From Candidatus Hydrothermales bacterium (GTDB lineage Bacteria > Hydrothermota > Hydrothermia > Hydrothermales > JAJRUZ01), in NCBI GenBank assembly GCA_039630575.1, contig JBCNUW010000001.1, forward strand, positions 86,492 to 150,491: 64,000 nucleotides of DNA, read 5' to 3'. This document shows, one piece after another, positions 1-64,000 of this stretch (positions within the stretch are counted from its first letter, which is position 1; the number at the start of each line of letters is the position of its first letter). The position numbers and the translations under genes are program-made. The notes beneath the pieces are model-generated. The model saw only the letters and a list, made by a program, of their open reading frames with translations, was not told where the DNA came from and did no database searches.

Positions 1-712
1 CCTCCTTGAAAACATTCATTCCATCTTTTCTTCCTTTGTAGATAACACCTTTAGTATCACACATTATTATATTCTCCTTCTTTACGCCTAAAAGTAGGTA
101 AAATTTTGCACAGGCTATAGAAGAGGCTCCAGCACCATTAAAAACTACTTTAATTTGGTCAATCTTTTTACCAACAAGTTCAAGAGCATTCAGAAGAGCC
201 GCTCCGGAAATGATTGCTGTTCCGTGTTGATCGTCATGAAAAACAGGTATATCAAGTTCTGCTTTTAATCTCTCCTCAATTTCAAAACATTCAGGAGCCT
301 TTATATCCTCAAGATTTATTCCTCCAAAAGTAGGAGAAATAAGTTTACAAGTCTTTATAAATTCCTCTATGTCTTCAGTATTAATTTCTATATCAATAGC
401 ATCTACATCAGCAAACTTTTTAAATAGTACACATTTTCCTTCCATAACCGGTTTACCCGCAAGAGCTCCTATATTTCCTAGTCCTAAAACTGCTGTTCCG
501 TTCGATATAACAGCAACTAAGTTTCCTTTAGCTGTGTACTCATAAGCAAGGAGAGGATCTTTTTGGATTTCAAGACACGGTTCTGCAACCCCAGGGGTAT
601 AAGCAAGAGATAAATCTCTCTGAGTATCACAAGGTTTTGTTAACTTTATTTCAAGTTTACCTTTTTTGCCTCTTGAATGGTATTCAAGTGCTTCTTCTTT
701 TGTTATTTTCAT
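1..712 (-). CDS. NAD(P)-dependent malic enzyme, N-terminal ~237 aa; gene continues past window start
   Basis: Minus-strand translation from ATG 712-710 (AAGGAG SD upstream) gives ...[13 protein letters not shown]...[39 protein letters not shown]...[17 protein letters not shown]...[13 protein letters not shown], the malic-enzyme N-terminal and NAD-binding motifs; frame stays open to position 1. Confidence 0.85.
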
Positions 713-760
713 TTTGACTCCTTTTTGAAAATTATACAGGGATTTAAAACCCTAAAGAAT

Positions 761-1162
761 TTATTTTTTCTCTGACTTTTCCTTATTATACAAAAAATCA
801 AGATAGTCTTGCAATATATAGGAGGCTGAAATTGCGTGAATATTTTTTCTATGTTTTTTTGCAAGTTTTGAGGTCCTCCATTCGTCCCAAAAAACAGTCT
901 TTATTTTATATTCTTTTTCAATCTTTTCACTTATTTTTTTGATCTTAGTTGCTAATTCTAACTTTTTTCCTGAAATAGAGCGAGGTTCTCCAAAAAGAAC
1001 CTCTGAGGGCTTATATTTTTCAATCAATTCATCTAGAGCTTTTTTGAAGCTTTTTTTTCTTGTATCAATTTCAAAAAGAGGTGAAGAGATTAACCTATTT
1101 TCGTCAGATATTGCAAATCCAATATACCTTTCACCAAAATCAATTGCTAAGATTCTTGTTAT
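761..1162 (-). CDS. ruvX: Holliday-junction resolvase-like nuclease RuvX/YqgF; canonical ATG only at 1027, conserved N-terminus extends to the upstream stop at 1166
   Basis: Track ORF 761..1027 (MIEKYKPSEVLFGEPRSISG...) is the RuvX C-terminal half. The same frame upstream reads KITRILAIDFGERYIGFAISDENRLISSPLFEIDTRKKSFKKALDELI, which is the catalytic N-terminal IDFG...D motif. No ATG/GTG/TTG lies before it; candidate ATA/ATT start just after the TGA of the upstream gene. Confidence 0.7.
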   Translation of the reverse strand: MTRILAIDFGERYIGFAISDENRLISSPLFEIDTRKKSFKKALDELIEKYKPSEVLFGEPRSISGKKLELATKIKKISEKIEKEYKIKTVFWDEWRTSKLAKKHRKNIHAISASYILQDYLDFLYNKEKSEKK

Positions 1163-1165
1163 TTT

Positions 1166-2527
1166 TCAAAACTCCATTTTTTTAATTTTAATTTTAAGAA
1201 TTTTAAAAAATATAACTAAAAGAATAAATGAAAAAAATAAGAAAAGCAAAATATAGAAGGTAAATCCTGTTTCAACACCATAATAAAATTTTTGCATAGG
1301 CTGATGAAATAAAATAAACCCTGATAACAGAAGGTAAAGAATTAGTATTGAGGCTGTTAAAAAAGCACCCGGTCCAGATGCAACTCTTGCTGGATTTTTC
1401 TCATTAAATTGGGGGAATATGTATCCAATTGATAGTGACAAAAATGTCACGATAAATATAATAAACGGTAGGAGGAAAATGAAAAGTAAGGTCAAATCCT
1501 TAAAATATAGAACTTTAAGAGAAAAATGAGTTGAAAAAAATAAAAGATAACCAAGGAAAATGAGGAAAGTAAAGAAAAGAATTAATTGAAAATAAAAAAA
1601 ATTAAGTGGATTTTCACCAGCAAGAAAAAAAAGTGAAATTCCTCTTTCCTCAATAGATGGAGCAGGGTATATAAACCTTACTGATACAGTTATTAAAAGG
1701 TATATTACAAAAATAAAGTTAGCATAAATTATCATCACATGCCATATAGGAAAACTTATTCCTATACCTTTTCCTCTTACTGATATAACATAAAGAAAAA
1801 AGAGTAAAATTAGGAATATAAATTGCGAAATTTGTGAATAGTTTCTATAAAAACTTTTAAATTCCTTTTGAAGTAGAATAAATTTTGGGTTCCTTCCTCC
1901 TTGTGCTTTTTCTTTTATAAAACTCTTATGGTGAACTTTTTCGAAAGGTAAAACTGTAAGAATCATAAATAGAAAAAGATTAAATGCTAAAAGTAAAAGA
2001 AAAACATGCAAAATGTTTCTGTTATCTGTAAACGCAGAGAAAAACCAGTTTGATGGTAAAAAGTATGGCGACATCGTTCCTGCACGTCTGAGAATTTGAA
2101 TTGCTTCATCTATACTTTTGGCATCAAAAATTTTAAAAACTTCAGGTTTACCAAATTTTAAATATAAATAGATGAATACAAGAAAAATTACCCCAAAAAA
2201 AATTGGTAAAAGTTCCCTTTTTAAAATAGGAGAAAACCTAACAAATAGGTAAAAGAGAAATATTCCTATAAGCCCTGCAGAAATAATATAAAGAAAAAAA
2301 TCAAGAAGAATAAAAATTAGATATGTTTTTTTTATCTCAAATATAGCTATATATGAAAAAAGAAAAGGGATGAGAAAAATTAATGGAACCCAGGAAGAAT
2401 AAATTATTATTTCAAAAAATTTTATAATAAATATACTTTCTTTTTGAACTGGAAATCTAAATAAAAAAGAAAACTCCTCATCTTCAAAAAAAATAGAGAA
2501 ACTGCTCACAATATTAGATAATATCAA
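1166..2527 (-). CDS. polytopic inner-membrane protein (>=10 predicted TM segments), function unknown; possibly the C-terminal part of a longer frameshifted gene
   Basis: 453-aa ORF, TTG start, extremely hydrophobic F/I/L-rich repeated helices. In-frame continuity with ORF 2514..2759 would be restored by a 1-nt change in an A6/T6 run at the junction. Confidence 0.6.
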   Translation of the reverse strand: MILSNIVSSFSIFFEDEEFSFLFRFPVQKESIFIIKFFEIIIYSSWVPLIFLIPFLFSYIAIFEIKKTYLIFILLDFFLYIISAGLIGIFLFYLFVRFSPILKRELLPIFFGVIFLVFIYLYLKFGKPEVFKIFDAKSIDEAIQILRRAGTMSPYFLPSNWFFSAFTDNRNILHVFLLLLAFNLFLFMILTVLPFEKVHHKSFIKEKAQGGRNPKFILLQKEFKSFYRNYSQISQFIFLILLFFLYVISVRGKGIGISFPIWHVMIIYANFIFVIYLLITVSVRFIYPAPSIEERGISLFFLAGENPLNFFYFQLILFFTFLIFLGYLLFFSTHFSLKVLYFKDLTLLFIFLLPFIIFIVTFLSLSIGYIFPQFNEKNPARVASGPGAFLTASILILYLLLSGFILFHQPMQKFYYGVETGFTFYILLFLFFSFILLVIFFKILKIKIKKMEF

Positions 2528-2759
2528 AAAAGATACTCATTAGAGTAAAATCAACAAACTTCTGTGATACGATAATACCAAGTACTGGTATTTTATTTAA
2601 GAAGTAAAAAAATCTGTAAAAAAAGTAATAAATAAGGATAAGTAAAATAGTTGCAAAAATTAATGGTAATGAAACTCTTTTCCAAAATGAAAAAGATTTT
2701 AAAAGATTTAATAAGATCCTTGATTTCAGATAAAAAAGTAAATAAATTTCCCTTATCAA
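2514..2759 (-). CDS. small hydrophobic ORF (81 aa), probably the N-terminal fragment of the downstream membrane protein
   Basis: Hydrophobic 81-aa ORF starting immediately after the cysC stop; ends ...MSIFFDII* overlapping the start of ORF 1166..2527 in another frame. Confidence 0.4.
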   Translation of the reverse strand: MIREIYLLFYLKSRILLNLLKSFSFWKRVSLPLIFATILLILIYYFFYRFFYFLNKIPVLGIIVSQKFVDFTLMSIFFDII

Positions 2760-3364
2760 ATGTAACCCAAATCCTCAAGCCTTTTTTTTATTTCTTCCTC
2801 TTCTTCCTCTGTATAGCCCCTTTCTTCCTCAATTTTCTCTATGAATCCATTTTCTTCCAGAAATTTTAAAATCTTATTTACACTCTCACTGACAGTTTCC
2901 TTTTCAGTGTCACATATAACCTCAGGATTTAGAGGTTCTTCATAGGGATCATCGATTCCTGTGAAATTCTTTATTATACCTTCTCTTGCTTTTCTATACA
3001 TACCCTTAACATCTCTCTTTTCACAAGTCTCTAAACTTGCTTTGACATAAACTTCAACAAACTTTGGTAAAAGCTCTCTTGCTTTTTGTCTTCCCTCTCT
3101 GTAGGGAGAGACTAGTGCCACTATTACATTTACTCCATGTTTTGTCAAAAGTTCGGAAAGCACAGAAACTCTCCTCATATTTTCGATTCTATCTTCTCTT
3201 GTGAAACCAAGATCTTTATTTAAAAAAGTCCTTACAATATCTCCATCAAGGATTTCCACATCTTCGTTTCTCTCTGAGAGTATTTCTGCTAACTTCTTGG
3301 CTATAGTGCTTTTACCAGAGCACGGTAAACCGGTAAGCCAAACACAAAAACCCCTTTTTTTCAA
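2756..3364 (-). CDS. cysC: adenylyl-sulfate (APS) kinase with acidic C-terminal extension
   Basis: GFCVWLTGLPCSGKSTIAKKL P-loop and overall APS-kinase pattern; C-terminus EEERGYTEEEEEEIKKRLEDLGYI. Confidence 0.85.
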   Translation of the reverse strand: MKKRGFCVWLTGLPCSGKSTIAKKLAEILSERNEDVEILDGDIVRTFLNKDLGFTREDRIENMRRVSVLSELLTKHGVNVIVALVSPYREGRQKARELLPKFVEVYVKASLETCEKRDVKGMYRKAREGIIKNFTGIDDPYEEPLNPEVICDTEKETVSESVNKILKFLEENGFIEKIEEERGYTEEEEEEIKKRLEDLGYI

Positions 3365-3429
3365 CTTTATTTGATAAAATTTTTAAGGCTTTGAACCTTT
3401 TTAATTCTCTCAGAGCAAAATTTTAACAC

Positions 3430-3458
3430 TTGACAAATTATTATTAATTATATTATAT
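3430..3458 (+). promoter_or_regulatory. candidate sigma70-type promoter for fbp-ptsH-ptsI (TTGACA-N17-TTATAT)
   Basis: TTGACA at 3430-3435; AT-rich -10-like hexamers 15-17 nt downstream; lies in the 180-bp divergent intergenic region. Confidence 0.3.
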
Positions 3459-3544
3459 TATAGTATTGAAAAAAGAAAAAATCAAATAAAAACATGGATT
3501 GAGGGTTCCAGGCCCTTATTATTTTGAAGTTGGAGGTTTTTTGA

Positions 3545-4639
3545 ATGAAGGTTACTGTAAGTGTAATCAAGGCTGATGTAGGGGGATATGTTGGTCATTC
3601 CAGTATGCATCCTGCTTTGATGGCATTAGCTGAGGATGAGCTTGAAGAGGCTAAAAAGAAAGGGATAATTATTGATTATTTCGTTGCTCATGCTGGTGAT
3701 GATCTTGAGCTTGTTATGACCCACACAAAAGGTATAGACAATTCTGATATTCATGGACTTGCCTTTCAAATTTTTAAAAAATGTACAAAAAAGGCTGAAG
3801 AGCTTGGATTATATGGAGCAGGACAAGATATACTTTCTGATGCCTTCTCAGGAAATATAAAGGGCATGGGACCAGGTGTAGCAGAAATGGAATTAGAGGA
3901 GAGAAGTTCAGAACCTATAATTATTTTCATGGCTGACAAAACCTCTCCAGGTGCTTGGAACTTACCATTATTTAAAATATTTGCTGATCCATTTAACACA
4001 GCTGGTCTTGTAATTGATCCTAAATTACATGACGGGTTTGTTTTTGAAGTACTTCATATGAAAGAAGGTAAGGTTGTTAAATTGAACTGTCCTGAAGAGA
4101 TGTATTCACTTTTAGCTCTTATTGGTGCTGTTGAAGTCTACGCAATAAAAAATGTATACAGAAAGGACGGTATAATCGCTGCAACTGCCTCAACGCAGAG
4201 ATTATCTCTGATAGCCGGAAGGTATGTAGGTAAGGATGATCCTGTTATGATAGTTAGAGCTCAAAGTGGTTTTCCTGCTGTTGGTGAGATTCTTGAAGCC
4301 TTTTCTCATGCACACCTTGTTGCTGGTTGGATGAGGGGTTCTCATTGGGGTCCACTTATGCCTGTATCAATGAAAGATGCTTCCTGTACAAGGTTTGATG
4401 GTCCTCCAAGAGTTGTTGCCCTTGGATTCCAGTTAAAGGATGGAAAACTCATCGGACCAAAGGACTTATTTGACGATCCTGCTTTTGATTTAACAAGAAA
4501 AAAGGCACAGGAAATTACAGATTATATAAGGAGGATGGGACCTTTTGAACCTCAAAGGCTTGGTTTAGAAGAAATGGAATATACAACTTTACCATCTGTT
4601 ATAGAGAAATTAAAAGATAGATTTATAGATCTTGATTGA
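3545..4639 (+). CDS. fbp: fructose-1,6-bisphosphate aldolase/phosphatase (class V FBPase, archaeal/deep-branching type)
   Basis: MKVTVSVIKADVGGYVGHSSMHP... N-terminus and family-wide conservation; GGAGG SD 8 nt upstream. Confidence 0.9.
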   Translation: MKVTVSVIKADVGGYVGHSSMHPALMALAEDELEEAKKKGIIIDYFVAHAGDDLELVMTHTKGIDNSDIHGLAFQIFKKCTKKAEELGLYGAGQDILSDAFSGNIKGMGPGVAEMELEERSSEPIIIFMADKTSPGAWNLPLFKIFADPFNTAGLVIDPKLHDGFVFEVLHMKEGKVVKLNCPEEMYSLLALIGAVEVYAIKNVYRKDGIIAATASTQRLSLIAGRYVGKDDPVMIVRAQSGFPAVGEILEAFSHAHLVAGWMRGSHWGPLMPVSMKDASCTRFDGPPRVVALGFQLKDGKLIGPKDLFDDPAFDLTRKKAQEITDYIRRMGPFEPQRLGLEEMEYTTLPSVIEKLKDRFIDLD

Positions 4640-4898
4640 GAAGGAAGTAATTGTAAAAAATACACTTGGTATACATGCAAGACCTGCAACTCAATTTGTT
4701 AAAATAGCATCTAAGTATAATTGTGATGTTTATGTAATAAAGGACGGCGTGGAGGTAAATGGAAAAAGCATAATGAGTTTACTGATTTTAACAGCTACAA
4801 AAGGCAGCAAGCTTACTATAAGGTGTTCAGGTGAAGATGAGGAAAAAGCTTTGAAAGAATTAGTTGATTTAGTGGAGGAAGGATTCGGTGAGGACTAA
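4632..4898 (+). CDS. ptsH: phosphocarrier protein HPr
   Basis: 88 aa, TLGIHARPATQFV active-site His motif; TTG start overlapping the fbp stop. Confidence 0.9.
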   Translation: MIEKEVIVKNTLGIHARPATQFVKIASKYNCDVYVIKDGVEVNGKSIMSLLILTATKGSKLTIRCSGEDEEKALKELVDLVEEGFGED

Positions 4899-6618
4899 AA
4901 TTAAGACTAAGATTTTTCAAGGAATCCCAGCTTCAAAGGGTGTAGTAATAGGAAAAGTAAAGAAATTTGATCTTAAAATTTTAAAAATTTCAGATCAAGA
5001 GGTCAAAAACAAAAGAGAGGAACTTGAAAAGTTTGAAAGGGCAAAAAGAGAGATAACAAGAGAGTTAGAGCTTGTATTAGAGCACTTTAGAGGAAGTTAT
5101 AGAAGAATAATTGAAAGTGAAATACTTATTATTAACGATCCTGTTATAGAAGACTACGTAAAAAATTACATCGAAAAAGGTTACAGTGCTCAGATGGCTT
5201 TCATTGAATCAATGAAAACCTTTCTTGCAAAGCTTGAACAGAGTGACAGTCTAGTCTTTAAACAACGAGCAAGAGAGATAAATCACCTTATAAGAAAGGT
5301 TTTAGAAGTTATCCACGGTAAACCGAGTTTAATTGATGCAGAGCAAGGAACAGTAATAGTTTCAGATGACATATCACCAATAGATGTCTTTTCAATTTCA
5401 AGACAAACTGATATAGGAATTGTGATAGAGCATGGTGGTCCCACTTCTCATAGTATCATAGTAGCAAAAAATTTAAAAATACCAACAGTTTGTGCTGTAA
5501 AGGATATAACGGAATTTGCTAAAGATGGAGATGAGATTATTTTAGATGGGTGGTCTGGAAAAGTTATTTTAAATCCTGATGAGGAATCAAAAAGAGAATA
5601 TCAGAGAAAACCGTTACTTTATACTGAAGCATTAGATAAAATTATAAAGGGACCGAAAACAGGAAAAGGAAAAGAAAGAAAAAGAGTTTCAGTTATGGGG
5701 AATGCCGCAAGTTTGGATGAAGTTGAGGAAATTGTAAGAAACAAGGGATTCGGAGTTGGTCTTTTTAGAACAGAACTTTTAATGTGGGATCCCACAGTGT
5801 GGTACAACGAAGATAAACTGGCAGAAATTTTTGAGAGAGGATCAAAAATGGTTTTTCCTGATCCGCTCATTATAAGATTAATTGATATAGCCGGTGAACC
5901 AACAATCCCTGGGTTTGAAGAAAAAAATCCCTTTCTTGGTCTAAGAGGAATAAGATTCCTTTTGTTTGAGAAAGAAATAATGAAAAAGATGATGCGTTCT
6001 ATTCTTAAAGCCTCTAATCTTGGAAATATAAGGATTCTTCTACCCCTTGTATCCACATTGAAGGAAGTTGAAGAAACAAGGAATGTTTTAGAAAAAGCTA
6101 AAAAGGAACTTACAAGAGAAGACATACCTTTTGATAATTATATAAACGTTGGAATCATGGTTGAAACACCAGCTTCTGCCCTAATGGTAAAAGAATTTAC
6201 TCCTATTGTTGACTTTTTCTCAATAGGAACAAACGATTTAACTCAGTATACTTTAGCAGTTGATAGAACCCATCCACTACTTGCTCCACTTTATAGTGAG
6301 TTTCACCCATCTGTTTTAAATTTAGTAAATCATGTTGTAAAGGGAGCACATCCATATAGAAAAAAAGTTGCAGTTTGTGGAGAAATGGCTTCTGATCCTC
6401 TTGGTGCAATAATACTAATGGGATTGGGTGTTGATGAGCTTTCAGTCCATCCTGATGCAATACCGCTTCTATACGGTGTATTTCAATGGCTTGAATATAA
6501 AAAAGTAAAGGAATTCGCTCGTAAGACATTAGAAATGCCGGACTCAAAAACTGTCAAAGAAAAAACAATTGAATTTATAAGGAAAAATATACCTCCTTTA
6601 GGAATATTTTACGAGTAA
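4888..6618 (+). CDS. ptsI: phosphoenolpyruvate-protein phosphotransferase (PTS enzyme I)
   Basis: GGPTSHSIIVAKNLKIPTV phospho-His region and C-terminal CGEMASDPLGAIILMGLGVDELSV PEP-utilising domain; GTG start overlapping the ptsH end. Confidence 0.9.
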   Translation: MRTKIKTKIFQGIPASKGVVIGKVKKFDLKILKISDQEVKNKREELEKFERAKREITRELELVLEHFRGSYRRIIESEILIINDPVIEDYVKNYIEKGYSAQMAFIESMKTFLAKLEQSDSLVFKQRAREINHLIRKVLEVIHGKPSLIDAEQGTVIVSDDISPIDVFSISRQTDIGIVIEHGGPTSHSIIVAKNLKIPTVCAVKDITEFAKDGDEIILDGWSGKVILNPDEESKREYQRKPLLYTEALDKIIKGPKTGKGKERKRVSVMGNAASLDEVEEIVRNKGFGVGLFRTELLMWDPTVWYNEDKLAEIFERGSKMVFPDPLIIRLIDIAGEPTIPGFEEKNPFLGLRGIRFLLFEKEIMKKMMRSILKASNLGNIRILLPLVSTLKEVEETRNVLEKAKKELTREDIPFDNYINVGIMVETPASALMVKEFTPIVDFFSIGTNDLTQYTLAVDRTHPLLAPLYSEFHPSVLNLVNHVVKGAHPYRKKVAVCGEMASDPLGAIILMGLGVDELSVHPDAIPLLYGVFQWLEYKKVKEFARKTLEMPDSKTVKEKTIEFIRKNIPPLGIFYE

Positions 6619-6637
6619 AAAATTTAAGAGAATCTAT

Positions 6638-7945
6638 TTAAAAAGATAACTTAAAACCTATGTTATTTATCTCCTTAATAACTAACCTTTCAAAATTAAA
6701 CTTTTTAATATCTTCTTCTGAGTCAATATAAGATTTAACATCTATTTCAGGGGCATCAAATTCGGTGTGTCCAAAGATTCTTTTATCTTTTTTATATTCT
6801 GGAATAAATGTTACCTTTTTACCTATCAACTTAACAAGTGAGTTATTATTTTTTTCTAATATAAGCCTTTCCATGATATTAAATCTTTCTTCAGTAATAG
6901 TCTTTTTAAGTAATTTATAGTTTTGAAAAGCAAAACTTTCTCTTTCAGGATGAAATTTAAAAAGAGCCCATCTTTTAAATATCTCATTTTTCTTACAAAA
7001 CTCGTAAAGTTCTTCAAAATCTTTTTCCTCCTCTTCAGGAAAACCCACAATTATTTCAGTTCTGATTGTCAAATCTCTTTGATTACTATACTTTTCAATC
7101 AATTCAAGGGCTTTAAAAACTGCCTTTTTACCACCTCTTCTTCTCATTTTCTTTAAAACACTCTCTGAAACATGTTGAATTGGTATATCAAGATAGGGAG
7201 CTATTTTTTCATTTTCAACTATTATTTTTAATGTTTCCTCATCTAAGTCAGCAGGATGGAGGTAGAAAACTCTCAAGATTTTGAGCTTTTTAAATTTTAA
7301 AAGCTTTTTTAGAAGATCTTTTAAACTTTTCCTTTTATAAAGATCAATTCCATAAAGACCTGTGGATTGAGAGATTAAAATTATCTCGTAGAATTCGGAA
7401 TCTAAAAGTGATTTTACCTCCTCCATAACCTTTTCCAATGGTTTTGATCGATATTTACCTCTTAAAAGTGGAATAATGCAAAAAGAACACTTTTCATTGC
7501 ACCCTTCTGATATTTTTAGGTAAGCATAATTTATGGTCGGAATAATTCTTGGTGTTTTTTCTGTATAAAGAAATTTTGGTGTATCAAAGCTTGGATTAAC
7601 CTTTCTATCAATTATTTTATCTATTTTTTTTATATCATCAAAACCAAATAAAAGATCTATTTCTTTAAATCTTTCTTTTATACTATCTTTAAACCTGTGA
7701 ACGTAACATCCTCCTACAGCAATATAGTTAATTTTTTTTCTTTTTTTAAGTTCAATAAATTTTCTTATAACCTCTTCAGTCTCCTTTACCGCAGGTTCAA
7801 TAAAGGCACAGGTCATTACGAAAACTGCTTGCGCATCATCTTGTTTAACTAATTCAAAACCACAATTAAGAAGTTTTCCTGCTAGGTATTCACTGTCTAC
7901 TTGATTTTTAGGACAGCCCAAGGTAACAATTGATATTTTTTTCAT
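6638..7945 (-). CDS. rimO: ribosomal protein S12 methylthiotransferase RimO (radical SAM MTTase)
   Basis: MKKISIVTLGCPKNQVDSE N-terminal MTTase domain, CNEKCSFC radical-SAM cysteine motif, C-terminal TRAM-like region. Confidence 0.8.
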   Translation of the reverse strand: MKKISIVTLGCPKNQVDSEYLAGKLLNCGFELVKQDDAQAVFVMTCAFIEPAVKETEEVIRKFIELKKRKKINYIAVGGCYVHRFKDSIKERFKEIDLLFGFDDIKKIDKIIDRKVNPSFDTPKFLYTEKTPRIIPTINYAYLKISEGCNEKCSFCIIPLLRGKYRSKPLEKVMEEVKSLLDSEFYEIILISQSTGLYGIDLYKRKSLKDLLKKLLKFKKLKILRVFYLHPADLDEETLKIIVENEKIAPYLDIPIQHVSESVLKKMRRRGGKKAVFKALELIEKYSNQRDLTIRTEIIVGFPEEEEKDFEELYEFCKKNEIFKRWALFKFHPERESFAFQNYKLLKKTITEERFNIMERLILEKNNNSLVKLIGKKVTFIPEYKKDKRIFGHTEFDAPEIDVKSYIDSEEDIKKFNFERLVIKEINNIGFKLSF

Positions 7946-7966
7946 TAAGTTATATTATAATATAAT

Positions 7967-8665
7967 TTGAATAACTTGAGAAATAAAGGACTTATATACG
8001 CGGTAGATGATGAATCTGATATTATAGATCTTCTAAGGCACCATCTTGAAAAAGTAGGTTATAGCTTTGAGGGATTTTATGATGCCTTGAGTTTCTTAAA
8101 TACTCTTAGGAGAAAAAAACCCGATCTTATAATTCTTGATCTTATGCTTCCAGATTATGATGGTATTGAATTGTGTAAGGAGTTAAAAAGAGAGAATGAT
8201 TATAAAGATATTCCAATAATTGTGCTTACAGCAAGATCAAAGATAGAGGAAAAAATTTTAGGTTTGGAAATAGGAGCGGATGACTATGTTACAAAACCTT
8301 TTTCTCCAAGAGAGCTTGTTGCAAGGGTAAATGCTGTTTTGAGGAGATATAAAGAAAAAGAGGAAGAAAAAGATGTTATTAAGGTAAATGACATTTTAAA
8401 AGTTGATATTAAAAAATATGAAGTTTATGTTAATAATAAAAAAGTTTATTTAAGACCAGCAGAATTCAAATTATTAAAACTTCTTGTTGAAAAAAAAGGT
8501 ATCTTATTTACTCGGAGACAGATTCTTGAATACATATCAAAGGGAAAAAAGATTGTTTATGAAAGGACTGTTGATGTTCATGTAAGAAACTTAAGGAAAA
8601 AACTTGGTGTAGCGGCAAAATTTATAAAAAACATAAAGGGTTTGGGGTATAAGTTTGAAACATGA
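7967..8665 (+). CDS. phoB: OmpR/PhoB-family response regulator (receiver + winged-helix)
   Basis: IYAVDDESDIIDLL...LDLMLPDYDGIEL...VLTARSKIEEKILGLEIGADDYVTKPFSPRELVARV; next to a histidine kinase and the pst operon. TTG start at 7967 or 7976. Confidence 0.75.
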   Translation: MNNLRNKGLIYAVDDESDIIDLLRHHLEKVGYSFEGFYDALSFLNTLRRKKPDLIILDLMLPDYDGIELCKELKRENDYKDIPIIVLTARSKIEEKILGLEIGADDYVTKPFSPRELVARVNAVLRRYKEKEEEKDVIKVNDILKVDIKKYEVYVNNKKVYLRPAEFKLLKLLVEKKGILFTRRQILEYISKGKKIVYERTVDVHVRNLRKKLGVAAKFIKNIKGLGYKFET

Positions 8666-10359
8666 ATAAAATAAATTTTAAGCTTACTTCAAGTTTTTTT
8701 CTTTTAATATTTTTTCTTACCCTTTTCATTTCAATTTTTCTATTTACAATCATAAGGAAAGAGTATTTAAAGGAAACAAAAAGAAATTTAGATAACTTTG
8801 TGACAATTTTAAATGAAAAGGTTAAAGTTTACCTTTTAAATAATGATTTAGAGAGTCTCAAAGGTGAAATAAAGATGCTTGGTGAAAAGGTTAATTTTGT
8901 TATAAGTGTTTATAATAATTCTGGCGAACTTGTAGCTGATTCAAAAATAGAAAATCTCTTAGACCAGGATAAAAGTAGACCTGAGATAGAAATAGCCTTG
9001 CATGGAGAAAAAGGATTCTTTGTAAGAAAAAGTGACACTTATAAAGGTAAATACATATTTCTAACTTTTCCTTTTGTTAAAAGTGAGGACGAAATTTTTG
9101 TTATCAGAGTAGGGGTTCCAGCAAGTGTTGTGGATAATTTTATATTAGATTTTATTAAGAGGGTAATATTAATCAGTTCAGTTCTTTTAATTATTTCACT
9201 TTTTATTTCCTTAATTCTTTCAAAACATTTTACTGATCCAATTAAAGATCTAATTTTTGCTTTCAAAAAAATCTCACATGGTGACACAAATATAAGGATA
9301 TTTTTAAAAAGGAATGATGAATTAGGTGATCTCACAAATAGTTTTAATGAGATGGTTATTAGTTTAAATAAAAACTTAAATGAGATAAAAAAGGAGAGAG
9401 CAACACTAGATTCTCTATTTAAAGCGTTACCTGACAATGTTTTTGTTTTAAACAAAAAGGGAGAAATACTTTACTATAATGAGAAAGTTAAGGAGTGTTT
9501 TAAAAATATAGAAAAATGTAAGTTTTATTATGAATTTTTAAAAGAGCCTGAATTTTCTAAAATTTTTGAGAAGGCAAATGAAAAAGAAGAGGCAGAGGGT
9601 CAAATAGGGTTTGAGTCAAAACTCTTTTATACAAAAATAAGAAAAATACCTGATACAGAAAATTTCATTGTAGTTCTAACAGACATAACAGAAGTTAAAA
9701 AACTTGAGGAGATAAAAAAAGACTTTACCATCAATATTTCACATGAAATAAGAACTCCTTTAACTCTTATAAAGGGGTATATAGAAACAATTGAGGAAGA
9801 GGAAGAAATAAAAAATAAAAATTATATTTCCATAATCAAAAGACATATTAACAGGTTAATAGAGTTAACTGAAAAAATAATTTATCTTTCACAGATAGAA
9901 ACTGAAAAGTTTCTACAAATTGAAAAAGTTAACATAAAAGAAATAATTGAAAATGTCGTACCAATTTTTGAAAAGAGATTAAAAGAAAAAGAAATATCCC
10001 TTAAACTTGAATTGGAAGAGGAATTTAGAGAAATCAAAGCTGACAAAACTAAGTTGGAGCAGGTTTTTATTAATCTTTTTGACAATTCAATAAAGTTTAC
10101 TACAAAAGGTGAGATAAGGGTTAAGATTCAAAGAAGAGATAATTTTGTGAGAATTGAGTTCATTGATACTGGAGAGGGTATCGAAGAAAAACATTTACCT
10201 AGGATATTTGAAAGATTTTATGTTGGCTCAAGGGAAAAAGCTGGTTTTGGACTCGGTTTATCAATAGTTAAACATATAATTAATTTACACAATGGTAAAA
10301 TTAGTGTAGAAAGTCAAAAAGGTAAGGGAACAAAATTTATAATTGAATTACCTATTTAA
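8662..10359 (+). CDS. phoR: sensor histidine kinase (2 TM, periplasmic sensor, HAMP, HisKA, HATPase_c), PhoR-like by context
   Basis: H-box ISHEIRTPLTLIKGY; G-boxes IDTGEGI and GFGLGLSIVKHIINLHNG; ATGA overlap with the regulator gene. Confidence 0.75.
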   Translation: MNKINFKLTSSFFLLIFFLTLFISIFLFTIIRKEYLKETKRNLDNFVTILNEKVKVYLLNNDLESLKGEIKMLGEKVNFVISVYNNSGELVADSKIENLLDQDKSRPEIEIALHGEKGFFVRKSDTYKGKYIFLTFPFVKSEDEIFVIRVGVPASVVDNFILDFIKRVILISSVLLIISLFISLILSKHFTDPIKDLIFAFKKISHGDTNIRIFLKRNDELGDLTNSFNEMVISLNKNLNEIKKERATLDSLFKALPDNVFVLNKKGEILYYNEKVKECFKNIEKCKFYYEFLKEPEFSKIFEKANEKEEAEGQIGFESKLFYTKIRKIPDTENFIVVLTDITEVKKLEEIKKDFTINISHEIRTPLTLIKGYIETIEEEEEIKNKNYISIIKRHINRLIELTEKIIYLSQIETEKFLQIEKVNIKEIIENVVPIFEKRLKEKEISLKLELEEEFREIKADKTKLEQVFINLFDNSIKFTTKGEIRVKIQRRDNFVRIEFIDTGEGIEEKHLPRIFERFYVGSREKAGFGLGLSIVKHIINLHNGKISVESQKGKGTKFIIELPI

Positions 10360-10390
10360 CAAAAATTTAACAAAAATTTAACAAAAATTT
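10358..10390 (+). promoter_or_regulatory. three perfect tandem 11-bp direct repeats (AACAAAAATTT)x3; candidate Pho-box-like operator
   Basis: Starts at the HK stop codon and ends 26 bp upstream of the pstC ATG; 11-bp periodicity matches one helical turn, as for OmpR/PhoB direct-repeat sites. Confidence 0.4.
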
Positions 10391-10416
10391 AAAAAAGAGA
10401 TTTTAAATTTAATTAA

Positions 10417-11301
10417 ATGGGTAAAAGGATTCAAGAAGAGATAATAAAAAGTATCTTTTTTATATTTGCTCTAATTTCTGTATTTACAACTTTTGGTATT
10501 ATATTTGTTTTACTTTTCGAGACTATACAATTTTTTAAAGAGGTTTCAATTATAAGATTTTTAACTGAAAAGGAATGGACACCACTATTTGCAGTTAAAA
10601 AATTTGGTATATGGCCTCTTTTATCTGGTACATTTTTAACGTCTTTAATAGCTATTCTTATTTCTTTTCCAATGGGTCTTTCCATAGCAATCTTTGTAAG
10701 TGAGTATATGCCATTTAAATTAAAAGCAATTATTAAACCTATTATTGAGATTCTTGCTAGTATACCCACGGTGGTATATGGTTATTTTGCTCTTTTATTT
10801 GTCACACCACTTTTGAAGAAAATAATACCTTCAATTTCTGGGTTTAATGCACTTTCTCCTGGTATTGTGCTTGGAATTATGATAATACCAACAGTTGCAT
10901 CCATAAGTGAAGACTCACTTTCTTTAATTCCGAGAAGTTTGAGAGAGGCATCCTATGCGCTTGGTGCAACTAAACTTGAGACAGTGTTTAAAGTTGTTTT
11001 ACCTGCTGCCTCTTCTGGAATTTTATCAGCAGTAATTCTTGGATTTTCCAGAGCAATAGGTGAAACAATGATAGTAACAATAGCAGCAGGACAAAGACCT
11101 ATACTGACACTTAACCCTCTTATTCCAATTGAAACAATAACTGCTTATATTGTACAGGTTTCTCTTGGAGATACGCCTACAGGATCTTTGGAATATAAAA
11201 CAATATTTGCAGTTGGTATGGTTTTATTTTCTATAACTTTTACTTTCAACATTATAAGTCATAATTTAAGGATGAAGTTTATAAAATCCTTTAAATTATG
11301 A
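10417..11301 (+). CDS. pstC: phosphate ABC transporter permease PstC
   Basis: 294 aa, 6-TM permease with ABC EAA region [14 protein letters not shown]; first of two permeases before pstB. Confidence 0.85.
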
Positions 11302-12167
11302 AAGATGTTAAAGAGTTAATTTTTAAGAGAAAAAAAAGGGAGAAATTATTTATTGTTCTGTCACTTTTCTTTATAACCTTTGCATTAATGTCACTTTTGC
11401 TTTTAATAGTTAGTATTTTAGTTGATGGTTACTCTGTTATAAGTATTAAGTTTTTGACGAGTTACCCTTCAAGAAAGCCTGAAGAAGCTGGGATATTATC
11501 AGCTCTAGTTGGCTCAGTTTACGTTCTTGTTATTATGATTTTATTTATTGTTCCAATTGGAATTGGAGCAGCTATATATTTAGAGGAATTTGCTCCCAAA
11601 AATACCCTTACACATTTTATAGAGATAAACATTGTGAACCTTGCAGGTGTTCCCTCCATTATATATGGACTTCTTGGACTTGAGATTTTTGTAAGGTTTT
11701 TTGGTCTTGGAAGGTCTATACTTGCTGGATCTTTAACACTTTCTCTTTTGGTATTACCTAGTGTTATAATTGCTACTCGAGAAGCGATAAAACTTGTTCC
11801 CTACTCAATAAGAGAAGCTAGTTTGGCTTTAGGTGCTACCAAATGGCAGACAGTGCGACATCAAGTTCTACCAGTTGCTTTACCGGGAATTCTTACTGGT
11901 ATAATACTTGCTGTTTCAAGAGCTATAGGAGAGACAGCTCCACTTATAACAATTGGAGCTCTTACATATATTGCTTTTTTACCTACAACACCACTTTCAC
12001 CCTTTACTGTGCTCCCTATTCAAATATTTAACTGGATTTCAAGACCGCAAAAAATGTTTCATAAAAATGCTGCTGGAGCAATAATCATTTTACTTTTTTT
12101 AACATTTATGTTAAACTTAACAGCAATAATTTTAAGAAATTATTATAAAAGTAAATATAGACTATAA
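11298..12167 (+). CDS. pstA: phosphate ABC transporter permease PstA
   Basis: 289 aa; [16 protein letters not shown] and [16 protein letters not shown] motifs; ATGA overlap with pstC. Confidence 0.85.
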
Positions 12168-12169
12168 AA

Positions 12170-12922
12170 ATGGCAGTGATAAAAACAGAAAATTTGAATG
12201 TTTATTTTGGTGAAAATCATGTTTTAAAAAACATAAATATAGAAATACCTGAAAAGAAAATAACAGCTATAATGGGACCCTCAGGTTGTGGAAAATCAAC
12301 CCTTTTGAGATGTTTTAACAGAATGAACGATCTTATTGATAACTTCGTTTTGCAGGGTAAAGTTATATTTAATGGAAAAAATATTTATGAAAATAGTACT
12401 GAACCTTCAGAAATAAGAACAAAGATTGGTATGGTTTTTCAGAAACCAAATCCTTTTCCAAAATCAATTTATGAGAATGTTGCCTTTGGACCAAAAATTT
12501 TAGGTATAAAGGATAAATCAAAACTTGATTATATAGTAGAGGAGTCTTTGAAAAAAGCTTACCTTTGGGAAGAGGTAAAGGATAAACTTAGAGAAAATGC
12601 TTTAAATCTCTCAGGAGGTCAACAGCAGAGATTATGTATAGCAAGAGCATTGGCAGTTGGACCGGAAGTTCTGTTACTTGATGAGCCAACATCTGCACTT
12701 GATCCTGTTGCATCAAAGAAAATAGAGGAATTACTTGAGGAATTAAAAAAGAACTTAACTATAGTGATTGTTACTCACAACCCATCTCAAGCATCAAGAA
12801 TTTCTGATTATACAGCTTTTTTATATTTAGGAGAGCTGATAGAATTTAATACAACAGACAAAATTTTTACTATTCCTAAACATCCAAAAACACAGGAATA
12901 TTTAAGTGGAAAATTTGGATAA
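12170..12922 (+). CDS. pstB: phosphate import ATP-binding protein PstB
   Basis: [20 protein letters not shown] Walker A region typical of Pst[17 protein letters not shown] signature, [11 protein letters not shown] Walker B. Confidence 0.9.
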
Positions 12923-12939
12923 AATAGGAGAAATAGAAA

Positions 12940-13593
12940 ATGTTTGAGGAAAAACTAAATGAATTAAAAAGAGAAATAATAAATTATGCTTTCCTTGTAG
13001 AAAGGATGATTGAAAAAAGTATAAACGGACTTCTTGAAAAAAAGGAAGAGCTTTTAAGAGAAGTAATTGAAAGAGATGAAATTGAGGCAAATGATTTTGA
13101 AATCAAAATTGATGAGCTTGCTATTACTACTATAGCAAAATACGAACCTAAAGGTAAGGATCTTAGGGAAGTTCTTATGATACTTAAAATAAACAACGAC
13201 CTTGAAAGAATGGCAGACCATGCTGTGAATATTTGTGAAAGCGCTTTATTTTTAATCGAAAGACCAAAGGTAAAACCCTTTACAGAAATAAATAAAATAG
13301 CTAACGAAACAATAAAGATGTTAAAAGACAGTATAGACTCTTTTATAGAAGAAAACACTAAAAAAGCAAAAAGTGTTTGTGAAAGAGATTATATTGTTGA
13401 CGATTTAAATAGCTCCATATCTAAAGAGTTAATCTCATATATGATGTGTGATCCAGGAGCAATAGAAAGATGTATGCATATAATGAGAATCTCAAATAAT
13501 ATTGAGAGAATAGCAGATCTATCAACTAATATTAGTGAGGATGTAATCTTTATGGTTGAAGGTAAAGTTATAAAACATCATAGGGAAGAATAA
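12940..13593 (+). CDS. phoU: phosphate signalling complex protein PhoU
   Basis: 217 aa with two PhoU repeats (DLERMADHAVNICE; NIERIADLSTNISE). Confidence 0.9.
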   Translation: MFEEKLNELKREIINYAFLVERMIEKSINGLLEKKEELLREVIERDEIEANDFEIKIDELAITTIAKYEPKGKDLREVLMILKINNDLERMADHAVNICESALFLIERPKVKPFTEINKIANETIKMLKDSIDSFIEENTKKAKSVCERDYIVDDLNSSISKELISYMMCDPGAIERCMHIMRISNNIERIADLSTNISEDVIFMVEGKVIKHHREE

Positions 13594-13594
13594 C

Positions 13595-13623
13595 TTGAAA
13601 ATTAAATTATAAAATCTTATAAT
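13595..13623 (+). promoter_or_regulatory. sigma70-type promoter TTGAAA-N17-TATAAT for the lipoprotein gene cluster
   Basis: TTGAAA 13595-13600, TATAAT 13618-13623, 17-nt spacer; AAAGGAG SD before ATG 13678. Confidence 0.55.
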
Positions 13624-13677
13624 TAAAATAAAATTTGGGTTCAATTCCCCTTAAAAAAATTATAAAGGAGTAATATT

Positions 13678-13947
13678 ATGAGGAAATTTTTGTTGCTAAT
13701 CCCAATTTTTGGGATATTCCTTGTTTCCTGTCAGCTTCCACCTGAAATAAAAGAATTACCGGAAAAGATGAACGAGTTTAAAACTAAAGTAGAGGAACTT
13801 GAGGGTAAGGTTTCTGATCTTGAGTCTAAAATTGAGGAGCTAAAAACAAAGATAGAAGAGATGGAAAAGGCAAAATCACAACCTGAAGTTAAAAAGGAAA
13901 GCAGCGGAACACAAACACCTAAAGTTCCACCCATAAGAAAAAAATAA
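13678..13947 (+). CDS. small coiled-coil lipoprotein (Lpp-like)
   Basis: Signal peptide with LVSC lipobox, then heptad-like E/K-rich helix KVEELEGKVSDLESKIEELKTKIEEMEK. Confidence 0.6.
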   Translation: MRKFLLLIPIFGIFLVSCQLPPEIKELPEKMNEFKTKVEELEGKVSDLESKIEELKTKIEEMEKAKSQPEVKKESSGTQTPKVPPIRKK

Positions 13948-13959
13948 AGAGGTTTTAAG

Positions 13960-14736
13960 ATGAAAAAAATTTTATTAATTTCAGGTTTGTTTTTAATACT
14001 TTTAGTTTTTATAGGTTGTCCTGAAGATGAAGAATTGCCAACACCTAATGCAAGAATTGCAAGCATTTTAGAGCAGGGTGAAGGAATAAGACTCGAATGG
14101 GATCCTGTTGAAGGTGCTGATGGTTACAGAGTTAGAGTTGACGACGAATTGAAGTATGAAGGAACAAGTACATATTTTGAGTGGAAAACACCTGCATTAA
14201 AAATAGAAGTTTATGCCTATGCTGGGGATAAGGAATCTACCCCAAGAGTTTTTGACTTCACACCTGTTTCAAGAACTTCTCAAGAATTATGGGAAAGAAG
14301 CGCAGCTGGTAACAGTGGCTATGGCTGGAATGCAGATGGAACAGGTTCAAGCTACTCTTTGGGAGATGCTGCAAATCATTCAAGAATAGATTTTTATTTG
14401 GATGACTTTACTGCTGGGACTGTAGACGTTTCAAATATTTACTTGGTAAGTCCTCATCACGGGGGATTTAACGATACTGAAACAGGTTTTGCTGTTGAAA
14501 CAGGTGGAACAGGTAATATAGCACCAGCTCCTGGAACCTATGATACTCCCAGACCACAAAGTCCAATAGTATCTGGAGGAACTTACTTTTTATGGATAGA
14601 TCACAGTAATAACGAGTGGACTAGTGATGATAATTTTGTTAAAATAAAGATAATTTCTATAGGCAATGATGGAAAGGTTGTATTTGACTATTGGTTCCAG
14701 AAACAAGGTGGACTTCGCTGGCTAAAGACAAATTAA
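13960..14736 (+). CDS. lipoprotein with fibronectin-III-like domain, unknown function
   Basis: Signal peptide + FIGC lipobox; RLEWDPVEGADGYRVRVDDE FN3-like segment. Confidence 0.6.
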   Translation: MKKILLISGLFLILLVFIGCPEDEELPTPNARIASILEQGEGIRLEWDPVEGADGYRVRVDDELKYEGTSTYFEWKTPALKIEVYAYAGDKESTPRVFDFTPVSRTSQELWERSAAGNSGYGWNADGTGSSYSLGDAANHSRIDFYLDDFTAGTVDVSNIYLVSPHHGGFNDTETGFAVETGGTGNIAPAPGTYDTPRPQSPIVSGGTYFLWIDHSNNEWTSDDNFVKIKIISIGNDGKVVFDYWFQKQGGLRWLKTN

Positions 14737-14760
14737 ATTAAATTAAATTAAATTAAATTT
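14731..14760 (+). repeat. simple tandem repeat (AAATT)x6 directly after the stop codon
   Basis: aaattaaattaaattaaattaaattaaatt read directly. Confidence 0.8.
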
Positions 14761-14789
14761 CCCCCCCAATATTTGGGGGGGTTTTTTTT
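14761..14789 (+). terminator. Rho-independent terminator: 9-bp GC stem CCCCCCCAA/TTGGGGGGG, 3-nt loop, T8 tail
   Basis: cccccccaa-tat-ttggggggg followed by tttttttt; perfect hairpin plus U-tract. Confidence 0.9.
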
Positions 14790-14833
14790 ATAATAAGTTG
14801 AATATAAAATTAAATTTTTCCTAACATAAACTC

Positions 14834-15844
14834 ATGAGAAAAACTTTATCAATTATTTCTTTTTTATTTTTGTTTTGTGTAAAAGAGCCTCACGAAGTAG
14901 GATGGTTCTTAACATTTAAAATACCTGGAAAAATGAAAAAGACTACTGTAAAAGAGGAAGTTCAAAAAAGCGATAAGTATAGAGTGATTGCAGATTCAGT
15001 TTTTAATGTTCAAAAGAAAATTCATTCAAATTTGAACTATTCTGGTTATGCTATTATAACTAGTGATACATTAAGGAGATTATTACCAAAGTTTATTGAT
15101 ACAACGCAAAGTGAATTTGGATCCTTAATTTTTCTTATTTATGGCGGGGCAAAGTATAAAGGAAATGTAATTACATCACCTTGCACATTAAAAACAAAAA
15201 TAATTTCCTATTTTTGGAACGATAATATTGATACCTTTGGGATTTTTAAAATTGACAGCATGAAAACTTCTGTTACTGGAAACTTTAAAATAACACACAG
15301 AATACCTTTTAACGATTTTCCTGCTGGACCCCATCTTTTTATAATTATTCCACAGATTTTAACAGGTAGTGCAAATTTTGATACAATTGAAACCTTCAAA
15401 GAGGGTCTTTTTGGAGCTAAAGTTTTAGGAGATAATATCATAACATTCTTGGACACAATAAAAAATGAAAGTGAAGACTTGAGAGAATTAGCAAGGCAAA
15501 ATAGAATTGAAAAGATTTTCTTACATGCCGATGTTACACATAGCTTTCCTGTGAGGTTTTTTCTATCTATTATGGTGTTTTCAAACAGCGACACCCTTAT
15601 GCCTATCAATAATCTTCCTTTTAAAAGCGCACCTAAAAACCAAGAGGGTGTATCAACTGATAGTACTAAATTTTCCATTGAAATAGATCTTTCTAAAGAT
15701 GTTGTAGATCTATCAAAAGATTCTTTAATATTTTATAAAGCTTTTGCAATTGTAGACAGTCAGGGTAATGCTTATATAAAACCTGAGGATTTCATAAAAT
15801 TAAAAGGATATCTCGGAGTAAAACTCTATACATTGGAGCGATAA
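14834..15844 (+). CDS. putative lipoprotein, unknown function
   Basis: 336 aa; N-terminal signal peptide with LFLFC lipobox; no recognisable catalytic motifs. Confidence 0.55.
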   Translation: MRKTLSIISFLFLFCVKEPHEVGWFLTFKIPGKMKKTTVKEEVQKSDKYRVIADSVFNVQKKIHSNLNYSGYAIITSDTLRRLLPKFIDTTQSEFGSLIFLIYGGAKYKGNVITSPCTLKTKIISYFWNDNIDTFGIFKIDSMKTSVTGNFKITHRIPFNDFPAGPHLFIIIPQILTGSANFDTIETFKEGLFGAKVLGDNIITFLDTIKNESEDLRELARQNRIEKIFLHADVTHSFPVRFFLSIMVFSNSDTLMPINNLPFKSAPKNQEGVSTDSTKFSIEIDLSKDVVDLSKDSLIFYKAFAIVDSQGNAYIKPEDFIKLKGYLGVKLYTLER

Positions 15845-15846
15845 AC

Positions 15847-18189
15847 ATGATTAAATTAGTTTTGTTTTTATATCCCCTCTATTTTACTCCTGGGGAAAAT
15901 TTTTTCCCAAGTTATCCATTTGCGAGTCAGAATATTTACTTTAATCCAGCCCTTATAGGTTCCGAATTTAACCCAAGTTTTACCTTTTCCTTTTTATCAA
16001 CCAACCTTGCTCTTACAAATAATGGATTATCTATATCACTATACAACGATATTATGTCTGCTCATGGTGATTCTATTACAAAATCTTTAAAAGAGAGCTT
16101 CTTTAAAAACATCGGGTCCTCATGGAAAACAAATCACCTTTCATATTTTTCACCCTTTTCATTTTCTTTAGGAAGATTTGCTTTTGGTTTAAGGGCTATC
16201 CAGGGTTTAATTTTGATGTTACCCGAACCATGGCTAAGGATTCTACTCTACGGAAATGAGCTCGATAAAACCTATTTTGCAAACAAAGACAATACTGCAT
16301 TTCAAGTTTTAAACTTAATTGAAACAAGAATAGGTTCCGGTTATGGTATTTTTTTAGATAAAGAGGAAAAGTACAGGTTAATTTATGGTTTAAATTTTGC
16401 CTTCTATATATCAGGACCTTACGTTGAGCTAAATGAAGTTAATGTAAGATTAAATTCTTACTATGACGGAATAACTGGGGATGACTATATTAAATTAAAG
16501 TTAGACACAACCTTTCTAAACTTTGGATATTCAATAGATTTAGGTTTTGGTTTAGAGTATAAAAAAATCCTAAATTTTTCTCTAGGTTTAAACAATATAA
16601 TATCAAATATAAACTTTTCAAAAGGTATTACCTATATCCACTATGGAAACCTTGACACTTTTTATTTAGGGGAGGGAATAGATTTTGATACTTTGTATAC
16701 TGACAAATTAGATACCATACCAGGTGCCTTCAGTGTAAAACTTCCTCTTATTTTGAAATTTTCAACCTTCTATAGACATCCAGATGATAAGTATAGATTA
16801 TTTTTAATATGGGAGCAGGGATTCAAATATACAGCATTTTCAACAAAAACACCGAGGATATCTCTTGGAGGGGAATATTTTGTTCATCCAAGAATACCAT
16901 TAAGATTTGGTTTTGTTTTTGGAGGCTACGAGGGGTTAAGTCTATCTTTAGGCGCAGGTATAGTAAGCAGAGAAATTTCCTCAATAAATATTGGAATTTC
17001 ACAACATAGGGGAATACTATTAGGTTCAAGGGGTATCTCATTCTCATTTTTAACGGAATTTCATTCCACATTTAAAGGAAAATTTAAATTTAAAATAATG
17101 GATTCTCTTACAAATAAACCTATAGCTAATGCTATACTTAAACTAACAGATAAAAACAATAAAAAAGTTTTTGAAGGTCAAAGTGATGTAAACGGTGAAA
17201 TAAGAGGAGAAATTAAAAAAGGCGAATATAAATTTGAAGTCGAAGCTGAGAATTATTACTCTAAGTCAGGATTTGTGGAAATAAAACAAGGTAGAGAAAA
17301 AGAAGAAAAAATTTTACTTAAAACAAGATTTGGTTATCTTACATTATATGTTAAAGATAGAGAGACTCTTAAGCCATTAGGTAATGTAGATGTTACTGTT
17401 CAGTACAAAGAAAAAACAACAAAAGTAAAAACTGATTCATCAGGTATATTAAAGCTTAGACTGGAAAGAGGAGAGTATAAATTTAAGTTTGAACATCCTG
17501 ACTATATGGTGAGGACAGAAAGCTACAAGGTTGAATCTGGAGTTCAAAAGGAAGTTGAAGTTTTCTTAGCAACTCGTTTTGGTACTGTTAAGGGTAAAGT
17601 TTACAATGCTCAGACACTTGAACCCCTTAAAGGTCAACTGGAAATTTATCCTGAAGGTAAGGACAGTGTTATAGAAAAGTTAGAAACAACTTTAGATGGT
17701 AGCTATAATGTAAAACTCTCTGAAGGGATATACAAATTCAAAGTAAAAGTTTCAAATTATATTCCTCAAGAAGCTTATGTTCAAGTAATTGGAGGGAAAG
17801 AATCTCTAAAAGACTTTGCTATGCTTAAGGAAAAAATGGTTTTTACTTTTAGAAACATCTATTTTGATTTTAATAAGGCTACAATAAGACCTGAATCTTA
17901 CCCAGTTTTAGATTCTATTGCCCTTATGTTAAAGGATAACCCAACTATAATTGTTGAAATAGGCGGACATACAGACGAGAGAGGAACAAGATCCTATAAC
18001 AAAAATTTAAGTCAGCAAAGAGCCGAATCTGTCAGAAATTACCTTTTTGAAAAACATGGTATAGAGCTTTTAAGACTCATTCCTTTAGGATACGGAGAAG
18101 ATTTACCTATTATAAAGAATGCTAAAACAGAGGAAGAGCATCAATTAAACAGAAGAGTAGAATTTAAAATTTTAGGAGAAAAGAGATGA
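15847..18189 (+). CDS. OmpA-family outer-membrane protein: N-terminal beta-barrel-like domain, three carboxypeptidase-regulatory-like (CarboxypepD_reg) repeats, C-terminal OmpA peptidoglycan-binding domain
   Basis: C-terminus FDFNKATIRPESYPVLDSIALMLKDNPTIIVEIGGHTDERGTRSYNKNLSQQRAESV...NRRVEF is a classic OmpA_C; three ~80-aa repeats with GEYKF / GIYKF cores; aromatic-rich alternating N-terminal ~400 aa. Confidence 0.8.
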   Translation: MIKLVLFLYPLYFTPGENFFPSYPFASQNIYFNPALIGSEFNPSFTFSFLSTNLALTNNGLSISLYNDIMSAHGDSITKSLKESFFKNIGSSWKTNHLSYFSPFSFSLGRFAFGLRAIQGLILMLPEPWLRILLYGNELDKTYFANKDNTAFQVLNLIETRIGSGYGIFLDKEEKYRLIYGLNFAFYISGPYVELNEVNVRLNSYYDGITGDDYIKLKLDTTFLNFGYSIDLGFGLEYKKILNFSLGLNNIISNINFSKGITYIHYGNLDTFYLGEGIDFDTLYTDKLDTIPGAFSVKLPLILKFSTFYRHPDDKYRLFLIWEQGFKYTAFSTKTPRISLGGEYFVHPRIPLRFGFVFGGYEGLSLSLGAGIVSREISSINIGISQHRGILLGSRGISFSFLTEFHSTFKGKFKFKIMDSLTNKPIANAILKLTDKNNKKVFEGQSDVNGEIRGEIKKGEYKFEVEAENYYSKSGFVEIKQGREKEEKILLKTRFGYLTLYVKDRETLKPLGNVDVTVQYKEKTTKVKTDSSGILKLRLERGEYKFKFEHPDYMVRTESYKVESGVQKEVEVFLATRFGTVKGKVYNAQTLEPLKGQLEIYPEGKDSVIEKLETTLDGSYNVKLSEGIYKFKVKVSNYIPQEAYVQVIGGKESLKDFAMLKEKMVFTFRNIYFDFNKATIRPESYPVLDSIALMLKDNPTIIVEIGGHTDERGTRSYNKNLSQQRAESVRNYLFEKHGIELLRLIPLGYGEDLPIIKNAKTEEEHQLNRRVEFKILGEKR

Positions 18190-21114
18190 TGGGTTAAAAA
18201 GGTTATTATTTTCAAAACCCAAGAGATTTTCCCTTTTTTGGATTCTGCTTTTTATATTTTCAAAAATATTAAGGTATCTTTCAAATAAATATTTAATTAC
18301 TTCGTAGCTATCTATCTTCTTAAAGATCTTTATAAATTTTCTTATAACAATAAGATGTAAAAAAGGAATGGGATATTTAAAGATCATTTCAAGAAACTTT
18401 TCTAATTCTTCAAAAGTTAGCCTTTTATCTTTTCTAACAAGCTTTAAGGATTGAATATATAGATTTTGCAATACCAAGTTTTTAGTTAAATCTTCAATTT
18501 CAGTTATACTAAAACTATTTATCAAACTTTCATCCTCTGACCCAAGAATAAGTAAAAAAAAGATGTAAGGGTCTTTTAAATAGGATAAGTTAATATATTT
18601 TGTTTCTATTTTATTTCCTTCATATAAAGTTTTAATTGAGTTGAAATAAAAAGAATAAAAAGAGTTATAAAATCTCTGTGAAAAGGAAATCCCAATTTTA
18701 TTGGACAATTTGAATAAATTTTCATTTTTAAAAATTAAACCTAAAAAACACTTTATCTTTTCAGATTCCATAACATTTTCATGGTTCATTTCCATAAAAG
18801 AAGATTTTTCAGCCTCCATTGATGCTTCTAAAGAATCTTCGAAGTTTCCGGTCCAGAATAGAAAGTCTGACAAATTTATTTTAAATTCTGAGTTAAAATA
18901 ACCCTTTTTCAAAAGATCTCTTTCAGACCTTTTTAAGTATAAAAGAGCATCAAAAAATTTTCCTTCTCTCTTTGCGATTTCAGAATAGAGCAAATTTATT
19001 TTAGCTAAAGTTACTTCATTCATAACTTTAACATCCTGAAGAAATTTTCTGGCAGACTCAAAAATTCCCTTTTCAATATAGGATTTAGCTAAACTGAAAT
19101 TAATTTCGTTCCATCTTGAGTCATTTTTGTCAGTCAAAAGTAAAGCTTTGTGTAAATTCGAAATAGCCTTTTCAAAATCTTTTGATAAATAAGAGTATAT
19201 ACCCTTAAGATAAAGATATTCTCCCATTTCAAGAGGTCTTATCTTGTGATTTTTTAGTACAACTTCTTCAATTTTTTCAAATATGAAAAAAGGGATAAAA
19301 CCTGTGCCCTCCTTTAGGAATTTGTCTAAAGTCTTTAAGGAATATTCCCAAGCTATGTCATATTTTTTTGCTTTTAGTGATTGTATAAATAAAAAGTATG
19401 GATTATTTTCAGCCCAATCTGTATATTTAAGGGTATCTACAATCTCTTCGTGTAATTTGTTTTTAATAGTGTCAGGTATAGAGTTATAAATAACTTCTCT
19501 AAGAAGAGGATTAATGAAATGTATAGTATTATTTTCTATTCTTAAAATATCCTTAGAAATAAGACCAACTAAGCTTTTTTCTATTTTTTCTGAAAAATGT
19601 TTCGAAAGTGGAGAATCTAAATCTAACTCTACTATCAAGCTCAATATTTCAAGTAAATCTTTTTCATATATTGTTAATTCGTTAACTTGTGAAAGGGCAA
19701 AGCTCATTAGAGATAAAGGAAGCTCTTCTTTTCCTTCAAGATCTTTACCTTTCAACTTTAAACTTTTCAAGTACTGTGCTATAAATAGTGGTATACCACC
19801 AGTGATTGTTGCAATTTTATAAATTGTTTCAAACTTAACATTCGGATAATATTTAGAAACTAATTCCATTACCTCATCTACATTTAGTGGTTTTAGATCA
19901 ATCTTATAAATGTTTGTTAAATCTAAATTAACTGGAAGGGTTCTTGCAGTTAAAATTATAAATGTACTATCAAGTTTATTTTTGATAAAGTTAATTAACT
20001 CAATCGAAAATGAATCAGCCCTATCTATGTCATCGAAAATTATAATTAACTTTCCTCTTTTTTTTGTTATTATTCTTAAAAAATCTAAAAAAAGATACTT
20101 TATTCTTTCACTTATATCTTTTTCTTCAGATGTTGAAGTTAATACATCCAAAAAAAATTCTATATATCTTTTCAGAAATTTAAACTCTTCCTTACTCATT
20201 GAATTTACAAGAAAAGTTTTTAATGGATAAAATGGTTCATCTGTATAAACTTCACACCCCCTTAGTTTTATTATGAAATTTTTTTCCTTTAAATTTTTAA
20301 CATAATTATCAAGAAAAAAGGTTTTCCCAACTCCTGCCTCACCTGTTAAAATAACAGATCTACTCTTTCCGGATTCTAAATCCTTTAAAAATTTATCAAA
20401 TAACTCCTTTGCATCTTTTCTCTCAACAAAAGGAACATCAAAAATTCCAGGTTCATACATCTTGCTTCCTGAAATCAATGTATAAATTTCCATTTTTTCT
20501 GTCTTTCCTTTTAACCTAATATTGCCCAAATATTCAAATTCAAAAAATTCAAGTGAAGCTTCATATATATCAAAAGAAACATATTTTTTATTTCCAAGAT
20601 TAGTAGAGAGTCTTTGAGCAGTGTTAACACAGTCACCAAGCGCAGTCAAAGACATTCCTTCTCCAGGTTCAACTTCACCAAAAAAAGACCATCCAGAAGA
20701 TATACCAATTCCGTAATCACACATTTCAGAAAGCTCACTTTTAATTAAATTTTCTATCTTAAAGGAAAAGTTTAAAACTTTAAAAACTAAATCTCTTTCG
20801 AATTCGTTATGACCAAAGATAAAAAGACCACCTTCATGAAAATTAAACTTTTCCAAAAAAGCGTCATAGGATCTGGCTAATCTTTCTACTTCGTATAAAA
20901 AATTTGTAAATTTGTAAACTAAATTTAAATCTATTTTAACTTTCCATTTTAAAGTTACAAAAAGAGAAATAATATATTTTTTTCTTAAAATAAACGGGAT
21001 TTTTGTTGGTCTTGTATCTTTAAGTTTTTGTCCACAATTAGTACAAAAATTGTATGAGTTTTTTAAATTTACATTACATCTCTTACACTGAACTATTTCT
21101 ATAGTACCATGCAT
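18172..21114 (-). CDS. multidomain signalling protein: N-terminal CxxC-x10-CxxC zinc ribbon, degenerate class III nucleotidyl-cyclase domain, STAND/AAA_16 P-loop NTPase, C-terminal TPR repeats
   Basis: CKRCN...CTNCG; cyclase domain keeps ALGDCVNTAQRL (Asn/Arg motif) but has K/L and H where the two metal-binding Asp normally sit (VYKFTNF, FIFGHNEF); Walker A LTGEAGVGKTFF; TPR-like helical repeats in the last ~450 aa. Confidence 0.8.
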   Translation of the reverse strand: MHGTIEIVQCKRCNVNLKNSYNFCTNCGQKLKDTRPTKIPFILRKKYIISLFVTLKWKVKIDLNLVYKFTNFLYEVERLARSYDAFLEKFNFHEGGLFIFGHNEFERDLVFKVLNFSFKIENLIKSELSEMCDYGIGISSGWSFFGEVEPGEGMSLTALGDCVNTAQRLSTNLGNKKYVSFDIYEASLEFFEFEYLGNIRLKGKTEKMEIYTLISGSKMYEPGIFDVPFVERKDAKELFDKFLKDLESGKSRSVILTGEAGVGKTFFLDNYVKNLKEKNFIIKLRGCEVYTDEPFYPLKTFLVNSMSKEEFKFLKRYIEFFLDVLTSTSEEKDISERIKYLFLDFLRIITKKRGKLIIIFDDIDRADSFSIELINFIKNKLDSTFIILTARTLPVNLDLTNIYKIDLKPLNVDEVMELVSKYYPNVKFETIYKIATITGGIPLFIAQYLKSLKLKGKDLEGKEELPLSLMSFALSQVNELTIYEKDLLEILSLIVELDLDSPLSKHFSEKIEKSLVGLISKDILRIENNTIHFINPLLREVIYNSIPDTIKNKLHEEIVDTLKYTDWAENNPYFLFIQSLKAKKYDIAWEYSLKTLDKFLKEGTGFIPFFIFEKIEEVVLKNHKIRPLEMGEYLYLKGIYSYLSKDFEKAISNLHKALLLTDKNDSRWNEINFSLAKSYIEKGIFESARKFLQDVKVMNEVTLAKINLLYSEIAKREGKFFDALLYLKRSERDLLKKGYFNSEFKINLSDFLFWTGNFEDSLEASMEAEKSSFMEMNHENVMESEKIKCFLGLIFKNENLFKLSNKIGISFSQRFYNSFYSFYFNSIKTLYEGNKIETKYINLSYLKDPYIFFLLILGSEDESLINSFSITEIEDLTKNLVLQNLYIQSLKLVRKDKRLTFEELEKFLEMIFKYPIPFLHLIVIRKFIKIFKKIDSYEVIKYLFERYLNIFENIKSRIQKRENLLGFENNNLFNPSSLFS

Positions 21115-21117
21115 GTT

Positions 21118-23352
21118 TTAAAGTCTACGCATAGCCATAGAGGCAGCAAGTTTAACTTGTCCATCTGGATCATTTAAAAGTTTTTTCAAAAATTCCATAA
21201 CCTTTTCAGACTTATGCCTTGATAAAATTCTAACAACTTCAACTCTTATCTCAGATGGAAACTTTGGTTTTTTTAAGAAAGTTTTGTCAAAAAGAATTTT
21301 TTCAATTATTGGATAAGCTTTATCAGGTATGTGTTTGATCAAAAAATTTATTGAAGGTATGATAAATTCTCTTGATTCATCTTTATCAAGGGTATTTTTA
21401 ATAAATTGATAAATTAAATCAACACTTTTAAATGTCCCAATTTTTAAAAGAGTTCTCAAACATTCAAGTTTTACATCCTTATTCTGTGTTTCCAAATAGA
21501 CTTCTAATATATCATCTTCAACAGATGAAACATTATATTTTGTAAAGGTCTTTAGCACCTCTAATTTTGTACTGTCTTCTCCCATTTTCAATATTTTAAT
21601 TAAAAGAGGTATACCTTCCTCATCTTTAACTTCTCCTAGAATAATTGCTACATCACGAAGATTTACAAATGATTTACTTTCAAGATCTCTATAAAATTCC
21701 CTTCTATACTCAGCTGGAAAATGAGACAGAATTTTAGCTATCCTCTTTTTTATTGTAATATTTTCCATTTCAGGAAAAATCTCCTTAAGAGCTACAAATC
21801 CCTCTTTTCCCGCAGATAAAAATGCTTCTTCTATTTCCTTCTCTGTCTCATCATCCCATAATTGAGTTAAAAGTACTCTTGTTGAAAATTGAGTACCAAT
21901 TTTCCCAAGTGCCCTTATAGCAACTTTTTTCTTTGATCCCGAATCTAATAAATCTCTAAATGCCTTCTGTATATCTTCAACAATCAATAAAAGATCTTTT
22001 TCTTTAGCAACCATAACAATCTTTTCTAGTCCTTCAATATATGAGAAAATCACAGCAGGATGTTCCTCTTCAAAAACTTTTATTTTCATTAAATTTATTA
22101 TTTTTTCAACAGATCCTAGCTTTTCGGCTCTTAAAAAAGTAATTGCAAAAGAAATTAAAGCATCAATTGCAGAAATCCTTTCATTTTCATTCTCATTTGT
22201 GAGTTTTTCTATAATGGGCTGAAGGAAAGATTCCATCTCTGAAGCAGCTATTCCACCTTCAAGCTCTCTTTCTAAAAACTTCAATTTTTTCTCTCCTGTT
22301 ATTACAAGCTTTTTTTCTCTTGCTATCCTTTCAAGTAATTCAGTTTCTTTGTCTTCATGTGATTTTTTAGTTGTTGTATAAATTTTTCTTTTTTGGAGTA
22401 TGTCCTTTAACATATCTGGCAACTCGCTTTCTCCTTCCTTTAATCCCGAAAAAAGCAATACAAGTTCTCTATCATCCATTTCATCAAGAATTTTTCTTAT
22501 TGACTCCGCTATCTCTCTATACTTTTCAGATTCCTCTATAAACCTTATTTTAAGAGCTGGAGATAAAATTTTTAGTATATGTGTAATAACAAGAGAAAAA
22601 TTATGTGAACCATCTTCTCCGTATTTTTCTATTAAATAGTGAGCAACAATTTTTAAAGCTGAAATTAAGTCCTTAACCTTTAAACTATCAAATTCTTTTT
22701 TTAAATTTAGACCCATCATATCTAAAAAAATATCTTTTACTAACTCCTCCTTTTCAATATCTTGTAACTTATTATATTCTCTTAAAAAACCGTCAAATTT
22801 ATCTTGAACCTCTTTACTTAATATTTTCTCTTCTTCTTTTTTAATTTCCGAAACAACTTTAGATAAATGATCCTTTTCTTCTAAAGTCAAATCTAATTTT
22901 AATTCTCTTTCTGTAGAACTTAATTTGAACTTTACCTCATTTAATCTAATCCTTTCAACATTTCTCTGCAGAAGTAGTTCAGATGGGTCTTTAACCTCTA
23001 AGAACTTTTTTAAAGGTAAAGTAAAAATTTCAAAGAAAATTCTTAGATCATCCTGAATTACATCCCTGTCAATCGAAATACTTTCAATTTTAAGTCTAAA
23101 GAAATGTTTCGCCATAGATTGAATAGCTGGAATTTTGCTTATATCAATCCTTGTATCTTCAAAAAGTATGATATTTTCAAAGAAATAAACGGATATTGTG
23201 TTATACTTTAATGGGAATTTTTTAATTATCTCGAGAACCTGCTCAGCTGCTTTATTGAAAGCAGGGTGCCCTGCTGGGTACATCTTTGAATATGTTAACC
23301 CTACTCCTATCTGTTTTAAAAGTTCAATTACTAAGGATTCTATCTGTAACAT
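21118..23352 (-). CDS. HEAT/PBS-lyase-repeat protein (744 aa), unknown function
   Basis: Repeated alpha-helical HEAT_2-like units (LLNDPDGQVKLAASMAMRRL; VAIRALGKIG; ERISAIDALISFA); overlaps both neighbouring ORFs, so probably translationally coupled. Confidence 0.7.
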   Translation of the reverse strand: MLQIESLVIELLKQIGVGLTYSKMYPAGHPAFNKAAEQVLEIIKKFPLKYNTISVYFFENIILFEDTRIDISKIPAIQSMAKHFFRLKIESISIDRDVIQDDLRIFFEIFTLPLKKFLEVKDPSELLLQRNVERIRLNEVKFKLSSTERELKLDLTLEEKDHLSKVVSEIKKEEEKILSKEVQDKFDGFLREYNKLQDIEKEELVKDIFLDMMGLNLKKEFDSLKVKDLISALKIVAHYLIEKYGEDGSHNFSLVITHILKILSPALKIRFIEESEKYREIAESIRKILDEMDDRELVLLFSGLKEGESELPDMLKDILQKRKIYTTTKKSHEDKETELLERIAREKKLVITGEKKLKFLERELEGGIAASEMESFLQPIIEKLTNENENERISAIDALISFAITFLRAEKLGSVEKIINLMKIKVFEEEHPAVIFSYIEGLEKIVMVAKEKDLLLIVEDIQKAFRDLLDSGSKKKVAIRALGKIGTQFSTRVLLTQLWDDETEKEIEEAFLSAGKEGFVALKEIFPEMENITIKKRIAKILSHFPAEYRREFYRDLESKSFVNLRDVAIILGEVKDEEGIPLLIKILKMGEDSTKLEVLKTFTKYNVSSVEDDILEVYLETQNKDVKLECLRTLLKIGTFKSVDLIYQFIKNTLDKDESREFIIPSINFLIKHIPDKAYPIIEKILFDKTFLKKPKFPSEIRVEVVRILSRHKSEKVMEFLKKLLNDPDGQVKLAASMAMRRL

Positions 23353-23959
23353 TTAAAGTTTCCTCCTTTAAAAGATAAAAATCTATATTTTGAACTACTT
23401 TTTTCTCATATAAGTTTTTTGGAAAAACTTTCTCAATTTCACCAAGTAAAACTATCTCATCTTTACTTATTAATGATTTTAAATAATTAATCATACTAAT
23501 CAATTCAGAAGAGATAATTATATAGGATTTTTCTCCTAATCTTAGAGGATAAACAAGGCATCTCTCATATATACCTATCATCTTCATTCTAATATCTTTT
23601 CTTATAACATCTGAATTAAAAAATTCTCTAACATCAATCAAAAAATTTATAAATTCATTAATATCGAGACTTTTACCAAGTCCAAATATAATCTCAATTT
23701 CATCACCTATGTATTGATTTACATAACCTCCATTTTTTTCAGCTATCATTTTTAAATTTGAAAATAAAAGAGAAAGATTAGATCTTAATTCAAAAAGTTC
23801 AATTCTCTCAGTTAAATTGGTAAAACCTATAATATCCATCCTGAAAACAAGAACATCTACTTCTATAGGTCCTTTCTTGATATAAAATCCGCAACTCTGA
23901 CAAAAATTTCCATTACTATCAATTCGAGAACCACACTTTAGACAAATCTCACTTAGCAT
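23324..23959 (-). CDS. small zinc-ribbon + class III nucleotidyl cyclase domain protein (211 aa)
   Basis: CLKCG...CQSCG ribbon; VDVLVFRMDIIGFTNL and GGYVNQYIGDEIEIIFG keep both metal-binding Asp of adenylyl/guanylyl cyclases; no GDxVNxAxR motif in the C-terminal half. Confidence 0.75.
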   Translation of the reverse strand: MLSEICLKCGSRIDSNGNFCQSCGFYIKKGPIEVDVLVFRMDIIGFTNLTERIELFELRSNLSLLFSNLKMIAEKNGGYVNQYIGDEIEIIFGLGKSLDINEFINFLIDVREFFNSDVIRKDIRMKMIGIYERCLVYPLRLGEKSYIIISSELISMINYLKSLISKDEIVLLGEIEKVFPKNLYEKKVVQNIDFYLLKEETLNVTDRILSN

Positions 23960-24067
23960 TTTTACTATATTTTAAAGATTTTGCTTTAAAAATTCAACTC
24001 CTTTTGAAGAAAGGTTCAAAAACAAAATAAAAAATTAAAAAAAGGAAAATAATAATATAGAAGAGTT

Positions 24068-25939
24068 TCATTTTTCACCTCTTTTTGAAATAATAGCTAT
24101 TAAACCACCAACAAAAATTAAAAAAGTTCCAATCCAAACAAGTTGAATTAGAGGATTGTAAAAAAATTGAACATAAACAGTTTTATCTTCCTCCCAACCT
24201 TGTATTACAGCGTAAATATCACCATATAAAAGAGGTAAAACATCCATCTCTGCTGAGGGTTGTTCCCAGTTATGATAAAACCTTAAAGCAGGATAAAGCT
24301 CTCCCTCTAATTTACCTTTATTTTTTATTAAGAATTTACCTTTAACTTCGTCATAATTATGTCCAGAACCGAAAGTAAGTCCCTCATATTCTATTTCAAA
24401 ATTTTTGAATTTTACTTTTTCACCTGTTTTAAATTTCATTTCTTTTTGTTCCTTAAATCCATAAGAGGATATTATGCCTATTGCTGATATAACTATTCCT
24501 AAATGAATTAAAAAGGGACCTGTTTTACTTATTAAAAATTTTACTTTATTTATTTCTTTAAAATAGTAATACAAATTTGATAAAAAGGCGAAGGAGGATA
24601 AACCGTAGCCAAGCACAGCTCCAGGATGACGGGAAATTTTAATAAAAACAATAGAAGAAATAATTACGCTTATAAGTAAGGAGAGAAAAAGAAAAATCCT
24701 TGATGGATTTTTATAAGTGTAAATGAAAATACCAAGAAGCAAAAGGATTAAAAGAAAAAAAGGACCAGTTGATTTAACAAAAAATAAAGACGAAACAGTT
24801 ATTTTTTGACCTGTGAAGAGCTCTGAAATTATAGGAAAAAATGTGCCGAATAGTGTTATCAGAGCGATTGCTATAAGAGAAAAAACAAATATCAAAATAA
24901 AGCCTTCTAATCCCAAAAAATTAAACCTTTCACTCTCTTTTGAAAATTTATTCTTGAATTTAATAACAGCTAAAATTAGAAAAGAAAGATTTATAAAAAC
25001 AAAAGCTCCAAAATAAGGTCCTATTTCACTTTCAGCAAAGGCATGAACAGAAGATAAAACTCCGCTCCTTGTGATATAAGTTCCTGTTAAAACAAGCACA
25101 AAAGTTATTATAATTAAGGAAAGATTCCATAACTTTAAAGTACTTTTTGTTTCTTGAATAAAAAGAGTATGAACAAAAGCTGTAGATGTTAACCATGGTA
25201 AAAAGGAGGCATTTTCTACAGGATCCCATGCCCAGTAACCTCCCCAACCAAGCTCAATATAGGCCCACCTACCTCCAACTACAATTCCAATTGATAAAAA
25301 TAGCCACGAAATTAACGTCCATTTTCTAATCTCCAAACCCCAATCCTTTCGTTCGCCTTTTATAAAAATAGCAACAGCATAGCCTAAAGGTATTGCAAAA
25401 CCCACATATCCTAGATAAATTGCAACAGGGTGAACTAACATCCACACATTTTGAAGAAGTGGATTTAAACCCTTACCATCAGGAGGAGAAAAAGGAAGTG
25501 TTTTAAAAGGATTGGTAAAAAAGAGAGTTATAAATATAAAGAAAAGGTTTATTATAGAAATTACAGCATAAGAAATAATTCTGTGGAAATTTTCATTTTT
25601 GACTGAAAACATGTAAACAAGAAAGTATATAGATAGTATCAAAATCCAAAAGAGCATAGAACCATCCATACCAGCCCAGAAGGCTGAGAATTTATAAATA
25701 AAAGGCAAGTTTCTTGATGTATAATTTGCTACATATAAGACTCTAAAATCAGAAGATAAAAGAAGATACCAAAGGATAATAGAGGAGAGAATTACAAATA
25801 TTGATCCTAAAACAACAGCTCTTTTTCCAGCTTCAACAAATACATTATCCTTTTTTATAAAAAAATAAATAAATAAAAATGAGGATAACAAAAAACAAAT
25901 AAAAGAACCAGTTAATGCAGAGTATCCAAGATCTGCCAT
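24068..25939 (-). CDS. ccmF: cytochrome c-type biogenesis heme lyase, CcmF/NrfE family
   Basis: 623-aa polytopic protein with the tryptophan-rich WWD signature WAYIELGWGGYWAWDPVENASFLPWL. Confidence 0.75.
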   Translation of the reverse strand: MADLGYSALTGSFICFLLSSFLFIYFFIKKDNVFVEAGKRAVVLGSIFVILSSIILWYLLLSSDFRVLYVANYTSRNLPFIYKFSAFWAGMDGSMLFWILILSIYFLVYMFSVKNENFHRIISYAVISIINLFFIFITLFFTNPFKTLPFSPPDGKGLNPLLQNVWMLVHPVAIYLGYVGFAIPLGYAVAIFIKGERKDWGLEIRKWTLISWLFLSIGIVVGGRWAYIELGWGGYWAWDPVENASFLPWLTSTAFVHTLFIQETKSTLKLWNLSLIIITFVLVLTGTYITRSGVLSSVHAFAESEIGPYFGAFVFINLSFLILAVIKFKNKFSKESERFNFLGLEGFILIFVFSLIAIALITLFGTFFPIISELFTGQKITVSSLFFVKSTGPFFLLILLLLGIFIYTYKNPSRIFLFLSLLISVIISSIVFIKISRHPGAVLGYGLSSFAFLSNLYYYFKEINKVKFLISKTGPFLIHLGIVISAIGIISSYGFKEQKEMKFKTGEKVKFKNFEIEYEGLTFGSGHNYDEVKGKFLIKNKGKLEGELYPALRFYHNWEQPSAEMDVLPLLYGDIYAVIQGWEEDKTVYVQFFYNPLIQLVWIGTFLIFVGGLIAIISKRGEK

Positions 25940-25991
25940 AAATTAATTATAAATTCTTTTTAGAATTAAATTCAATATAAAAAAATATAAT

Positions 25992-26957
25992 TTAAAAATT
26001 TTCAGCTATGTAACTTTCTGCCATCATGGCAGCAATTGCTCCATCAGATGATGCTGTTACAGCCTGTCTTAAGGAAGTTGATCTTACATCACCTGCTGCA
26101 TAGATACCCGGTATATCTGTTTCCATTTTTTGGTTTGTTATCACTCCCTTTCTTTCATCAAGTTTTGTTAAACCTTCTAAAATTTCAGAGTTAGGAGAAA
26201 GTCCAATAAAAATAAAAACTGCCTGGCAGGGTAGTTCTCTTACTTCGTTTGTTTTAAGGTTTCGTAAAACTACTCCTTCTACTTTTTTTTCTCCTTTGAT
26301 TTCTTCTACAACTGTATCTAATATAAAATTAATTTTTGGATTATTTTTTGCCCTTTCAACATAAATTTTTTGAGCCCTAAACTTATCTCTTCTGTGAACT
26401 ATATAAACTTTTTTTCCAAATCTTGTTAAGAATAAACCTTCGGTAATAGCTGAGTCACCGCCACCAACAACTACTATTTCTTTATCTTTAAAAAATGGAC
26501 CATCACAAACAGCACAATTTGAAACACCTTTTCCCATCAGTTCATTTTCCCCCTTTACCCCAAGTTTTTTATGATGAGCTCCTGTGGCAACTATAACAGC
26601 CTTTGAAATCCATTCTCCTCCATCTGTTATCACCTTTTTAAAACCCTTATCGAGAAGTTCTATTTTTATAGCTCTTTCCCTAACTATTTTAGTACCAAAA
26701 TTTTCTGCATGTTTTTTTAAAAGGTTTATAAGATCATTTGCTTTTATCCCATCAGGAAAACCGGGATAATCCTCTATATATTCAGTTAGAGAAAGTTGTC
26801 CCCCGATCACATCTTTTTCCAAAATTACAGTATCTAATAAAGCTCTTGAAGAATACATACCTGCAGTTAAACCAGCTGGACCTGCTCCTATTATAATGAC
26901 ATCTACTTCCCTCTTTTTAATCTCCTCAAAACTTTCCCCGAACTTTATTTCTATCAT
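25992..26957 (-). CDS. trxB: thioredoxin-disulfide reductase
   Basis: VIIIGAGPAGLTAG FAD site, CAVCDG redox-active disulfide, GGGDSA NADPH site. Confidence 0.9.
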   Translation of the reverse strand: MIEIKFGESFEEIKKREVDVIIIGAGPAGLTAGMYSSRALLDTVILEKDVIGGQLSLTEYIEDYPGFPDGIKANDLINLLKKHAENFGTKIVRERAIKIELLDKGFKKVITDGGEWISKAVIVATGAHHKKLGVKGENELMGKGVSNCAVCDGPFFKDKEIVVVGGGDSAITEGLFLTRFGKKVYIVHRRDKFRAQKIYVERAKNNPKINFILDTVVEEIKGEKKVEGVVLRNLKTNEVRELPCQAVFIFIGLSPNSEILEGLTKLDERKGVITNQKMETDIPGIYAAGDVRSTSLRQAVTASSDGAIAAMMAESYIAENF

Positions 26958-26960
26958 CCT

Positions 26961-27956
26961 TTAACCTCCTTTGATTTGAAAAGGATACTTAGTATAGGGA
27001 TCAAAGAATTCATTTTTAACTTTTTTGTTTTTAAATAAATAATAAGCTCTCACCCCTATCATAACTGCGTTGTCACCACAAAATTCTTTTTCAGGGAGTA
27101 AAACTTCACCAAGGTTTTCCCTCAGAAGCGTTCTTAGCCTATTATTTACTGCTACTCCTCCTACAACTGAAACTCTTAGATCTTTAATATCTAAAAGAAT
27201 TATCGCTTCCTTCAATTTATCTAAAAGATGTGTAAAGACAGTTTCTTGAAAAGATGCTGCAATATGAGGTTTTAAATTCTCAAATTCATTTTCTCCTATT
27301 TTTTCAATAAATCTTATAAGAGAGGTTTTCAAACCACTGAAGCTGAATGTAAAAGGCTTAGTCTGGGGTAGAGGAAATTTAAAAAAGTTTTTATCACCCC
27401 TTTCAGCAAGTTCTTCAAGTCTTTTCGCTCCAGGATATTTAAAACCAAAGAGCCTTGCAGCCTTATCAAGACACTCACCACCAGCATCATCAAGTGTTCC
27501 CCCAAGATAAACAATTTCATCTATATCCTTTATTAAAAAAAGCTCTGTATGTCCACCTGAAACAAGAAGGGATAGAACGGGAAATTCAAGTTCCTTATTT
27601 ATGAATATAGAAAATAAGTGACCTTCAAGGTGATCAACTCCATAAAAAGGAATTGATAAAGAATTAGCAATAGACTTTCCAAATACAAACCCTACCAGTA
27701 AAGATCCAATTAAACCTGGTCCTTGAGTAGCAGTAACAATATTAACATCCTTTAAGTCTATCTCGGCAACTTCAAGTGCAAGCTTTAATGAAGGCACTAT
27801 TATTTCCATATGTGTCCTTGATGAAAATTCAGGCATTACACCACCAAAATCTATTCCTGAAATATGAGACGAGAGAATATGGGACTTTACTTTTTTATTT
27901 TCTAACACTGCTACAGAGGTTTCATCACAAGAGGTTTCAAAAGAAAGAATAAACAT
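26961..27956 (-). CDS. tsaD: tRNA N6-adenosine threonylcarbamoyltransferase TsaD (Kae1/Gcp)
   Basis: ILSFETSCDETSVAVL N-terminus, GVMPEFSSRTH, ATQGPGLIGSLLVG, GVDHLEGHL metal-binding His pair. Confidence 0.9.
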   Translation of the reverse strand: MFILSFETSCDETSVAVLENKKVKSHILSSHISGIDFGGVMPEFSSRTHMEIIVPSLKLALEVAEIDLKDVNIVTATQGPGLIGSLLVGFVFGKSIANSLSIPFYGVDHLEGHLFSIFINKELEFPVLSLLVSGGHTELFLIKDIDEIVYLGGTLDDAGGECLDKAARLFGFKYPGAKRLEELAERGDKNFFKFPLPQTKPFTFSFSGLKTSLIRFIEKIGENEFENLKPHIAASFQETVFTHLLDKLKEAIILLDIKDLRVSVVGGVAVNNRLRTLLRENLGEVLLPEKEFCGDNAVMIGVRAYYLFKNKKVKNEFFDPYTKYPFQIKGG

Positions 27957-28011
27957 TTATAAATATAAATCTTAAATTTTGAAAAATCAATACTTATAGT
28001 ATAATTAATTC

Positions 28012-28971
<960 letters not shown>

Positions 28972-28972
28972 A

Positions 28973-31161
<2,189 letters not shown>

Positions 31162-31165
31162 AATA

Positions 31166-31192
31166 AAAAGGGGGGATTTTATCCCCCCTTTG
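31166..31192. terminator. bidirectional intrinsic terminator between convergent gyrB and the pilin gene
   Basis: AAAAGGGGGGAT-TTT-ATCCCCCCTTT: 11-bp stem with 6 G:C pairs, flanked by A/T runs on both strands. Confidence 0.75.
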
Positions 31193-31215
31193 TCTCAGCA
31201 AGATTTTATAAAATA

Positions 31216-31794
31216 TTACTGACCTGATGTAAGAACTATTGGAATATTTCTCTTAGAACCAAAACCACCGATTGCATAACCTGAAGCTGCTTGTCCTGCT
31301 GCAGGTGTCCATTGTGCCGGGTTGTTTGGGTCAAGATCATATGAACCATACTGAATCATTCCAGCATTAGCAGCATTGTAAGCTGGGTCAAAAACACCAT
31401 TTCTATCGTTATCAACACCTCCAGGACCACTTTGAAAAGCATTTGTAGCAGCTCTAACAGGATTGTGAAAATCTACAGGCAGCAAAATTGGTCCAGTGGT
31501 AGTAGGCCTAAGACCAGATGCAGCTCCAGCCACTGATGTATTGTCACCCACTGGAGGGAGTCCTACAGCTTGCCTTGCTTGATCAACAGTAATAGCAAAA
31601 TTTTGTGGATAAAATCCTTCTGTAGAGGTTGAGAATGCTTCTGCAGCTGTTTGTGAAGTTTTCATATTACTCTGAACAGAAGCATCTTTTGCCTTTCCTA
31701 CCATAGCAATGAAGTTGGGTATAGCTATAGCAGCAAGAATACCAATGATTACTACTACGATGAGTAGCTCTATTAAGGTAAAGCCTTTCTTCAT
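31216..31794 (-). CDS. type IV pilin (prepilin N-terminal cleavage/methylation domain), low-complexity A/G/P/T/N-rich body
   Basis: MKKGFTLIELLIVVVIIGILAAIAIP class III signal with G-1/F+1; coding GC clearly above the window average; GGGAGG SD. Confidence 0.85.
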   Translation of the reverse strand: MKKGFTLIELLIVVVIIGILAAIAIPNFIAMVGKAKDASVQSNMKTSQTAAEAFSTSTEGFYPQNFAITVDQARQAVGLPPVGDNTSVAGAASGLRPTTTGPILLPVDFHNPVRAATNAFQSGPGGVDNDRNGVFDPAYNAANAGMIQYGSYDLDPNNPAQWTPAAGQAASGYAIGGFGSKRNIPIVLTSGQ

Positions 31795-31861
31795 TTTATT
31801 TTACCTCCCTTAATTTACTTTGGGATTTGAACCCTATATTCAACTTTTTTTAATTTTTTAT

Positions 31862-31879
31862 AGCAAAGTTTGTTCCACA
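31862..31879 (-). promoter_or_regulatory. candidate sigma54 (-24/-12) promoter TGGAACA-N4-TTGCT upstream of the pilin gene
   Basis: Minus strand reads gtTGGAACAaactTTGCTa (GG-N10-GC spacing exact) about 70 nt upstream of the ATG; palindromic AAATTTGCAAATTT elements lie further upstream (31921-31950). Confidence 0.45.
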
Positions 31880-31953
31880 ATCTTGATAATTGATTTTTAA
31901 GGAATTTTAGCTTTTCCATTTTGAAATTTGCAAATTTTATTTGCATTTTGCAA

Positions 31954-32775
31954 TTATTTTTTAGGTATTAAGGATGCTATGCTATCTCCCTTTATAAAGT
32001 AAATCCCACCAAAGGGATGGTGAGGTATACTGTTTAAATATCCTTTTTCTAAAAGTTCTTTTAAATTCTTTGGTTTATAATTTTCTCTTTTAATAAACTC
32101 TTTGAGAATTTTTGTCAAATCTCTCATATGTATTTTCATTATTGTTCTTTTAATATAGTCCTCAGCGATTCTTTTTTCAACATCACTTTTAGCTTTTTCG
32201 TACATATAAATCCAAAGTTTTAAAGCTGTTTCAAGATCTTTTAATTTTTTATAATAAGTAAAGGCGTAGAATCTAAAACATATATCAGGTGGATTATCCT
32301 TTAAGGTAGAAATTCTAAAAAAGGTAGCTGCTTTTTTGTAATCTTTGAAAAAAACATAATTTAAAAAACCCATCCAAAAAGGGTATTCCCATCTCTCAGG
32401 ATTCTTATACATTGCTTTCATTAGGAGAGCTTCTGATTTTTCTCTATCACCTACATCACTTGCAAGATTTACAGACCCAAATGTGTAGGCATGTAAAAAT
32501 TTTTCATCAAGATCAGTAATTATATCAACAATTGAAAACATATAAGGAAATTTTCTATCAGTTTGGAGATGATGTCCATAATACTGAATAAACTGTAACC
32601 AGTAGAAATCAGAAAGGGTGTTTCTATGATCTAAGGCAAGATATTTCAAAATTTCTCCTTTTGGAAGATACAATATCTCTTTTGCCTTTTCTTTTATTTC
32701 TCTCAACTCTTCAATTCTATAAGATAAATTTATGATCAAAAGGATTAAAAGAAAGGTATAGGTAAATATTTTCAT
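31954..32775 (-). CDS. secreted helical (TPR-like) protein, unknown function
   Basis: 273 aa with N-terminal signal peptide MKIFTYTFLLILLIINLSY; ATGA overlap with the upstream permease gene. Confidence 0.55.
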   Translation of the reverse strand: MKIFTYTFLLILLIINLSYRIEELREIKEKAKEILYLPKGEILKYLALDHRNTLSDFYWLQFIQYYGHHLQTDRKFPYMFSIVDIITDLDEKFLHAYTFGSVNLASDVGDREKSEALLMKAMYKNPERWEYPFWMGFLNYVFFKDYKKAATFFRISTLKDNPPDICFRFYAFTYYKKLKDLETALKLWIYMYEKAKSDVEKRIAEDYIKRTIMKIHMRDLTKILKEFIKRENYKPKNLKELLEKGYLNSIPHHPFGGIYFIKGDSIASLIPKK

Positions 32776-33539
32776 TTAAATTCTTTTCTTTCAAAAATTA
32801 TTGTTGAAAGGTAAATTAGGAAAATTATGTAAACTAAACCATAAAAACTTGAGAAAATAAAATATTCCTTTCCTGGAATTCCCTCATAAACTATCTTGTT
32901 TTTAATATTGAAATGTTCAAAATTTGGCAAGATATAATAAAAGGTATAACTTAAAAACTTTAAAAGAGGGTACTTTGTAATTTCTGCAAAAAGTTTTAAC
33001 GATTCAATTAGGTGCCCAATGATATAAAATAAAAAGCCAATAAATGCTGAAAAAAGAACACCTGTAAAAGTTGAAAAGAAAATTAAAAGACTAATGATAA
33101 CAGAAATCTCATAAATAAATGGATAAAGTGCCACAAACATATTAAAATCGAAACGTTTATCGTTTAGCAATATAAGAAGTTGATGAAAAAATTCCATAAA
33201 AAATACATTAACTAAAACAACAGATAAAAGACCAAAGAATTTTCCTATAATTATTTCCCTTCTTCTAACAGGTGTTGTTATGACAAGATAGATTGTTCTT
33301 TTATCCATCTCTTTATGGAGTAGAGTAGAGCCAGTTATTATTACAAGAAGAATATTAAAGAAAGTTATAGCAGAAAGACCAAAATCCCTTAATATTTTTG
33401 ACTGTTCTCCAACTGAAAGAGGATAAAGGAAAAAGGTTACAAATAACATTGTAAATCCAAAAAAAACTATTATAAAAAATATTTTTTGTCTTGTTAATTC
33501 TTTAAAAGTGTTTTTTGATATTACAAAAATACCCTTCAT
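32772..33539 (-). CDS. ABC-2 family transporter permease
   Basis: 255 aa, 6 TM; TIYLVITTPVRRREIIIGKFFGLL resembles the conserved ABC-2 loop. Confidence 0.7.
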   Translation of the reverse strand: MKGIFVISKNTFKELTRQKIFFIIVFFGFTMLFVTFFLYPLSVGEQSKILRDFGLSAITFFNILLVIITGSTLLHKEMDKRTIYLVITTPVRRREIIIGKFFGLLSVVLVNVFFMEFFHQLLILLNDKRFDFNMFVALYPFIYEISVIISLLIFFSTFTGVLFSAFIGFLFYIIGHLIESLKLFAEITKYPLLKFLSYTFYYILPNFEHFNIKNKIVYEGIPGKEYFIFSSFYGLVYIIFLIYLSTIIFERKEFK

Positions 33540-34492
33540 TTTTTCTTTAAAGTTTCAACAAACCATTCCTCAAGAGTATAAACTAAAGGGTTTATCCTTA
33601 TTATTTTAACCTTTTTACCACTATGAAAAATCTTCTTTAAAATATCCTCAATTTCACTTTCATTAACTTTTAAGATATATTCATCGCCTCTTTTTTCTAA
33701 ATTAAAATCTCCATAATTTTCATCAGTAAAATTTTTCAACACTATCTCATAACTTTTAATCCTTTCTCTTAATATCTCTTCAAGAGTTCCTTCCTTTACT
33801 ATAGTGCCGTTAAAAATTAGAAAGACCCTATCACAAATTTCCTCAGCATCAGAGAGAATGTGGGAAGAAAAAAATACAGTTCTTCCAAAAAGTTTTTGCT
33901 CATAAATTAAATTTTTTATCTCTCTCCTACCAATAGGATCAAGACCAGTTAAAGGCTCATCTAAAATTAAAAGCTCTGGATCCCTTATTAAAACATTAGC
34001 TATACCAATCCTCTGAAGCATTCCCCTTGAATAAGTTCTTATACTTTTCTTTCCATGATCCTTTAACCCGACCTTTTCAAGTAGCTTTTCAATATTGCTT
34101 TTCAATTTTTTTTTCTCTATTCCGTAAAGTTCCCCTGTAAATTCGAGAAATTCATAACCAGAAAGATGATCATAAAAATAGGGCTGTTCAGGCAAAAAAC
34201 CCATCCTTCTACGAACTTCCTCTTTGTCTGGAGTTAATCCAAAAATTTTTACAATTCCCTCATCAAAGTTTAAAAGGTTAGTTAAAATTTTAATAGTTGT
34301 AGTTTTACCAGCACCGTTTGGACCTAAAAAACCTACTATTTCACCTTTTTTAACATTAAAGGAAAGTGAATTTAAAATTTTTCTTCTTTTAAAACCTGAT
34401 GAAAAGTATTTTGACAAGTTTTCAACATATATAACATTTCCCATTTTTAGGGTAAAATTAGATCTAAAGGTTTTTTGGCTCCAAAAGCACAA
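33536..34492 (-). CDS. ABC transporter ATP-binding protein (partner of the ABC-2 permease)
   Basis: Walker A GFLGPNGAGKTTTIKIL, signature YSRGMLQRIGIA, Walker B LLILDEPLTGLDP. Confidence 0.85.
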   Translation of the reverse strand: MCFWSQKTFRSNFTLKMGNVIYVENLSKYFSSGFKRRKILNSLSFNVKKGEIVGFLGPNGAGKTTTIKILTNLLNFDEGIVKIFGLTPDKEEVRRRMGFLPEQPYFYDHLSGYEFLEFTGELYGIEKKKLKSNIEKLLEKVGLKDHGKKSIRTYSRGMLQRIGIANVLIRDPELLILDEPLTGLDPIGRREIKNLIYEQKLFGRTVFFSSHILSDAEEICDRVFLIFNGTIVKEGTLEEILRERIKSYEIVLKNFTDENYGDFNLEKRGDEYILKVNESEIEDILKKIFHSGKKVKIIRINPLVYTLEEWFVETLKKK

Positions 34493-34965
34493 ATAGTATA
34501 CCGTACAGCAACTTCACCCTCTGATGTGGTTGATCCGTCATCTTTGTAACCTGTATAGTAAATACACCCACTTGGAGGAATAGCTGGAGGCCCTACAGGC
34601 AAATTGTCAATTGCTTTCACATCAGGTTTAAAAGGATTCCTAAAACTTAAATGGGGCAAAAGTAGAGCCTTTTCAGAGAATGGCGGAATTCTTCTTCCAT
34701 CTGCAATTGACTTTTCACCTTCCGGATCATCTGATAACTCAGGATTCACGTCTTTTACTTTTGTATCAATACCACCTGGATAGTGGCCTTTGGTAATTGT
34801 AGCGTAGATCTCAACTACAGTATGAAGTGTATGCATGTTTAATTTTAATGATGCCTCCTTAGCATTATTAACTACTCTAATATAATTAACAACTCCTATG
34901 GCTGAAAGTATACCGATTAGAGTAACAACAATTAAAAGCTCAATCAATGTAAAGGCAAATTTCAT
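34447..34965 (-). CDS. type IV pilin/pseudopilin-like protein (atypical A-1 at the cleavage site)
   Basis: MKFAFTLIELLIVVTLIGILSAIGVV N-terminal methylation-domain helix. Confidence 0.7.
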   Translation of the reverse strand: MKFAFTLIELLIVVTLIGILSAIGVVNYIRVVNNAKEASLKLNMHTLHTVVEIYATITKGHYPGGIDTKVKDVNPELSDDPEGEKSIADGRRIPPFSEKALLLPHLSFRNPFKPDVKAIDNLPVGPPAIPPSGCIYYTGYKDDGSTTSEGEVAVRYTICAFGAKKPLDLILP

Positions 34966-34996
34966 AAATTAATTTTATGAATTAGAAAATGTAAAT

Positions 34997-36295
34997 TCAA
35001 TCATAAATATTTGTAGAAACCATAACAGAATAAAAGGGAACGGGATCATAGTTTTCAAAATAAAAGAAGTTCCCCTTTAACGGATTACTATAAGAAAAAG
35101 AAATTAAAAAAGAGGAGTAAAATTTACCCTCCAAGATAATTTTTAAAAGGTAGTTTCTATCAAAAGAGTCAAAGCTTTTAATCAAATACAAAAAATAATT
35201 TTTCTCTTTGTTTTTAAAAATAAAAAATTTTAAGGAAATCGAGTAAATTTCTTTGTAAAAATCTCTATTCCTTAACATTTTAAATTTTATAAAAAATCTC
35301 AAAAAATCAAAAAAATATAATGTATCACAGGTAAAAATTGAGAAAAAGTTTCCTGAGAGTAATTTAGGCATCTTAAATGGGTAACTTAGATAAAGATGAT
35401 TTTCAGAATTAAAATATTCAAAAAGTAATAGAAAGCTACTTTTTTTATATTTAAAACTTAGATCAAACTTTAAACCATTTCTTTTCATATTTTTTTTATC
35501 ATCAAAATAATCTGTTAAAGAATCAAAACAAAAAGGAAATAAAGGCTTTTCAATAAAGTAAGAAAATTTAAAGTGTTTAAATTTTAAACCACTTTCAAAA
35601 GTAAATCTTTTATTTTTTGATTCACTACCTATCTCAATATCAGTGAAATTGAAAAAAAGAGAGGTTTCAATCTTTAAATTATTAAAGTTTTTTTTATCCT
35701 TTGTTAGAAGAAATTTATAATTTGAAAAAGTTATTGAATAGAAAAAATGATTTAAGTTGTTACGGAAATTTATTCCATATTTTAATTTTCTTCTCTTCGA
35801 ATTTTCCTGGGAGTAAAAAATAGAAAAAGAGAGGGGGTTAAAAGTAAATTCAAATTTTTCTAACTTTTGAAAATTGTTAAAGGGATTAGCATCAAAAATT
35901 GAATATTCAAAATTTAAAGGAAAAGGGGTTAATCTAAAAAAGAAGTAATAATTATGTTTTGCAAAGTTATAATACAATTTATTTTTATGGATAGAAATAA
36001 AAATAAGGGATTTTAATTTATTTTCAAAAAGTGGAAAAAAGGAAGATACATTATTTTGTTCGGTATTAAAAGCACTTCTAAAAAGTAAAAATCTAGTAAT
36101 GACACTTTGAGAATCAATTTCAACAAATTTTTGATGAAGATTTTTGTAATAGTAATTAGGTGAAAAATCATTAATTGAATCGGTATAAAAAAAGGGAACA
36201 AAAAGGGGATTTAAAATAAAAAGAGGATTACCAGAAAAGAAGTCAGGTTCTTTAAATTCGAGAAAATACAAAAATATTAAAACATGAATACCCAT
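34997..36295 (-). CDS. hypothetical F/Y/N/K-rich protein, possibly an outer-membrane beta-barrel
   Basis: 432 aa; alternating aromatic/polar pattern; ends ...FYSVMVSTNIYD; no motif recognised. Confidence 0.4.
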   Translation of the reverse strand: MGIHVLIFLYFLEFKEPDFFSGNPLFILNPLFVPFFYTDSINDFSPNYYYKNLHQKFVEIDSQSVITRFLLFRSAFNTEQNNVSSFFPLFENKLKSLIFISIHKNKLYYNFAKHNYYFFFRLTPFPLNFEYSIFDANPFNNFQKLEKFEFTFNPLSFSIFYSQENSKRRKLKYGINFRNNLNHFFYSITFSNYKFLLTKDKKNFNNLKIETSLFFNFTDIEIGSESKNKRFTFESGLKFKHFKFSYFIEKPLFPFCFDSLTDYFDDKKNMKRNGLKFDLSFKYKKSSFLLLFEYFNSENHLYLSYPFKMPKLLSGNFFSIFTCDTLYFFDFLRFFIKFKMLRNRDFYKEIYSISLKFFIFKNKEKNYFLYLIKSFDSFDRNYLLKIILEGKFYSSFLISFSYSNPLKGNFFYFENYDPVPFYSVMVSTNIYD

Positions 36296-36352
36296 CTTTT
36301 TATTCCATAAAATTTATTTCAAGTTAACATAAGATATCTTATCTTGACTAAA

Positions 36353-36886
36353 TCAGAAGCCCTTTACCAAAACAACAGCATCCTCTCCGTCAATCTCCTT
36401 CAACCTTACATCTATTATCTCGTCCCTCGATGTCGGTATCCTCCTACCAACATAATCAGGATGAATTGGCAACTCCCTATGACCCCTGTCTACCATCACC
36501 AATAACTCAACTTTCTTCGGCCTACCATAATCCAACAAAACATCTATCGCACACCTTATCGTCCTACCTGTATATATCACATCATCCACTAATATTATCT
36601 TTTCATCATCAACTGAAAAAGGTATATTTGTCTCCTTAACCTCTGGCTGCTCATATAACTTCATTAAATCATCCCTATAAAAAGTTATATCAACAGTTCC
36701 CATCTCAATAACTTTCTTTGTCCTTAACTCAAGATTCTCCTTTAATCGACCAGCAAGATAAACACCCCTTGTATGAATCCCTATTAACTTAACATCACCC
36801 TCTGGATGCCTCTCAAGAATTTCTGAACAAAGCCTCTCTATTATCATTAAAAATTTTTTAGAATCAATCAACTTTTTTTGAATCAT
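36353..36886 (-). CDS. pyrR: bifunctional pyrimidine operon regulator / uracil phosphoribosyltransferase PyrR
   Basis: ILVDDVIYTGRTIRCAIDVLLDYGRPKKVELLVMVDRGHRELPIHPDYVGRRIPTS PRPP-binding and RNA-binding regions. Confidence 0.9.
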   Translation of the reverse strand: MIQKKLIDSKKFLMIIERLCSEILERHPEGDVKLIGIHTRGVYLAGRLKENLELRTKKVIEMGTVDITFYRDDLMKLYEQPEVKETNIPFSVDDEKIILVDDVIYTGRTIRCAIDVLLDYGRPKKVELLVMVDRGHRELPIHPDYVGRRIPTSRDEIIDVRLKEIDGEDAVVLVKGF

Positions 36887-38594
36887 CCAAAATCCCCTCC
36901 TTTAATTCAATACCCAACTCCTCAAGTTGCTCCCGATAAACTCGAGAAGGACAATTCTCAAGAAGCCCAACCCCTTGCGCTGTCTTTGGAAAAGCTATTA
37001 CATCCCTTATACTTTTTTCAAATGACAAAATCATTATTATTCTGTCAAAACCAAGAGCTATACCTCCATGAGGAGGCGCACCATAAGAAAGAGACCTCAA
37101 TAAAAAACCAAACCTATCCTCTACTTCCTCCTCAGTATACCCAAGAAACCTAAAAATTTCCCTCTGCAACTCAGGATCACTTATTCTTATACTACCTGAA
37201 CCAATCTCAAAACCATTTAAAACAAGATCATACGACCTTGCTCTTGCCTTCATTGGCTCCATATACCAGAAATCATCCTTTGGCATTGTAAATGGATGAT
37301 GTGCCGATACAAAACATCCGTGCTCGTCCTTCTCAAATAGAGGAAAATCAGTAATCCATAAAAACTTAAATTCTTTTTTTTCATCCTCATTCTTTTTTAT
37401 CTCTTCTATAACCTTTTCTCTTAACTTTTCACATAAACTTTTTATAATTTCATCCTCTCCACCAATTACAAACCTTGTTCCCTCTCTCTTAAAACTTTCT
37501 ATACTCAAAAGCTTCTTTAAAGTTCCTCTTATTTCACTTCCCTCTAAAATACCCCACATAAAAACCGATTGTCCCTCTCTTTTAATCTCTTGAGCTAAAT
37601 TATCTATAAACTTTCTTGAAAATTTAAATGGAAAAAAGATACTTTTAATATTTTTATAATTTTTAAAAACTTCTACCTGTCCAAGAATATCTTTATAATC
37701 TTCAAATTTATAATCAAACCTTAAATCAGGTTTATCCGTACCGTATAAATTTAAAACATTTTCATAAGTCATTCTATCAAAGGGTATTTTTAATTCAATT
37801 TTAAAAATTTCTTTAAATACTTGATAAAAAATTCTTTCTACACAATTAAATATATCTTCTTCAGTAACAAAAGCCATTTCAATATCGAGTTGAGTAAACT
37901 CTGGTTGTCTGTCCTTTCTAAAATCTTCGTCTCTAAAGCATCTTGCAAATTGAAAATATCTATCAAATTGAGAGACCATTAGAATTTGTTTATACATTTG
38001 AGGTGATTGAGTCAGTGCATAGAATTTACCTTTATGAATTCTTGAAGGAACAAGAAAATCCCTTGCACCTTCTGGTGTACTCTTGGAAAGATAAGGAGTT
38101 TCAACCTCAATAAAACCCATTTCAATTAATGTTTTTGTAATTATGTATTTAACATTACTCCTTAATTTAAAAACTTCTTTCTTTTTTTCACTCCTTAAAT
38201 CTAAAAACCTATAGAAAAGTTTTGTTTCTTCAAAAACTTCTTTTTCCTCATCTGGTAAAAAGGGGAGTGTTTTGGACTTTGAAAAAACCTCGATCTCCTT
38301 TGCTAAAACCTCAATCTCTCCTGTTTTCATTTCTGGATTTTTATCTTTCTCTGGTCTTTCTCTTACCAACCCATTGACTTTTAAAGTTGAATAAAGAGAT
38401 AAACTTTTTACCTTATTTTTCAGTTCCTCGTTTTCTATCACAACCTGAACTTCCCCCTCCCTATCCTCAAGGACAAAAAATAGAATTTTTCCAATATCTC
38501 TCTTTCTTTTAAGCCACCCACAAAGGTTAACCTCTTTGCCTAAATAACCAATATTTAAATCACCACAAAAACAACTTCTCAATTCAGTTCTCAT
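36864..38594 (-). CDS. aspS: aspartate--tRNA ligase
   Basis: FRDEDFRKDRQPEFTQLDIEMAF motif 2, C-terminal GGIALGFDRIIMIL motif 3, N-terminal OB-fold anticodon-binding domain. Confidence 0.9.
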   Translation of the reverse strand: MRTELRSCFCGDLNIGYLGKEVNLCGWLKRKRDIGKILFFVLEDREGEVQVVIENEELKNKVKSLSLYSTLKVNGLVRERPEKDKNPEMKTGEIEVLAKEIEVFSKSKTLPFLPDEEKEVFEETKLFYRFLDLRSEKKKEVFKLRSNVKYIITKTLIEMGFIEVETPYLSKSTPEGARDFLVPSRIHKGKFYALTQSPQMYKQILMVSQFDRYFQFARCFRDEDFRKDRQPEFTQLDIEMAFVTEEDIFNCVERIFYQVFKEIFKIELKIPFDRMTYENVLNLYGTDKPDLRFDYKFEDYKDILGQVEVFKNYKNIKSIFFPFKFSRKFIDNLAQEIKREGQSVFMWGILEGSEIRGTLKKLLSIESFKREGTRFVIGGEDEIIKSLCEKLREKVIEEIKKNEDEKKEFKFLWITDFPLFEKDEHGCFVSAHHPFTMPKDDFWYMEPMKARARSYDLVLNGFEIGSGSIRISDPELQREIFRFLGYTEEEVEDRFGFLLRSLSYGAPPHGGIALGFDRIIMILSFEKSIRDVIAFPKTAQGVGLLENCPSRVYREQLEELGIELKEGILDDSKKVD

Positions 38595-39681
38595 TTCTTC
38601 TCCATATCAGGTAAATATCTGATTTAAAAACCTTATAATATTTAAGCTTAAAACCTTCTAAAAAATTATCTAATTTTAAATCCTTAAGTGGTGAAATCCC
38701 GTCTCCAGCAATTTTACCAGAGCACGAAATATGTATTTCATCGAAAAGTTTCTCCTTTAAAAAAGAGGATAAGACAGTGCTTCCACCTTCAACTAAAAGA
38801 GAAACTACATTCATTTCGTAAAGTTTCTTAACAAAATTACTTAAATTTACTCTATTTTTACCCTTTATTTTAAGAATAAAATCTGAGTAATTACCTTCAT
38901 AATCTTCTGAGACAACTAAAATACCTTTTTCCTCTTTAAAGAATTCGCTTTCAAAATGTTCAAATTTATCCTTACCCCATATTATAAATCTAAAGGGCTT
39001 TCTAAATGAAAATACGTTTCTTGGTGTTAATTTTGGGTTATCCTTTAAGAAAGTTCCTTTTCCTACAAGAATTGCATCGTAATTTCCCCTCAGATAGTGA
39101 ACAAATTCTCTTTCCTCTTCACTTGATATCCATTTTGAAGTCCCATCCTTTAGGGCAATTTTCCCATCGATTGTCATGGCAAACTTTAGTGTTATATAGG
39201 GTCTTTTTTTTATCTTATATGTAAGATAGAACCTATTTATTTCCTCACACTCTTCTTTAAGCACTCCTAATCTAATTTTTATATTATTTTTTTTTAGATA
39301 TTCAATCCCTTTTCCATTCACTCTCTCATCTGGATCGATACACCCTATAATAACTTCTTTAATTTTTTTTTCAACAATATATGTAGCACAAGGTGGTGTT
39401 CTTCCGTAGTGAATACAGGGTTCAAGATTTATATACAAAGTGGCACCGTCAATTTCTGGAGGCATATAATCAAGAGCCATCCTTTCAGCATGTTTAGTTC
39501 CAGGACCCATATGGTAACCAATAGATAAAATCCTTTTGTCTTTAACAACAAGAGCCCCCACCATTGGATTAGGTGATACTCTTCCCTCTCCCAACTTAGC
39601 CAATTCTAAAACTTTGCTCATATAATATTCATCTTCGTTTAAAAGAAACTTTTCTTGGTTTTTAAAATCAAAAATATTCAC
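38584..39681 (-). CDS. ribD: bifunctional riboflavin biosynthesis deaminase/reductase RibD
   Basis: PNPMVGALVV...HAERMAL...LYINLEPCIHYGRTPPC CMP/dCMP deaminase zinc motif, then the RibD C-terminal reductase domain (ITLKFAMTIDGKIA...). Confidence 0.9.
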   Translation of the reverse strand: MNIFDFKNQEKFLLNEDEYYMSKVLELAKLGEGRVSPNPMVGALVVKDKRILSIGYHMGPGTKHAERMALDYMPPEIDGATLYINLEPCIHYGRTPPCATYIVEKKIKEVIIGCIDPDERVNGKGIEYLKKNNIKIRLGVLKEECEEINRFYLTYKIKKRPYITLKFAMTIDGKIALKDGTSKWISSEEEREFVHYLRGNYDAILVGKGTFLKDNPKLTPRNVFSFRKPFRFIIWGKDKFEHFESEFFKEEKGILVVSEDYEGNYSDFILKIKGKNRVNLSNFVKKLYEMNVVSLLVEGGSTVLSSFLKEKLFDEIHISCSGKIAGDGISPLKDLKLDNFLEGFKLKYYKVFKSDIYLIWRRNEN

Positions 39682-39693
39682 ATTTTATAAAGC

Positions 39694-41811
39694 TTAAAAC
39701 CTAATTGTAAGAGGAACCCAAACAGCCATAGGATTTCCAAACTGGTCTTTAGCAGGTTCAAAAATATAGCCCTTTGCCGCCTCTACTGCTGAGTTATCAA
39801 GAAAATCATATCCGCTACTTTTTAAAATCTTAACATCTTTTACCTTGCCATTCTCATCTACCAAAACTCTCAAAAGAACACTGCCTCTTGCTCCTAACTT
39901 CCTCGCTATATCTGGATATGTTGGTTTAACCTCCTGCTTTACAACAGGTAAAACAGTAGGAATAGCCTGTTGAGGAGGTGGAGCCTCCTCCGGTTTTTCT
40001 TTCTCTTCAATTGGAGCTAAAGGTTCCTCTTCAACTGGTTTTTCAGAAACTGGAGGTTCTTCTTTCTTTACTGCCTCTTCTGCAATCCTTTTCTGTAAAA
40101 TTTCTTCAGCTGTTATTTCAGGTTTAGGAACTACTTGAGGTTTTGGTTCCTCAGGTTTAATAGCTACTGTCTCAGTTTTTCTTATTTTTTCTTCTTCAAA
40201 GGTAATTTCTTCTTTAGTTCCTACTTCCTCTTCTTTTTTAACAATTTCAAAACTTACTCTCTCTACTCTTTCTTGAGTAGGGATCCAAACTATGTCAAGG
40301 TTGGAAACAACCAGTTCAAGTGGGAAATTATCTATGTTTTTAACTCTATTAGAGAAAGCAAAAATCTCCTGAGGAACTACTAAGGGTGTAACTGGTAAAT
40401 CCTCTAATAAAATTTTTTGAACAAGTCTTAACATTTTTTTAGCATTTTTTCTATTTAAGGTCATCATTGATGAATTTAAAAGAGAATCAACTTTCTTGTT
40501 ACTGTAACCCATAAAATTAAAGATTCCATCCGTGCTGAAAAGTGGGCTTATATCAGCCTTTTCATTTAAAGGGTAAGAGAGAATAAAAATATCAAAATCA
40601 AAATTAATCAATTTTGATATGAATGAGAAAGGATCAAGTGGCAAAAGATTAACTTTTATAAGTTCTGTTTTTTCTAGGTCATTTTTTATAATTTCTGTAA
40701 TTTTTTCATATATTTTTTGAGTATTATCGTAAATCAGATTTATTACAAAAGGTTTTCTTTTTGTGTATCCCATCTGATTCAAAATAGAAACTGTTTCATC
40801 CAAGTTAGCTCTTTTTAAATCTATTAGGTTGCTATCATAAGCCCAAATTGAAGGTGGAATTATTGATTTAGCTTTTAACCCATAACCTTTAAAAACACTT
40901 TTTATAATATCATCAACATTTATTAAACCTGAAATTTTAGACCTTAATTCAATATTATCAAAGGGTTTTCTTTTTGTATTCCATCCAACAAAAATTACTC
41001 TATTTGACTCGTAATTTTTAATTTTGCCATTTTTATAATCTCTTAATCCATCCATAATCACTTCTGGAATAAGTGAAAAACCTACATCCACAATATCCAT
41101 TTTTAGCGCTTCAGCTACATCAAAAGGTGTGGGATATATTTTAAAAACTATTTTATCTAAGTAGCCTGTTTTTTCAAAATATTCATCAAACTTTTCAAGA
41201 GTGAGAAAATCGCCCCTTTTGTATTCGGTGACTCTGTATGGACCGTTACCAACAGGTTTATAAAAAAATTCAGAATTTCTTATATCTTCCACATCCTTAA
41301 GTATATGTTCAGGTAAGGGATATATTTCACAGTCAATGAGCTGAGAGGAATATGTATTTGTAAACTCTATTTTTAAAACATGATCAGACAATTTTTCTAT
41401 TTTTCTAATAAATTGAAAGTTTGCTCTCAAAAGTGAAGTTGAACCTGGAGAAGTTATGACCTTATAGGAAAATATAAAATCTGCTGCAGTAACTGGTTTT
41501 CCATCATGCCACTTTGCGTCTTTTCTTAAATAAAAGGTTATAGTTTTTAAATCTTCAGAAAATTCCCATTCACTTGCAATTCCTGGATAAACCCTGTTTT
41601 TTTCAACTCTTATTAGTGGACAAAAGATTAGATCGAATATTGAATTATCCTGTCTTGGTGAAGGGAAAATGGGTATTAAGGACTCGAAATCCTGCACAAT
41701 TCCTATTCCCAAAACTCCTCCTTTTTCCGGATTTTTTGGAATTTCCCTTCCTAATCTAACACAGAAGTTAATATAAAAAATGGTAAAAATTAAAAAAATA
41801 AACCTTAACAT
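39694..41811 (-). CDS. chimeric protein: periplasmic solute-binding protein family 5 (OppA/DppA-like) domain + Pro/Glu/Lys-rich linker + TonB C-terminal domain
   Basis: N-terminal signal peptide; SBP_bac_5 signature PGIASEWEFSEDLKTITFYLRKDAKWHDGKPVTAADFIFSY; ~110-aa EP/KP-rich spacer; C-terminus YPDIARKLGARGSVLLRVLVDENGKVKDVKILKSSGYDFLDNSAVEAAKGYIFEPA...VPLTIRF typical of TonB_C; no internal TM segment. Confidence 0.75.
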   Translation of the reverse strand: MLRFIFLIFTIFYINFCVRLGREIPKNPEKGGVLGIGIVQDFESLIPIFPSPRQDNSIFDLIFCPLIRVEKNRVYPGIASEWEFSEDLKTITFYLRKDAKWHDGKPVTAADFIFSYKVITSPGSTSLLRANFQFIRKIEKLSDHVLKIEFTNTYSSQLIDCEIYPLPEHILKDVEDIRNSEFFYKPVGNGPYRVTEYKRGDFLTLEKFDEYFEKTGYLDKIVFKIYPTPFDVAEALKMDIVDVGFSLIPEVIMDGLRDYKNGKIKNYESNRVIFVGWNTKRKPFDNIELRSKISGLINVDDIIKSVFKGYGLKAKSIIPPSIWAYDSNLIDLKRANLDETVSILNQMGYTKRKPFVINLIYDNTQKIYEKITEIIKNDLEKTELIKVNLLPLDPFSFISKLINFDFDIFILSYPLNEKADISPLFSTDGIFNFMGYSNKKVDSLLNSSMMTLNRKNAKKMLRLVQKILLEDLPVTPLVVPQEIFAFSNRVKNIDNFPLELVVSNLDIVWIPTQERVERVSFEIVKKEEEVGTKEEITFEEEKIRKTETVAIKPEEPKPQVVPKPEITAEEILQKRIAEEAVKKEEPPVSEKPVEEEPLAPIEEKEKPEEAPPPQQAIPTVLPVVKQEVKPTYPDIARKLGARGSVLLRVLVDENGKVKDVKILKSSGYDFLDNSAVEAAKGYIFEPAKDQFGNPMAVWVPLTIRF

Positions 41812-41828
41812 AATTAACCTCCTTTTTA

Positions 41829-42587
41829 TTATTTTAAAGTAAAAATATTATAATTTGTAAAATTTAAAGGGTCTACAGGAAAACCTCTATCCCATAATTC
41901 AAAATGTAAGTGTGGTCCAGTGCTTCTTCCTGTATTTCCTACTTTACCTAAAATTTCTCCTCTTTTAACCCACTCACCTTTTCTAACTGTTATTTCTTTT
42001 AAATGTCCATAAAAAGTTTTTATGCCATTTTTATGATCAACCCATAAATAAAGTCCAAAATCTTCATCAATACCTTTTTCTTTAACAATTCCTTCAAGGG
42101 GCGATTTCACTGGTGTCCCAAGAGGAGCTACAATATCAACACCTGGATGGATAGGAGAAAAGAAATTACTTATTAGTCCTTTAACAGGAAGATCAAAATA
42201 AAAAGTTAACCCTTTAAATTCCCTTTTACTTAAATCATAACTAAATGTATCTTCTAATTTTAAAACCTCTTTTAAAACTTTTTCTGGTTTTAAAAGATTT
42301 TCAAGCTGACTCGAAAAGGCAACAAATTTTTGAAGTTTTTTCTCGATTTCTATTATTTTTTTCTCTTGATGTTTTGCCTTTTGTACCTCATACTCAAGTA
42401 ATTTCATCTTAGTAAAATTACTAAACATCCAAATTGAAAAAATCAATGAAAAAATTAGAAAAGAAAAAATAAAAAATAAAAAACCTCTTAAAAAATTAAG
42501 AATTAAAGGAGATAAATAAATTTGTCTTACTTTAGATGATCCCTCAGGTATAATTTTTAAAAATAACCCTTTTTCCCTTTTCCTCAA
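41829..42587 (-). CDS. M23 family metallopeptidase with N-terminal TM anchor and coiled coil
   Basis: HPGVDIVAPLGTPV, NTGRSTGPHLHFEL (HxH) motifs. Confidence 0.85.
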   Translation of the reverse strand: MRKREKGLFLKIIPEGSSKVRQIYLSPLILNFLRGFLFFIFSFLIFSLIFSIWMFSNFTKMKLLEYEVQKAKHQEKKIIEIEKKLQKFVAFSSQLENLLKPEKVLKEVLKLEDTFSYDLSKREFKGLTFYFDLPVKGLISNFFSPIHPGVDIVAPLGTPVKSPLEGIVKEKGIDEDFGLYLWVDHKNGIKTFYGHLKEITVRKGEWVKRGEILGKVGNTGRSTGPHLHFELWDRGFPVDPLNFTNYNIFTLK

Positions 42588-43573
42588 TTTGACGGGGGTT
42601 CCTCAATTATTGCGTTTATGAGTTTATATACCTCTTCCAAATCACTTCTTAGAATAAGAGAAGAAGGTGAGTGAGAGTATCTTACCGGTATTGTTATTGT
42701 AATTGTAGGAATACCACCTCTTGCGGTTTGTATAGAAAAAGCATCTGTTACACCATAGCTTCCGGCATCTCTCTGAACCTTGATACCTCTTTTTTTTGCA
42801 AGATTCTCAAGATAACTGATAAGCTTTAAAGGAAATACAGTCCTTGAATCCATCACCCTGATTCCAGCACCACCTCCTAATTTAAAAGACCTCTCTGGTT
42901 CTGTATAGGTATCTCCAGTTGTCGATACATCCACTGTAAAAACAAAATCTGTTTCAATATATTCAGAAAAAACTCTCGCACCTCTCAAACCCAATTCCTC
43001 CTGTACATTAAAAACAAAATATAGGTCTCTTTCAAAACTTTCATTTTCTAAGAGTAAATTCACAAGTACACTCACACCTGCTCTATTATCAAGATTTCTC
43101 GCAATTATTTTGTTATCTTGAATAACAAAACTTGAATATATAACTGCGGGTTCCCCTATTGAAACAGCTTTAAGAGCCTCCTCTTTTGATTCACATCCTA
43201 TATCAATAATTATTTCTTCAAAACTATTTACATCCTGTTTTTTCCAGTTTTTTCCGTTAAATACCCCAACAACACCGCTTTTAAATATAACCATATGTCC
43301 TGTGTATAGGTGAGGGTAGACAGTTCCTACAGGTGAACACTTTAAAAATCCCCTCTTATCAGCATCAACACAAACTATTCCTATTTCATCAATATGAGCT
43401 GAAAAAGTAATAGTAGGTTTCTTTCCTTTATTGTAAATTACCAAATTTCCAAACCTATCCTCTTTTATGTCAAATTTCTTTCCTTTGAGAAACTCTTTAA
43501 TTTTCTCCTTTACTTCTCCTTCAAAACCCGACGGTCCGAAAACTTCACATAATTCCCTTAAAATCCTCTCCAT
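42584..43573 (-). CDS. M42 family aminopeptidase (FrvX/CelM-like), copy 1
   Basis: LCEVFGPSGFEGEV N-terminus, SAHIDEIG metal site, 329 aa. Confidence 0.8.
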   Translation of the reverse strand: MERILRELCEVFGPSGFEGEVKEKIKEFLKGKKFDIKEDRFGNLVIYNKGKKPTITFSAHIDEIGIVCVDADKRGFLKCSPVGTVYPHLYTGHMVIFKSGVVGVFNGKNWKKQDVNSFEEIIIDIGCESKEEALKAVSIGEPAVIYSSFVIQDNKIIARNLDNRAGVSVLVNLLLENESFERDLYFVFNVQEELGLRGARVFSEYIETDFVFTVDVSTTGDTYTEPERSFKLGGGAGIRVMDSRTVFPLKLISYLENLAKKRGIKVQRDAGSYGVTDAFSIQTARGGIPTITITIPVRYSHSPSSLILRSDLEEVYKLINAIIEEPPSN

Positions 43574-44570
43574 ACATCTCCTCCATAATTTTTAAAAGTA
43601 ATTTCTTAGTGTTATAGAGATCTTCTTTAAAAATTAAAGAAGCCTTTGAATGAATGTATCTACAGGGAATAGCCATCACCAGAGTCTTTACACCTCTATT
43701 TGTCAAAGAAACTGGTCCACCGTCTGTCGAGCCAGTAAAGGGGATTTTCCATTGAAATTTTATGTTATTTTTAAAGGCAGCCCTTTCAACATAATTTATT
43801 AAAACTTCATTTACTATTAGAGATTTATCCATTTTGGTTATTACAGGGCCATATCCCAACTTAGGGTAATACTCCTCCTCAGGGTGATAAGGTTCAAAAG
43901 CAAAAGTACCCTCGATAATAAAAGCAAGATCAAAATTTCTTCTTGATGATGAAACTCTTGCTCCTAATAAACCTGTCTCCTCTTGAACTGTAAAAACAAA
44001 ATTTGTATCAAAAGGTATCTCTTCATCAAGAATTAAAGAAAGCACCAGAGCTGTTCCTGCTCGGTTGTCAAAAGATTTTCCTTTATAAACTTCCTTTCCA
44101 ATCTCCTCGAATTTTGTCATAAAAACACCTTCTTCACCTATGTCAACTCTACTCTTTGCTTCTTCGCTTGAATAGGCTCCTATATCTATTACGAGATTTT
44201 TGAAACTGTATTCAATCTGCTTTTTTCTATGAGGAGGAAGACTTATAACTATACCTTTAGTACCATTTAAGAAAATAATTTCATTACCAGGTAAAATCTC
44301 CGCATCTAAGCCACCTATTGGTCTAAACTTAAGGTAGCCATCAGAGGTATATCCTGTTACTATAACACCTACTTCATCAATATGAGCCATTACACAAACG
44401 TTTAATTTGATTTCCGCTTTTCCTCTTTTAAACACATAGAGGTTCCCAAAAAAATCTTCTTCATAAAAAATTCCTTTTTCTTCGAGTTTTGATTTAATAT
44501 AGTCCTTTACCTCATCTTCTCTTCCTGAGGGTCCTTTAAGTTCTGATAATTCTTTTAAATATTCTATCAT
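43545..44570 (-). CDS. M42 family aminopeptidase, copy 2 (tandem paralog)
   Basis: LSELKGPSGREDEV, MAHIDEVGVIVT; 341 aa. Confidence 0.8.
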   Translation of the reverse strand: MIEYLKELSELKGPSGREDEVKDYIKSKLEEKGIFYEEDFFGNLYVFKRGKAEIKLNVCVMAHIDEVGVIVTGYTSDGYLKFRPIGGLDAEILPGNEIIFLNGTKGIVISLPPHRKKQIEYSFKNLVIDIGAYSSEEAKSRVDIGEEGVFMTKFEEIGKEVYKGKSFDNRAGTALVLSLILDEEIPFDTNFVFTVQEETGLLGARVSSSRRNFDLAFIIEGTFAFEPYHPEEEYYPKLGYGPVITKMDKSLIVNEVLINYVERAAFKNNIKFQWKIPFTGSTDGGPVSLTNRGVKTLVMAIPCRYIHSKASLIFKEDLYNTKKLLLKIMEEMYGEDFKGIM

Positions 44571-47476
44571 TTTATTCCCATGGAGTTTTTGAGAGAGTCT
44601 ATTTTATTCTTTACAAAATCAGGCAAATTTTTGATTCTTTCAACAAGTTTAAGAACATTTTTAAAGTTAACAGTATCTTTTTTTAAGTAATAGAGAGTAA
44701 GAAGATCCAAAACCAAAAAAGGATCAGCATACCTAAGGCTTAAAGCTTTGTTAAAGTTTTCTTCAGCCTTATCTAACTGTCCCATTCCAAGATAACTTTC
44801 ACCCATTACTCTAAAGATTTCTGGGAATTGGGCTTCTTTTAAAGCGTCTTGTGCCTTAATTAAAGCCTTTTCAAACATACCAGCACGATTATATAGATCT
44901 GCTAATGTTAATTTTACAGCTAACCAAGCCCTTTTTTCGTCTGGTTCATCTCCCTTTATATCTCCCTCAAAAAGCTCAGAAAACTCAAATTCTTTTATTG
45001 CCTTTTCTAAATCACCTACAGACTGATAATAAAGTCCAAGAACTATTGCTAAGGATCTATACTGAGCAAGTAGCCTATCGTGTGTTAAATCCTTAAAAAC
45101 ACTTTCATCCTTTTTTCCATTTTTTATTATTCCCCTATATCTAAATTTTTTATGCAAATATTCCTCAGTTTTTTTAACATCCATCCCAGTTCCAAAAGGA
45201 GAATTTATTTCCTGTTTTATTGGTGTTACTCTGTATACCATTCCTTCAAGTAAAAGGTAGTCTGTATAGTCTTTGTATGCTTTTCTCTCACAAGTCATCG
45301 AAAAAAATAAAGGTGGGGTAGGATTTTTATTTTTACCCTTTTCTAAAACTTCTCTCATAAATTCTTCACCACTTAGAAGAAATATTTCAGGTATTTGGAC
45401 TCCAGTTGGTAAGGTTTTTGTCTTTGTATCCTTGCCAAATTCATAGCCAAAAACTCCAGCAATTATATCTCTTATCATAATATCTCTTATTAAAACTATC
45501 CCTCTTTCTGTCCTAAAAGGAACAAGTTTTTTTATCTCATCATCTGAAAAATGAATTGGAACCCCCCATCTTTTGAGTTGTATGTTATACCAATCTGTAT
45601 TCAAAAGAGAAAGATTAGCAACGATCACATTTTTTTTGTATCCAAATATATTCTGTAAAGCCCATAGGGGAAAAGTATCATTGTCACCATTTGTAAAAAC
45701 TATTCCACCATCATCAACACAAGAAAGAAGATTGTAAGAATAATCCTCTGCTATATAATTTGAACTTCTATCGACCTTATGATAAAAGGCGCTAATTTGC
45801 CATATGGGTATTAAAAGCGAAAAAATTATAAAAATATACCTAAAATAAGGTAGAAATTTTTCTTTTAAATTTTCAAAGGTTAACCTGATAACTTCAAAGA
45901 ATCCAAAACCAGCATATAGGCCAAAAATGAAGTAGCCTGGAATAAAAAAATAATCTCTGTCTCTCACTTCTGTAGGAATTGAGCCCAAAAGCTGTAGAAA
46001 ATTTTGATTATTTGGATCGAAAATTGAAATAACTTCTCTAATTCTTGGAGAAAACAGAATTTTTGGAAACTGTTTAATAAAATCAAGAAAAGTTATGAGG
46101 GTAGAAGGATAATTTAAATTAAGTTGAACAATAAGTCCAAAAGTGCCCATTATAAGGGCACCTCCAAATAAAACAAAACTTTTAATATCAGAGTATAGAT
46201 GAGCTATTATTCCTAAAATTCCTAAAATTACAATAAGAGGTATAAATTGGAAAGAAAAGTAATACAAAAATCCCCAGATCTGGTCTATAAAAGCCCAAAA
46301 TTGATTATAAACAGGAACTGAGATAAATTCTCCCTCTCTTACATTACTTGTTCTTCGTGGGAAAACATTCATAGGTTCGTACTGCTTTCTAGACAAAACA
46401 TCCCAAAAAGCTTGCCAGGTTTTAGGCTCTACTTGATTTATTGGAATATCAAACCTAGATCTTATCAGAAGATAAGCCTCAGGAGTGACTCCTAAAAGAA
46501 TCATTAAAAGTGTGAATCCCCTTGCATCTATGTAAAGTTTTACATAGAGGAAAAATATAATAAATGTTAAAAGTGCTGAAATAAAAATTAATATTTTCCA
46601 GTGATTAAATATGGAAATAAAAGAAATAAGTGCTAAAATAAAGTAAATTAGATCAAAAGAGTTAAAAAGAAACTTTCTGTTGTGTTTTTCCCATAAACTT
46701 AAATAGGTTAAAGTATAACCTAAAAATAAAAAAACTATTAAAGCTCTAAAACTAAAAGGTTCATAAGTCGCTCTTAATGCACCTATAAAAAGAAAGAGGA
46801 AACCTAAGGAAGAAAAAAATTGTACATTTAAAATTTCTTCTTTCTTAACGAAAATTATAAACAAAATCAAAACAGGTACTATAATTAATGACAAAAGATG
46901 TATACCTGAACTTAAAGATAGAAAATAAAAGGCAGTAATTATATACCTTAAAGAATCCTTCTTATCCTTTCTTTCCCACCATGTATATAGAAAGTAAACT
47001 GAAAGGATTATAAAAAATGTTGAAGGCATGTAAGTTTCTGCTTCAATACTACTCCACCAAGTTGTAAAAGCAAAAGGTGCACATATTGATCCCATGAAGG
47101 CTGAAAATTGAATTAAAATATCAGGAACTTTCTTGGAGACTCTGTTTAAAATCTTATATAAAAGCAAATAACCTAATGCAGATGAAAAAGCACCAGAGAG
47201 AATAGAGATAAGTGTGATTTTTTGAACTGTATTTAAAAATGGTACAGGAAGTAAAGCAAAAAACCTTCCAACAATAACATAAAGAGGTGTTCCCGGAGGA
47301 TGAGGAATACCTAAAATATAGGAAGTTGCTAAAAATTCTCCTACATCCCAGAAAACAATTGTGGGAGCTGTTGTTTTAAGGTAAATTAAAAAAGTAATTA
47401 AAAAAGAAAAGAAGAAAAATACCTTAGTTAATTTCCTACTTTCCATAATGTTCTTCCATTTCACCTTCTTCTTCAA
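44567..47476 (-). CDS. DUF2723/TMEM260-like polytopic membrane (putative glycosyltransferase) protein with C-terminal TPR repeats
   Basis: FWDVGEFLATSYILGIPHPPGTPLYVIVGRFFAL N-terminal signature, many TM helices, TPR-like C-terminus; real start may be the internal Met 10 codons downstream. Confidence 0.65.
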   Translation of the reverse strand: MKKKVKWKNIMESRKLTKVFFFFSFLITFLIYLKTTAPTIVFWDVGEFLATSYILGIPHPPGTPLYVIVGRFFALLPVPFLNTVQKITLISILSGAFSSALGYLLLYKILNRVSKKVPDILIQFSAFMGSICAPFAFTTWWSSIEAETYMPSTFFIILSVYFLYTWWERKDKKDSLRYIITAFYFLSLSSGIHLLSLIIVPVLILFIIFVKKEEILNVQFFSSLGFLFLFIGALRATYEPFSFRALIVFLFLGYTLTYLSLWEKHNRKFLFNSFDLIYFILALISFISIFNHWKILIFISALLTFIIFFLYVKLYIDARGFTLLMILLGVTPEAYLLIRSRFDIPINQVEPKTWQAFWDVLSRKQYEPMNVFPRRTSNVREGEFISVPVYNQFWAFIDQIWGFLYYFSFQFIPLIVILGILGIIAHLYSDIKSFVLFGGALIMGTFGLIVQLNLNYPSTLITFLDFIKQFPKILFSPRIREVISIFDPNNQNFLQLLGSIPTEVRDRDYFFIPGYFIFGLYAGFGFFEVIRLTFENLKEKFLPYFRYIFIIFSLLIPIWQISAFYHKVDRSSNYIAEDYSYNLLSCVDDGGIVFTNGDNDTFPLWALQNIFGYKKNVIVANLSLLNTDWYNIQLKRWGVPIHFSDDEIKKLVPFRTERGIVLIRDIMIRDIIAGVFGYEFGKDTKTKTLPTGVQIPEIFLLSGEEFMREVLEKGKNKNPTPPLFFSMTCERKAYKDYTDYLLLEGMVYRVTPIKQEINSPFGTGMDVKKTEEYLHKKFRYRGIIKNGKKDESVFKDLTHDRLLAQYRSLAIVLGLYYQSVGDLEKAIKEFEFSELFEGDIKGDEPDEKRAWLAVKLTLADLYNRAGMFEKALIKAQDALKEAQFPEIFRVMGESYLGMGQLDKAEENFNKALSLRYADPFLVLDLLTLYYLKKDTVNFKNVLKLVERIKNLPDFVKNKIDSLKNSMGIK

Positions 47477-50090
47477 TCTGTGCGTGGGCAGCAGCTATTC
47501 TTGCTATAGGTACTCTAAAAGGTGAACAGGAAACATAATCAAGACCTATTTTATGACAGAATTTAATTGACTCGGGGTCACCACCGTGTTCTCCACATAT
47601 TCCAATTTTTAAGTTAGGGTTAGACTTTCTTCCCTTTTTAACAGCAGTTTTCATTAAATCACCGACTCCTTTTTGATCAATTGTTTTAAAAGGATCATCT
47701 TTTAAAATTCCTTTTTCAATGTAGTAGTGAAGGAATTTACCAATATCGTCTCTTGAAAAACCATAGACTGTTTGAGTGAGATCATTTGTTCCAAAAGAGA
47801 AGAACTCTGCTACTTTTGCTATCTCACCTGCTGTTACACATGCTCTTGGCAGCTCTATCATCGTTCCAACTTTATAATCAATTTTTATACCCTCCTTTTC
47901 CATAACTTCCTTTGCTACCCTATCGACTATCTCCTTCTGTAAATCTAGTTCATCCTTTATTCCCACGAGGGGTATCATAATCTCTGGAATTGCTTTTATT
48001 CCCTCTTTTATAGCCTTTGTAGCAGCCTCAAAAATTGCTCTTGCCTGCATTTCTGTGATCTCTGGATATGTAATTCCGAGTCTACATCCTCTATGACCAA
48101 GCATCGGGTTCATTTCTTTAAGAGTTTCTGTAATCTTTTTAATCTCCTCTACACTTTTTCCTGTTCTTTGGGATAATTTCTTCATTGATTCCTCATCTTT
48201 TGGTAAAAATTCATGAAGGGGTGGATCAAGAGTTCTAATTGTCACAGGATAACCATCCATTTCTTTAAAAATTAAATAAAAATCTTCTCTTTGAAGAGGC
48301 AAAAGTTTTTGAAGAGCTTTCCTCCTCTCCTCTTCTGTTTCTGCAAGGATCATTTCTTGCATTATATATATTCTTTCCCCCTCAAAAAACATGTGTTCAG
48401 TTCTACATAAACCAATACCTTGAGCTCCAAATTCCCTTGCTTTTCTTGCATCTTGGGGTGTATCGGCGTTGGCTCTAACACCTAACTTCCTCACTCTGTC
48501 TGCAAAGTTCAGTAGTTCTGTAAACTCTGGGAATATTTCCGGTTGGATCAATTCAGCTTTCCCAACATAGACCTTACCTGTATTACCATCAATACTTATA
48601 AAATCACCTTCATTTAAAATCTTCCCATTAACTTCTAAAATTTTTTTATGCTCATCTATATGAAGCATTTCACAACCAACAACACAAGGTTTTCCCATCC
48701 CTCTTGCCACTACAGCAGCATGGGAGGTCATTCCTCCTCTTGCTGTTAAAATACCCTTTGCTTTTACCATACCATGAATATCATCAGGAGAGGTTTCAAG
48801 TCTTACAAGTATTACAGGCTCACCCATTTCAGCTCTTTTAAGTGCCTCATCTGCTGTAAAATAAATTTTTCCAACTGCTGCACCAGGAGATGCCGGAAGA
48901 CCAACTGCTATAGGTGTATTTCTTTTCTCAAAGTCATTAGAAATCTGTGGATGTAAGAGTTTTTCTATATCCTCAGATGAAACCCTTTTGAGTGCGGTTT
49001 TCTCATCAATTATTCCCTCCTTTACCATACTTACAGCAATTTTAACAGCTGCCTTTGGAGTCCTCTTTCCAACCCTTGTTTGTAGAAAGTAAACCTTTCC
49101 TCTTTCTACTGTAAATTCCATATCCTGGATATCTTTATAGTGTCTTTCAAGTTTTTCAAAAATATTTACTAGTTGCTCATAAATTGTTGGATTCTTTAAC
49201 TTTAATTCCGAAAGAGGTAAAGGAGTCCTAATTCCAGCTACTACATCCTCACCTTGAGCATTGAATAGAAACTCACCGAAAACTTCCTTTTCTCCTGTTG
49301 AAGGGTTCCTTGAAAAGGCAACCCCTGTTCCTGAATCTTCTCCCATGTTCCCAAAAACCATAGCCTGAACATTACAGGCTGTTCCCCAACTGTCTGGAAT
49401 TTTATAAATTCTTCTATACTCAACTGCTCTTTTGTTATTCCAAGATTCAAACACTGCTATTATAGCCTTCCATAACTGTTCTTTTGGATCTTGAGGAAAT
49501 TCAATATTTTTCTCATTTCTAACAATATCTTTAAATTTTTCTATAATTTCCTTTAAATCATTCTCATCTAATTCATAATCATATTTAATACCCTTCTCTT
49601 TCTTTTTATGCTCAAGCACTTCTTCAAACTTCCTTCTCTCAATACCTAACACAATATCTGAAAACATCATTATGAATCTTCGGTAAGAATCATAGGCAAA
49701 TCTAAAATTACCTGTTACGTTTCCAAGACCCAAAACAGTTTGGTCATTCAGCCCTAGATTCAAAACCGTATCCATCATTCCAGGCATAGAAGCTCTGGCT
49801 CCTGATCTTACAGATACAAGAAGTGGGTTTTTAGGGTCTCCAAACTTTTTGCCGGTTCTTTCTTCAAGTAACTTAAGAGCTTTTTCTACTTCTTTTATAA
49901 GTCCTTTAGGTAAAGTTTTCTTTTTAAAATAATATACACAAGCTTCAGTTGAAATAGTAAAACCAGGTGGAACATTTATACCTATTCTTGCCATCTCATG
50001 AAGATTTGCCCCCTTCCCTCCTAATAGATCTTTCATGTTTGCATTACCCTCAGCCTTATTTTCCCCAAAAGAGTAAACATATTTTTTCAT
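47436..50090 (-). CDS. ppdK: pyruvate, phosphate dikinase
   Basis: MKKYVYSFGENKAEGNANMKDLLGGKGANLHEMARIGINVPPGFTISTEAC N-terminus, GGMTSHAAVVARGMGKPCVVGC phospho-His domain, C-terminal PEP/pyruvate domain; 884 aa. Confidence 0.95.
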   Translation of the reverse strand: MKKYVYSFGENKAEGNANMKDLLGGKGANLHEMARIGINVPPGFTISTEACVYYFKKKTLPKGLIKEVEKALKLLEERTGKKFGDPKNPLLVSVRSGARASMPGMMDTVLNLGLNDQTVLGLGNVTGNFRFAYDSYRRFIMMFSDIVLGIERRKFEEVLEHKKKEKGIKYDYELDENDLKEIIEKFKDIVRNEKNIEFPQDPKEQLWKAIIAVFESWNNKRAVEYRRIYKIPDSWGTACNVQAMVFGNMGEDSGTGVAFSRNPSTGEKEVFGEFLFNAQGEDVVAGIRTPLPLSELKLKNPTIYEQLVNIFEKLERHYKDIQDMEFTVERGKVYFLQTRVGKRTPKAAVKIAVSMVKEGIIDEKTALKRVSSEDIEKLLHPQISNDFEKRNTPIAVGLPASPGAAVGKIYFTADEALKRAEMGEPVILVRLETSPDDIHGMVKAKGILTARGGMTSHAAVVARGMGKPCVVGCEMLHIDEHKKILEVNGKILNEGDFISIDGNTGKVYVGKAELIQPEIFPEFTELLNFADRVRKLGVRANADTPQDARKAREFGAQGIGLCRTEHMFFEGERIYIMQEMILAETEEERRKALQKLLPLQREDFYLIFKEMDGYPVTIRTLDPPLHEFLPKDEESMKKLSQRTGKSVEEIKKITETLKEMNPMLGHRGCRLGITYPEITEMQARAIFEAATKAIKEGIKAIPEIMIPLVGIKDELDLQKEIVDRVAKEVMEKEGIKIDYKVGTMIELPRACVTAGEIAKVAEFFSFGTNDLTQTVYGFSRDDIGKFLHYYIEKGILKDDPFKTIDQKGVGDLMKTAVKKGRKSNPNLKIGICGEHGGDPESIKFCHKIGLDYVSCSPFRVPIARIAAAHAQIEEEGEMEEHYGK

Positions 50091-50167
50091 CTTAAATAAA
50101 TTTTTATATAAAATTTATGAGGAATTGAACCCTATTACTTAAACTTATTACTCAAAAATTAAAGTTA

Positions 50168-50197
50168 ATTTTAAAATGATTTATTAAATAAATTCAA
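50168..50197 (-). promoter_or_regulatory. candidate sigma70 promoter TTGAAT-N18-TAAAAT for ppdK, overlapping the 3' end of the upstream gene
   Basis: Minus strand: TTGAAT (50197-50192), TAAAAT (50173-50168). Confidence 0.4.
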
Positions 50198-51056
50198 ATC
50201 TATTTTTCCCTTTTTTCTTAGCTTTTAAAAGTGCTTTGTCCGCTCTGTTTATAAAGTATTCAAAATTATCTATGTTATCACAAAGTGTGATCCCAATTGA
50301 CACAGTGATCTTTTTTCCTATTTCCTTTTCTGATTTGTTACTTATTCTAAAAAGCAGATCTTCTGCAATTTTTATAACTTCATTTTTTGTAATATCAGGT
50401 AAAACTATAAGGAACTCCTCACCTCCCCACCTCACAACAAATCCCCTGTCCTCTAATTCTCTTAAAATTTTAGAAATAAAAACTATTAACATATCACCTG
50501 TTTCGTGTCCGTAGACATCGTTAAACTTTTTAAAATTGTCAATATCCAAAAGGAAAATATAACTTTCCCTTGCCTTTTTAAGTAAATTTTTTATTACTTG
50601 GTAAAAGGCTCTTCTGTTGTGAAGTCCAGACAATTCATCCTTTAAAGCAATTTCTTCAAGTTTTAAAATTTTTTCTCTATCATCCTTTGTTAAAAGGGAA
50701 AGTCTTTTAGCAATATTCAACAATTCTCTTGTACTTTCATCAACCCCAAAATCTTCAGTGGTCAATATAATATTATAAATTCCTACACTGATCTCATCAC
50801 CTATATTTAACTTCTCTTTTTTTATTCTATGACCATTTAAAAAAGTACCGTTTTTACTTCCCATATCTTCTATGAAAAGATCATCATCTTCAATAAAAAT
50901 TTTAAAATGCCTCCTTGAAACAAGATTATCATCAAGGACTAAATCATTTTCAGGGCTTCTTCCTACTAAAATTTCAATCTTTTTTATAGTAAACACTCGT
51001 AGGATCTCATTTCCCTTTTTTACGACTAAATTTAAATTTTTTTTATCCTTTAACAA
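50184..51056 (-). CDS. FHA-domain diguanylate cyclase (FHA + GGDEF with intact GGEEF)
   Basis: FHA: ILVGRSPENDLVLDDNLVSRRHFKIF...GSKNGTFLNG; GGDEF: LSGLHNRRAF...RWGGEEFLIVL. Confidence 0.85.
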   Translation of the reverse strand: MLKDKKNLNLVVKKGNEILRVFTIKKIEILVGRSPENDLVLDDNLVSRRHFKIFIEDDDLFIEDMGSKNGTFLNGHRIKKEKLNIGDEISVGIYNIILTTEDFGVDESTRELLNIAKRLSLLTKDDREKILKLEEIALKDELSGLHNRRAFYQVIKNLLKKARESYIFLLDIDNFKKFNDVYGHETGDMLIVFISKILRELEDRGFVVRWGGEEFLIVLPDITKNEVIKIAEDLLFRISNKSEKEIGKKITVSIGITLCDNIDNFEYFINRADKALLKAKKKGKNRFEFI

Positions 51057-52500
51057 CTCCTAAAGGTGTCAATTTTGCTACTTTTTTCGATATCTGTGCT
51101 CTATGCACCACATCTACCACAAGATCAAGATTTTTATATGCATCTGGTATCTCTTCTTCCATAGTATCCCTTGAAGCAGCCCTTACTCTTACTCCAACTT
51201 TTAAAAGTTCACCTTGTATATCTCTGCCTTTGGCAGCTTTTATCGCAGCTGCTCTTGAGAGAACTCTTCCAGCACCATGACAAGTAGAACCGAAAGACTT
51301 CTCCATAGCTTTTTGTGTACCAACAAGTATGTATGAACCTGTTCCCATACTTCCTGGGATCAAAACAGGTTGCCCAACATCTTTATAAACCCCTGGAATT
51401 TCTGGATGACCAGGAGGAAATGCTCTTGTAGCTCCCTTCCTATGTACCCAAACCCATCTCTCTTTTCCTTCAACTGTATGTTTTTCCCTTTTTGCAATAT
51501 TATGGGCAACATCATATATCATATCTATACCAAGTTCAATAGAACTTTTTCCCAAAACTTTCTCAAAACTCTCCCTTACCCAATGAGTAATCATTTGTCT
51601 ATTACACCATGCAAAATTTGCTGCTGCATTCATAGCTTTAATATAGTCTTGAGCCTCCCTGGAGGTAATCGGTGCACATGCAAGCTGATTATCAGGAAGT
51701 TCTATTCTATATTTTTTCATTGCACCCATCATGATTCTAATAAAATCGTCGGCAATTTGATGTCCGAATCCTCTTGAACCACAATGTATCATGATGCAAA
51801 TTTGACCTAAAAATAAATTCATCTTTTTTGCTGTCTCCTCATCAAAAATTTTATCAACTACCTGTAACTCAAGGAAATGATTACCTGAACCAAGTGTACC
51901 CAATTGAGGCATCCCTCTTTCTCTTGCTTTATTAGATACAGGCTCTGTTCCTGCTCCATCTAAAGAACCATAAGACTCTGTTCTTTTCAGATCCTCTTCT
52001 GTTCCAAATCCTTTCTTAACAGCCCATTTTGCTCCCTGAATCATCACATCCTCTAAATCTCTTTCACTTATTCTTATTTTCCCTTTTGCTCCTACACCTG
52101 ATGGAATATTGTAAAATAAAGCATCTAACAATTTGTCAATATACTTTATAACTTCCTCTTTTTTTAAGTTTGTCCTTAAAACTCTTACACCACAGTTTAT
52201 ATCATAGCCTACACCACCTGGTGAGATTACCCCTTCTTTTTCATCCATTGCAGCAACACCACCAATAGGGAATCCGTACCCCCAGTGTATATCTGGCATA
52301 GCAAGAGAAGCTTTAATAATACCTGGTAAAAAAGCAACGTTTGCTACCTGTTCAGGTGCTTTATCTTGAATAATACTTTCCATAAGCTCTTTTGTTGCAA
52401 AAATTATACCAGGAACCCTCATACCTTTTTTATAAGTTTTTGGTATTTCAAAAGTTACCTCATCAATTTGATTTAAAGGTCCATTCCATACTTCAGACAT
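51043..52500 (-). CDS. rtcB: RNA-splicing ligase RtcB
   Basis: MPDIHWGYGFPIGGVAAMD, SPGGVGYDINCGVR, GSGNHFLELQ, C-terminal HNHAG-like region; 485 aa. Confidence 0.9.
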   Translation of the reverse strand: MSEVWNGPLNQIDEVTFEIPKTYKKGMRVPGIIFATKELMESIIQDKAPEQVANVAFLPGIIKASLAMPDIHWGYGFPIGGVAAMDEKEGVISPGGVGYDINCGVRVLRTNLKKEEVIKYIDKLLDALFYNIPSGVGAKGKIRISERDLEDVMIQGAKWAVKKGFGTEEDLKRTESYGSLDGAGTEPVSNKARERGMPQLGTLGSGNHFLELQVVDKIFDEETAKKMNLFLGQICIMIHCGSRGFGHQIADDFIRIMMGAMKKYRIELPDNQLACAPITSREAQDYIKAMNAAANFAWCNRQMITHWVRESFEKVLGKSSIELGIDMIYDVAHNIAKREKHTVEGKERWVWVHRKGATRAFPPGHPEIPGVYKDVGQPVLIPGSMGTGSYILVGTQKAMEKSFGSTCHGAGRVLSRAAAIKAAKGRDIQGELLKVGVRVRAASRDTMEEEIPDAYKNLDLVVDVVHRAQISKKVAKLTPLGVVKG

Positions 52501-52533
52501 GTTTTACCTCCTTTGTTAAAAACTTATTATAAT

Positions 52534-53367
52534 CTATAATCTTGAAATTTTTAAAAGATAGTCAACAAATTCTTTTTCAAGTTCTTTATAATATGGAAAA
52601 ACTTTAATACTAATTTTATTTATTGACTTTACAGGTTTAAGCTCAGTAGATGTACCAGTTAAAAAAACACCGTCTGCTTCAAATAAATCCCAGATCATAA
52701 CCTTATTTTCAAAAACTAAGTATCCCTTATTTTTCAAAAACTCAATAAATCTTTTCCTTGTAACACCTGGTAAAATTCCATTTAAAGAAGGTGTAAAAAA
52801 AACTTTGTCTTTGATATAAAAAATATTTGTAGAGGAACCCTCTTTTACAGATCCATCCTCATCAAAAAATAATGCCTCATCAAAGCCCTTTTGCTTAGCA
52901 AAGTATTTCACCATTACGTTTGGCAGTAAATTTGTAGTTTTCAAGTGAGCCCATTTCCATCTTATTTCAGGAAATAAAATTATATTAAAATACTCAGGAA
53001 TATGAGGAATATCTTGGCAAAAAACAACATAATTTGGTTTGGGTCTCTCTTTTACAAAATGTTCCCTTTCAACAGAACCTCCTGTAACCTGAATGTAAAC
53101 AATACATTCCCTTTTTCCATATTGATTTGCAACATTCAAACAAATTTTTTTCCATTCATCCTTTTTTAAAGGATTCTCTATTCTTAGTTCACTTAACCCT
53201 TTTTCCAATCTATCAATATGATCATCAAAACAGATAAGAATCCTGTCACAAAACCTTATCACTTCATAAACTGATTCACCAAAATTGAAACCCCTATCCT
53301 TTAGTAAATTATAGTAAACCTTAGATTTTACAAACCTACCGTTATAGAAAATTAACTTATTATCCAT
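52534..53367 (-). CDS. class IV (fold-type IV) PLP aminotransferase family protein (IlvE/Dat/PabC-like)
   Basis: 277 aa; ESVYEVIR...KEGSSTNIFYIK...LPGVTRKRFIE...GTSTELKPVKSIN pattern. Confidence 0.65.
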   Translation of the reverse strand: MDNKLIFYNGRFVKSKVYYNLLKDRGFNFGESVYEVIRFCDRILICFDDHIDRLEKGLSELRIENPLKKDEWKKICLNVANQYGKRECIVYIQVTGGSVEREHFVKERPKPNYVVFCQDIPHIPEYFNIILFPEIRWKWAHLKTTNLLPNVMVKYFAKQKGFDEALFFDEDGSVKEGSSTNIFYIKDKVFFTPSLNGILPGVTRKRFIEFLKNKGYLVFENKVMIWDLFEADGVFLTGTSTELKPVKSINKISIKVFPYYKELEKEFVDYLLKISRL

Positions 53368-54146
53368 AAGGGATTTATCGGTATTGAGCCTTTACCTAAC
53401 TCAACAGAGTTCTTTATTGCACCATAAATGAACTCTTTAGCTTTTTTTATTGAGTCTAAAACATCGTAACCTAAAGCAAGATTTGCCGCAATACTTGCAG
53501 AAAAACTACAACCAGCTCCATGAAATTTTTTATTAACCATTACCTTTTCACTTTCCATAAGTACAAAGTCTTTACCATCATATACAACATCTATTGCCTT
53601 CTCTCCAAAATGTCCACCCTTTATTACAACGTATGATGGACCAAAATCTTTGATGATCTTAGCAGCTTTTTTTGCATCGTCGATACTTTCAACTTTAAAA
53701 CCAGTAAAATTTTCTGCCTCATAACTGTTTGGAGTTACTACTAAAGCTAGTGGAAAAAGAGAATCAAGAAGTAGCTTTTTTGCTTCCTCTAAAAGCAATC
53801 TTTCACCTGAGCCTGCAAACACAACGGGATCTAAAACGTAATTTTTTAGTTTAAAAAAATTTATCCTATCAGCAACAACCTCTATTATTTCTTTTGAATA
53901 AAGCATACCAGTTTTAAAAGCACTTATCTTGAAATCTTCACAAACCATATCGATCTGATCCCTTACAACATTTGGGCTAACCATCTGAATTGATTTTACT
54001 CCCTTTGTATTCTGGGAAGTAATTGCAGTAATAACTGAAAGACCAAAAGTTCTGTGAACAGCAAAAGTTTTAAGATCAACTTGAATGCCAGCACCACCTC
54101 CACTATCACTTCCAGCGATAGTTAGGACACAGGGAAACTTATTCAA
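53352..54146 (-). CDS. thiD: hydroxymethylpyrimidine/phosphomethylpyrimidine kinase
   Basis: VLTIAGSDSGGGAGIQVDLKTFA...TAITSQNTKGV...FKTGML. Confidence 0.9.
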   Translation of the reverse strand: MNKFPCVLTIAGSDSGGGAGIQVDLKTFAVHRTFGLSVITAITSQNTKGVKSIQMVSPNVVRDQIDMVCEDFKISAFKTGMLYSKEIIEVVADRINFFKLKNYVLDPVVFAGSGERLLLEEAKKLLLDSLFPLALVVTPNSYEAENFTGFKVESIDDAKKAAKIIKDFGPSYVVIKGGHFGEKAIDVVYDGKDFVLMESEKVMVNKKFHGAGCSFSASIAANLALGYDVLDSIKKAKEFIYGAIKNSVELGKGSIPINPLWIIS

Positions 54147-54741
54147 AGTTTATTTCCCTTTCTTCAGTTATTATACCTTTATATAGAAAGGAAATTTGTC
54201 TCAATAAAACATAATAGTCAAACTCATTTATTGCTGAAATTGCGTCCTTAGGAACAAAAATTTTATAGCCATGTAAAGCTGCTGACCCGGCTGTATGTAG
54301 TACACATATATTAGCCACAGTTCCTGTTATAACAAGATTTTTAATGTTATTTATTCTTAAAAGATGATCAAATGGTGTACCAAAAAAAGCATCGTATCTA
54401 AGTTTTCTTATTACATAATCACCCTTCTGTGGTTTTAATTCCTCAATTATATCGGATCCCCATGAATCCTTAACAGCGTGTTTTCCCCAAATTGGAAATT
54501 CAATATCTTCCTCTTCATGATAATCCTGTGTAAAAAAAATTTTAACATTACTTTTTCTTGCCTTACTTATTAAATTTTTAATGATAGGAACAGTTTTTTT
54601 AGCATCTGGCACAAATAGTGCACCTTTTTCATTAACAAAATCATTTTGCATATCCACTATAACTAAGGCACTTTCTTTTGAACTTAAAGTTACCTTTTTT
54701 TCGTAAAGGATCTCCGGTATTAAAACTTCTTTTTTATTCAT
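54139..54741 (-). CDS. isochorismatase-family cysteine hydrolase (nicotinamidase/pyrazinamidase-like)
   Basis: ALVIVDMQNDFVNEKGALFVPDA, TQDYHEEED, catalytic-Cys region VITGTVANICVLHTA. Confidence 0.7.
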   Translation of the reverse strand: MNKKEVLIPEILYEKKVTLSSKESALVIVDMQNDFVNEKGALFVPDAKKTVPIIKNLISKARKSNVKIFFTQDYHEEEDIEFPIWGKHAVKDSWGSDIIEELKPQKGDYVIRKLRYDAFFGTPFDHLLRINNIKNLVITGTVANICVLHTAGSAALHGYKIFVPKDAISAINEFDYYVLLRQISFLYKGIITEEREINFE

Positions 54742-54814
54742 TTTAAAGATAAAATAAAAGGATTTGAACCACTAAAATTATTCTCCCTATAAATATTTTC
54801 CTAAATTCTAAAAA

Positions 54815-55012
54815 CTATTTCTTCAATAAGCCTTCTATGGGCTTTAAAAATTGCTCAACTGTAATGTAGGGATTTACCCTAAGAGCTTTTTCTATAATTT
54901 TTTTTCTTTCTTCCTCACTTTCAGCTTTTAAATATTTTTCTCTTAATTTTTTAATTTTCCATTTACGATGCCTTTTTCGATTAAGTTCGGTTTCTCTTAG
55001 TCTTCCTTTCAT
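54815..55012 (-). CDS. small basic protein (65 aa, K/R-rich), unknown function
   Basis: MKGRLRETELNRKRHRKWKIKKLREKY...; coding potential consistent with neighbours, no homology recognised. Confidence 0.4.
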   Translation of the reverse strand: MKGRLRETELNRKRHRKWKIKKLREKYLKAESEEERKKIIEKALRVNPYITVEQFLKPIEGLLKK

Positions 55013-55055
55013 AGTATAATTATAAATAGAAAATTATAAAATTTCAACTTTAAAA

Positions 55056-57095
55056 TTAAATTTTCTTTTTTAGAAAGGGGGAATATTTAAGGTGTTTATC
55101 ACATTCTTTTTTAGGTTCTTTTCCTTCTATATAAATTTCATCTCTTTTTTTTGGACAAAATTTCCCTGCAAGTTTACCAGTTTCTGTGCAAATTGTCCTA
55201 TAAATAATACCATGTGGTTTCTTAAAGTCAAGAGTGTCAGGTATCATAAAAATTTCATTTGCTTTTTTCATAAAGTTAGCCCATATCGGAAGAGCTAAAA
55301 CAGCTCCAGTTGCTTTATCAAAAAGTGTCATAACTGTATCAAGTCCAACCCATACTCCACAAAGGATCTTGGGGGTAAAACCAATGAACCAACTGTCCGT
55401 ATAGTTGTCTGTAGTTCCTGTTTTTCCTGCTGATATACCTCTAAAGCCGTAGTCCCTTGTGTATACGGCAGTTCCATAAGTAAAAGTAGATTTCATCATA
55501 TCTACCAAAATGTATACTTCCCTCTCATCAAATACTCTCTCCTCTCTATACTCAGAGCTCTCTAATACAAGATCTTCTCCGAGCTTTATTTCTTTAATAA
55601 TATGCATTTTCTTTCTTTTTCCCAGATTTGCTATTGTCAAGTAGGATTCACACATTTCCCAAAGAGAAAGAGAGGTTGAACCAAGTGCTATTGAGAGAAA
55701 GGGTGGAATGTGATCTTTTATTCCCAATCTATGAGCAAATTCAATGACAGATCCAGGACCAATTCTTTCAAGTATATTGACAGTGGCAAGATTTCTCGAT
55801 AGAGCAAGACCGTCTCTTACTGTTATGAATCCTAAAAATTGATCATCAAAATTTCTTGGTTTCCAAGGTTTACCTGATCCATCATCCTCTATCACGTAGG
55901 GTAAATCCTCTATGGGATCTCCAGGAAAGATTCCAGAATGGATAGCTGCTAAATAAATGAAAGGTTTAAAAGCTGATCCAACTTGTCTTTTAGCTTGTAT
56001 AGCTCTGTTAAATTGTGACTTTAAAAAGTTTCTTCCTCCAACAAGTGCGAGAACATCACCTGTTTCTACATCAACAGCAATTAAAGCAGCTTCAAGTTTT
56101 AAAGAATCTGCCTTTTTATATCTTTTTTTATGATAATTTCTTACCCTTTTGTCAAAATCATTTAATAGTGAATCTATTATATTTTCAGCTATTTCTTGAA
56201 GTCTTACATCCATAGCAAGTTTCACATTGACACCTTCTTTGTATAGAAAATCCTCACCATAAAGAGAATTTATGTGTTTACGAACCTCTTCGAAGTAGTA
56301 TCTTCCGATTTGTTTTGATTTTCTGTCCCCTTTAACTTTTTTATCAGGCAAAGGTTCAGAAATTGAATTCAAATATGTTTCTTTGTCAATCACACCGTTT
56401 TTATAAAGTATTTCTAAAACAAAATCTCTTCTTTTTTTTGAAAGTTCGGGATTTTTTATAGGTGAGTATACATTTGCGTTTTTAGGTATTGCAGCCAAAA
56501 GTGCAGCTTCTGCCCATGTAACATCATTGGGCAATTTACCAAAAAAGTATTTACAGGCAGCTTTAACTCCATATATGCCGTCGCCAAAGTAAATTTGGTT
56601 AAGGTATTTCTCTAATATTTCATTTTTTGTGAAATTTTTTTCTAAAATTAAAGCTAAAACTATTTCTTTAATTTTTCTATCTATAGTTTTTTCAAAAGTT
56701 AAAAACATATTCCTGGCAAGTTGCTGAGTTATAGTTGAGGCACCTTGAACATAACTTTTTTCTTTTATGTTTATAAAAAAAGCCTTTATTAATCTTATAA
56801 AGTCAATTCCAAAATGGCTGTAAAATCTCTTATCTTCAAGAGTTATGAAAGCTTTTTGTATCCTTGGTGAAATTGAATCAAGTGAGGTGGGCTCCCTTTT
56901 CTCAGTAAAAAACTCATAAACTAATTTATTTTCCCTATCATAAACATGTGTTACTCTTGCTGGCTTATAAAAGTAAACAAGCTCAAGTGGTGGTAAATCA
57001 CGTGAAAAGTAGAAAAGAATTGATGCGAAAATTAAGAAAATTAAAATTGAGGAAAGTAAAAGAAAACTAATCCATTTCTTTAAAGATAAAATCAT
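55056..57095 (-). CDS. class A penicillin-binding protein (PBP1A-type bifunctional transglycosylase/transpeptidase)
   Basis: GT51 motifs EDKRFYSHFGIDF, GASTITQQLARN, KYLNQIYFG; transpeptidase SAFKPF, SRN, KTGTT. Confidence 0.9.
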   Translation of the reverse strand: MILSLKKWISFLLLSSILIFLIFASILFYFSRDLPPLELVYFYKPARVTHVYDRENKLVYEFFTEKREPTSLDSISPRIQKAFITLEDKRFYSHFGIDFIRLIKAFFINIKEKSYVQGASTITQQLARNMFLTFEKTIDRKIKEIVLALILEKNFTKNEILEKYLNQIYFGDGIYGVKAACKYFFGKLPNDVTWAEAALLAAIPKNANVYSPIKNPELSKKRRDFVLEILYKNGVIDKETYLNSISEPLPDKKVKGDRKSKQIGRYYFEEVRKHINSLYGEDFLYKEGVNVKLAMDVRLQEIAENIIDSLLNDFDKRVRNYHKKRYKKADSLKLEAALIAVDVETGDVLALVGGRNFLKSQFNRAIQAKRQVGSAFKPFIYLAAIHSGIFPGDPIEDLPYVIEDDGSGKPWKPRNFDDQFLGFITVRDGLALSRNLATVNILERIGPGSVIEFAHRLGIKDHIPPFLSIALGSTSLSLWEMCESYLTIANLGKRKKMHIIKEIKLGEDLVLESSEYREERVFDEREVYILVDMMKSTFTYGTAVYTRDYGFRGISAGKTGTTDNYTDSWFIGFTPKILCGVWVGLDTVMTLFDKATGAVLALPIWANFMKKANEIFMIPDTLDFKKPHGIIYRTICTETGKLAGKFCPKKRDEIYIEGKEPKKECDKHLKYSPFLKKKI

Positions 57096-58359
57096 AATAG
57101 TATCTCCCCCTTTTTATTGTCCATTTTTTTTCTTTTTTTACAAATTCACAGAGCACCTTTTCTATTTCTTCTATACTTTTTATTTCTACATCTTCAATTT
57201 TAACTATGAGGTCCCCTTCTTTTAGACCAATTTTGTCTGCATATTTACCCCTTTTTATATCGTTTATGAAAACACCGTTTTTCCCATTTTTTAAATTTAT
57301 TCCCATTACACTCAAAAAACTCTCAATTTTTGAACCAAGTTTAATATTTGTAACGTTCTTTTTACCATTTCTCTCATAAACAAGAAGAACATTTTCATCT
57401 TTTCGCAAAAGATCCACTTTTTTCCTAAAATCTGAGTAGTTTTTAACAAGGTCTTTACCTATTTTTAAAATGATGTCACCTGGCTCTAAACCAGCTCTGT
57501 CTGCAGGACCATCTTGAAGAACTGAAGTAATGACAATACCTTTATCTATGGGTTTCACTTCAAGTCCCAAAAAACCTCTTGGATAATAAGAATACAGCTT
57601 CAAGTAGTTTACAACAATTTTTAAAAGATTTGATGGAATTGCAAAACCTATTCCTTCAAAACCTCCTGATTTTGAAACAATAAAGGTATTCATTCCGATA
57701 ACTTCACCTCTTGCATTAAGGAGTGGGCCACCTGAATTACCAGGATTAATAGAAGCGTCTGTTTGAATCATACCTCTATAAATCCTTTCACCTTCTCCCT
57801 TAAAAGTTCTGTTTAAAGCACTTATTACTCCAACAGTAACAGTTGGCTCTACATCTTCCCAGAGATACCCAAAAGGGTTTCCCATAGCTATTGCCCATTC
57901 TCCTCTTTCAAGTTTATCAGAATCAGCAAAATTAAGATAAGGTAAATTTTTGCCATTTATCTTTAAAAGAGCAATATCAAGGGAATAATCCTTACCTACA
58001 ACCTTAGCTATAAAATTTCTTCCGTCTGGTAAGGAAACTACTATACTGTCAGAATTACTAATAACATGCTCGTTTGTTAAAATGTAACCATCCTCTGAGA
58101 TTATAAATCCTGAGCCTTGCGAGGATATTCGTTCTTTATATTCAGGAAACTCAAAAAATTCAAGGAAATCTCTGAAAAATGGATCATTAAAAATTGATGG
58201 TGCAAGAGAAACATACCTTGTAGTGAAACAGGTTATTGAAACAACAGCATTTTGACATTTTTTTACTGCATTTATTATTGCATTTTCTCTATCTAAGGCT
58301 ATTTCCTTTTGAAGAAGTAGTAAAATCGTAAAAATCATTTTCCTAGTAGGGACTCCCAA
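57067..58359 (-). CDS. htrA: HtrA/DegP-family periplasmic serine protease with two PDZ domains
   Basis: [18 protein letters not shown] (His), DIALLKI (Asp), [19 protein letters not shown] (Ser). Confidence 0.9.
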
Positions 58360-59030
58360 TCTTCAAGAAATCTCTTTATACCAATATCTGTTAAGGGATG
58401 TTTTAGCATTTTTTCTATAACATCTGGAGGTACTGTAACAATATCTGCACCAAGGGTAAAAGCCTCGATAACATGAATAGGATGTCTCACACTAGCAACT
58501 AAAAGTTCTGAATCAAAATTATTAAAAGATAAAATTTGGGATAAAATTCTTACAATTTCCATACCCTCATTTGAAATATCATCGAGTCTTCCAATAAATG
58601 GAGAAATGAATCTTGCTCCTGCTTTTAATGACAAAAGACCTTGTGATGGAGAAAATATTAAAGTCATATTTACATCTATACCCTCTGATGTAAGTTTCTT
58701 TGTTGCTTTTAAACCCTCCTCTCCGAAGGGTATTTTTATCACTATATTTTTATTAATCTTTGCTAGTTCTATACCTTCCCTCACCATTCCCTCTTCATCT
58801 AAGGCTATAACCTCAGCAGATACAGGACCTTCGACAATTTCACAAATTTTCTCTAAAATTTCTTTACTTTTTTCAAAAATCTCTCTTTTATCTTTTGGTT
58901 TAAAATCAGGATAGAGCCTTTTAATTTCCTTTGATAAAAGAGTAGGATTAGTTGTAGCTCCTTCAATGATACCTAAAGATTTAAACCTTTTAAGTTCATC
59001 CAAGTTTGAGGTATCAGCAAAAATCTTCAT
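58335..59030 (-). CDS. transaldolase / fructose-6-phosphate aldolase (Fsa/TalC subfamily)
   Basis: [32 protein letters not shown]..., [30 protein letters not shown]; 231 aa. Confidence 0.85.
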
Positions 59031-60336
59031 CCTTAAGTCTCTCCTCTTTAAAAGGGATAGAACCTTTTAGTGAAAAAATTCTAATGAAAAAGACTGTAAA
59101 AATTAAAGCATTTATAAATGTGGCAAAGCTATTTAAGGAAAGTAAGAAAATTATTTTATTTTTAAAATCTATTATAAAAAAAGGTAGTGTTAATATTAAA
59201 AGCCAAAGGAGTAGATTCTTAAAAACTATTCCTTCCTTTTTTATTGCAAAAAATACTCTTGAGAAAAATCTTGAAAAAAGATAAAAAAGAAGAGATAAAG
59301 AAAGAAGCAAAAATTCATCAGTATAAAATTTAAACTTATTCTTTGGAAAAAAAAGATGAAGAAAGGACTTACCGATTGATACTATGAAGATTGTAAAAAA
59401 TACTAAAGAGATAAAAATAAGAATTGAAGAAAGAACGATTGTTCTAAAAAATTTTTTTCTTTTTCCCTCATAATAGGAACTGGAAATGTGGGGATAAACT
59501 GGCACAAAATAGGAATTAAATAGAAGTTTAACAGCCTGAAAGATTGAAATTTCGGCTGTAAAATTACCGATTAAATCATCAGCAACATTTTTTAATTTTA
59601 AAAGCAAAATAGGGTAACTAAAGTAACTTTGAATGAGTGTATTTGAAAAACCCATTGAGAAAATTCCCCCTTTTAAAAAATTTAAATTTATCTTAAAGAG
59701 AAAACTCCTTTTAAGATAAATTAAATAAAAAAGGAAAAATAAAAAATTAGAAAGTTCAGATAAAATGTAAACTACTATAAATAAATTAATCCTATCTATC
59801 CCCTTAATAAAGTAAAAAAAACCAAAAAGTAAGAAAAATAATCCTTTTAAAATGTTAACTAAACTAAAGGCATAAAAAAGCCTTTTTCCTATAAGGAAGC
59901 CAATCCCTATTGAGGAAAAAATTGAAAAAAAATGAACTAAGAAAGCACCAAATAAGATGAAAAAATCATTGTTAAAAAATTTCTTTAATAATAAATCTTT
60001 TAGAATTAAGAAAAATAAAATAGAGAGAAGAAATACAAGAGATATATACGTAAAAGATTCATCAACTAAATCCTTGATTTTTTCACTTTCACCCTTAGCC
60101 TTCAATTCGACAATTTTTCTTGAAAGATAGTCTCTAAATCCAGATCCAAGTAAAAAAGAGGTAAAATTATAAAAGGAATAGAAAACTCCAAGAATCCCAA
60201 CACCCTCTGAACCAATTACTTTTCCTGAAAATGACAAAAATAGAAAATAAAAGAAGGATTGTGAAAAGTGGCCAAAGGTAGTCCAAATTGTTCCACCTAT
60301 TAAACCCTTTGTAAATAATAATTTTTTTAAAATAAT
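59014..60336 (-). CDS. Wzx-like polysaccharide flippase (MOP/PST family); TTG at 60237 is the first canonical start but the conserved N-terminus extends upstream to a candidate ATT start
   Basis: ~12 TM protein; region in frame upstream of 60237 encodes [51 protein letters not shown], matching the Wzx N-terminal pattern; GGAGGA SD 6 nt before ATT 60336-60334. Confidence 0.55.
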
Positions 60337-60338
60337 TT

Positions 60339-60941
60339 CTAATCCTCCGTACTATATCCCATCGAAATACCAAAAAATATATTAAAACCACTTAATGGGT
60401 TTGAAATTATAAAATCTGTTAAATCAGGACTATCAAGAAAATAACCTGAAGTGTATATTCCGTCTACTCCCAAATAAAACGTAAATATACCAGGTCTTTC
60501 ACGTGTTAAGTTTACATTAAACTCAATACCAGCTTTTATAACTGGATAAATATAGTTACTGTAATTTTTTTTACCTACTTCATCTAAGTTTAATTCTTGA
60601 AAACTTCCACCAATACCTACTATGGGATAAAAACCAAAAATTTTTGATTTAAGCAAATTTGCTCCACCATCTAGAATCCAGGTTTGAAAATAAAACTTAT
60701 TCAAATTGTTCGGTGAAGAAAATCTATTTTGTTGAAAGTTTAATCTTATAAAACCTTTATCCTTTTTATAAAATCCAGCACCAAAAGTATATCCTTGAGA
60801 AAAATTTTTTAAAGTTTCACAATTTAAAAGTCTTATTTCATCATTTATGCCCTTTAAATCAAGAAATTGAGAATTCGTGTTTAAATATATAGATATGCAA
60901 GAATTTAAAAATATCAAAAATAAAAACAATAGAACTTTCAT
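60339..60941 (-). CDS. lipoprotein, paralog A (start probably the MKVLL Met at 60941)
   Basis: MKVLLFLFLIFLNSC lipobox; YPIVGIGGSF core shared with the upstream paralog; TAATG overlap and GGGAGGAAG SD. Confidence 0.55.
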   Translation of the reverse strand: MKVLLFLFLIFLNSCISIYLNTNSQFLDLKGINDEIRLLNCETLKNFSQGYTFGAGFYKKDKGFIRLNFQQNRFSSPNNLNKFYFQTWILDGGANLLKSKIFGFYPIVGIGGSFQELNLDEVGKKNYSNYIYPVIKAGIEFNVNLTRERPGIFTFYLGVDGIYTSGYFLDSPDLTDFIISNPLSGFNIFFGISMGYSTED

Positions 60942-61585
60942 TATCTTCCTCCCAATATAATAAGTACTCCTCCAAGTAAAATTGCCCAAATACCTTCAGG
61001 TGGAAAGAATCCAGAATACCCTAAGGTTATAAATGGTCCCTGTAACCACCTTTCAAAAGAAAATTGGTAACCTGCTGAAAAAATAAATCCAGGAGAAAAA
61101 TTACTTATTTTTCCCTTTGTTACTTCCTTTATAAATGGGTAGGATATCTGAAGACCCCCTCTTATGAAAGGATAAAGTAACGTAGTAAAACTTGCATCTT
61201 TTAAACCAAATGCTTGCGAGTTAAGTATTCCCAAACCTATACCAACTATGGGATAAACATATGGTCTTACCTTTTGAAAGGGTAAAATTCCAAAATTAAA
61301 AGAACCTTGAAAATAGGTAAATTTTGTCTCAACAGCTTTATAAGTATCAGGAGGACTGTAAAGTTCAGCTTTGCCTTTCCATGTATATCCTGCTTGAAAG
61401 GATGCAGTGATTATGGCATTTTGGTCTCTCGATATAGCATCAAAGGAAAGACCTATCATCGGATCATCAGGATAGGGAGCTTTTATACTTTTTAATTCAT
61501 CCTCTAACATTGGCATATCCCCCTTATAGAGGGAAACAGCACATGACAGTAGATTTAAAAAGAAAATTAGCTTTAAATTTTTCAT
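60941..61585 (-). CDS. lipoprotein, paralog B
   Basis: MKNLKLIFFLNLLSCAVS lipobox; YPIVGIGLGIL; 214 aa. Confidence 0.55.
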   Translation of the reverse strand: MKNLKLIFFLNLLSCAVSLYKGDMPMLEDELKSIKAPYPDDPMIGLSFDAISRDQNAIITASFQAGYTWKGKAELYSPPDTYKAVETKFTYFQGSFNFGILPFQKVRPYVYPIVGIGLGILNSQAFGLKDASFTTLLYPFIRGGLQISYPFIKEVTKGKISNFSPGFIFSAGYQFSFERWLQGPFITLGYSGFFPPEGIWAILLGGVLIILGGR

Positions 61586-61671
61586 TTCTCACCCCCATTA
61601 AAAAATTAGCAAATTTCATACCATCTTTATTATAAAAAAATGCACAAATTTTATTCAAAAAATTTAAAAAT

Positions 61672-63111
61672 CTAATCTATTTTAATAACAACAATCTTTT
61701 CATCAACAAAGTCTCTTAATGCATATTTTGGTCCCTCTCTTCCAAGACCCGAACCTTTAACTCCTCCGTAGGGCATATGATCTACTCTAAAAGATGGTAT
61801 GTCATTTATTATCACACCACCAACTTCAATTTTTCTTGAGAGTGTTAATGCTCTTTTAAGATTATTAGTCAAAATTCCACATTGTAGACCATACTCAGAA
61901 TTGTTAACTTTGAAAACCAGTTCATCCTCTGTTACAAACTCATTACAGACAGCAAGTGGAGCAAAAGCCTCTTTGGCACAAACATCACAGTCTTCCGGAG
62001 CATCAACAATTAAAAGAGGATATAAAAAGGAACCTTCTCTCTTTAATTCTGGTAGAACTTTTGCTCCTCTTTCGATTGCTCTTCTTACCATTTCTTCTGC
62101 TTTTATAGCAGCATCTTCGGAGATCATGGGTCCCATATCAGTATCTTCTTTCAGTTGATCTCCAACTTTTAAATTTTTTAAAGCCCTTATATAGTCATCG
62201 ATAAACTTTTCTTTAATTTTTTTTTCAACATAAATTCTTTGAATGGAAATACAGACTTGTCCTGCAATTGAATAAGCTCCTTTTAATATTCTGTCGAGTA
62301 TTACTTTGTAATCAAAATCTGAAAATACACATAAAGCTGAGTTTGAACCAAGTTCAAAAGTCTTTTTCTTTAATCCAGCAATTTTAGATATTCTCTCTCC
62401 AACTTCCTTTGAACCTGTAAAGCTTATATGCCTTATTCTTTGATCTTTGCATAGGTATTCACCTACAGTTCCACCACCTCCTGTTAGGAATGAGAATCCT
62501 TCAGGAGGAAAACCTGCTTCTAAAACAATTTCAGTTATAATTTTTCCAGTCATAGGTGTAAAGCTTGACGGTTTAAAGATCACACTACAACCTGCTGCAA
62601 TGGCTGGAGCAATTTTATGAAGTGCAAGATTAAGTGGAAAATTAAAGGGTGTTATGGCTAGGACAAGTGGGTCAGGTTCCATAATTGTAAAAGCCATCCT
62701 CCCTTTTCCAAATTCAGAAGCATCCATAGGAATATACTCTCCATAGATCCTTTTTGCTTCTTCAGCGGAAAATGTAACAGTCTCAATTGCTCTTTTTGTT
62801 TCAAATCTTGCTTCATTAATTGTTTTCCCTGATTCAAGCGAAATAACTTTTGAAATTTCTTCAAATTTCTTTTCGATTAAATCTTTGACCTTTAAAAGAA
62901 TTTTATATCTTTCATAAGATGAAAGTTCTTTTACGAGGCTCCTTTTTTCTACAAGATAAGAGAGTGCCCTTTCAATCTGCTCATTAGTTGTTTCAGGAAA
63001 TTCGTATAAAATTTCTTTAGTTCCCTTTTTATAAACAGAAAAAAACTTACTTCCCTCTTGCCATTTTCCTTCAAAAAAAATTTTCTCTTTCATATTTACC
63101 TCCTTATGCAA
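61672..63111 (-). CDS. aldehyde dehydrogenase family protein (NAD(P)+)
   Basis: FTGSKEVGERI, ELGSNSA (Glu), catalytic AGQVCISIQR Cys motif; 479 aa. Confidence 0.85.
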   Translation of the reverse strand: MHKEVNMKEKIFFEGKWQEGSKFFSVYKKGTKEILYEFPETTNEQIERALSYLVEKRSLVKELSSYERYKILLKVKDLIEKKFEEISKVISLESGKTINEARFETKRAIETVTFSAEEAKRIYGEYIPMDASEFGKGRMAFTIMEPDPLVLAITPFNFPLNLALHKIAPAIAAGCSVIFKPSSFTPMTGKIITEIVLEAGFPPEGFSFLTGGGGTVGEYLCKDQRIRHISFTGSKEVGERISKIAGLKKKTFELGSNSALCVFSDFDYKVILDRILKGAYSIAGQVCISIQRIYVEKKIKEKFIDDYIRALKNLKVGDQLKEDTDMGPMISEDAAIKAEEMVRRAIERGAKVLPELKREGSFLYPLLIVDAPEDCDVCAKEAFAPLAVCNEFVTEDELVFKVNNSEYGLQCGILTNNLKRALTLSRKIEVGGVIINDIPSFRVDHMPYGGVKGSGLGREGPKYALRDFVDEKIVVIKID

Positions 63112-63138
63112 AATAGTTTATAATTTTATGAAAATCTA

Positions 63139-64000
63139 TGGGAAATATAAAAATAGTTTCAGCTGAAAATGATAGAGATTTAGAACTTTTTATAAAAACT
63201 CAAAGTGAAATTTATAAGAGTTTACCACTTGTTGGATATGTAGAACCTTTAAAAGTTTTAGAGATGAATCATTTAAATCCAAGAGGTCACAATCCTCTTT
63301 TCAAGAAAATGTTTGTAAGGTATTTTATTGCTTTAAAGAATGATAAACCTGTAGGAAGGATTAGTGCATATAAGGTTTTTCATAAGGTTTTTGGTATTGA
63401 CGAAAAGATTACAGGTTTTTTTGGACATTTTGAATCAATTCCTGATAAGGAAGTTGCTTCATTGTTGCTTGAAAGTGCGCAGAGTTTCCTTAAAAGTTTA
63501 AATTGTGAAAAAATAATAGGTCCTGCGAGTTTTGCATATGATGGTGTTTACGGTGTTCAAATCAAAGGTTTTGAATATCTTCCGATGGTTATGACTCCCT
63601 GGAATCCTGAGTACTATTCTGATCTCATTGAAGAATGTGGATATAAGAAAATGATAGATTTTTTGGGTTGGTTTATCCCTTTATACGTAATCCATCCAAG
63701 ACTATCTAAAATTGTGAGTGTAGAAGATAGACTCTATAGAGAAAATGGTATAAAAATTAGAAAGGCAAATTTAAAAAATTTTAAAGAGGAACTTAAGAAG
63801 GTAAAGGATATATACAATAGTGCTTGGGAAAACAATTTTGGAACAGTTCCTCTTGAAGAGGAGGATATTGAGTACATAGCAGAGAATCTAAAACCTTTAA
63901 TTGTGAATGATGGGGCATTAATTTCAGAGATAAAAGGTGAACCTGTAGGAGTTGCCATAGGAATTCCTAATTTTCTTGAAGCGATAAGGGATTTTAAGGG
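63139..64000 (+). CDS. hypothetical protein, 3' end beyond window; possibly a GNAT-like acyltransferase
   Basis: ORF open from ATG 63139 to the window end (MGNIKIVSAENDRDLELF...), codon usage like neighbours; no firm motif. Confidence 0.5.

Follow-up and report, generated by a model that had tools for sequence, protein, structure and literature searches.

A conserved hairpin resembling the tRNA T-arm lies upstream of unrelated start codons in Candidatus Hydrothermales

Why does a sequence characteristic of the tRNA T-arm recur just upstream of the start codons of unrelated genes? The question was raised by a 64,000-nt stretch of DNA (hereafter, the window) from the metagenome-assembled genome of an uncultured Candidatus Hydrothermales bacterium (Hydrothermales, WOR-3), in which a preliminary description had pointed out five copies of GGTTCAA(A/T)TCC and had suggested that they may be a conserved leader RNA element or a protein-binding site marking a regulon. 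The five copies were found in the window with exactly the sequences, strands and coordinates given for them. The observation proved stronger than first described: four exact matches to GGTTCAAWTCC were present versus 0.05 expected, and none of 100 shuffles reached four. When one mismatch was allowed, the excess was weak (8 versus 2.97 expected).

The proposed consensus corresponded to a real motif but was too narrow. The wider consensus GGTTC-N-A-N-N-CC covered seven sites in the window, versus 0.99 ± 0.95 (maximum 4) expected from 200 first-order Markov simulations, and added two sites, before the FBPase and transaldolase genes, to the original five. The motif was described either by a covariance model (R1) or by the pattern GGTTCNANNCC. 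When every position of the window was scored with the model, the seven consensus sites obtained 20.0 to 25.6 bits and the next best position 15.4 bits; of the one-mismatch matches, that at 18783 scored 15.0 bits, that at 25461 did not reach the listing threshold of E = 10, and that at 45975 scored 11.1 bits. The coordinates of the hairpins, of the genes that follow them and of the predicted promoters are listed in Table 1.

Table 1. Leader hairpins, downstream genes and predicted promoters in the window (scores in bits are those of the covariance model).
Feature	Position	Strand	Description
T-arm-like hairpin, cysC	3381-3403	-	Core GGTTCAAAGCC at 3387-3397; 23.5 bits
cysC (APS kinase)	2756-3364		TTG start 22 nt downstream of hairpin; Pfam APS_kinase
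T-arm-like hairpin, FBPase	3498-3520	+	Core GGTTCCAGGCC at 3504-3514; 20.0 bits; missed by the preliminary description
Class V FBP aldolase/phosphatase	3545-4639		ATG 30 nt downstream of hairpin
T-arm-like hairpin, lipoprotein	13632-13654	+	Core GGTTCAATTCC at 13638-13648; 25.6 bits
89-aa coiled-coil lipoprotein	13678-13947		ATG 29 nt and AAGGAG 13 nt after hairpin core
T-arm-like hairpin, pilin	31817-31839	-	Core GGTTCAAATCC at 31823-31833; 23.7 bits
Type IV pilin	31216-31794		ATG 28 nt downstream of hairpin; Pfam N_methyl
T-arm-like hairpin, ppdK	50115-50137	-	Core GGTTCAATTCC at 50121-50131; 24.5 bits
ppdK	47436-50090		ATG 30 nt downstream of hairpin
T-arm-like hairpin, isochorismatase	54754-54776	-	Core GGTTCAAATCC at 54760-54770; 23.2 bits
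Isochorismatase-family gene	54139-54741		ATG 18 nt downstream of hairpin
T-arm-like hairpin, transaldolase	59048-59070	-	Core GGTTCTATCCC at 59054-59064; 24.6 bits; missed by the preliminary description
Transaldolase	58335-59030		ATG 23 nt after hairpin; hairpin within 3' end of upstream ORF 59014-60237
Degenerate hairpin, malic enzyme	734-757	-	AGGG-TTTTAAAT-CCCT; 11.8 bits only
Malic-enzyme gene	ATG at 712		Runs off window; degenerate hairpin upstream
Sigma-70-type promoter, lipoprotein	13595-13623	+	TTGAAA-17-TATAAT, 11/12 matches
Sigma-54-type promoter, pilin	31862-31877	-	TGGAAC-N5-TTGCT, read from sequence
Sigma-70-type promoter, ppdK	50168-50197	-	TTGAAT-18-TAAAAT, 9/12 matches
Divergent, overlapping sigma-70-type promoters	3430-3485	both	FBPase and cysC
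FBPase promoter	3430-3459	+	TTGACA-18-TATATT, 11/12 matches
cysC promoter	3485-3457	-	TTGATT-17-TATAAT, 10/12 matches

All seven canonical copies were sense-oriented and upstream of a start codon, as had been described, although the gap to that codon was 18 to 30 nt in the window rather than the 19 to 31 nt first reported. With relatives included (24 instances), the distance from the last C of the motif to the start codon ranged from 18 to 36 nt, with a median of 25.5 nt. Shine-Dalgarno sequences, where present, lay about 8-15 nt after the hairpin; none was present for ppdK, isochorismatase and cysC. The genes downstream of the seven copies were cysC, FBPase, a small lipoprotein whose ORF carries a lipobox-like signal peptide, a pilin, ppdK, an isochorismatase operon and transaldolase. 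Placement in 5' leaders needed some qualification, since two sites were intercistronic and one lay within the 3' end of the upstream ORF; the isochorismatase hairpin, for instance, has a small DUF6800-like ORF as its other neighbour. An intercistronic setting was noted for several copies (isochorismatase operon, transaldolase and malic enzyme). Overall, of the 18 intergenic gaps exceeding 40 nt in the window, 6 (about a third) contained the hairpin, before genes of very mixed function. A role as a regulon marker was not established, and the element seems closer to a general leader module than to a tag for a single pathway.

The copies were not accompanied by the rest of a tRNA. ARAGORN detected no tRNA gene in the window or in nine loci of the clade, and no Rfam family matched at gathering thresholds or overlapped any site even at E ≤ 5. 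No cloverleaf was found by ARAGORN or Rfam in the comparison with tRNA-like RNAs (RF00005, tmRNA and the tRNA-like domain of bacterial Y RNA), and the aligned flanks of the different copies were unrelated to one another.

To describe the hairpin, we compared 24 canonical instances from the window and its relatives, using tRNA numbering. The loop always comprised 7 nt, and G52, G53, T54, C56, A58, C61 and C62 were invariant (24/24). Position 55 was T in 23 instances, the exception being U55C in the L088 lipoprotein ortholog. Positions 57, 59 and 60 were variable: 57 was a purine in 18 instances and a pyrimidine in 6, unlike in tRNA, and 60 was a pyrimidine in 22. The invariant positions match the Pus4/TruB consensus GUUCNANNC. 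The hairpins present what a minimal TruB/Pus4 substrate requires, that is, GUUCNANNC with U55 in a 7-nt loop, on a stem of at least 2-3 bp (optimum, about 5-6 bp). The resemblance to a T-arm noted previously therefore holds for the loop positions, which are invariant, and for the stem, which covaries; it does not hold for the 3-5 bp GC stem that had been proposed.

Indeed, only two G-C pairs of the stem, G52-C62 and G53-C61, were invariant, and they were extended by one to four variable pairs, those beyond the third pair being mostly A-U. The third pair was formed in 23 of 26 instances and covaried (GC 13, AU 5, GU 3 and CG 2). Considering a helix of five pairs, 83% of cells were paired versus 73% in shuffles, and the covariation score was 0.317 versus 0.153; neither value was reached in any of 500 shuffles. 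Sequence complexity is low in the flanks of the stem (A-rich in 5' and U-rich in 3'), so that slid controls still paired in 55-72% of cells, but the covariation score was above that of every slid control. Contiguous stems had a median of 4 pairs, and all but one of the 21 stems measured had 2-7 pairs. The exception, in a relative (L174, 895-905), was a 13-bp stem capped by TTCAATT, as long as a minihelix made of acceptor and T-arm. This copy also appeared terminator-like on reading of the sequence, with no scan.

Minimum-free-energy z-scores were about 0 at 37 °C, indicating a stability no greater than that of shuffles. A thermodynamically strong hairpin was rejected on this basis, and this weak intrinsic stability favours specific recognition over a merely strong hairpin. 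Base-pairing roles for parts of the hairpin were also considered and rejected. An anti-Shine-Dalgarno switch formed by its 3' strand could exist at two sites, lipoprotein and pilin, but three genes (ppdK, isochorismatase and cysC) lack a Shine-Dalgarno sequence. Complementarity of the loop to the 5' end of 16S rRNA (AAUUGAA) fits UUCAAUU loops only, whereas the loops vary.

The two sigma-70-like promoters named in the preliminary description, upstream of the lipoprotein gene and of ppdK, were both recovered by the scan. The further claim that the motif falls shortly after the transcription start was not borne out: the hairpin was located at about +7 to +52 from predicted starts (about +37 and +52 for FBPase and cysC, respectively), with about 7-18 nt 5' of the hairpin in the predicted lipoprotein and pilin transcripts, and it is the distance to the start codon or Shine-Dalgarno sequence that holds. 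The lipoprotein promoter was conserved in L088, L089 and L090. The -10 box was separated from the hairpin by 15 nt in the window and by 32 or 56 nt in these relatives, whereas the distance from hairpin to Shine-Dalgarno sequence was steady at 10-13 nt. The position of the motif was independent of that of the predicted promoter. Since the hairpin keeps within a limited range of distances from the start codon but not from the promoter, we infer that the hairpin acts as RNA, within a leader element tied to the ribosome-binding site. The pilin leader conserved only three islands, namely a sigma-54 promoter (TGGAAY-N5-TTGCW, conserved in four genomes), an invariant 13-mer and the Shine-Dalgarno sequence, and the ppdK leader of L081 shared TTGAAT...TTAAAAT.

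A promoter element was not recognized in the motif: the variable -10-to-motif spacing aside, no conserved partner hexamer was found in the aligned flanks. We also rejected a -35 role for the motif, paired with a -10 box 17 bp further on: it would strip clear Shine-Dalgarno sequences from the transcripts, and hexamers resembling a -10 box turn up at every offset in AT-rich DNA. No more than 2-3 sites had a TAnnTTTG -7 box of the Bacteroidetes type next to the motif, and TTGAAT-17-TATAAT is plainly in use in this organism. Similarly, a TTGAA...TTCAA inverted repeat that might serve as a dimeric operator was restricted to the pilin site. Nor did the hairpins qualify as intrinsic terminators, for which a G+C-rich stem of five or more pairs with a U tract after it was required. 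The terminator scan was negative at the lipoprotein and ppdK sites, while the FBPase hairpin fitted a loose terminator pattern in an alternative register; copies located in divergent promoter regions have no upstream gene to terminate.

The description of a conserved, orientation-specific leader element was upheld by comparison with relatives. The motif was kept at every site tested in five other Hydrothermales lineages (ppdK 79-91% identical), two of the loci, L094 and L095, having been contributed by a metagenome-contig search. All seven canonical sites retained it in orthologous leaders amid diverging flanks. Distant PPDK relatives from a genome-contig search served as negative controls, and in these (PPDK ≤72% identity, mostly other phyla) the motif was absent upstream of ppdK. 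In the pilin leader, GGGTTCAAATCCC was invariant at all 13 positions in L177, L178 and L179. The ppdK hairpin was kept in five orthologs, its third pair switching among G-U, G-C, C-G and A-U. The cysC-leader orthologs read GGTTCAACTCC (L088) and GGTTCCAGCCC (L091), while the FBPase leader of both these loci carried GGTTCAATTCC; the FBPase stem of the window has 6 pairs, with a compensatory t-a / a-t change relative to L091. Isochorismatase-leader orthologs were GGTTCGATTCC (L081), GGTTCAAATCC (L082) and GGTTCAATTCC (L181), and transaldolase-leader orthologs GGTTCTATCCC (L081) and GGTTCCAATCC (L082), the transaldolase stem (AAAAGG/CCTTTT) forming 6-7 pairs. The lipoprotein ortholog was GGGG-TCCGAAT-CCCC in L088, L089 and L090.

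A degenerate hairpin upstream of the malic-enzyme gene is tentatively considered the eighth member of the family. At the orthologous position, AGGG-TTAAATT-CCCT was observed in L088 (15.2 bits) and GGG-TCCAACC-CCC in L091 (14.6 bits), these degenerate copies having an altered C56, U55 or loop length.

In 237 kb of clade DNA, 23 of the 26 pattern matches were located at gene starts. In 2.23 Mb of DNA from other phyla, 36 of 93 matches fell inside tRNA genes and, by the same loose test, 11 of the 57 outside had an ORF start 18-36 nt downstream; most of these 11 are taken to be internal in-frame starts. No conserved piece of a tRNA gene is commoner than this 11-mer, and the copies here might be due to chance, to decayed tRNA genes or to a short mobile repeat. 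This is effectively refuted by the excess over expectation (four exact copies versus 0.05; seven versus about 1), the uniform sense orientation 18-36 nt from start codons, the mutually unrelated and non-tRNA-like flanks and the retention of orthologous copies across six lineages. An element acting as DNA is improbable, whether as an operator downstream of the promoter, an alternative-sigma promoter element or an ops-like non-template-strand signal recruiting a NusG/RfaH-type factor. A strictly conserved, orientation-specific 11-mer in leaders would suit an operator or ops-like site, and several sites head long same-strand arrays, among them the cysC operon, the lipoprotein cluster and the array that runs from ppdK to about 31954. 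A DNA site would give no reason, however, for invariant positions that are exactly those of the T-loop consensus, nor for flanking pairs that covary while their sequence is not kept. The motif is moreover non-palindromic, its spacing is constrained with respect to the start codon, and complete sigma-70 or sigma-54 promoters lie upstream at spacings of 15 to 56 nt, which is not the behaviour of a promoter hexamer. The ops consensus, GGCGGTAGNNTG, is a mini-hairpin fitting the non-template strand of the transcription bubble; the leader element shows no similarity to it, and its covarying stems of 5-13 bp exceed the bubble.

Two readings at the RNA level carry more weight, although we consider both unlikely. 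RNase P and RNase Z measure roughly 12 bp, and one of these enzymes, or a lineage-specific equivalent, might be recruited by the T-arm mimic as by a plant-mitochondrial t-element, which is the main rival reading; a cut beside the hairpin would then give a defined mRNA 5' end, with a short leader or with the hairpin as a protective cap. Trimming to a common 5' end would account for a constrained start-codon distance and an unconstrained promoter distance, cleavage at the intercistronic copies would separate cistrons, and the L174 stem has minihelix length. Moreover, t-elements were identified with a closely similar search motif, GGTTCRANYCC, and lie immediately upstream of mapped mRNA 5' ends (PMC1920247). 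Against processing, the sites lack a tRNA-like body (none by ARAGORN; no Rfam tRNA at E ≤ 5), the contiguous stems in 20 of 21 instances fall well short of the length measured by these enzymes, the 7-18 nt before the hairpin in the lipoprotein and pilin leaders are too few for an acceptor strand, and no RCCA-like 3' tail follows the stems. It is slightly less probable again that the hairpin is passive, insulating the ribosome-binding site or slowing 5'-end-dependent decay with no dedicated trans-acting factor, its T-loop sequence being kept only for an unusually compact fold. Bacterial 5' stabiliser hairpins, such as that of ompA, are a well-known precedent, and such a module would suit genes of very mixed function in primary leaders as well as intercistronic positions. 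T54 and A58, the pair defining the T-loop fold, do not vary among the 24 canonical instances, and the hairpin is preserved where the loop degenerates, as in the malic-enzyme copies and the U55C ortholog. Yet U55 (23/24) and C56 (24/24) are kept though unneeded for this fold, the hairpin lies away from the 5' end of predicted transcripts, and short stems with z-scores of about 0, of which the three-pair pilin stem is an example, would be marginal in a presumably thermophilic host.

The explanation that we favour, while holding it somewhat short of an even chance, is that the hairpin mimics a T-arm and is read by a T-arm-binding protein that sets the translation or protection of the mRNA. An RNA hairpin in leaders and intercistronic regions would copy the tRNA T-arm, with a U54-U55-C56-N-A58-N-N loop, and would be placed at the 5' edge of the ribosome-binding region. 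The putative reader may be a TruB-type pseudouridine-55 synthase, TrmFO/TrmA, TrmI, or a derivative of one of these; bound close to the ribosome-binding site, it would set the translation efficiency or protection of the mRNA. Many unrelated genes could be controlled in this way, by a reader titratable by the tRNA pool. In vitro, stem-loops of 3-12 bp carrying GUUCNANNC were modified by TruB at rates within sixfold of tRNA; all isolated stem-loops tested were bound weakly (KD above 1 µM), and in bacteria TruB is stated to target tRNAs only (PMC13492117). The U55C lipoprotein ortholog and the altered loops of the malic-enzyme copies argue against a T-arm reader, or at least indicate that catalysis at U55 is not essential at every site. 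The genes downstream of the hairpin also do not encode the presumed reader, unlike thrS. A reader encoded nearby was rejected: a Pfam search on 30 window proteins returned only TsaD, AspRS and a MiaB-like radical-SAM enzyme, none of which is T-arm-specific. Gene calls in relatives included RtcB, likewise not T-arm-specific.

Several known systems share part of these features. Compared with the T-arm of tRNA, the substrate of TruB/Pus4, TrmA/TrmFO and TrmI, the leader element has the same 7-nt loop closed by G53-C61, with U54, U55, C56 and A58 and with 57, 59 and 60 free, and a stem length centred on 4-5 pairs. It differs in having no acceptor, D or anticodon arm, in the pyrimidine found at position 57 in a quarter of instances, and in its location in mRNA at a constrained distance from the start codon. 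In the Escherichia coli thrS operator, ThrRS uses a tRNA mimic beside the thrS ribosome-binding site; this mimic of the anticodon arm autoregulates a single gene, which encodes its binder. A piece of tRNA architecture is likewise found here directly upstream of the ribosome-binding site, but it is the T-arm that is mimicked, the targets are many and unrelated, and the downstream genes do not point to autoregulation. Stabilisers of the ompA type are also short leader hairpins before the ribosome-binding site, on genes for abundant proteins such as the pilin and the lipoprotein. Their loop sequence is not conserved and they need to be at the extreme 5' end, whereas the loop is the most conserved part of the leader element and predicted 5' ends are 7-52 nt upstream.

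T-loop-like sites known in mRNAs are scattered, mostly in coding or 3' regions, and sub-stoichiometric, and are not known to be conserved. By contrast, the leader element keeps a set position ahead of start codons, is retained from lineage to lineage and occurs in about a third of intergenic gaps. The mRNA sites of eukaryotic TRUB1/Pus4 (pseudouridine) and TRMT6/61A (m1A) resemble it as short GUUCNANNC-type stem-loops (PMC5340967; PMC13492117). In a map of five bacterial species, GU-psi-CG mRNA sites had a mean modification of 19% and TruB was suggested as the enzyme (PMC13236023). The motif is noted elsewhere to be modified less than 2% of the time (PMC13492117). Forner et al. (2007) scanned Arabidopsis mitochondrial DNA with GGTTCRANYCC and found t-elements adjoining mapped mRNA 5' ends and also downstream of 3' ends, which they proposed to be cis-signals bringing tRNA-processing enzymes to mRNAs (PMC1920247). 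That search motif is close to the one seen here, in which GGTTC.A..CC is invariant except for T55C in one ortholog, position 57 is a purine in 18 of 24 instances and position 60 a pyrimidine in 22. The t-elements, however, fold as tRNA-like, non-canonical cloverleaves with ends at mapped termini, whereas the leader hairpins exhibited no tRNA-like body and no tRNA-like fold with an acceptor-type stem. Finally, the yjdF riboswitch (PMC9142559) is also a tRNA-like leader fold upstream of a ribosome-binding site, in which the fold or its partner controls initiation; it has a whole-tRNA shape and binds small ligands, whereas the leader element comprises a T-arm only and precedes many unrelated genes.

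Enzymes that modify or process tRNA are generally thought to spare bacterial mRNAs or to touch them sporadically, and we came across no account of an element of this kind from bacteria in the literature. Our results suggest that tRNA-handling machinery may act on these mRNAs. It is possible, although we would put it distinctly below an even chance, that in one clade of Candidatus Hydrothermales a large proportion of transcription units have acquired a T-arm mimic in their leaders, which recruits tRNA-maturation machinery. The result would be a global translational or stability regulon, controlled by a T-arm-binding enzyme and titrated by tRNA, or else a bacterial equivalent of t-element processing and of the tRNA punctuation known from mitochondria. 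More than 100 copies per genome would probably be present if the density of the window holds. The element is a compact RNA motif of 11-23 nt that is directly testable, a candidate new Rfam family, and a marker that could improve the annotation of gene starts and operons in WOR-3/Hydrothermae MAGs. Should it turn out to direct cleavage, we would know of no earlier bacterial analogue of t-elements. Were a T-arm reader to bind it, it would offer a natural example of tRNA-maturation machinery wired into mRNA expression genome-wide, and tRNA supply might be linked to the translation of central-carbon and cell-surface genes in these bacteria.

Re-reading of the window returned the five copies of the preliminary description, before cysC and genes for a lipoprotein, a pilin, pyruvate, phosphate dikinase (ppdK) and an isochorismatase-like protein, with the sequences and strands given there. 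In this 64-kb, 30.7% G+C window, GGTTCAAWTCC had four exact matches versus 0.05 expected, a count reached in 0 of 100 shuffles. With one mismatch, eight matches were found versus 2.97 expected; because this excess is weak, the fifth site, that of cysC (GGTTCAAAGCC), is not decidable from the one-mismatch count alone. The excess of the motif was borne out, but its wording as GGTTCAAWTCC was not, as relatives show GGTTC-N-A-N-N-CC. The latter pattern matched the window seven times, versus 0.99 ± 0.95 under a first-order Markov model (200 simulated sequences, none above 4), adding sites before transaldolase and a class V fructose-1,6-bisphosphate aldolase/phosphatase (FBPase). A covariance model with a 5-bp stem and a 7-nt loop, based on 21 instances and scored at every position on both strands, recovered exactly these seven sites at 20.0-25.6 bits, with the next best at 15.4 bits. 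All seven are sense to the next gene, their last C lying 18-30 nt before the start codon. Of the 18 intergenic gaps in the window that exceed 40 nt, 6 contain the hairpin (one gap has two copies, one per divergent gene). The clade is uncultured, and sampling of its metagenome-assembled genomes covered the window neighbourhood, about 240 kb of non-redundant DNA; any genome-wide frequency is an extrapolation.

Numbered as a tRNA T-arm, the 24 instances were invariant at G52, G53, T54, C56, A58, C61 and C62, and position 55 was T in 23 and C in one. Positions 57 (A16/C3/T3/G2), 59 (A11/T9/G2/C2) and 60 (T19/C3/G2) varied. What is fixed here is also fixed in the tRNA T-loop, namely U55, C56, the U54-A58 pair and the closing pair G53-C61, and the positions that vary are free in tRNA too. 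The flanks also pair, and the resemblance to a T-arm noticed originally was upheld. The Pus4/TruB substrate consensus is the same string as that of the element, GUUCNANNC (PMC13492117), and the element conforms in sequence and structure to the minimal T-arm substrate definition. In a 26-instance alignment, the 5-pair helix was 83% paired versus 73% after shuffling of columns (none of 500 shuffles reached 83%), and the covariation score was 0.317 versus 0.153 (0 of 500), above every slid control; orthologous instances are non-independent, which inflates these shuffle statistics, and the independent evidence is eight distinct loci with unrelated flanks. The third stem pair was GC13/AU5/GU3/CG2 in this alignment, and G-U, G-C, C-G (twice) and A-U (twice) among ppdK orthologs alone. 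Contiguous stems had 2 to 13 pairs (median 4), with no unusual thermodynamic stability (minimum-free-energy z-scores of about 0 at 37 °C). One hairpin in L174, a GCA_024277525.1 locus, lies between genes for 1144-aa and 289-aa proteins; its length is that of an acceptor plus T-arm minihelix, and, judged by its sequence, it also resembles an intrinsic terminator.

Degenerate copies were also found. Four variants with a 7-nt loop, including the L088 lipoprotein variant, kept the stem, T54 and A58; in the malic-enzyme copy of the window, the loop is 8 nt long and T54 and A58 are therefore not assignable.

Relatives of the window PPDK at 91, 84, 83 and 79% identity belong to Hydrothermales/WOR-3 MAGs. 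Syntenic loci were compared in five further lineages, where the orthologous position carries a motif for every canonical window site and the flanks have diverged; conservation before orthologs, suspected initially, is thus found in the relatives' leaders. When pilin leaders were aligned, the only conserved islands were a sigma-54 promoter (TGGAAY-N5-TTGCW, conserved before the type IV pilin gene in four Hydrothermales genomes), the 13-mer and the Shine-Dalgarno sequence. The motif was absent upstream of ppdK at 72% PPDK identity (L001, L095) and at 68% (L175, 'Hydrothermia'), loci whose matches to the pattern all fall within real tRNA genes. The distribution of the element is thus limited to one clade. 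By a loose test for a start downstream, applied alike to clade and control DNA, 23 of the 26 matches in 237 kb of clade DNA lay 18-36 nt before a gene start, and no clade locus contained a tRNA gene. Control loci from other phyla (2.23 Mb) gave 93 matches, 36 of them in ARAGORN-called tRNA genes; 11 of the other 57 had some ORF start 18-36 nt downstream, and these are taken to be mostly internal in-frame starts. Two metagenomic PPDK homologues (P0074, P0078) of about 1310 aa carry inserted intein/homing-endonuclease domains (PF14528, PF14890) in precomputed annotation.

Hairpins, orthologous motifs and promoters; promoter positions are consensus predictions, and hairpin positions (~+7 and so on) count from predicted transcription starts
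Feature	Locus or window position	Strand	Sequence or remark
Added site, FBPase	3504-3514	+	before the gene
Added site, transaldolase	59054-59064	-	before the gene
Lipoprotein promoter	13595-13623		TTGAAA-17-TATAAT; hairpin ~+7
ppdK promoter	50197-50168		TTGAAT-18-TAAAAT; hairpin ~+30
FBPase promoter	3430-3459		TTGACA-18-TATATT; hairpin ~+37
cysC promoter	3485-3457		TTGATT-17-TATAAT; hairpin ~+52
Pilin sigma-54 promoter	31877-31862	-	canonical TGGAAC-N5-TTGCT; hairpin ~+18
Malic enzyme, degenerate	734-757		AGGG-TTTTAAAT-CCCT, before the gene
Malic enzyme, degenerate	L088		AGGG-TTAAATT-CCCT
Malic enzyme, degenerate	L091		GGG-TCCAACC-CCC
Secreted protein, degenerate	L174		AAAGGG-TTGAAAT-CCCTTT, before the gene
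Long hairpin	L174 895-905	-	13-bp perfect stem cagatagggagGG / CCctccttatctg, T-loop TTCAATT cap, then TTTT
ppdK orthologs			GGTTCTATTCC, GGTTCAACTCC, GGTTCAAATCC (in 3 lineages)
Isochorismatase operon orthologs			GGTTCGATTCC, GGTTCAAATCC, GGTTCAATTCC
Transaldolase orthologs			GGTTCTATCCC, GGTTCCAATCC
FBPase orthologs	two lineages		GGTTCAATTCC
cysC orthologs			GGTTCAACTCC, GGTTCCAGCCC
Lipoprotein ortholog			GGGG-TCCGAAT-CCCC, U55-to-C variant
Pilin orthologs	four genomes		GGGTTCAAATCCC, 13/13 invariant
Lineage loci	L081, L177		GCA_039630235.1
Lineage loci	L082-L090		GCA_0398038xx-039804065 group
Lineage loci	L091-L093		JGI metagenome contigs
Lineage loci	L179, L181; L094		ERZ650669; FWWL01008926
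Lineage loci	L174, L178		GCA_024277525.1

The organism uses ordinary sigma-70 promoters, and the motif-bearing genes with a promoter in the table have a complete predicted one upstream of the motif. In lipoprotein orthologs, the -10 box lies 15, 32 or 56 nt from the hairpin, and the hairpin 10-13 nt from AAGGAG. In the lipoprotein leader of L089 (20160-20210), 24 nt of AT-rich sequence, a duplicated unit resembling 'aaaaatatataaa', are inserted downstream of the -10 box and upstream of the hairpin, whereas the genome is otherwise near-identical to those of L088/L090; the length of this segment is thus free to change. Two copies are intergenic between same-strand genes (isochorismatase operon, malic enzyme), and the transaldolase copy lies within the 3' end of the upstream ORF. 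Overall, the hairpin was 18-36 nt (median 25.5) from the start codon and about 8-15 nt from the Shine-Dalgarno sequence where one exists. Since promoter spacing varies, hairpin-AAGGAG spacing is steady and some copies are intercistronic or intra-ORF, the distance to the ribosome-binding site is the constrained quantity. Strand specificity, covariation beyond the capacity of a transcription bubble and the exact T-loop consensus favour a transcribed RNA hairpin linked to translation starts over a promoter element or double-stranded operator.

Other features were noticed around these leaders. The hairpin of the isochorismatase operon follows the stop codon of a small, very basic ORF (54771-55055, minus strand; about 65 aa, MKGRLRETELNRKRHRKWKIKKLREKYLK...), corresponding to the relatives' 67-aa DUF6800 gene between the PBP and isochorismatase genes. 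Within a single divergent intergenic region of 180 bp (3365-3544), two promoters overlap back to back, and the cysC and FBPase-HPr-PtsI operons on either side each have their own T-arm hairpin. After the second lipoprotein-cluster gene (14730-14790, plus strand), an (AAATT)x5 repeat directly precedes a strong, terminator-like hairpin, CCCCCCC-AATATTT-GGGGGGG plus T8, whose loop is no T-loop. Three tandem 11-bp copies of TTAACAAAAAT (10356-10388, plus strand), between a PhoR-like histidine kinase (8662-10359) and a pstC-like permease gene (10417), look like Pho boxes for the neighbouring response regulator of the OmpR family (7967-8665), with PhoU downstream. Many genes are seemingly leaderless, with a TATAAT-like box 5-8 nt before the start codon, such as a radical-SAM/response regulator divergent pair (21-bp gap, 7945-7967), ccmF-like 24068-25939 and tsaD 26961-27956 / recF-like 28012 (27956-28012). 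Among the gene starts of this organism, those without a leader and those with a hairpin-bearing leader seem to form two main classes.

The element did not correspond to a tRNA or tRNA-like RNA: the window has no tRNA gene, and Rfam gave no match at gathering thresholds and, with the cut-off relaxed to E ≤ 5, no family overlapping any site. It was likewise distinct from a t-element fold, from a promoter element, given the variable spacing, from ops and from an intrinsic terminator. We rate it as a tRNA-mimicking cis-element in mRNA. A literature search returned no description of a conserved T-arm mimic before bacterial start codons, and we know of none. The nearest precedents are the sporadic mRNA sites, known from eukaryotes and bacteria, that are modified within a T-loop-like sequence, the t-elements of plant mitochondria, and tRNA mimics of single genes, for example the thrS operator and yjdF.

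The main alternative is a cleavage signal of the t-element kind. t-elements were identified with an almost identical motif, GGTTCRANYCC, a short distance upstream from the 5' ends of mRNAs (PMC1920247), and cleavage would account for copies between cistrons and for a constrained start-codon distance with an unconstrained promoter distance; a tRNA-like body or acceptor-length stem is nevertheless absent, with L174 895-905 as the sole exception, and we regard this explanation as unlikely. A passive T-loop-capped hairpin, insulating or stabilising the leader, would fit the degenerate copies and mixed gene functions, but leaves the conservation of U55 and C56 and the weak stems unexplained, and seems quite unlikely. 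For the reasons that favour an RNA hairpin, a DNA-level element fits poorly and is very improbable, and chance or tRNA remnants, which fit poorly as well, are practically negligible.

Because a T-arm consensus is unlikely to arise by accident, we infer that a reader of T-arms recognises the hairpin. The explanation we prefer, tentative and somewhat short of probable, is that this reader is a T-arm-binding protein that modulates initiation or protects the leader; candidates are a pseudouridine-55 synthase of the TruB type, TrmFO/TrmA, TrmI or a derivative. Isolated stem-loops of 3-12 bp with GUUCNANNC are modified by E. coli TruB at rates that differ from that of tRNA by no more than sixfold (PMC13492117), and GU-psi-CG sites are reported in bacterial mRNAs (PMC13236023). 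Against this, TruB bound every isolated stem-loop tested weakly (KD above 1 µM), and its bacterial targets are stated to be tRNAs only (PMC13492117); moreover, U55 is lost in one ortholog and degenerate copies are altered at position 55 or 56. The element itself is established, and its putative T-arm-binding reader stands at the level of candidate proteins. Such a protein would occupy the hairpin, at the 5' border of the region where the 30S subunit binds, and would thereby modulate initiation or protect the leader. This would extend the regulatory logic of the thrS operator to many genes, potentially titrated by the immature tRNA pool.

What the first reader, a model, noticed from the sequence alone, without database searches (positions are those of the whole stretch)
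18172..23959. Three-gene operon: Zn-ribbon cyclase, HEAT-repeat protein, Zn-ribbon/pseudo-cyclase/STAND NTPase/TPR protein
Three overlapping, presumably translationally coupled minus-strand genes. The first is a 211-aa protein with an N-terminal CxxC-x10-CxxC ribbon fused to a class III nucleotidyl-cyclase domain. The second is a 744-aa HEAT/PBS-lyase-repeat protein. The third is a 980-aa protein with the same type of ribbon, a second cyclase-homology domain, a P-loop STAND NTPase (LTGEAGVGKT) and a long TPR array. STAND+TPR architectures are typical of signal-integrating switches, including antiviral Avs-type proteins. Cyclase-domain systems are known in cNMP signalling and defence (Pycsar-like). 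I do not recognise this combination, with a stand-alone mini-cyclase and an interposed HEAT protein, as a described system
Basis: partly seen in the sequence, partly recalled or inferred. Interest (0 to 1): 0.85.

Follow-up and report, generated by a model that had tools for sequence, protein, structure and literature searches.

The report
Split two-gene adenylate cyclase with STAND switch
Three co-transcribed genes of an uncultivated hot-spring bacterium (phylum WOR-3) appear to encode a cyclic-AMP-making enzyme whose active site is split between a small protein and the head of a large ATP-driven switch protein, plus a conserved HEAT-repeat partner; such a split is textbook for animal cyclases, but I found no bacterial example in the papers I searched.

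Summary

New result: the two cyclase domains are reciprocal half-enzymes. Across 29 small and 26 large orthologues in about five clades, the small protein always keeps both metal-binding Asp and has no conserved transition-state Asn; the Arg survives in one sequence. The large protein never has the Asp pair but keeps the substrate Lys (25/26), Thr (26/26), Asn (26/26) and Arg (25/26). This matches the C1/C2 division of mammalian adenylate cyclases and sGC alpha/beta. It predicts one composite, ATP-specific (Lys/Thr) site in a heterodimer.

The trio is conserved in two gene orders. Both cyclase genes are absent together where only the HEAT gene remains. The HEAT protein's unannotated N-terminal domain is fused elsewhere to GGDEF-AAA_16.

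The locus lies in conserved housekeeping synteny with no PADLOC match, so a defence role is not supported.

Verdict: a new variant of the known cyclase-STAND-TPR family. Heterodimerisation and cAMP synthesis are inferred, not shown.

The parts
23324..23959 (-). Small cyclase subunit (211 aa): N-terminal Zn ribbon plus a C1-like class III cyclase-homology domain that keeps both metal-binding Asp (D42, D86)
   Evidence: ORF. Pfam Guanylate_cyc 20.8 bits. The family profile hits CyaB (3r5g) at E 1.2e-5 over the N-terminal half. The orthologue in L035 scores 86 bits over nearly the whole Pfam model. All top-50 Foldseek hits of the low-confidence model are cyclase domains. Residue tables.
23891..23944 (-). 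Zn ribbon of the small subunit (C6-x2-C9-x10-C20-x2-C23)
   Evidence: Read directly from the sequence. Sub-threshold DZR and Zn_Ribbon_1 hits. A CxxC...CxxC ribbon was found in all 7 small subunits checked, one or more from each clade; the L018 spacer is x9.
21118..23352 (-). HEAT-repeat partner protein (744 aa)
   Evidence: HEAT_2 51.9 bits. Orthologues P0033-P0041. It lies next to the two cyclase genes in both gene orders.
22912..23352 (-). N-terminal 147-aa alpha/beta domain of the HEAT protein with a near-invariant Y25-P-x-G-H29-P motif; no Pfam model and no solved structural relative detected
21121..21915 (-). C-terminal HEAT-repeat array of the partner protein (approximately residues 480-744)
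   Evidence: HEAT_2, HEAT_PBS and HEAT hits. Conserved block in alignment A3.
18172..21114 (-). Large subunit (980 aa): Zn ribbon, C2-like cyclase domain, AAA_16 STAND NTPase and a TPR-like helical arm
   Evidence: ORF. Pfam AAA_16 54.4 bits. 100% identical to a protein of a Candidatus Hydrothermales MAG; distant homologues are cyclase-AAA_16-TPR proteins.
20440..20985 (-). C2-like cyclase-homology domain (approximately residues 44-225). It lacks both metal-binding Asp (T54, E94) and keeps K89, T157, N164, R168 and the LKGK motif
   Evidence: The family profile hits bPAC (5mbg) at E 1.4e-7, mainly over the C-terminal half. Orthologues score 44.9 and 39.2 bits on Pfam Guanylate_cyc. Residue tables.
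19759..20430 (-). STAND (AAA_16 / MalT-type) NTPase module, Walker A GEAGVGKT at residue 258 and Walker B LIIIFDD at residue 356
   Evidence: AAA_16, AAA_22, ATPase_2, NACHT and NB-ARC hits. Walker A is conserved in all clades.
18175..19437 (-). C-terminal helical (TPR-like) sensor arm
   Evidence: TPR_2 22.6 bits, below cut-off, in the window protein. TPR_12 scores 42.3 and 93.7 bits, and TPR_MalT hits sub-threshold (34.9 bits, cut-off 45), in orthologues.

Best explanation
The locus encodes a three-protein second-messenger module.

Shown by sequence analysis:
- Each domain carries only one half of the catalytic residues.
- The small protein supplies the two metal-binding Asp.
- The large protein supplies the substrate-specifying Lys and Thr, the transition-state Asn and Arg, and the phosphate-binding Lys.

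Inferred:
- The two domains form a head-to-tail heterodimer with a single composite active site and one degenerate site. This is the arrangement of C1/C2 in mammalian adenylate cyclases and of sGC alpha/beta.
- The Lys/Thr pair predicts ATP as substrate and cAMP as product.
- The C2-like half is the effector head of a MalT/AAA_16-type STAND NTPase. Ligand or partner binding to the TPR arm and nucleotide-dependent oligomerisation would therefore control whether productive heterodimers form.
- The HEAT protein acts as a sensor or adaptor that feeds into the STAND protein. Its N-terminal domain sits in the input position of GGDEF, histidine-kinase and PilB-like proteins. Together with HEAT repeats it replaces the TPR arm in GGDEF-AAA_16 fusion proteins.
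- The origin was probably a duplication of a ZnR-cyclase module from an ordinary ZnR-cyclase-AAA_16-TPR protein, followed by reciprocal loss of catalytic residues.
For: 1. Reciprocal retention of catalytic residues.
- Small proteins: Asp1 and Asp2 present in 29/29. The Asn position is not conserved (S, N, D, Q, E, L or F). Arg is kept in only one sequence.
- Large proteins: Asp1 present in 0/23 and Asp2 in 0/26. Lys 25/26, Thr 26/26, Asn 26/26, Arg 25/26.
- This holds although the domains have diverged to 18-27% identity between clades.
- PDB profile searches show the same asymmetry. The small family matches cyclases over the Asp-bearing N-terminal half, the large family over the GDxVNxAxR half.

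2. Genomic linkage.
- The trio occurs as mini-HEAT-STAND in the window, L001-L009, L014, L016, L021-L027, L034 and L038. Some of these contigs are truncated and show only two of the three genes.
- It occurs as STAND-mini-HEAT in L017, L018, L028-L031, L035-L037 and L039.
- Gene overlaps in both orders suggest translational coupling.

3. Joint absence of the two cyclase genes.
- In L011 (same CcmF/OmpA site), L020 (same PurH/GuaA site as L018) and L019, and upstream of the HEAT gene in the short contig L032 (downstream side not covered), the HEAT gene is present and no cyclase gene is found.
- The only locus with one cyclase gene missing is L010. It keeps a 70-aa remnant of the large gene, and its HEAT protein is 874/880 identical to that of L024, where the gene is intact. 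L010 is therefore a recent strain-level deletion.

4. Fusion evidence. Proteins of about 1400 aa from Desulfobacterales and Ca. Kappaea have the order GGDEF, AAA_16, two copies of the HEAT protein's N-domain, then HEAT_2.

5. Ancestral architecture. Complete ZnR-cyclase-AAA_16-TPR proteins exist, for example P0021 and P0018.

6. Established knowledge. In class III dimers each active site uses the Asp pair of one chain and the Lys, Asp/Thr, Asn and Arg of the other. PMC9552081 states that both monomers contribute to the sites and that bacterial enzymes homodimerise.
Against: - No physical or catalytic test was possible.
- The AF2 model of the small protein is poor (pLDDT 49), so its full fold rests on secondary-structure order, Foldseek hits and the Pfam-positive orthologues.
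- In the window itself the small protein is just below the Pfam threshold, and the large protein's cyclase domain is invisible to Pfam.
- One clade (L018) has a more degenerate large subunit: the Lys is lost and Arg is replaced by Lys.
- The alignment register in the degenerate Asn/Arg stretch of the small proteins is uncertain by one residue (versus 81).
- No cAMP receptor gene lies in the neighbourhood.
- The role of the HEAT protein is inferred only from linkage and fusions.
- The HEAT gene persists without the cyclases, so the module is not obligatory for it.
Confidence: 0.55

Rival explanations
1. Both cyclase-like domains are catalytically dead pseudo-enzymes. They would serve only as nucleotide-binding or protein-interaction modules on a STAND/HEAT scaffold.
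For: Neither chain has a full catalytic set. Inactive cNMP-cyclase domains fused to NTPase-based systems have been described (PMC7159879). The window proteins score poorly on Pfam Guanylate_cyc.
Against: Relaxed selection would erode residues at random. Instead, each catalytic residue is retained in exactly one of the two partners, over about five clades and down to about 20% identity. The two genes also appear and disappear together.
Confidence: 0.17
2. An antiviral STAND (Avs-like) or Pycsar-like defence system. The STAND-TPR protein would sense a phage protein and trigger cyclic-nucleotide synthesis.
For: The effector-STAND-TPR architecture resembles Avs proteins. Cyclases generate the signal in Pycsar systems.
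Against: PADLOC gives no meaningful hit: best scores are SspF 15.6 bits on the P-loop and HEAT-ARM 21 bits. The flanks are housekeeping genes and are syntenic among genomes whose orthologues are 51-55% identical. There is no adjacent effector with TIR, transmembrane or nuclease features. GC content (0.27-0.28) is within the window's range. The distribution looks vertical within WOR-3. In one clade the trio is followed directly by a che cluster.
Confidence: 0.04
3. The two cyclase proteins act separately. The small protein would homodimerise into a weak or unconventional cyclase. The large protein's domain would be a regulatory nucleotide-binding domain of a STAND switch with some other output.
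For: Bacterial class III cyclases are described as homodimers (PMC9552081). L010 keeps the small gene without the large one.
Against: A homodimer of the small protein would lack Asn and Arg, and in most clades also the substrate Lys (Gln in clades A and B), in both sites. A homodimer of the large protein would lack all metal ligands. L010 is a recent strain-level deletion. The large protein carries no other output domain.
Confidence: 0.12

Closest known systems
Cyclase-AAA_16(STAND)-TPR proteins ('class 3 adenylate cyclase/TPR repeat protein'; from my own knowledge the M. tuberculosis Rv0386/Rv1358/Rv2488c type)
   Same: The large protein has the same domain order: (Zn ribbon), class III cyclase domain, AAA_16 NTPase, TPR. 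These proteins are its nearest homologues outside WOR-3.
   Different: Canonical members such as P0005, P0018 and P0021 keep all catalytic residues in one chain. Here both metal-binding Asp are missing, and a separate small cyclase gene and a HEAT gene are always adjacent. There is no LuxR/GerE HTH domain.
Mammalian membrane adenylate cyclase C1/C2 pseudoheterodimer and soluble guanylate cyclase alpha/beta
   Same: One domain contributes the two metal-binding Asp. The other contributes the substrate-specifying residues and the transition-state Asn and Arg. The result is one active and one degenerate site (residue pattern; C1/C2 background in PMC9552081).
   Different: This case is bacterial and cytosolic. 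The two halves are on separate polypeptides, as in sGC, but one half is fused to a STAND NTPase. There is no sequence evidence of direct descent from the eukaryotic C1 or C2 lineages, so the division of labour probably arose independently.
Heterodimeric rhodopsin-guanylyl cyclases of chytrid fungi (RGC/NeoR)
   Same: Two separately encoded class III cyclase proteins that function only as heterodimers (PMC8815786).
   Different: These are eukaryotic, with membrane rhodopsin sensors and a GTP substrate. They have no STAND or HEAT components.
Rhodospirillum centenum guanylyl cyclase GcyA with GcyB/GcyC
   Same: A bacterial nucleotide cyclase that depends on additional subunits encoded in an operon (PMC4681086).
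   Different: GcyB and GcyC are described there as non-catalytic subunits, not as a complementary half-site cyclase domain. There is no STAND or HEAT protein.
GGDEF-AAA_16-(YPxGHP domain x2)-HEAT fusion proteins (P0065, P0066, P0155; Desulfobacterales, Ca. Kappaea)
   Same: The logic is the same, on one chain: a nucleotide-cyclase-fold effector, an AAA_16 switch, then the HEAT protein's N-domain and HEAT repeats.
   Different: The effector is a diguanylate cyclase domain rather than a split class III cyclase. These proteins are annotated only as 'diguanylate cyclase', and I found no characterisation of them.

Membership tests
Class III nucleotidyl cyclase (Pfam PF00211, cyclase-homology domain) | Sequence or fold homology to the catalytic domain, in the small protein | tested here: met
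   Window protein 20.8 bits against a cut-off of 21.9. Family profile E 1.2e-5 to CyaB. L035 orthologue 86 bits over positions 5-171 of 183. All top-50 Foldseek hits are cyclase domains, from a low-confidence model.
Class III nucleotidyl cyclase (Pfam PF00211, cyclase-homology domain) | Sequence homology to the catalytic domain, in the N-terminus of the large protein | tested here: met
   No Pfam hit in the window protein. The family profile hits bPAC at E 1.4e-7. Orthologues score 44.9 and 39.2 bits. It aligns along its full length with canonical domains.
Class III nucleotidyl cyclase (Pfam PF00211, cyclase-homology domain) | Complete catalytic set (two Asp, Lys, Asp/Thr, Asn, Arg) within one chain, as in homodimeric bacterial enzymes | tested here: not met
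   The small protein has D and D but lacks Asn and Arg. The large protein has K, T, N and R but lacks both Asp.
C1/C2-type heterodimeric cyclase (mammalian AC, sGC alpha/beta) | Reciprocal distribution of metal-binding versus substrate and transition-state residues between two different cyclase domains | tested here: met
   29/29 small and 25-26/26 large sequences follow the pattern.
C1/C2-type heterodimeric cyclase (mammalian AC, sGC alpha/beta) | Physical heterodimer with one active site; activity requires both chains | not testable with these tools
No multimer prediction or biochemistry was available.
STAND NTPase, AAA_16/MalT-like | P-loop NTPase with Walker A and B motifs matching AAA_16, followed by a helical repeat sensor arm | tested here: met
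   AAA_16 54.4 bits. Walker A GEAGVGKT and Walker B LIIIFDD. The TPR signal is sub-threshold in the window protein but reaches 42-94 bits in orthologues.
Rv0386-type cyclase-ATPase-TPR-LuxR regulators | C-terminal LuxR/GerE helix-turn-helix domain | tested here: not met
   No GerE hit in the 980-aa protein at E<=0.1.
Avs (antiviral STAND) defence proteins | Match to known Avs/AVAST models and location among defence or mobile genes | tested here: not met
   PADLOC returned only P-loop noise. The context is housekeeping and syntenic.
Pycsar | PycC-type cyclase plus an adjacent effector with a cNMP-binding domain (transmembrane or TIR) | tested here: not met
   No PADLOC hit for either cyclase protein. 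No such effector is present in the window or in any related locus.
HEAT-repeat proteins (PF13646) | HEAT_2 repeats above the Pfam threshold | tested here: met
   51.9 bits against a cut-off of 27.7.

The most novel reading that the evidence does not exclude
The three proteins assemble into a STAND-gated 'cyclase signalosome'. The HEAT protein would sense a signal through its previously undescribed YPxGHP domain. It would then license ATP-dependent oligomerisation of the STAND protein, and oligomerisation would recruit the free C1-like subunit to complete otherwise incomplete active sites. That would be an all-or-none way of switching cAMP synthesis on. It would also be an independent bacterial reinvention of the C1/C2 heterodimer, using STAND-controlled subunit assembly in place of G-protein control.
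Probability: 0.3. Interest if true: 0.75.

Novelty: new variant of a known kind. Interest (0 to 1): 0.6.

Why it matters
A review of the field states that bacterial class III cyclases homodimerise into two equivalent sites (PMC9552081). The asymmetric, single-site C1/C2 design is regarded there as a eukaryotic invention that arose by gene duplication and fusion.

A naturally split pair of bacterial cyclase genes, maintained by selection, would show that the same division of labour evolved independently in prokaryotes. It would offer a simple soluble model for studying heterodimer assembly as a regulatory step. It would also link cyclase output to a STAND switch in ordinary physiology rather than immunity.

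The work also exposes a widespread unannotated signalling domain (339 representative clusters) with a confident predicted fold and no solved relative. That domain is tied to cyclic-nucleotide enzymes by both gene neighbourhood and gene fusion.

Practically, the pair could be tried as an assembly-dependent cAMP generator for synthetic biology.

Tried and rejected
- The AF2 model of the small protein from an 8-sequence alignment gave pLDDT 49. I used it only for secondary-structure order and a cautious Foldseek search.
- hhalign of the two shallow family profiles aligned only the Zn ribbons. It says nothing about the cyclase domains.
- The Rfam and tRNA scans of the window found nothing.
- The promoter and terminator scans were at chance level.
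- The GTDB scan with the HEAT alignment returned only 5 loci, all from WOR-3. A more diverse alignment (A7) had no searchable conserved stretch.
- The afdb50 fold library was unavailable.
- The stored text of the Shenoy 2004 actinobacterial cyclase survey was truncated and gave nothing on heterodimers.
- Literature searches for a natural two-gene bacterial class III heterodimer found none. The library lacks many subscription papers, so absence is not proof.
- Defence was considered and rejected (see rivals).
- A link to chemotaxis holds only in clade B, so I do not claim it for the window organism.
Full report
**Observation.** The window carries three tightly packed minus-strand ORFs at exactly the reported coordinates: 23324-23959 (211 aa), 21118-23352 (744 aa) and 18172-21114 (980 aa). 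The first two overlap by 29 nt. The second and third are separated by 3 nt rather than overlapping. The 980-aa product is 100% identical to a protein of a Candidatus Hydrothermales (candidate division WOR-3) metagenome-assembled genome.

- The 211-aa protein has sub-threshold zinc-ribbon hits and Guanylate_cyc at 20.8 bits (cut-off 21.9), covering only the N-terminal half of the model.
- The 744-aa protein has HEAT_2 at 51.9 bits.
- The 980-aa protein has AAA_16 at 54.4 bits, many weaker STAND-type P-loop hits and a sub-threshold TPR_2 hit. It has no Guanylate_cyc hit.

Both ribbons are CxxC-x10-CxxC. Walker A (GEAGVGKT) and Walker B (LIIIFDD) are present.

**Are the cyclase-like regions really cyclase domains?** Yes.
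- A profile of the eight known small-protein orthologues hits solved class III cyclases: CyaB 3r5g at E 1.2e-5, plus bPAC and others.
- A profile of the N-termini of four large-protein orthologues hits bPAC at E 1.4e-7.
- Less diverged relatives fetched later pass Pfam's own thresholds. The small protein of L035 scores 86 bits over model positions 5-171 of 183. The large proteins of L016 and L035 score 44.9 and 39.2 bits, with TPR_12 up to 93.7 bits.
- The AF2 model of the window's small protein is poor (pLDDT 49). Its strand and helix order is that of the cyclase fold, and all 50 best Foldseek PDB hits are class III catalytic domains aligned over 170-200 columns. I treat this only as consistent evidence.

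**The central finding: reciprocal half-sites.** The PDB searches were already asymmetric. The small family matched cyclases only over the N-terminal, Asp-bearing half. The large family matched mainly over the C-terminal GDxVNxAxR half.

I aligned 29 small and 26 large domains with canonical cyclase-AAA_16-TPR proteins (P0005, P0018, P0021) by MAFFT. The residues are as follows:

| Catalytic position | Small protein | Large protein |
|---|---|---|
| First metal Asp | D in 29/29 | D in 0/23 (T, S, R, I, L, F, K, G or E) |
| Second metal Asp | D in 29/29 | D in 0/26 (E, K, N, R or Y, after a one-residue insertion) |
| Substrate Lys | Q in clades A and B; K or R elsewhere | K in 25/26 |
| Thr, seven residues before the Asn | I, L, M or S | T in 26/26 |
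| Transition-state Asn | not conserved (S, N, D, Q, E, L or F) | N in 26/26 |
| Transition-state Arg | kept in one sequence only | R in 25/26 |
| C-terminal LKGK motif | absent | mostly present |

In the window proteins the residues are D42 and D86 (small) and T54, K89, E94, T157, N164 and R168 (large). The register of the degenerate Asn/Arg stretch in the small proteins is uncertain by one residue. In neither register is an Asn or Arg conserved.

The domains have diverged to 18-27% identity between clades. Random decay of two pseudo-enzymes would therefore not leave each catalytic residue preserved in exactly one partner.

In class III dimers each active site is built from the Asp pair of one chain and the Lys, Asp/Thr, Asn and Arg of the other. 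This is established knowledge, and PMC9552081 summarises that both monomers contribute. The pattern therefore predicts a heterodimer with one complete site and one dead site. That is the C1/C2 arrangement of mammalian adenylate cyclases and of sGC alpha/beta. The Lys/Thr pair is the adenine-specifying combination. bPAC shows the same Thr-x6-Asn spacing in the alignment, so cAMP is the predicted product. This last step is inference.

**Conservation and linkage.** I looked up the contigs encoding homologues. I also ran a GTDB scan and a metagenome scan, then searched all 39 loci with local HMMs.

The three genes occur together in two orders:
- mini-HEAT-STAND in the window, L001-L009, L014, L016, L021-L027, L034 and L038. 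Some of these contigs are truncated and show only two of the three genes.
- STAND-mini-HEAT in L017, L018, L028-L031, L035-L037 and L039.

Short gene overlaps are seen in both orders. Retaining the same three genes through a rearrangement is strong evidence of functional coupling.

The exceptions are informative:
- L011 is the closest relative (HEAT protein 73% identical). It has the same TsaD-TrxR-CcmF / OmpA site and keeps only the HEAT gene.
- L020 has PurH-HEAT-GuaA, whereas L018 has PurH-STAND-mini-HEAT-GuaA.
- L019 and L032 also have the HEAT gene alone. In L032 only about 2.2 kb upstream is covered.
- The two cyclase genes are thus absent together, as expected for an obligate pair. The HEAT protein evidently also has a life of its own.
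- Only L010 has the small gene without the large one. It retains a 70-aa fusion of the large gene's ribbon and C-terminal tail. Its HEAT protein is 874/880 identical to that of L024, where the large gene is intact. L010 is therefore a recent strain-level deletion.

**The HEAT protein.** Only its C-terminal third is recognised by Pfam. Its first 147 residues form a conserved block with a near-invariant Y-P-x-G-H-P motif.
- A profile of this block against 1.84 billion representative proteins found 339 proteins at E<1e-3.
- Of 55 proteins scanned, 37 share the N-domain plus HEAT_2 architecture.
- In other proteins the domain sits N-terminal to a PAS histidine kinase or to a PilB-like MshEN-T2SSE ATPase.
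- In a group of about 1400-aa proteins from Desulfobacterales and Ca. Kappaea it follows GGDEF and AAA_16. The order there is GGDEF, AAA_16, two N-domain copies, then HEAT_2.

GGDEF domains share the cyclase fold, and GGDEF replacing a cNMP cyclase on NTPase-based signalling proteins has been noted before (PMC7159879). These fusions join a cyclase-fold effector, an AAA_16 switch and the HEAT module on one chain. They support a physical and functional link between the window's HEAT protein and its STAND-cyclase neighbour. They also place the HEAT module where the TPR sensor arm normally sits.

**Context and the defence hypothesis.** The flanks are PhoB/PhoR, PstCAB, PhoU, two unannotated genes and an OmpA-family protein on one side. 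On the other side are CcmF, a thioredoxin-reductase-like flavoprotein, TsaD, RecF, DciA and GyrB. The same neighbourhood surrounds the orthologues in genomes where the proteins are only 51-55% identical.
- PADLOC gives only P-loop and HEAT noise.
- NCBIfam gives a partial match to the AAA_16 region of TOMM kinase/cyclase proteins and nothing specific.
- GC content is unremarkable.
- There is no effector gene.

I therefore reject an Avs- or Pycsar-like defence role as the primary reading.

In one clade (L007, L010, L014/L038, L016, L024, L025) the trio is followed directly by cheW-cheY-cheA-cheC/X, an 815-aa TPR gene and a DUF4388-TPR gene. In L016 there is no intergenic gap. This hints at a link to a chemosensory or motility circuit in that clade. 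No che genes accompany the trio in the window's clade.

**Comparison with what is known.** The large protein belongs to the well-populated cyclase-AAA_16-TPR family. Its distant homologues are named 'class 3 adenylate cyclase/TPR repeat protein', some with the same N-terminal ribbon. The architecture as such is not new.

What differs:
- The loss of both metal ligands from the large protein.
- The constant presence of a free complementary half-cyclase.
- The constant HEAT partner.

A recent review states that bacterial class III cyclases homodimerise into two productive centres (PMC9552081). Separately encoded obligate heterodimers are documented for chytrid rhodopsin cyclases (PMC8815786) and, from general knowledge, for sGC. 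R. centenum has a cyclase with extra non-catalytic subunits (PMC4681086). My literature searches found no natural bacterial two-gene C1/C2-like pair. The searchable library is incomplete, so this is not proof of absence.

**Verdict.**
- The most likely mechanism is a STAND-controlled, split heterodimeric adenylate cyclase with a HEAT-repeat sensor or adaptor.
- Shown: homology, residue complementarity, linkage, joint absence of the two cyclase genes, and the gene fusions.
- Inferred: heterodimerisation, cAMP as product, regulation by oligomerisation, and the HEAT protein's role.
- I rate it a new variant of a known kind, with interest about 0.6.

Noticed in passing
window 23994-24071 (-): A 25-codon hydrophobic micro-ORF (MKLFYIIIFLFLIFYFVFEPFFKRS) whose ATG overlaps the ccmF stop codon (ATGA). 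The peptide, with a conserved FVFEPF(F/L)+basic tail, is present at the same place in L001, L004, L011, L021 and L023. It was not among the called genes listed for L001, L004 and L011. It is probably a small membrane protein coupled to CcmF.
   Followed up: partly
L007 13815-18754; L016 11908-18652; also L010, L014/L038, L024, L025: In one WOR-3 clade the trio is followed co-directionally, with gaps of 0-50 nt, by CheW, CheY, CheA, CheC/CheX, an 815-aa TPR protein and a DUF4388+TPR protein. No receptor (MCP) gene is in the cluster. This suggests a chemosensory circuit coupled to the cyclase module in that clade only.
   Followed up: partly
P0065, P0066, P0155 (about 1340-1430 aa; Desulfobacterales, Ca. 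Kappaea frigidicola): Single-chain proteins with the order GGDEF, AAA_16, YPxGHP domain (two copies detected in P0065 and P0066, one in P0155), then HEAT_2 (Pfam hit in P0065 and P0066 only). About 16 such representative clusters exist, annotated only as 'diguanylate cyclase'. I found no description of a STAND-controlled diguanylate cyclase of this kind.
   Followed up: partly
L010 5047-5259 versus L024 10603-13578: L010 carries a 70-aa in-frame remnant of the large cyclase gene, with the Zn ribbon fused to the C-terminal tail. In L024, where the HEAT protein is 99.3% identical, the gene is intact (991 aa). This is a within-population deletion. In L007 the same gene is split into 792 + 148 aa ORFs, and in L013 the HEAT gene is split into two ORFs. 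These splits may be assembly errors or pseudogenes.
   Followed up: partly
L018 10613-12511; L019 9294-11291: A GAF-GAF-GGDEF diguanylate cyclase gene lies just downstream of the HEAT gene in two distant loci, one with and one without the class III cyclase pair. This is another tie between this HEAT family and cyclic-nucleotide signalling.
   Followed up: no
window 18172-18189: The 3' end of the 980-aa gene overlaps by 18 nt the 3' end of the convergent 780-aa OmpA-family gene (15847-18189, +; CarboxypepD_reg repeats plus OmpA). No terminator-like hairpin lies between them.
   Followed up: no
window 13960-14736 (+) and 14834-15844 (+): Two ORFs (258 and 336 aa) upstream of the OmpA-family gene have no Pfam match. 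ORFs of similar size (248-258 and 338-340 aa), also without Pfam matches, lie at the same position in L001 and L004; L011 has a 336-aa ORF and a shorter 172-aa one.
   Followed up: no
P0104 (1040 aa), P0107 (961 aa): The YPxGHP domain also occurs at the N-terminus of a PilB-like MshEN-T2SSE ATPase and of a PAS histidine kinase. This is the position expected of an input domain. The window has a pilin-like gene (N_methyl motif) at 31216-31794 (-).
   Followed up: no

Follow-up and report, generated by a model that had tools for sequence, protein, structure and literature searches.

A predicted lipoprotein joins a family-5 solute-binding domain to a TonB C-terminal domain in WOR-3 bacteria

One gene in the 64-kb window (the whole stretch of Candidatus Hydrothermales DNA that was analysed) encodes a family-5 solute-binding domain (SBP_bac_5), a disordered linker and a TonB C-terminal domain (TonB_C) behind a lipoprotein-type leader. 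The gene fusion is real and, as sequence comparison shows, forms a conserved family across the phylum WOR-3 (Caldifarciminota), not a one-off. We tentatively propose, with a probability of about 0.4, that the protein is a motor-less periplasmic tether, which would keep a binding protein close to the cell wall or to TonB-box proteins of the outer membrane.

Results

A single uninterrupted gene encodes both domains

According to the ORF list and its translation, the gene is one ORF of 705 aa with an ATG start on the minus strand (Table 1), as a sequence-only reading of this DNA had stated, and both peptide strings quoted in that reading are present in the translation. A Shine–Dalgarno sequence, AAGGAGG, lies 7 nt 5' of the ATG. 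The protein is 100% identical to a database entry (P0001) named 'MAG: TonB family protein [Candidatus Hydrothermales bacterium]', and its AlphaFold2 (AF2) model has a mean pLDDT of 87. The only thing in favour of an assembly, frameshift or gene-calling error that merged two separate genes is that such an architecture is rare to begin with. Against such an error, the same unbroken SBP–linker–TonB_C ORF comes from four sources (NCBI, JGI, ENA and Logan) at 100% down to 26% identity, every homolog is 658–716 aa long with both domains in each, and the Shine–Dalgarno sequence at the fusion start codon is strong. Because independent assemblies encode the same uninterrupted architecture, the fusion is not an assembly artefact, a possibility to which we assign a negligible probability; the stop or frameshift between the domains that had been named as a refutation is thereby excluded. 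Promoter and terminator scans gave counts the same as the shuffled expectation.

Table 1. Features of the fusion gene and its upstream flank, in window coordinates
Feature	Position	Strand	Basis
Whole gene: lipoprotein with SBP_bac_5, disordered linker and TonB_C	39694..41811	-	ORF list, Pfam, NCBIfam
TonB_C domain, residues 630–705, with invariant YP motif (Y632 P633)	39697..39924	-	Pfam, NCBIfam, AF2
Disordered P/E/K-rich linker, residues 512–629, 118 aa	39925..40278	-	AF2, composition
Conserved linker motif and short predicted helix, residues 568–582 (AEEILQKRIAEEAVK)	40066..40110	-	Motif count, AF2, alignment
Family-5 (cluster C, peptide/nickel-type) substrate-binding domain, ~residues 25–511	40279..41739	-	Pfam, AF2, Foldseek, phmmer
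Predicted lipoprotein signal peptide, residues 1–17 (MLRFIFLIFTIFYINFC), lipobox Cys at 17	41761..41811	-	Cys17 invariance
17-nt spacer after the upstream M23 gene, holding the Shine–Dalgarno AAGGAGG	41812..41828	-	Sequence read directly
Upstream neighbour: membrane-anchored M23 (MepM/ShyA-like) peptidoglycan endopeptidase	41829..42587	-	NCBIfam MepM-like

The fusion is found throughout WOR-3

When 1.84 billion representative proteins were searched with a profile, about 14 clusters (50% identity) showed the same architecture, which agrees with the earlier view that the arrangement is unusual. Its presence in related genomes is likewise confirmed, as both Pfam domains score in every one of 18 members examined, including those with as little as 26% identity. 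Nine clusters of fusion homologs lie at 37–100% identity, and two more WOR-3 genomes carry the fusion at ~30% identity, one of them on a complete chromosome. Among the complete or nearly complete genomes with the fusion are CP070664.1 (a chromosome of 2.85 Mb), GCA_039630235.1 and that of strain sy37. All named bacterial sources are WOR-3 (Caldifarciminota), to which the family is confined so far as sources are named. Both globular domains are under purifying selection: mean pairwise identity is 43% in TonB_C, the most conserved region, 36% in the SBP domain and 22% in the linker, the least conserved.

No paper combining SBP_bac_5 with TonB_C was found in the literature searched, and the WOR-3 genome papers, together with the supplement on the isolate sy37, nowhere mention Ton or Opp systems. 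Strain sy37 has inner and outer membranes and few ABC transporters (PMC12285271), and relatives within the lineage are predicted peptide heterotrophs (PMC4791363). On the basis of sy37 and of a receptor found beside one fusion gene (see below), the fusion-bearing organisms are diderms with TonB-box receptors.

The leader has the features of a lipoprotein signal

All 18 leaders compared fit the lipoprotein pattern of a positive N-region, a short hydrophobic region, a lipobox and an invariant Cys. Because this residue (Cys17) never varies among the 18 homologs and stands behind an uncharged run of 6–16 residues, which is free of His in 18/18 leaders, we read the leader as a lipoprotein signal; the N-terminus is therefore predicted to be tethered to the membrane by a lipid and not by a helix. 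The signal peptide claimed from the sequence thus stands as an export leader, but it is of the lipoprotein and not of the plain type. The claim that the N-terminal transmembrane (TM) anchor of TonB is missing holds, given so short a run ending in a lipobox Cys. The lipoboxes of the homologs are mostly canonical (LAGC, LLSC, IISC, VAGC, VFGC); that of the window protein is INFC, atypical at position -1. The +2 residue after the Cys is variable in the family and never Asp. Similar leaders are seen in other ORFs of the window (LVSC, FIGC, FLFC, LLSC).

The binding domain is of a transporter type

The SBP_bac_5 assignment made from the sequence is well supported. Pfam places the domain at residues 74–413 (E=1.9e-67, 228 bits against a cut-off of 32), and AF2 models a confident bilobed SBP fold over ~residues 25–520, with pLDDT mostly >90. 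Foldseek matches include CtaP (5isu), AppA (1xoc), NikZ (4oet) and CcNikZ-II (8efz), with target-normalised TM-scores of 0.82–0.90 for the CtaP, AppA and NikZ-type matches, and MppA is also among the structural neighbours; phmmer against the PDB gave 5isu at E=1.3e-41. Because these neighbours variously bind peptides, Ni-(L-His), glutathione or murein tripeptide, no specific ligand can be assigned, and the domain scores far under every NCBIfam equivalog cut-off (e.g. Opp4A, 179 bits vs 650). The closest unfused homolog (P0010) lies in an SBP–OppB–OppC operon. Since this homolog precedes OppB and OppC, and since peptides or Ni-His are the ligands of the closest matches in structure, the SBP subfamily of the fusion is transporter-type.

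The protein thus shares with family-5 SBPs such as OppA, DppA, AppA, CtaP and NikZ the full bilobed fold and a lipoprotein leader, which is common among SBPs. It differs from them in an extra C-terminal extension of ~200 residues, made up of the linker and TonB_C, and in having no Opp/Dpp permease or ATPase genes beside it in nine contexts.

The disordered linker carries a conserved motif

The EP/KP-rich, TonB-like spacer of ~110 aa described from the sequence is there, slightly longer (118 aa). It consists of 14% P, 26% E and 14% K, varies from 82 to 126 aa across the family, and is disordered in the AF2 model, with pLDDT <50 at residues 532–567 and 584–613. Between these two segments, a helix is predicted at residues 568–582, coinciding with a motif whose core reads [PAVTS]-E-x-[IL]-L-[EQKRA]. 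The motif is present in 14/18 family linkers, where shuffling would give 0.30 (at most 4 in 2,000 shuffles). Canonical TonBs with related TonB_C domains have a β-strand-like hydrophobic segment behind the TM helix (cf. PMC10771500). A likeness of the linker motif to this segment was considered and is unsupported, the motif being acidic and predicted helical. In TonB, the Pro-rich region takes up ~70 residues inside the periplasm-spanning linker (PMC10771500).

TonB_C is canonical, yet the protein is not an energy-transducing TonB

Pfam finds TonB_C at residues 629–705 (E=2.9e-20, 72.9 bits, cut-off 24.6), NCBIfam tonB_Cterm scores 63.7 bits (cut-off 27.1), and AF2 models the domain confidently at residues 620–705 (pLDDT 90–97), in keeping with the canonical TonB_C that had been recognized at the C-terminus. 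Both residues of the YP motif are invariant in the 18 homologs, and the protein ends on the last β-strand of the domain (…TIRF). From the domain family to which it belongs, this TonB_C may be expected to interact with TonB boxes.

The TM helix of TonB carries an essential His (SHLS motif) and couples to ExbB/ExbD. Compared with E. coli TonB (PF03544/TIGR01352), the fusion has the same TonB_C with its YP motif and terminal β-strand, a long disordered Pro/Glu/Lys-rich spacer ahead of it, and an N-terminus attached to the membrane, in the fusion by a predicted lipid anchor. Unlike TonB, it lacks a TM helix and a His/SHLS motif and, in the nine contexts compared, shows no linkage to ExbB/ExbD; instead, a lipoprotein Cys serves as the putative anchor, and a 490-residue binding protein stands between anchor and spacer. 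Because both the TM helix and the His are missing, we conclude that it is not an energy-transducing TonB, and it is predicted to be unable to transduce the proton-motive force (PMF) as TonB does. The protein might nevertheless be a TonB variant whose N-terminal segment is an uncleaved signal anchor coupled to ExbB/ExbD, with the SBP inserted before the spacer. The order of anchor, spacer and TonB_C and the length of the spacer do mimic TonB, and NCBI annotates members as 'TonB family protein'. We nonetheless hold this to be very improbable, since the uncharged run of 6–16 residues always ends at the invariant lipobox Cys and has no His/SHLS-type motif, ExbB/ExbD is adjacent in none of the nine contexts, and the linker motif is helical, unlike the β-strand segment behind the TM helix of canonical TonBs (PMC10771500).

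TonB_C domains without a motor are common. Multi-domain TonB homologs (TonB7–11) are described in Bacteroides (PMC10350073), and our protein searches show that tandem TonB_C lipoproteins exist in metagenomes. In these proteins TonB_C is a portable periplasmic module, fused or repeated, and, as in the fusion, it is sometimes found behind a lipobox without a TM helix. However, none of the described TonB_C partners (CarbopepD_reg_2, DUF4488, Peptidase_M56 or a second TonB_C) is a solute-binding protein. As the present family shows, TonB_C is a docking module of the periplasm that can be moved between proteins and does not always come with the ExbBD motor. TonB_C-only searches for canonical WOR-3 TonBs returned mostly short fragments and small TonB_C proteins of the FCB group.

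No Opp permease or ExbBD gene accompanies the fusion in nine contexts

The window was scanned with Pfam for 31 ORFs directly and for the 31–50 kb part via the syntenic locus L001, six ORFs (74–214 aa) being left out. The part so annotated contains neither an Opp-type ABC permease or ATPase nor ExbB/ExbD or a TonB-dependent receptor, and tblastn over the whole 64 kb gave no Opp-type ABC genes, ExbB/ExbD or TonB-dependent receptor either, so the earlier statement that no such permease or ATPase gene is adjacent is upheld. The sole binding-protein-dependent permeases in the window are PstCAB-PhoU. Likewise, Opp/Dpp permeases or ExbB/ExbD occur in 0/9 distinct contexts (±10 kb) and nowhere in 286 kb of fusion-bearing DNA. 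The gene is therefore an orphan as to Opp permeases and ExbBD in the nine contexts.

Several neighbours were considered as partners and rejected. A BPD_transp_1 pair at locus L091 matches UgpA/UgpE/MalFG-like sugar permeases in NCBIfam, not Opp/Dpp types. At locus L087, a receptor with the TonB box PEIVVTA lies 360 bp from the fusion gene, but it is BtuB-like with a cobalamin riboswitch (88 bits); because it is a B12 receptor under its own riboswitch control, the adjacency is probably coincidental. Peptidase genes recur near the fusion (M42 twice, M19 and a PepT-like one), but they are too common in genomes and too inconsistently placed to signal peptide specificity. The upstream M23 gene (NCBIfam MepM-like, 79 bits, under the cut-off) adjoins the fusion only within the Hydrothermales-like clade (L001–L005) and is not beside it in L006, L007, L087–L090 and L092. 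Because the housekeeping genes RibD, AspRS and PyrR are equally syntenic where the M23 gene is kept, this order reflects genome conservation and not function, and M23 was discarded as a conserved functional partner.

The same evidence bears on the idea that the protein is a periplasmic sensor, in which ligand binding by the SBP would alter the contacts of TonB_C or of the linker motif and so regulate a partner such as an M23 hydrolase or a signalling protein. SBPs, family 5 included, commonly double as signalling inputs (PMC8050422), a second M23 gene lies within 7 kb of the fusion at L091, and the conserved motif suggests an additional binding partner. Yet with the M23 adjacency lost outside one clade, the housekeeping genes just as syntenic within it, and a signalling domain neither fused nor consistently adjacent, we consider a sensor quite unlikely.

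Discussion

On the tether reading, the lipid anchor would fix the binding domain at a membrane, and TonB_C would dock on the wall or, by β-strand addition, on an outer-membrane protein (a TonB-dependent receptor) at a segment resembling a TonB box. The spacer, at ~80–125 residues, is similar in length to the periplasm-spanning linker of TonB. The binding domain would thus stay in reach of the outer-membrane entry point and capture incoming substrate, most likely peptides, which it might pass to an inner-membrane importer encoded elsewhere, or else it would act as a periplasmic sink. A cleavable lipoprotein leader would replace the TM helix with its essential His, leaving the fusion without PMF transduction.

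On the step by which substrate released by a TonB-dependent receptor reaches its periplasmic binding protein, the sole evidence of a physical link known to us is that TonB binds FhuD and BtuF in vitro. A naturally occurring SBP–TonB_C fusion is classical 'Rosetta-stone' evidence that both modules can work side by side, and its value as such is raised by selective maintenance across a whole phylum. The fusion would be a covalent version of the E. coli contacts, for which a passage of PMC3813593 cites Carter 2006 and James 2009; as there described, a periplasmic binding protein and the periplasmic part of TonB are brought together, and the contacts are proposed to position the binding protein beneath the outer-membrane receptor. 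The E. coli contacts are transient, each partner is a protein of its own, and the binders are of class III (Peripla_BP_2), whereas the fusion is covalent, belongs to family 5 and has no motor link; a functional equivalence of the two may be suggested by analogy.

Covalent tethering of an SBP to its working partner has a parallel in GlnPQ and OpuA of Gram-positives, whose substrate-binding domains are fused to their own transporter; there the partner is a permease, here an outer-membrane-directed docking domain. Several points weigh against the tether. No partner appears among the nine contexts or the 286 kb, and the one receptor next to a fusion gene is probably there by coincidence. If TonB_C occupied a TonB box without being energised, it would be a competitor of the genuine TonB. 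Few ABC transporters are reported for sy37 (PMC12285271), so a cognate importer may be missing altogether.

An alternative explanation for an orphan gene in 9/9 contexts that is conserved across the phylum is envelope architecture. Here the lipid anchor would sit in the outer membrane, TonB_C would bind peptidoglycan or a protein of the outer membrane, and the whole would be a structural element that tethers or spaces the WOR-3 envelope, which is unusually thick; the SBP domain would be a scaffold or an MppA-like binder of peptidoglycan stem peptides that feeds no transporter. MppA is indeed a structural neighbour, and non-transport lipoproteins resembling family 5 exist: mycobacterial LpqW is an orphan SBP-like lipoprotein with a non-transport role, although it has no fusion partner such as TonB_C. 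The neighbours are often envelope genes (M23 endopeptidase, GT-C glycosyltransferases, MscS, GT4), and sy37 is thick-walled and shaking-sensitive (PMC12285271). However, none of these neighbours stays with the fusion throughout the phylum, which makes the link to the envelope circumstantial. In the SBP domain, the family-5 signature and the complete bilobed fold, modelled with confidence, are retained. Binding of peptidoglycan by this TonB_C is putative, and a dedicated OmpA-domain tether is already encoded in the window (15847–18189). We regard this alternative as unlikely.

A bolder form of the tether reading, which we consider doubtful, is that WOR-3 has a phylum-specific, motor-independent trans-envelope relay, in which a lipid-anchored SBP would be plugged via TonB_C into TonB-box outer-membrane transporters, with the linker motif as a third docking site. 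Such a relay, if true, would couple outer-membrane entry directly to periplasmic capture. It would also provide, for the first time, evidence of a covalent kind for the much-debated view that the TonB C-terminal domain and periplasmic binding proteins form a working unit. As a test system the fusion is simple, being a single polypeptide made of two folds that are well understood, and one of its hosts, strain sy37, is in culture.

Members of the family are variously labelled 'TonB family protein', 'peptide/nickel substrate-binding protein' or 'hypothetical', and these inconsistent labels would mislead counts of Ton systems and ABC transporters in WOR-3 genomes.

Domain architecture of the fusion protein

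The sequence-only reading proposed that one 705-aa ORF joins an OppA/DppA-type SBP_bac_5 domain (SBP), a TonB-like spacer and a C-terminal TonB_C domain. The single ORF was confirmed on the minus strand of the window (see table), with AAGGAGG at 7-nt spacing ahead of its ATG. In Pfam, SBP_bac_5 covers residues 74-413 (E=1.9e-67) and TonB_C residues 629-705 (E=2.9e-20), and the NCBIfam model tonB_Cterm scores 63.7 bits against a cut-off of 27.1. The SBP part also resembles the NCBIfam models Opp4A, NikA, DppA and OppA, each far under its equivalog cut-off. An AlphaFold2 model from an input alignment of 57 sequences (mean pLDDT 87) confidently folds residues ~25-520 as a bilobed binding protein and residues 620-705, likewise with confidence, as TonB_C; the linker that joins them is predicted to be disordered except for a single helix. 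Using Foldseek against the PDB, the SBP part is nearest to CtaP (5isu), AppA (1xoc), NikZ (4oet) and CcNikZ-II (8efz), with target-normalised TM-scores of 0.82-0.90, and a PDB sequence search is concordant. The ORF, Pfam, NCBIfam, AlphaFold2 and Foldseek results thus show that every element described earlier is present.

Inside the otherwise variable linker lies a short linear motif, [PAVTS]-E-x-[IL]-L-[EQKRA], which reads AEEILQ in the window protein and falls within the sole predicted linker helix. Of 18 family members, 14 have it, versus 0.30 expected from composition-preserving shuffles. The idea that it represents the ExbD-binding segment of TonB (PMC10771500) is unsupported, since canonical TonBs related to the fusion TonB_C carry at that place a hydrophobic segment resembling a beta-strand.

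Conservation of the fusion family

A word-indexed search returned nine clusters carrying both domains at 37-100% identity, with source names of Candidatus Hydrothermales or candidate division WOR-3. A species-genome scan added two further WOR-3 genomes at ~30% identity (one a complete 2.85-Mb chromosome), and both proteins contain both domains. NCBI taxonomy lists Ca. Hydrothermales as the order Caldifarciminales, and WOR-3 as the phylum Caldifarciminota. A profile spanning the SBP C-terminal lobe, the linker and TonB_C was run exhaustively against 1.84 billion representatives. Among the best 150 matches, ~14 clusters (formed at 50% identity), all of 658-716 aa, aligned with the profile over its full length without a break, the remaining proteins being TonB_C-only. 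Both Pfam families score in 18/18 aligned members, down to 26% identity, which leaves a negligible chance that the fusion is an artefact; the sequences point firmly to a family conserved across WOR-3. Pairwise identity averages 43% in TonB_C, 36% in the SBP and 22% in the linker, which keeps a length of 82-126 residues while its composition shifts from P/E/K-rich to P/T/A-rich. These region identities and the retained linker length indicate selection on both globular domains and on spacer length.

Public annotation of the members is inconsistent, with depositor labels including 'TonB family protein [candidate division WOR-3 bacterium]', 'peptide/nickel transport system substrate-binding protein' and 'hypothetical protein'. 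One member, P0278 (RLG11538.1), lies on a 10.6-kb contig and bears the label 'hypothetical protein [Candidatus Pacearchaeota archaeon]'; this contig is probably mis-binned, because a TonB_C lipoprotein is implausible in an archaeon. The ~30% G+C and thermophile-type gene content of the window resemble low-GC 'Thermoproauctor' (27.4% G+C), of the Pyropristinus/WOR-3 lineage in Yellowstone streamer communities.

N-terminal leader

The leader of the fusion is MLRFIFLIFTIFYINFC. Its Cys is invariant in the 18-member alignment, which spans down to 26% identity, and most members have a canonical lipobox (LAGC, LLSC, IISC, VAGC, VFGC) around it. The uncharged stretch ahead of this Cys is 6-16 residues long and never contains His. 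On this sequence evidence the leader is predicted to be a lipoprotein signal rather than a plain signal peptide or a signal anchor of the TonB type, and the mature protein would be lipid-held to a membrane at residue 17. The earlier call of an export leader therefore stands, its plain type does not, and the stated lack of an N-terminal TonB TM anchor holds. Short Cys-terminated leaders of similar kind occur in other window ORFs, one likewise with Phe at -1. The protein is very unlikely to be a genuine TonB whose anchor stays uncleaved, as the leader has no TonB-type helix or His and ExbBD is absent from all nine contexts.

Genomic context

The order PPDK, TMEM260-like GT-C, M42, M42, M23, fusion, RibD, AspRS, PyrR is found in the window and three related genomes, and persists down to 38% protein identity. 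Outside this order, the neighbours differ widely among loci. As the sequence-only reading noted for adjacent ABC genes, no Opp/Dpp-type permease was found in nine contexts or 286 kb of fusion-bearing DNA, nor was ExbB/ExbD. In contrast, P0010, the nearest unfused SBP homolog (29% identity), has OppB- and OppC-type permeases immediately downstream. Strain sy37, a WOR-3 bacterium in culture, is a thick-walled diderm for which the authors report few ABC transporters (PMC12285271).

The receptor at locus L087 (654 aa, BtuB-like) has a textbook-type TonB box, PEIVVTA, showing that fusion-bearing organisms possess conventional TonB-box receptors. Since a cobalamin riboswitch stands in front of it, the gene is assigned as a B12 receptor, and because it is riboswitch-controlled its adjacency to the fusion is probably fortuitous. 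Four contexts that are unrelated in other respects have GT-C-type membrane glycosyltransferases near the fusion; in L090, 1 nt separates the end of the GT-C gene from the fusion start. Because such genes recur, the P/T/E-rich linker is possibly O-glycosylated.

Features of the window and of loci with fusion homologs in other assemblies (L handles)
Feature	Sequence	Position	Strand	Remarks
Fusion ORF, 705 aa	Window	39694-41811	-	
Linker motif and helix, residues 568-582	Window	40066-40110	-	Family alignment, AlphaFold2
TMEM260-like/YfhO/PMT_2 GT-C glycosyltransferases	Window; L092; L090; L007	44567-47476; 223-2232; 7555-9999; 2851-4221	- (window)	Near fusion
UDP-glucose dehydrogenase, epimerase, MscS	L006, L007			Near fusion
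TonB-dependent receptor	L087			Divergent from fusion
Cobalamin riboswitch RF00174	L087	9708-9899	-	88 bits, upstream of BtuB-like receptor
M19 dipeptidase	L088			Divergent from fusion
PF09818 ATPase	L089			Beside fusion
YfhO-type GT-C	L090			Directly upstream of fusion
GT4; PepT-like peptidase, sugar-type permeases, M23	L091			GT4 upstream of fusion, others downstream
TMEM260-like gene	L092			Beside fusion
432-aa Phe/Asn/Tyr-rich ORF	Window	34997-36295	-	No Pfam match
780-aa protein	Window	15847-18189	+	SpaA/CarboxypepD_reg domains, C-terminal OmpA peptidoglycan-binding domain
Three-gene cluster	Window	18172-23959	-	

Relation to known systems and proposed mechanism

The fusion is a predicted lipoprotein, encoded by a WOR-3-conserved orphan gene, in which a complete family-5 binding protein is followed by a disordered spacer as long as that of TonB and then by TonB_C. 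It differs from TonB in having no N-terminal helix or His (18 leaders) and no ExbBD linkage, and from ABC-SBPs such as P0010 in having no linked permease (both in nine contexts and 286 kb of fusion-bearing DNA). We therefore file the whole protein in neither family, each half belonging clearly to its own domain family. SBP_bac_5 and TonB_C are each textbook domains; in the literature searched, we found no description of their combination, of the lipoprotein anchor or of the phylum-wide conservation. The architecture would surprise a transport specialist.

Contacts of TonB with FhuD and BtuF are reported for E. coli (Carter 2006, James 2009, as cited in PMC3813593). The fusion would be their covalent form, and makes the idea of a hand-off between TonB and a binding protein testable. 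Extra domains are known on Bacteroides TonB homologs (PMC10350073). Many metagenomic proteins among the profile-search matches consist of 2-8 tandem TonB_C behind a signal peptide or lipobox, without a TM helix (P0130, P0134, P0169, P0189, P0209, P0242, P0259; P0209 has the lipobox VFSC, and P0134 has 1080 aa and 8 matched stretches). These look like a large, apparently undescribed motor-less class and, with the Bacteroides homologs, give motor-less use of TonB_C a precedent.

Given a conserved spacer length that corresponds to the periplasm-spanning linker of TonB, the protein most likely works with its two ends at different envelope depths. In the mechanism that we infer and tentatively prefer (probability about 0.4), the lipid anchor would keep the binding domain at a membrane, and TonB_C would dock by beta-strand addition on an outer-membrane protein, at a segment resembling a TonB box, or on the wall. 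The binding domain would thus stay beneath an outer-membrane entry site. A role as an envelope tether or scaffold seems rather unlikely, and one as a sensor more doubtful again.

Other genes in the window

The 780-aa OmpA-domain protein is reminiscent of PorE-type OM-wall tethers (PMC12204202). The 432-aa ORF is kept in both L001 and L004, where it lies between PyrR on one side and pilin-like (N_methyl) genes plus an ABC-2 transporter on the other; its product is a candidate for a new outer-membrane protein or one associated with pili. The three-gene cluster, which may serve in signalling or defence, encodes one protein of 980 aa with zinc-ribbon, AAA_16 (STAND) and TPR regions, one of 744 aa with HEAT repeats, and one of 211 aa that has a double zinc ribbon and weakly matches a nucleotide cyclase.
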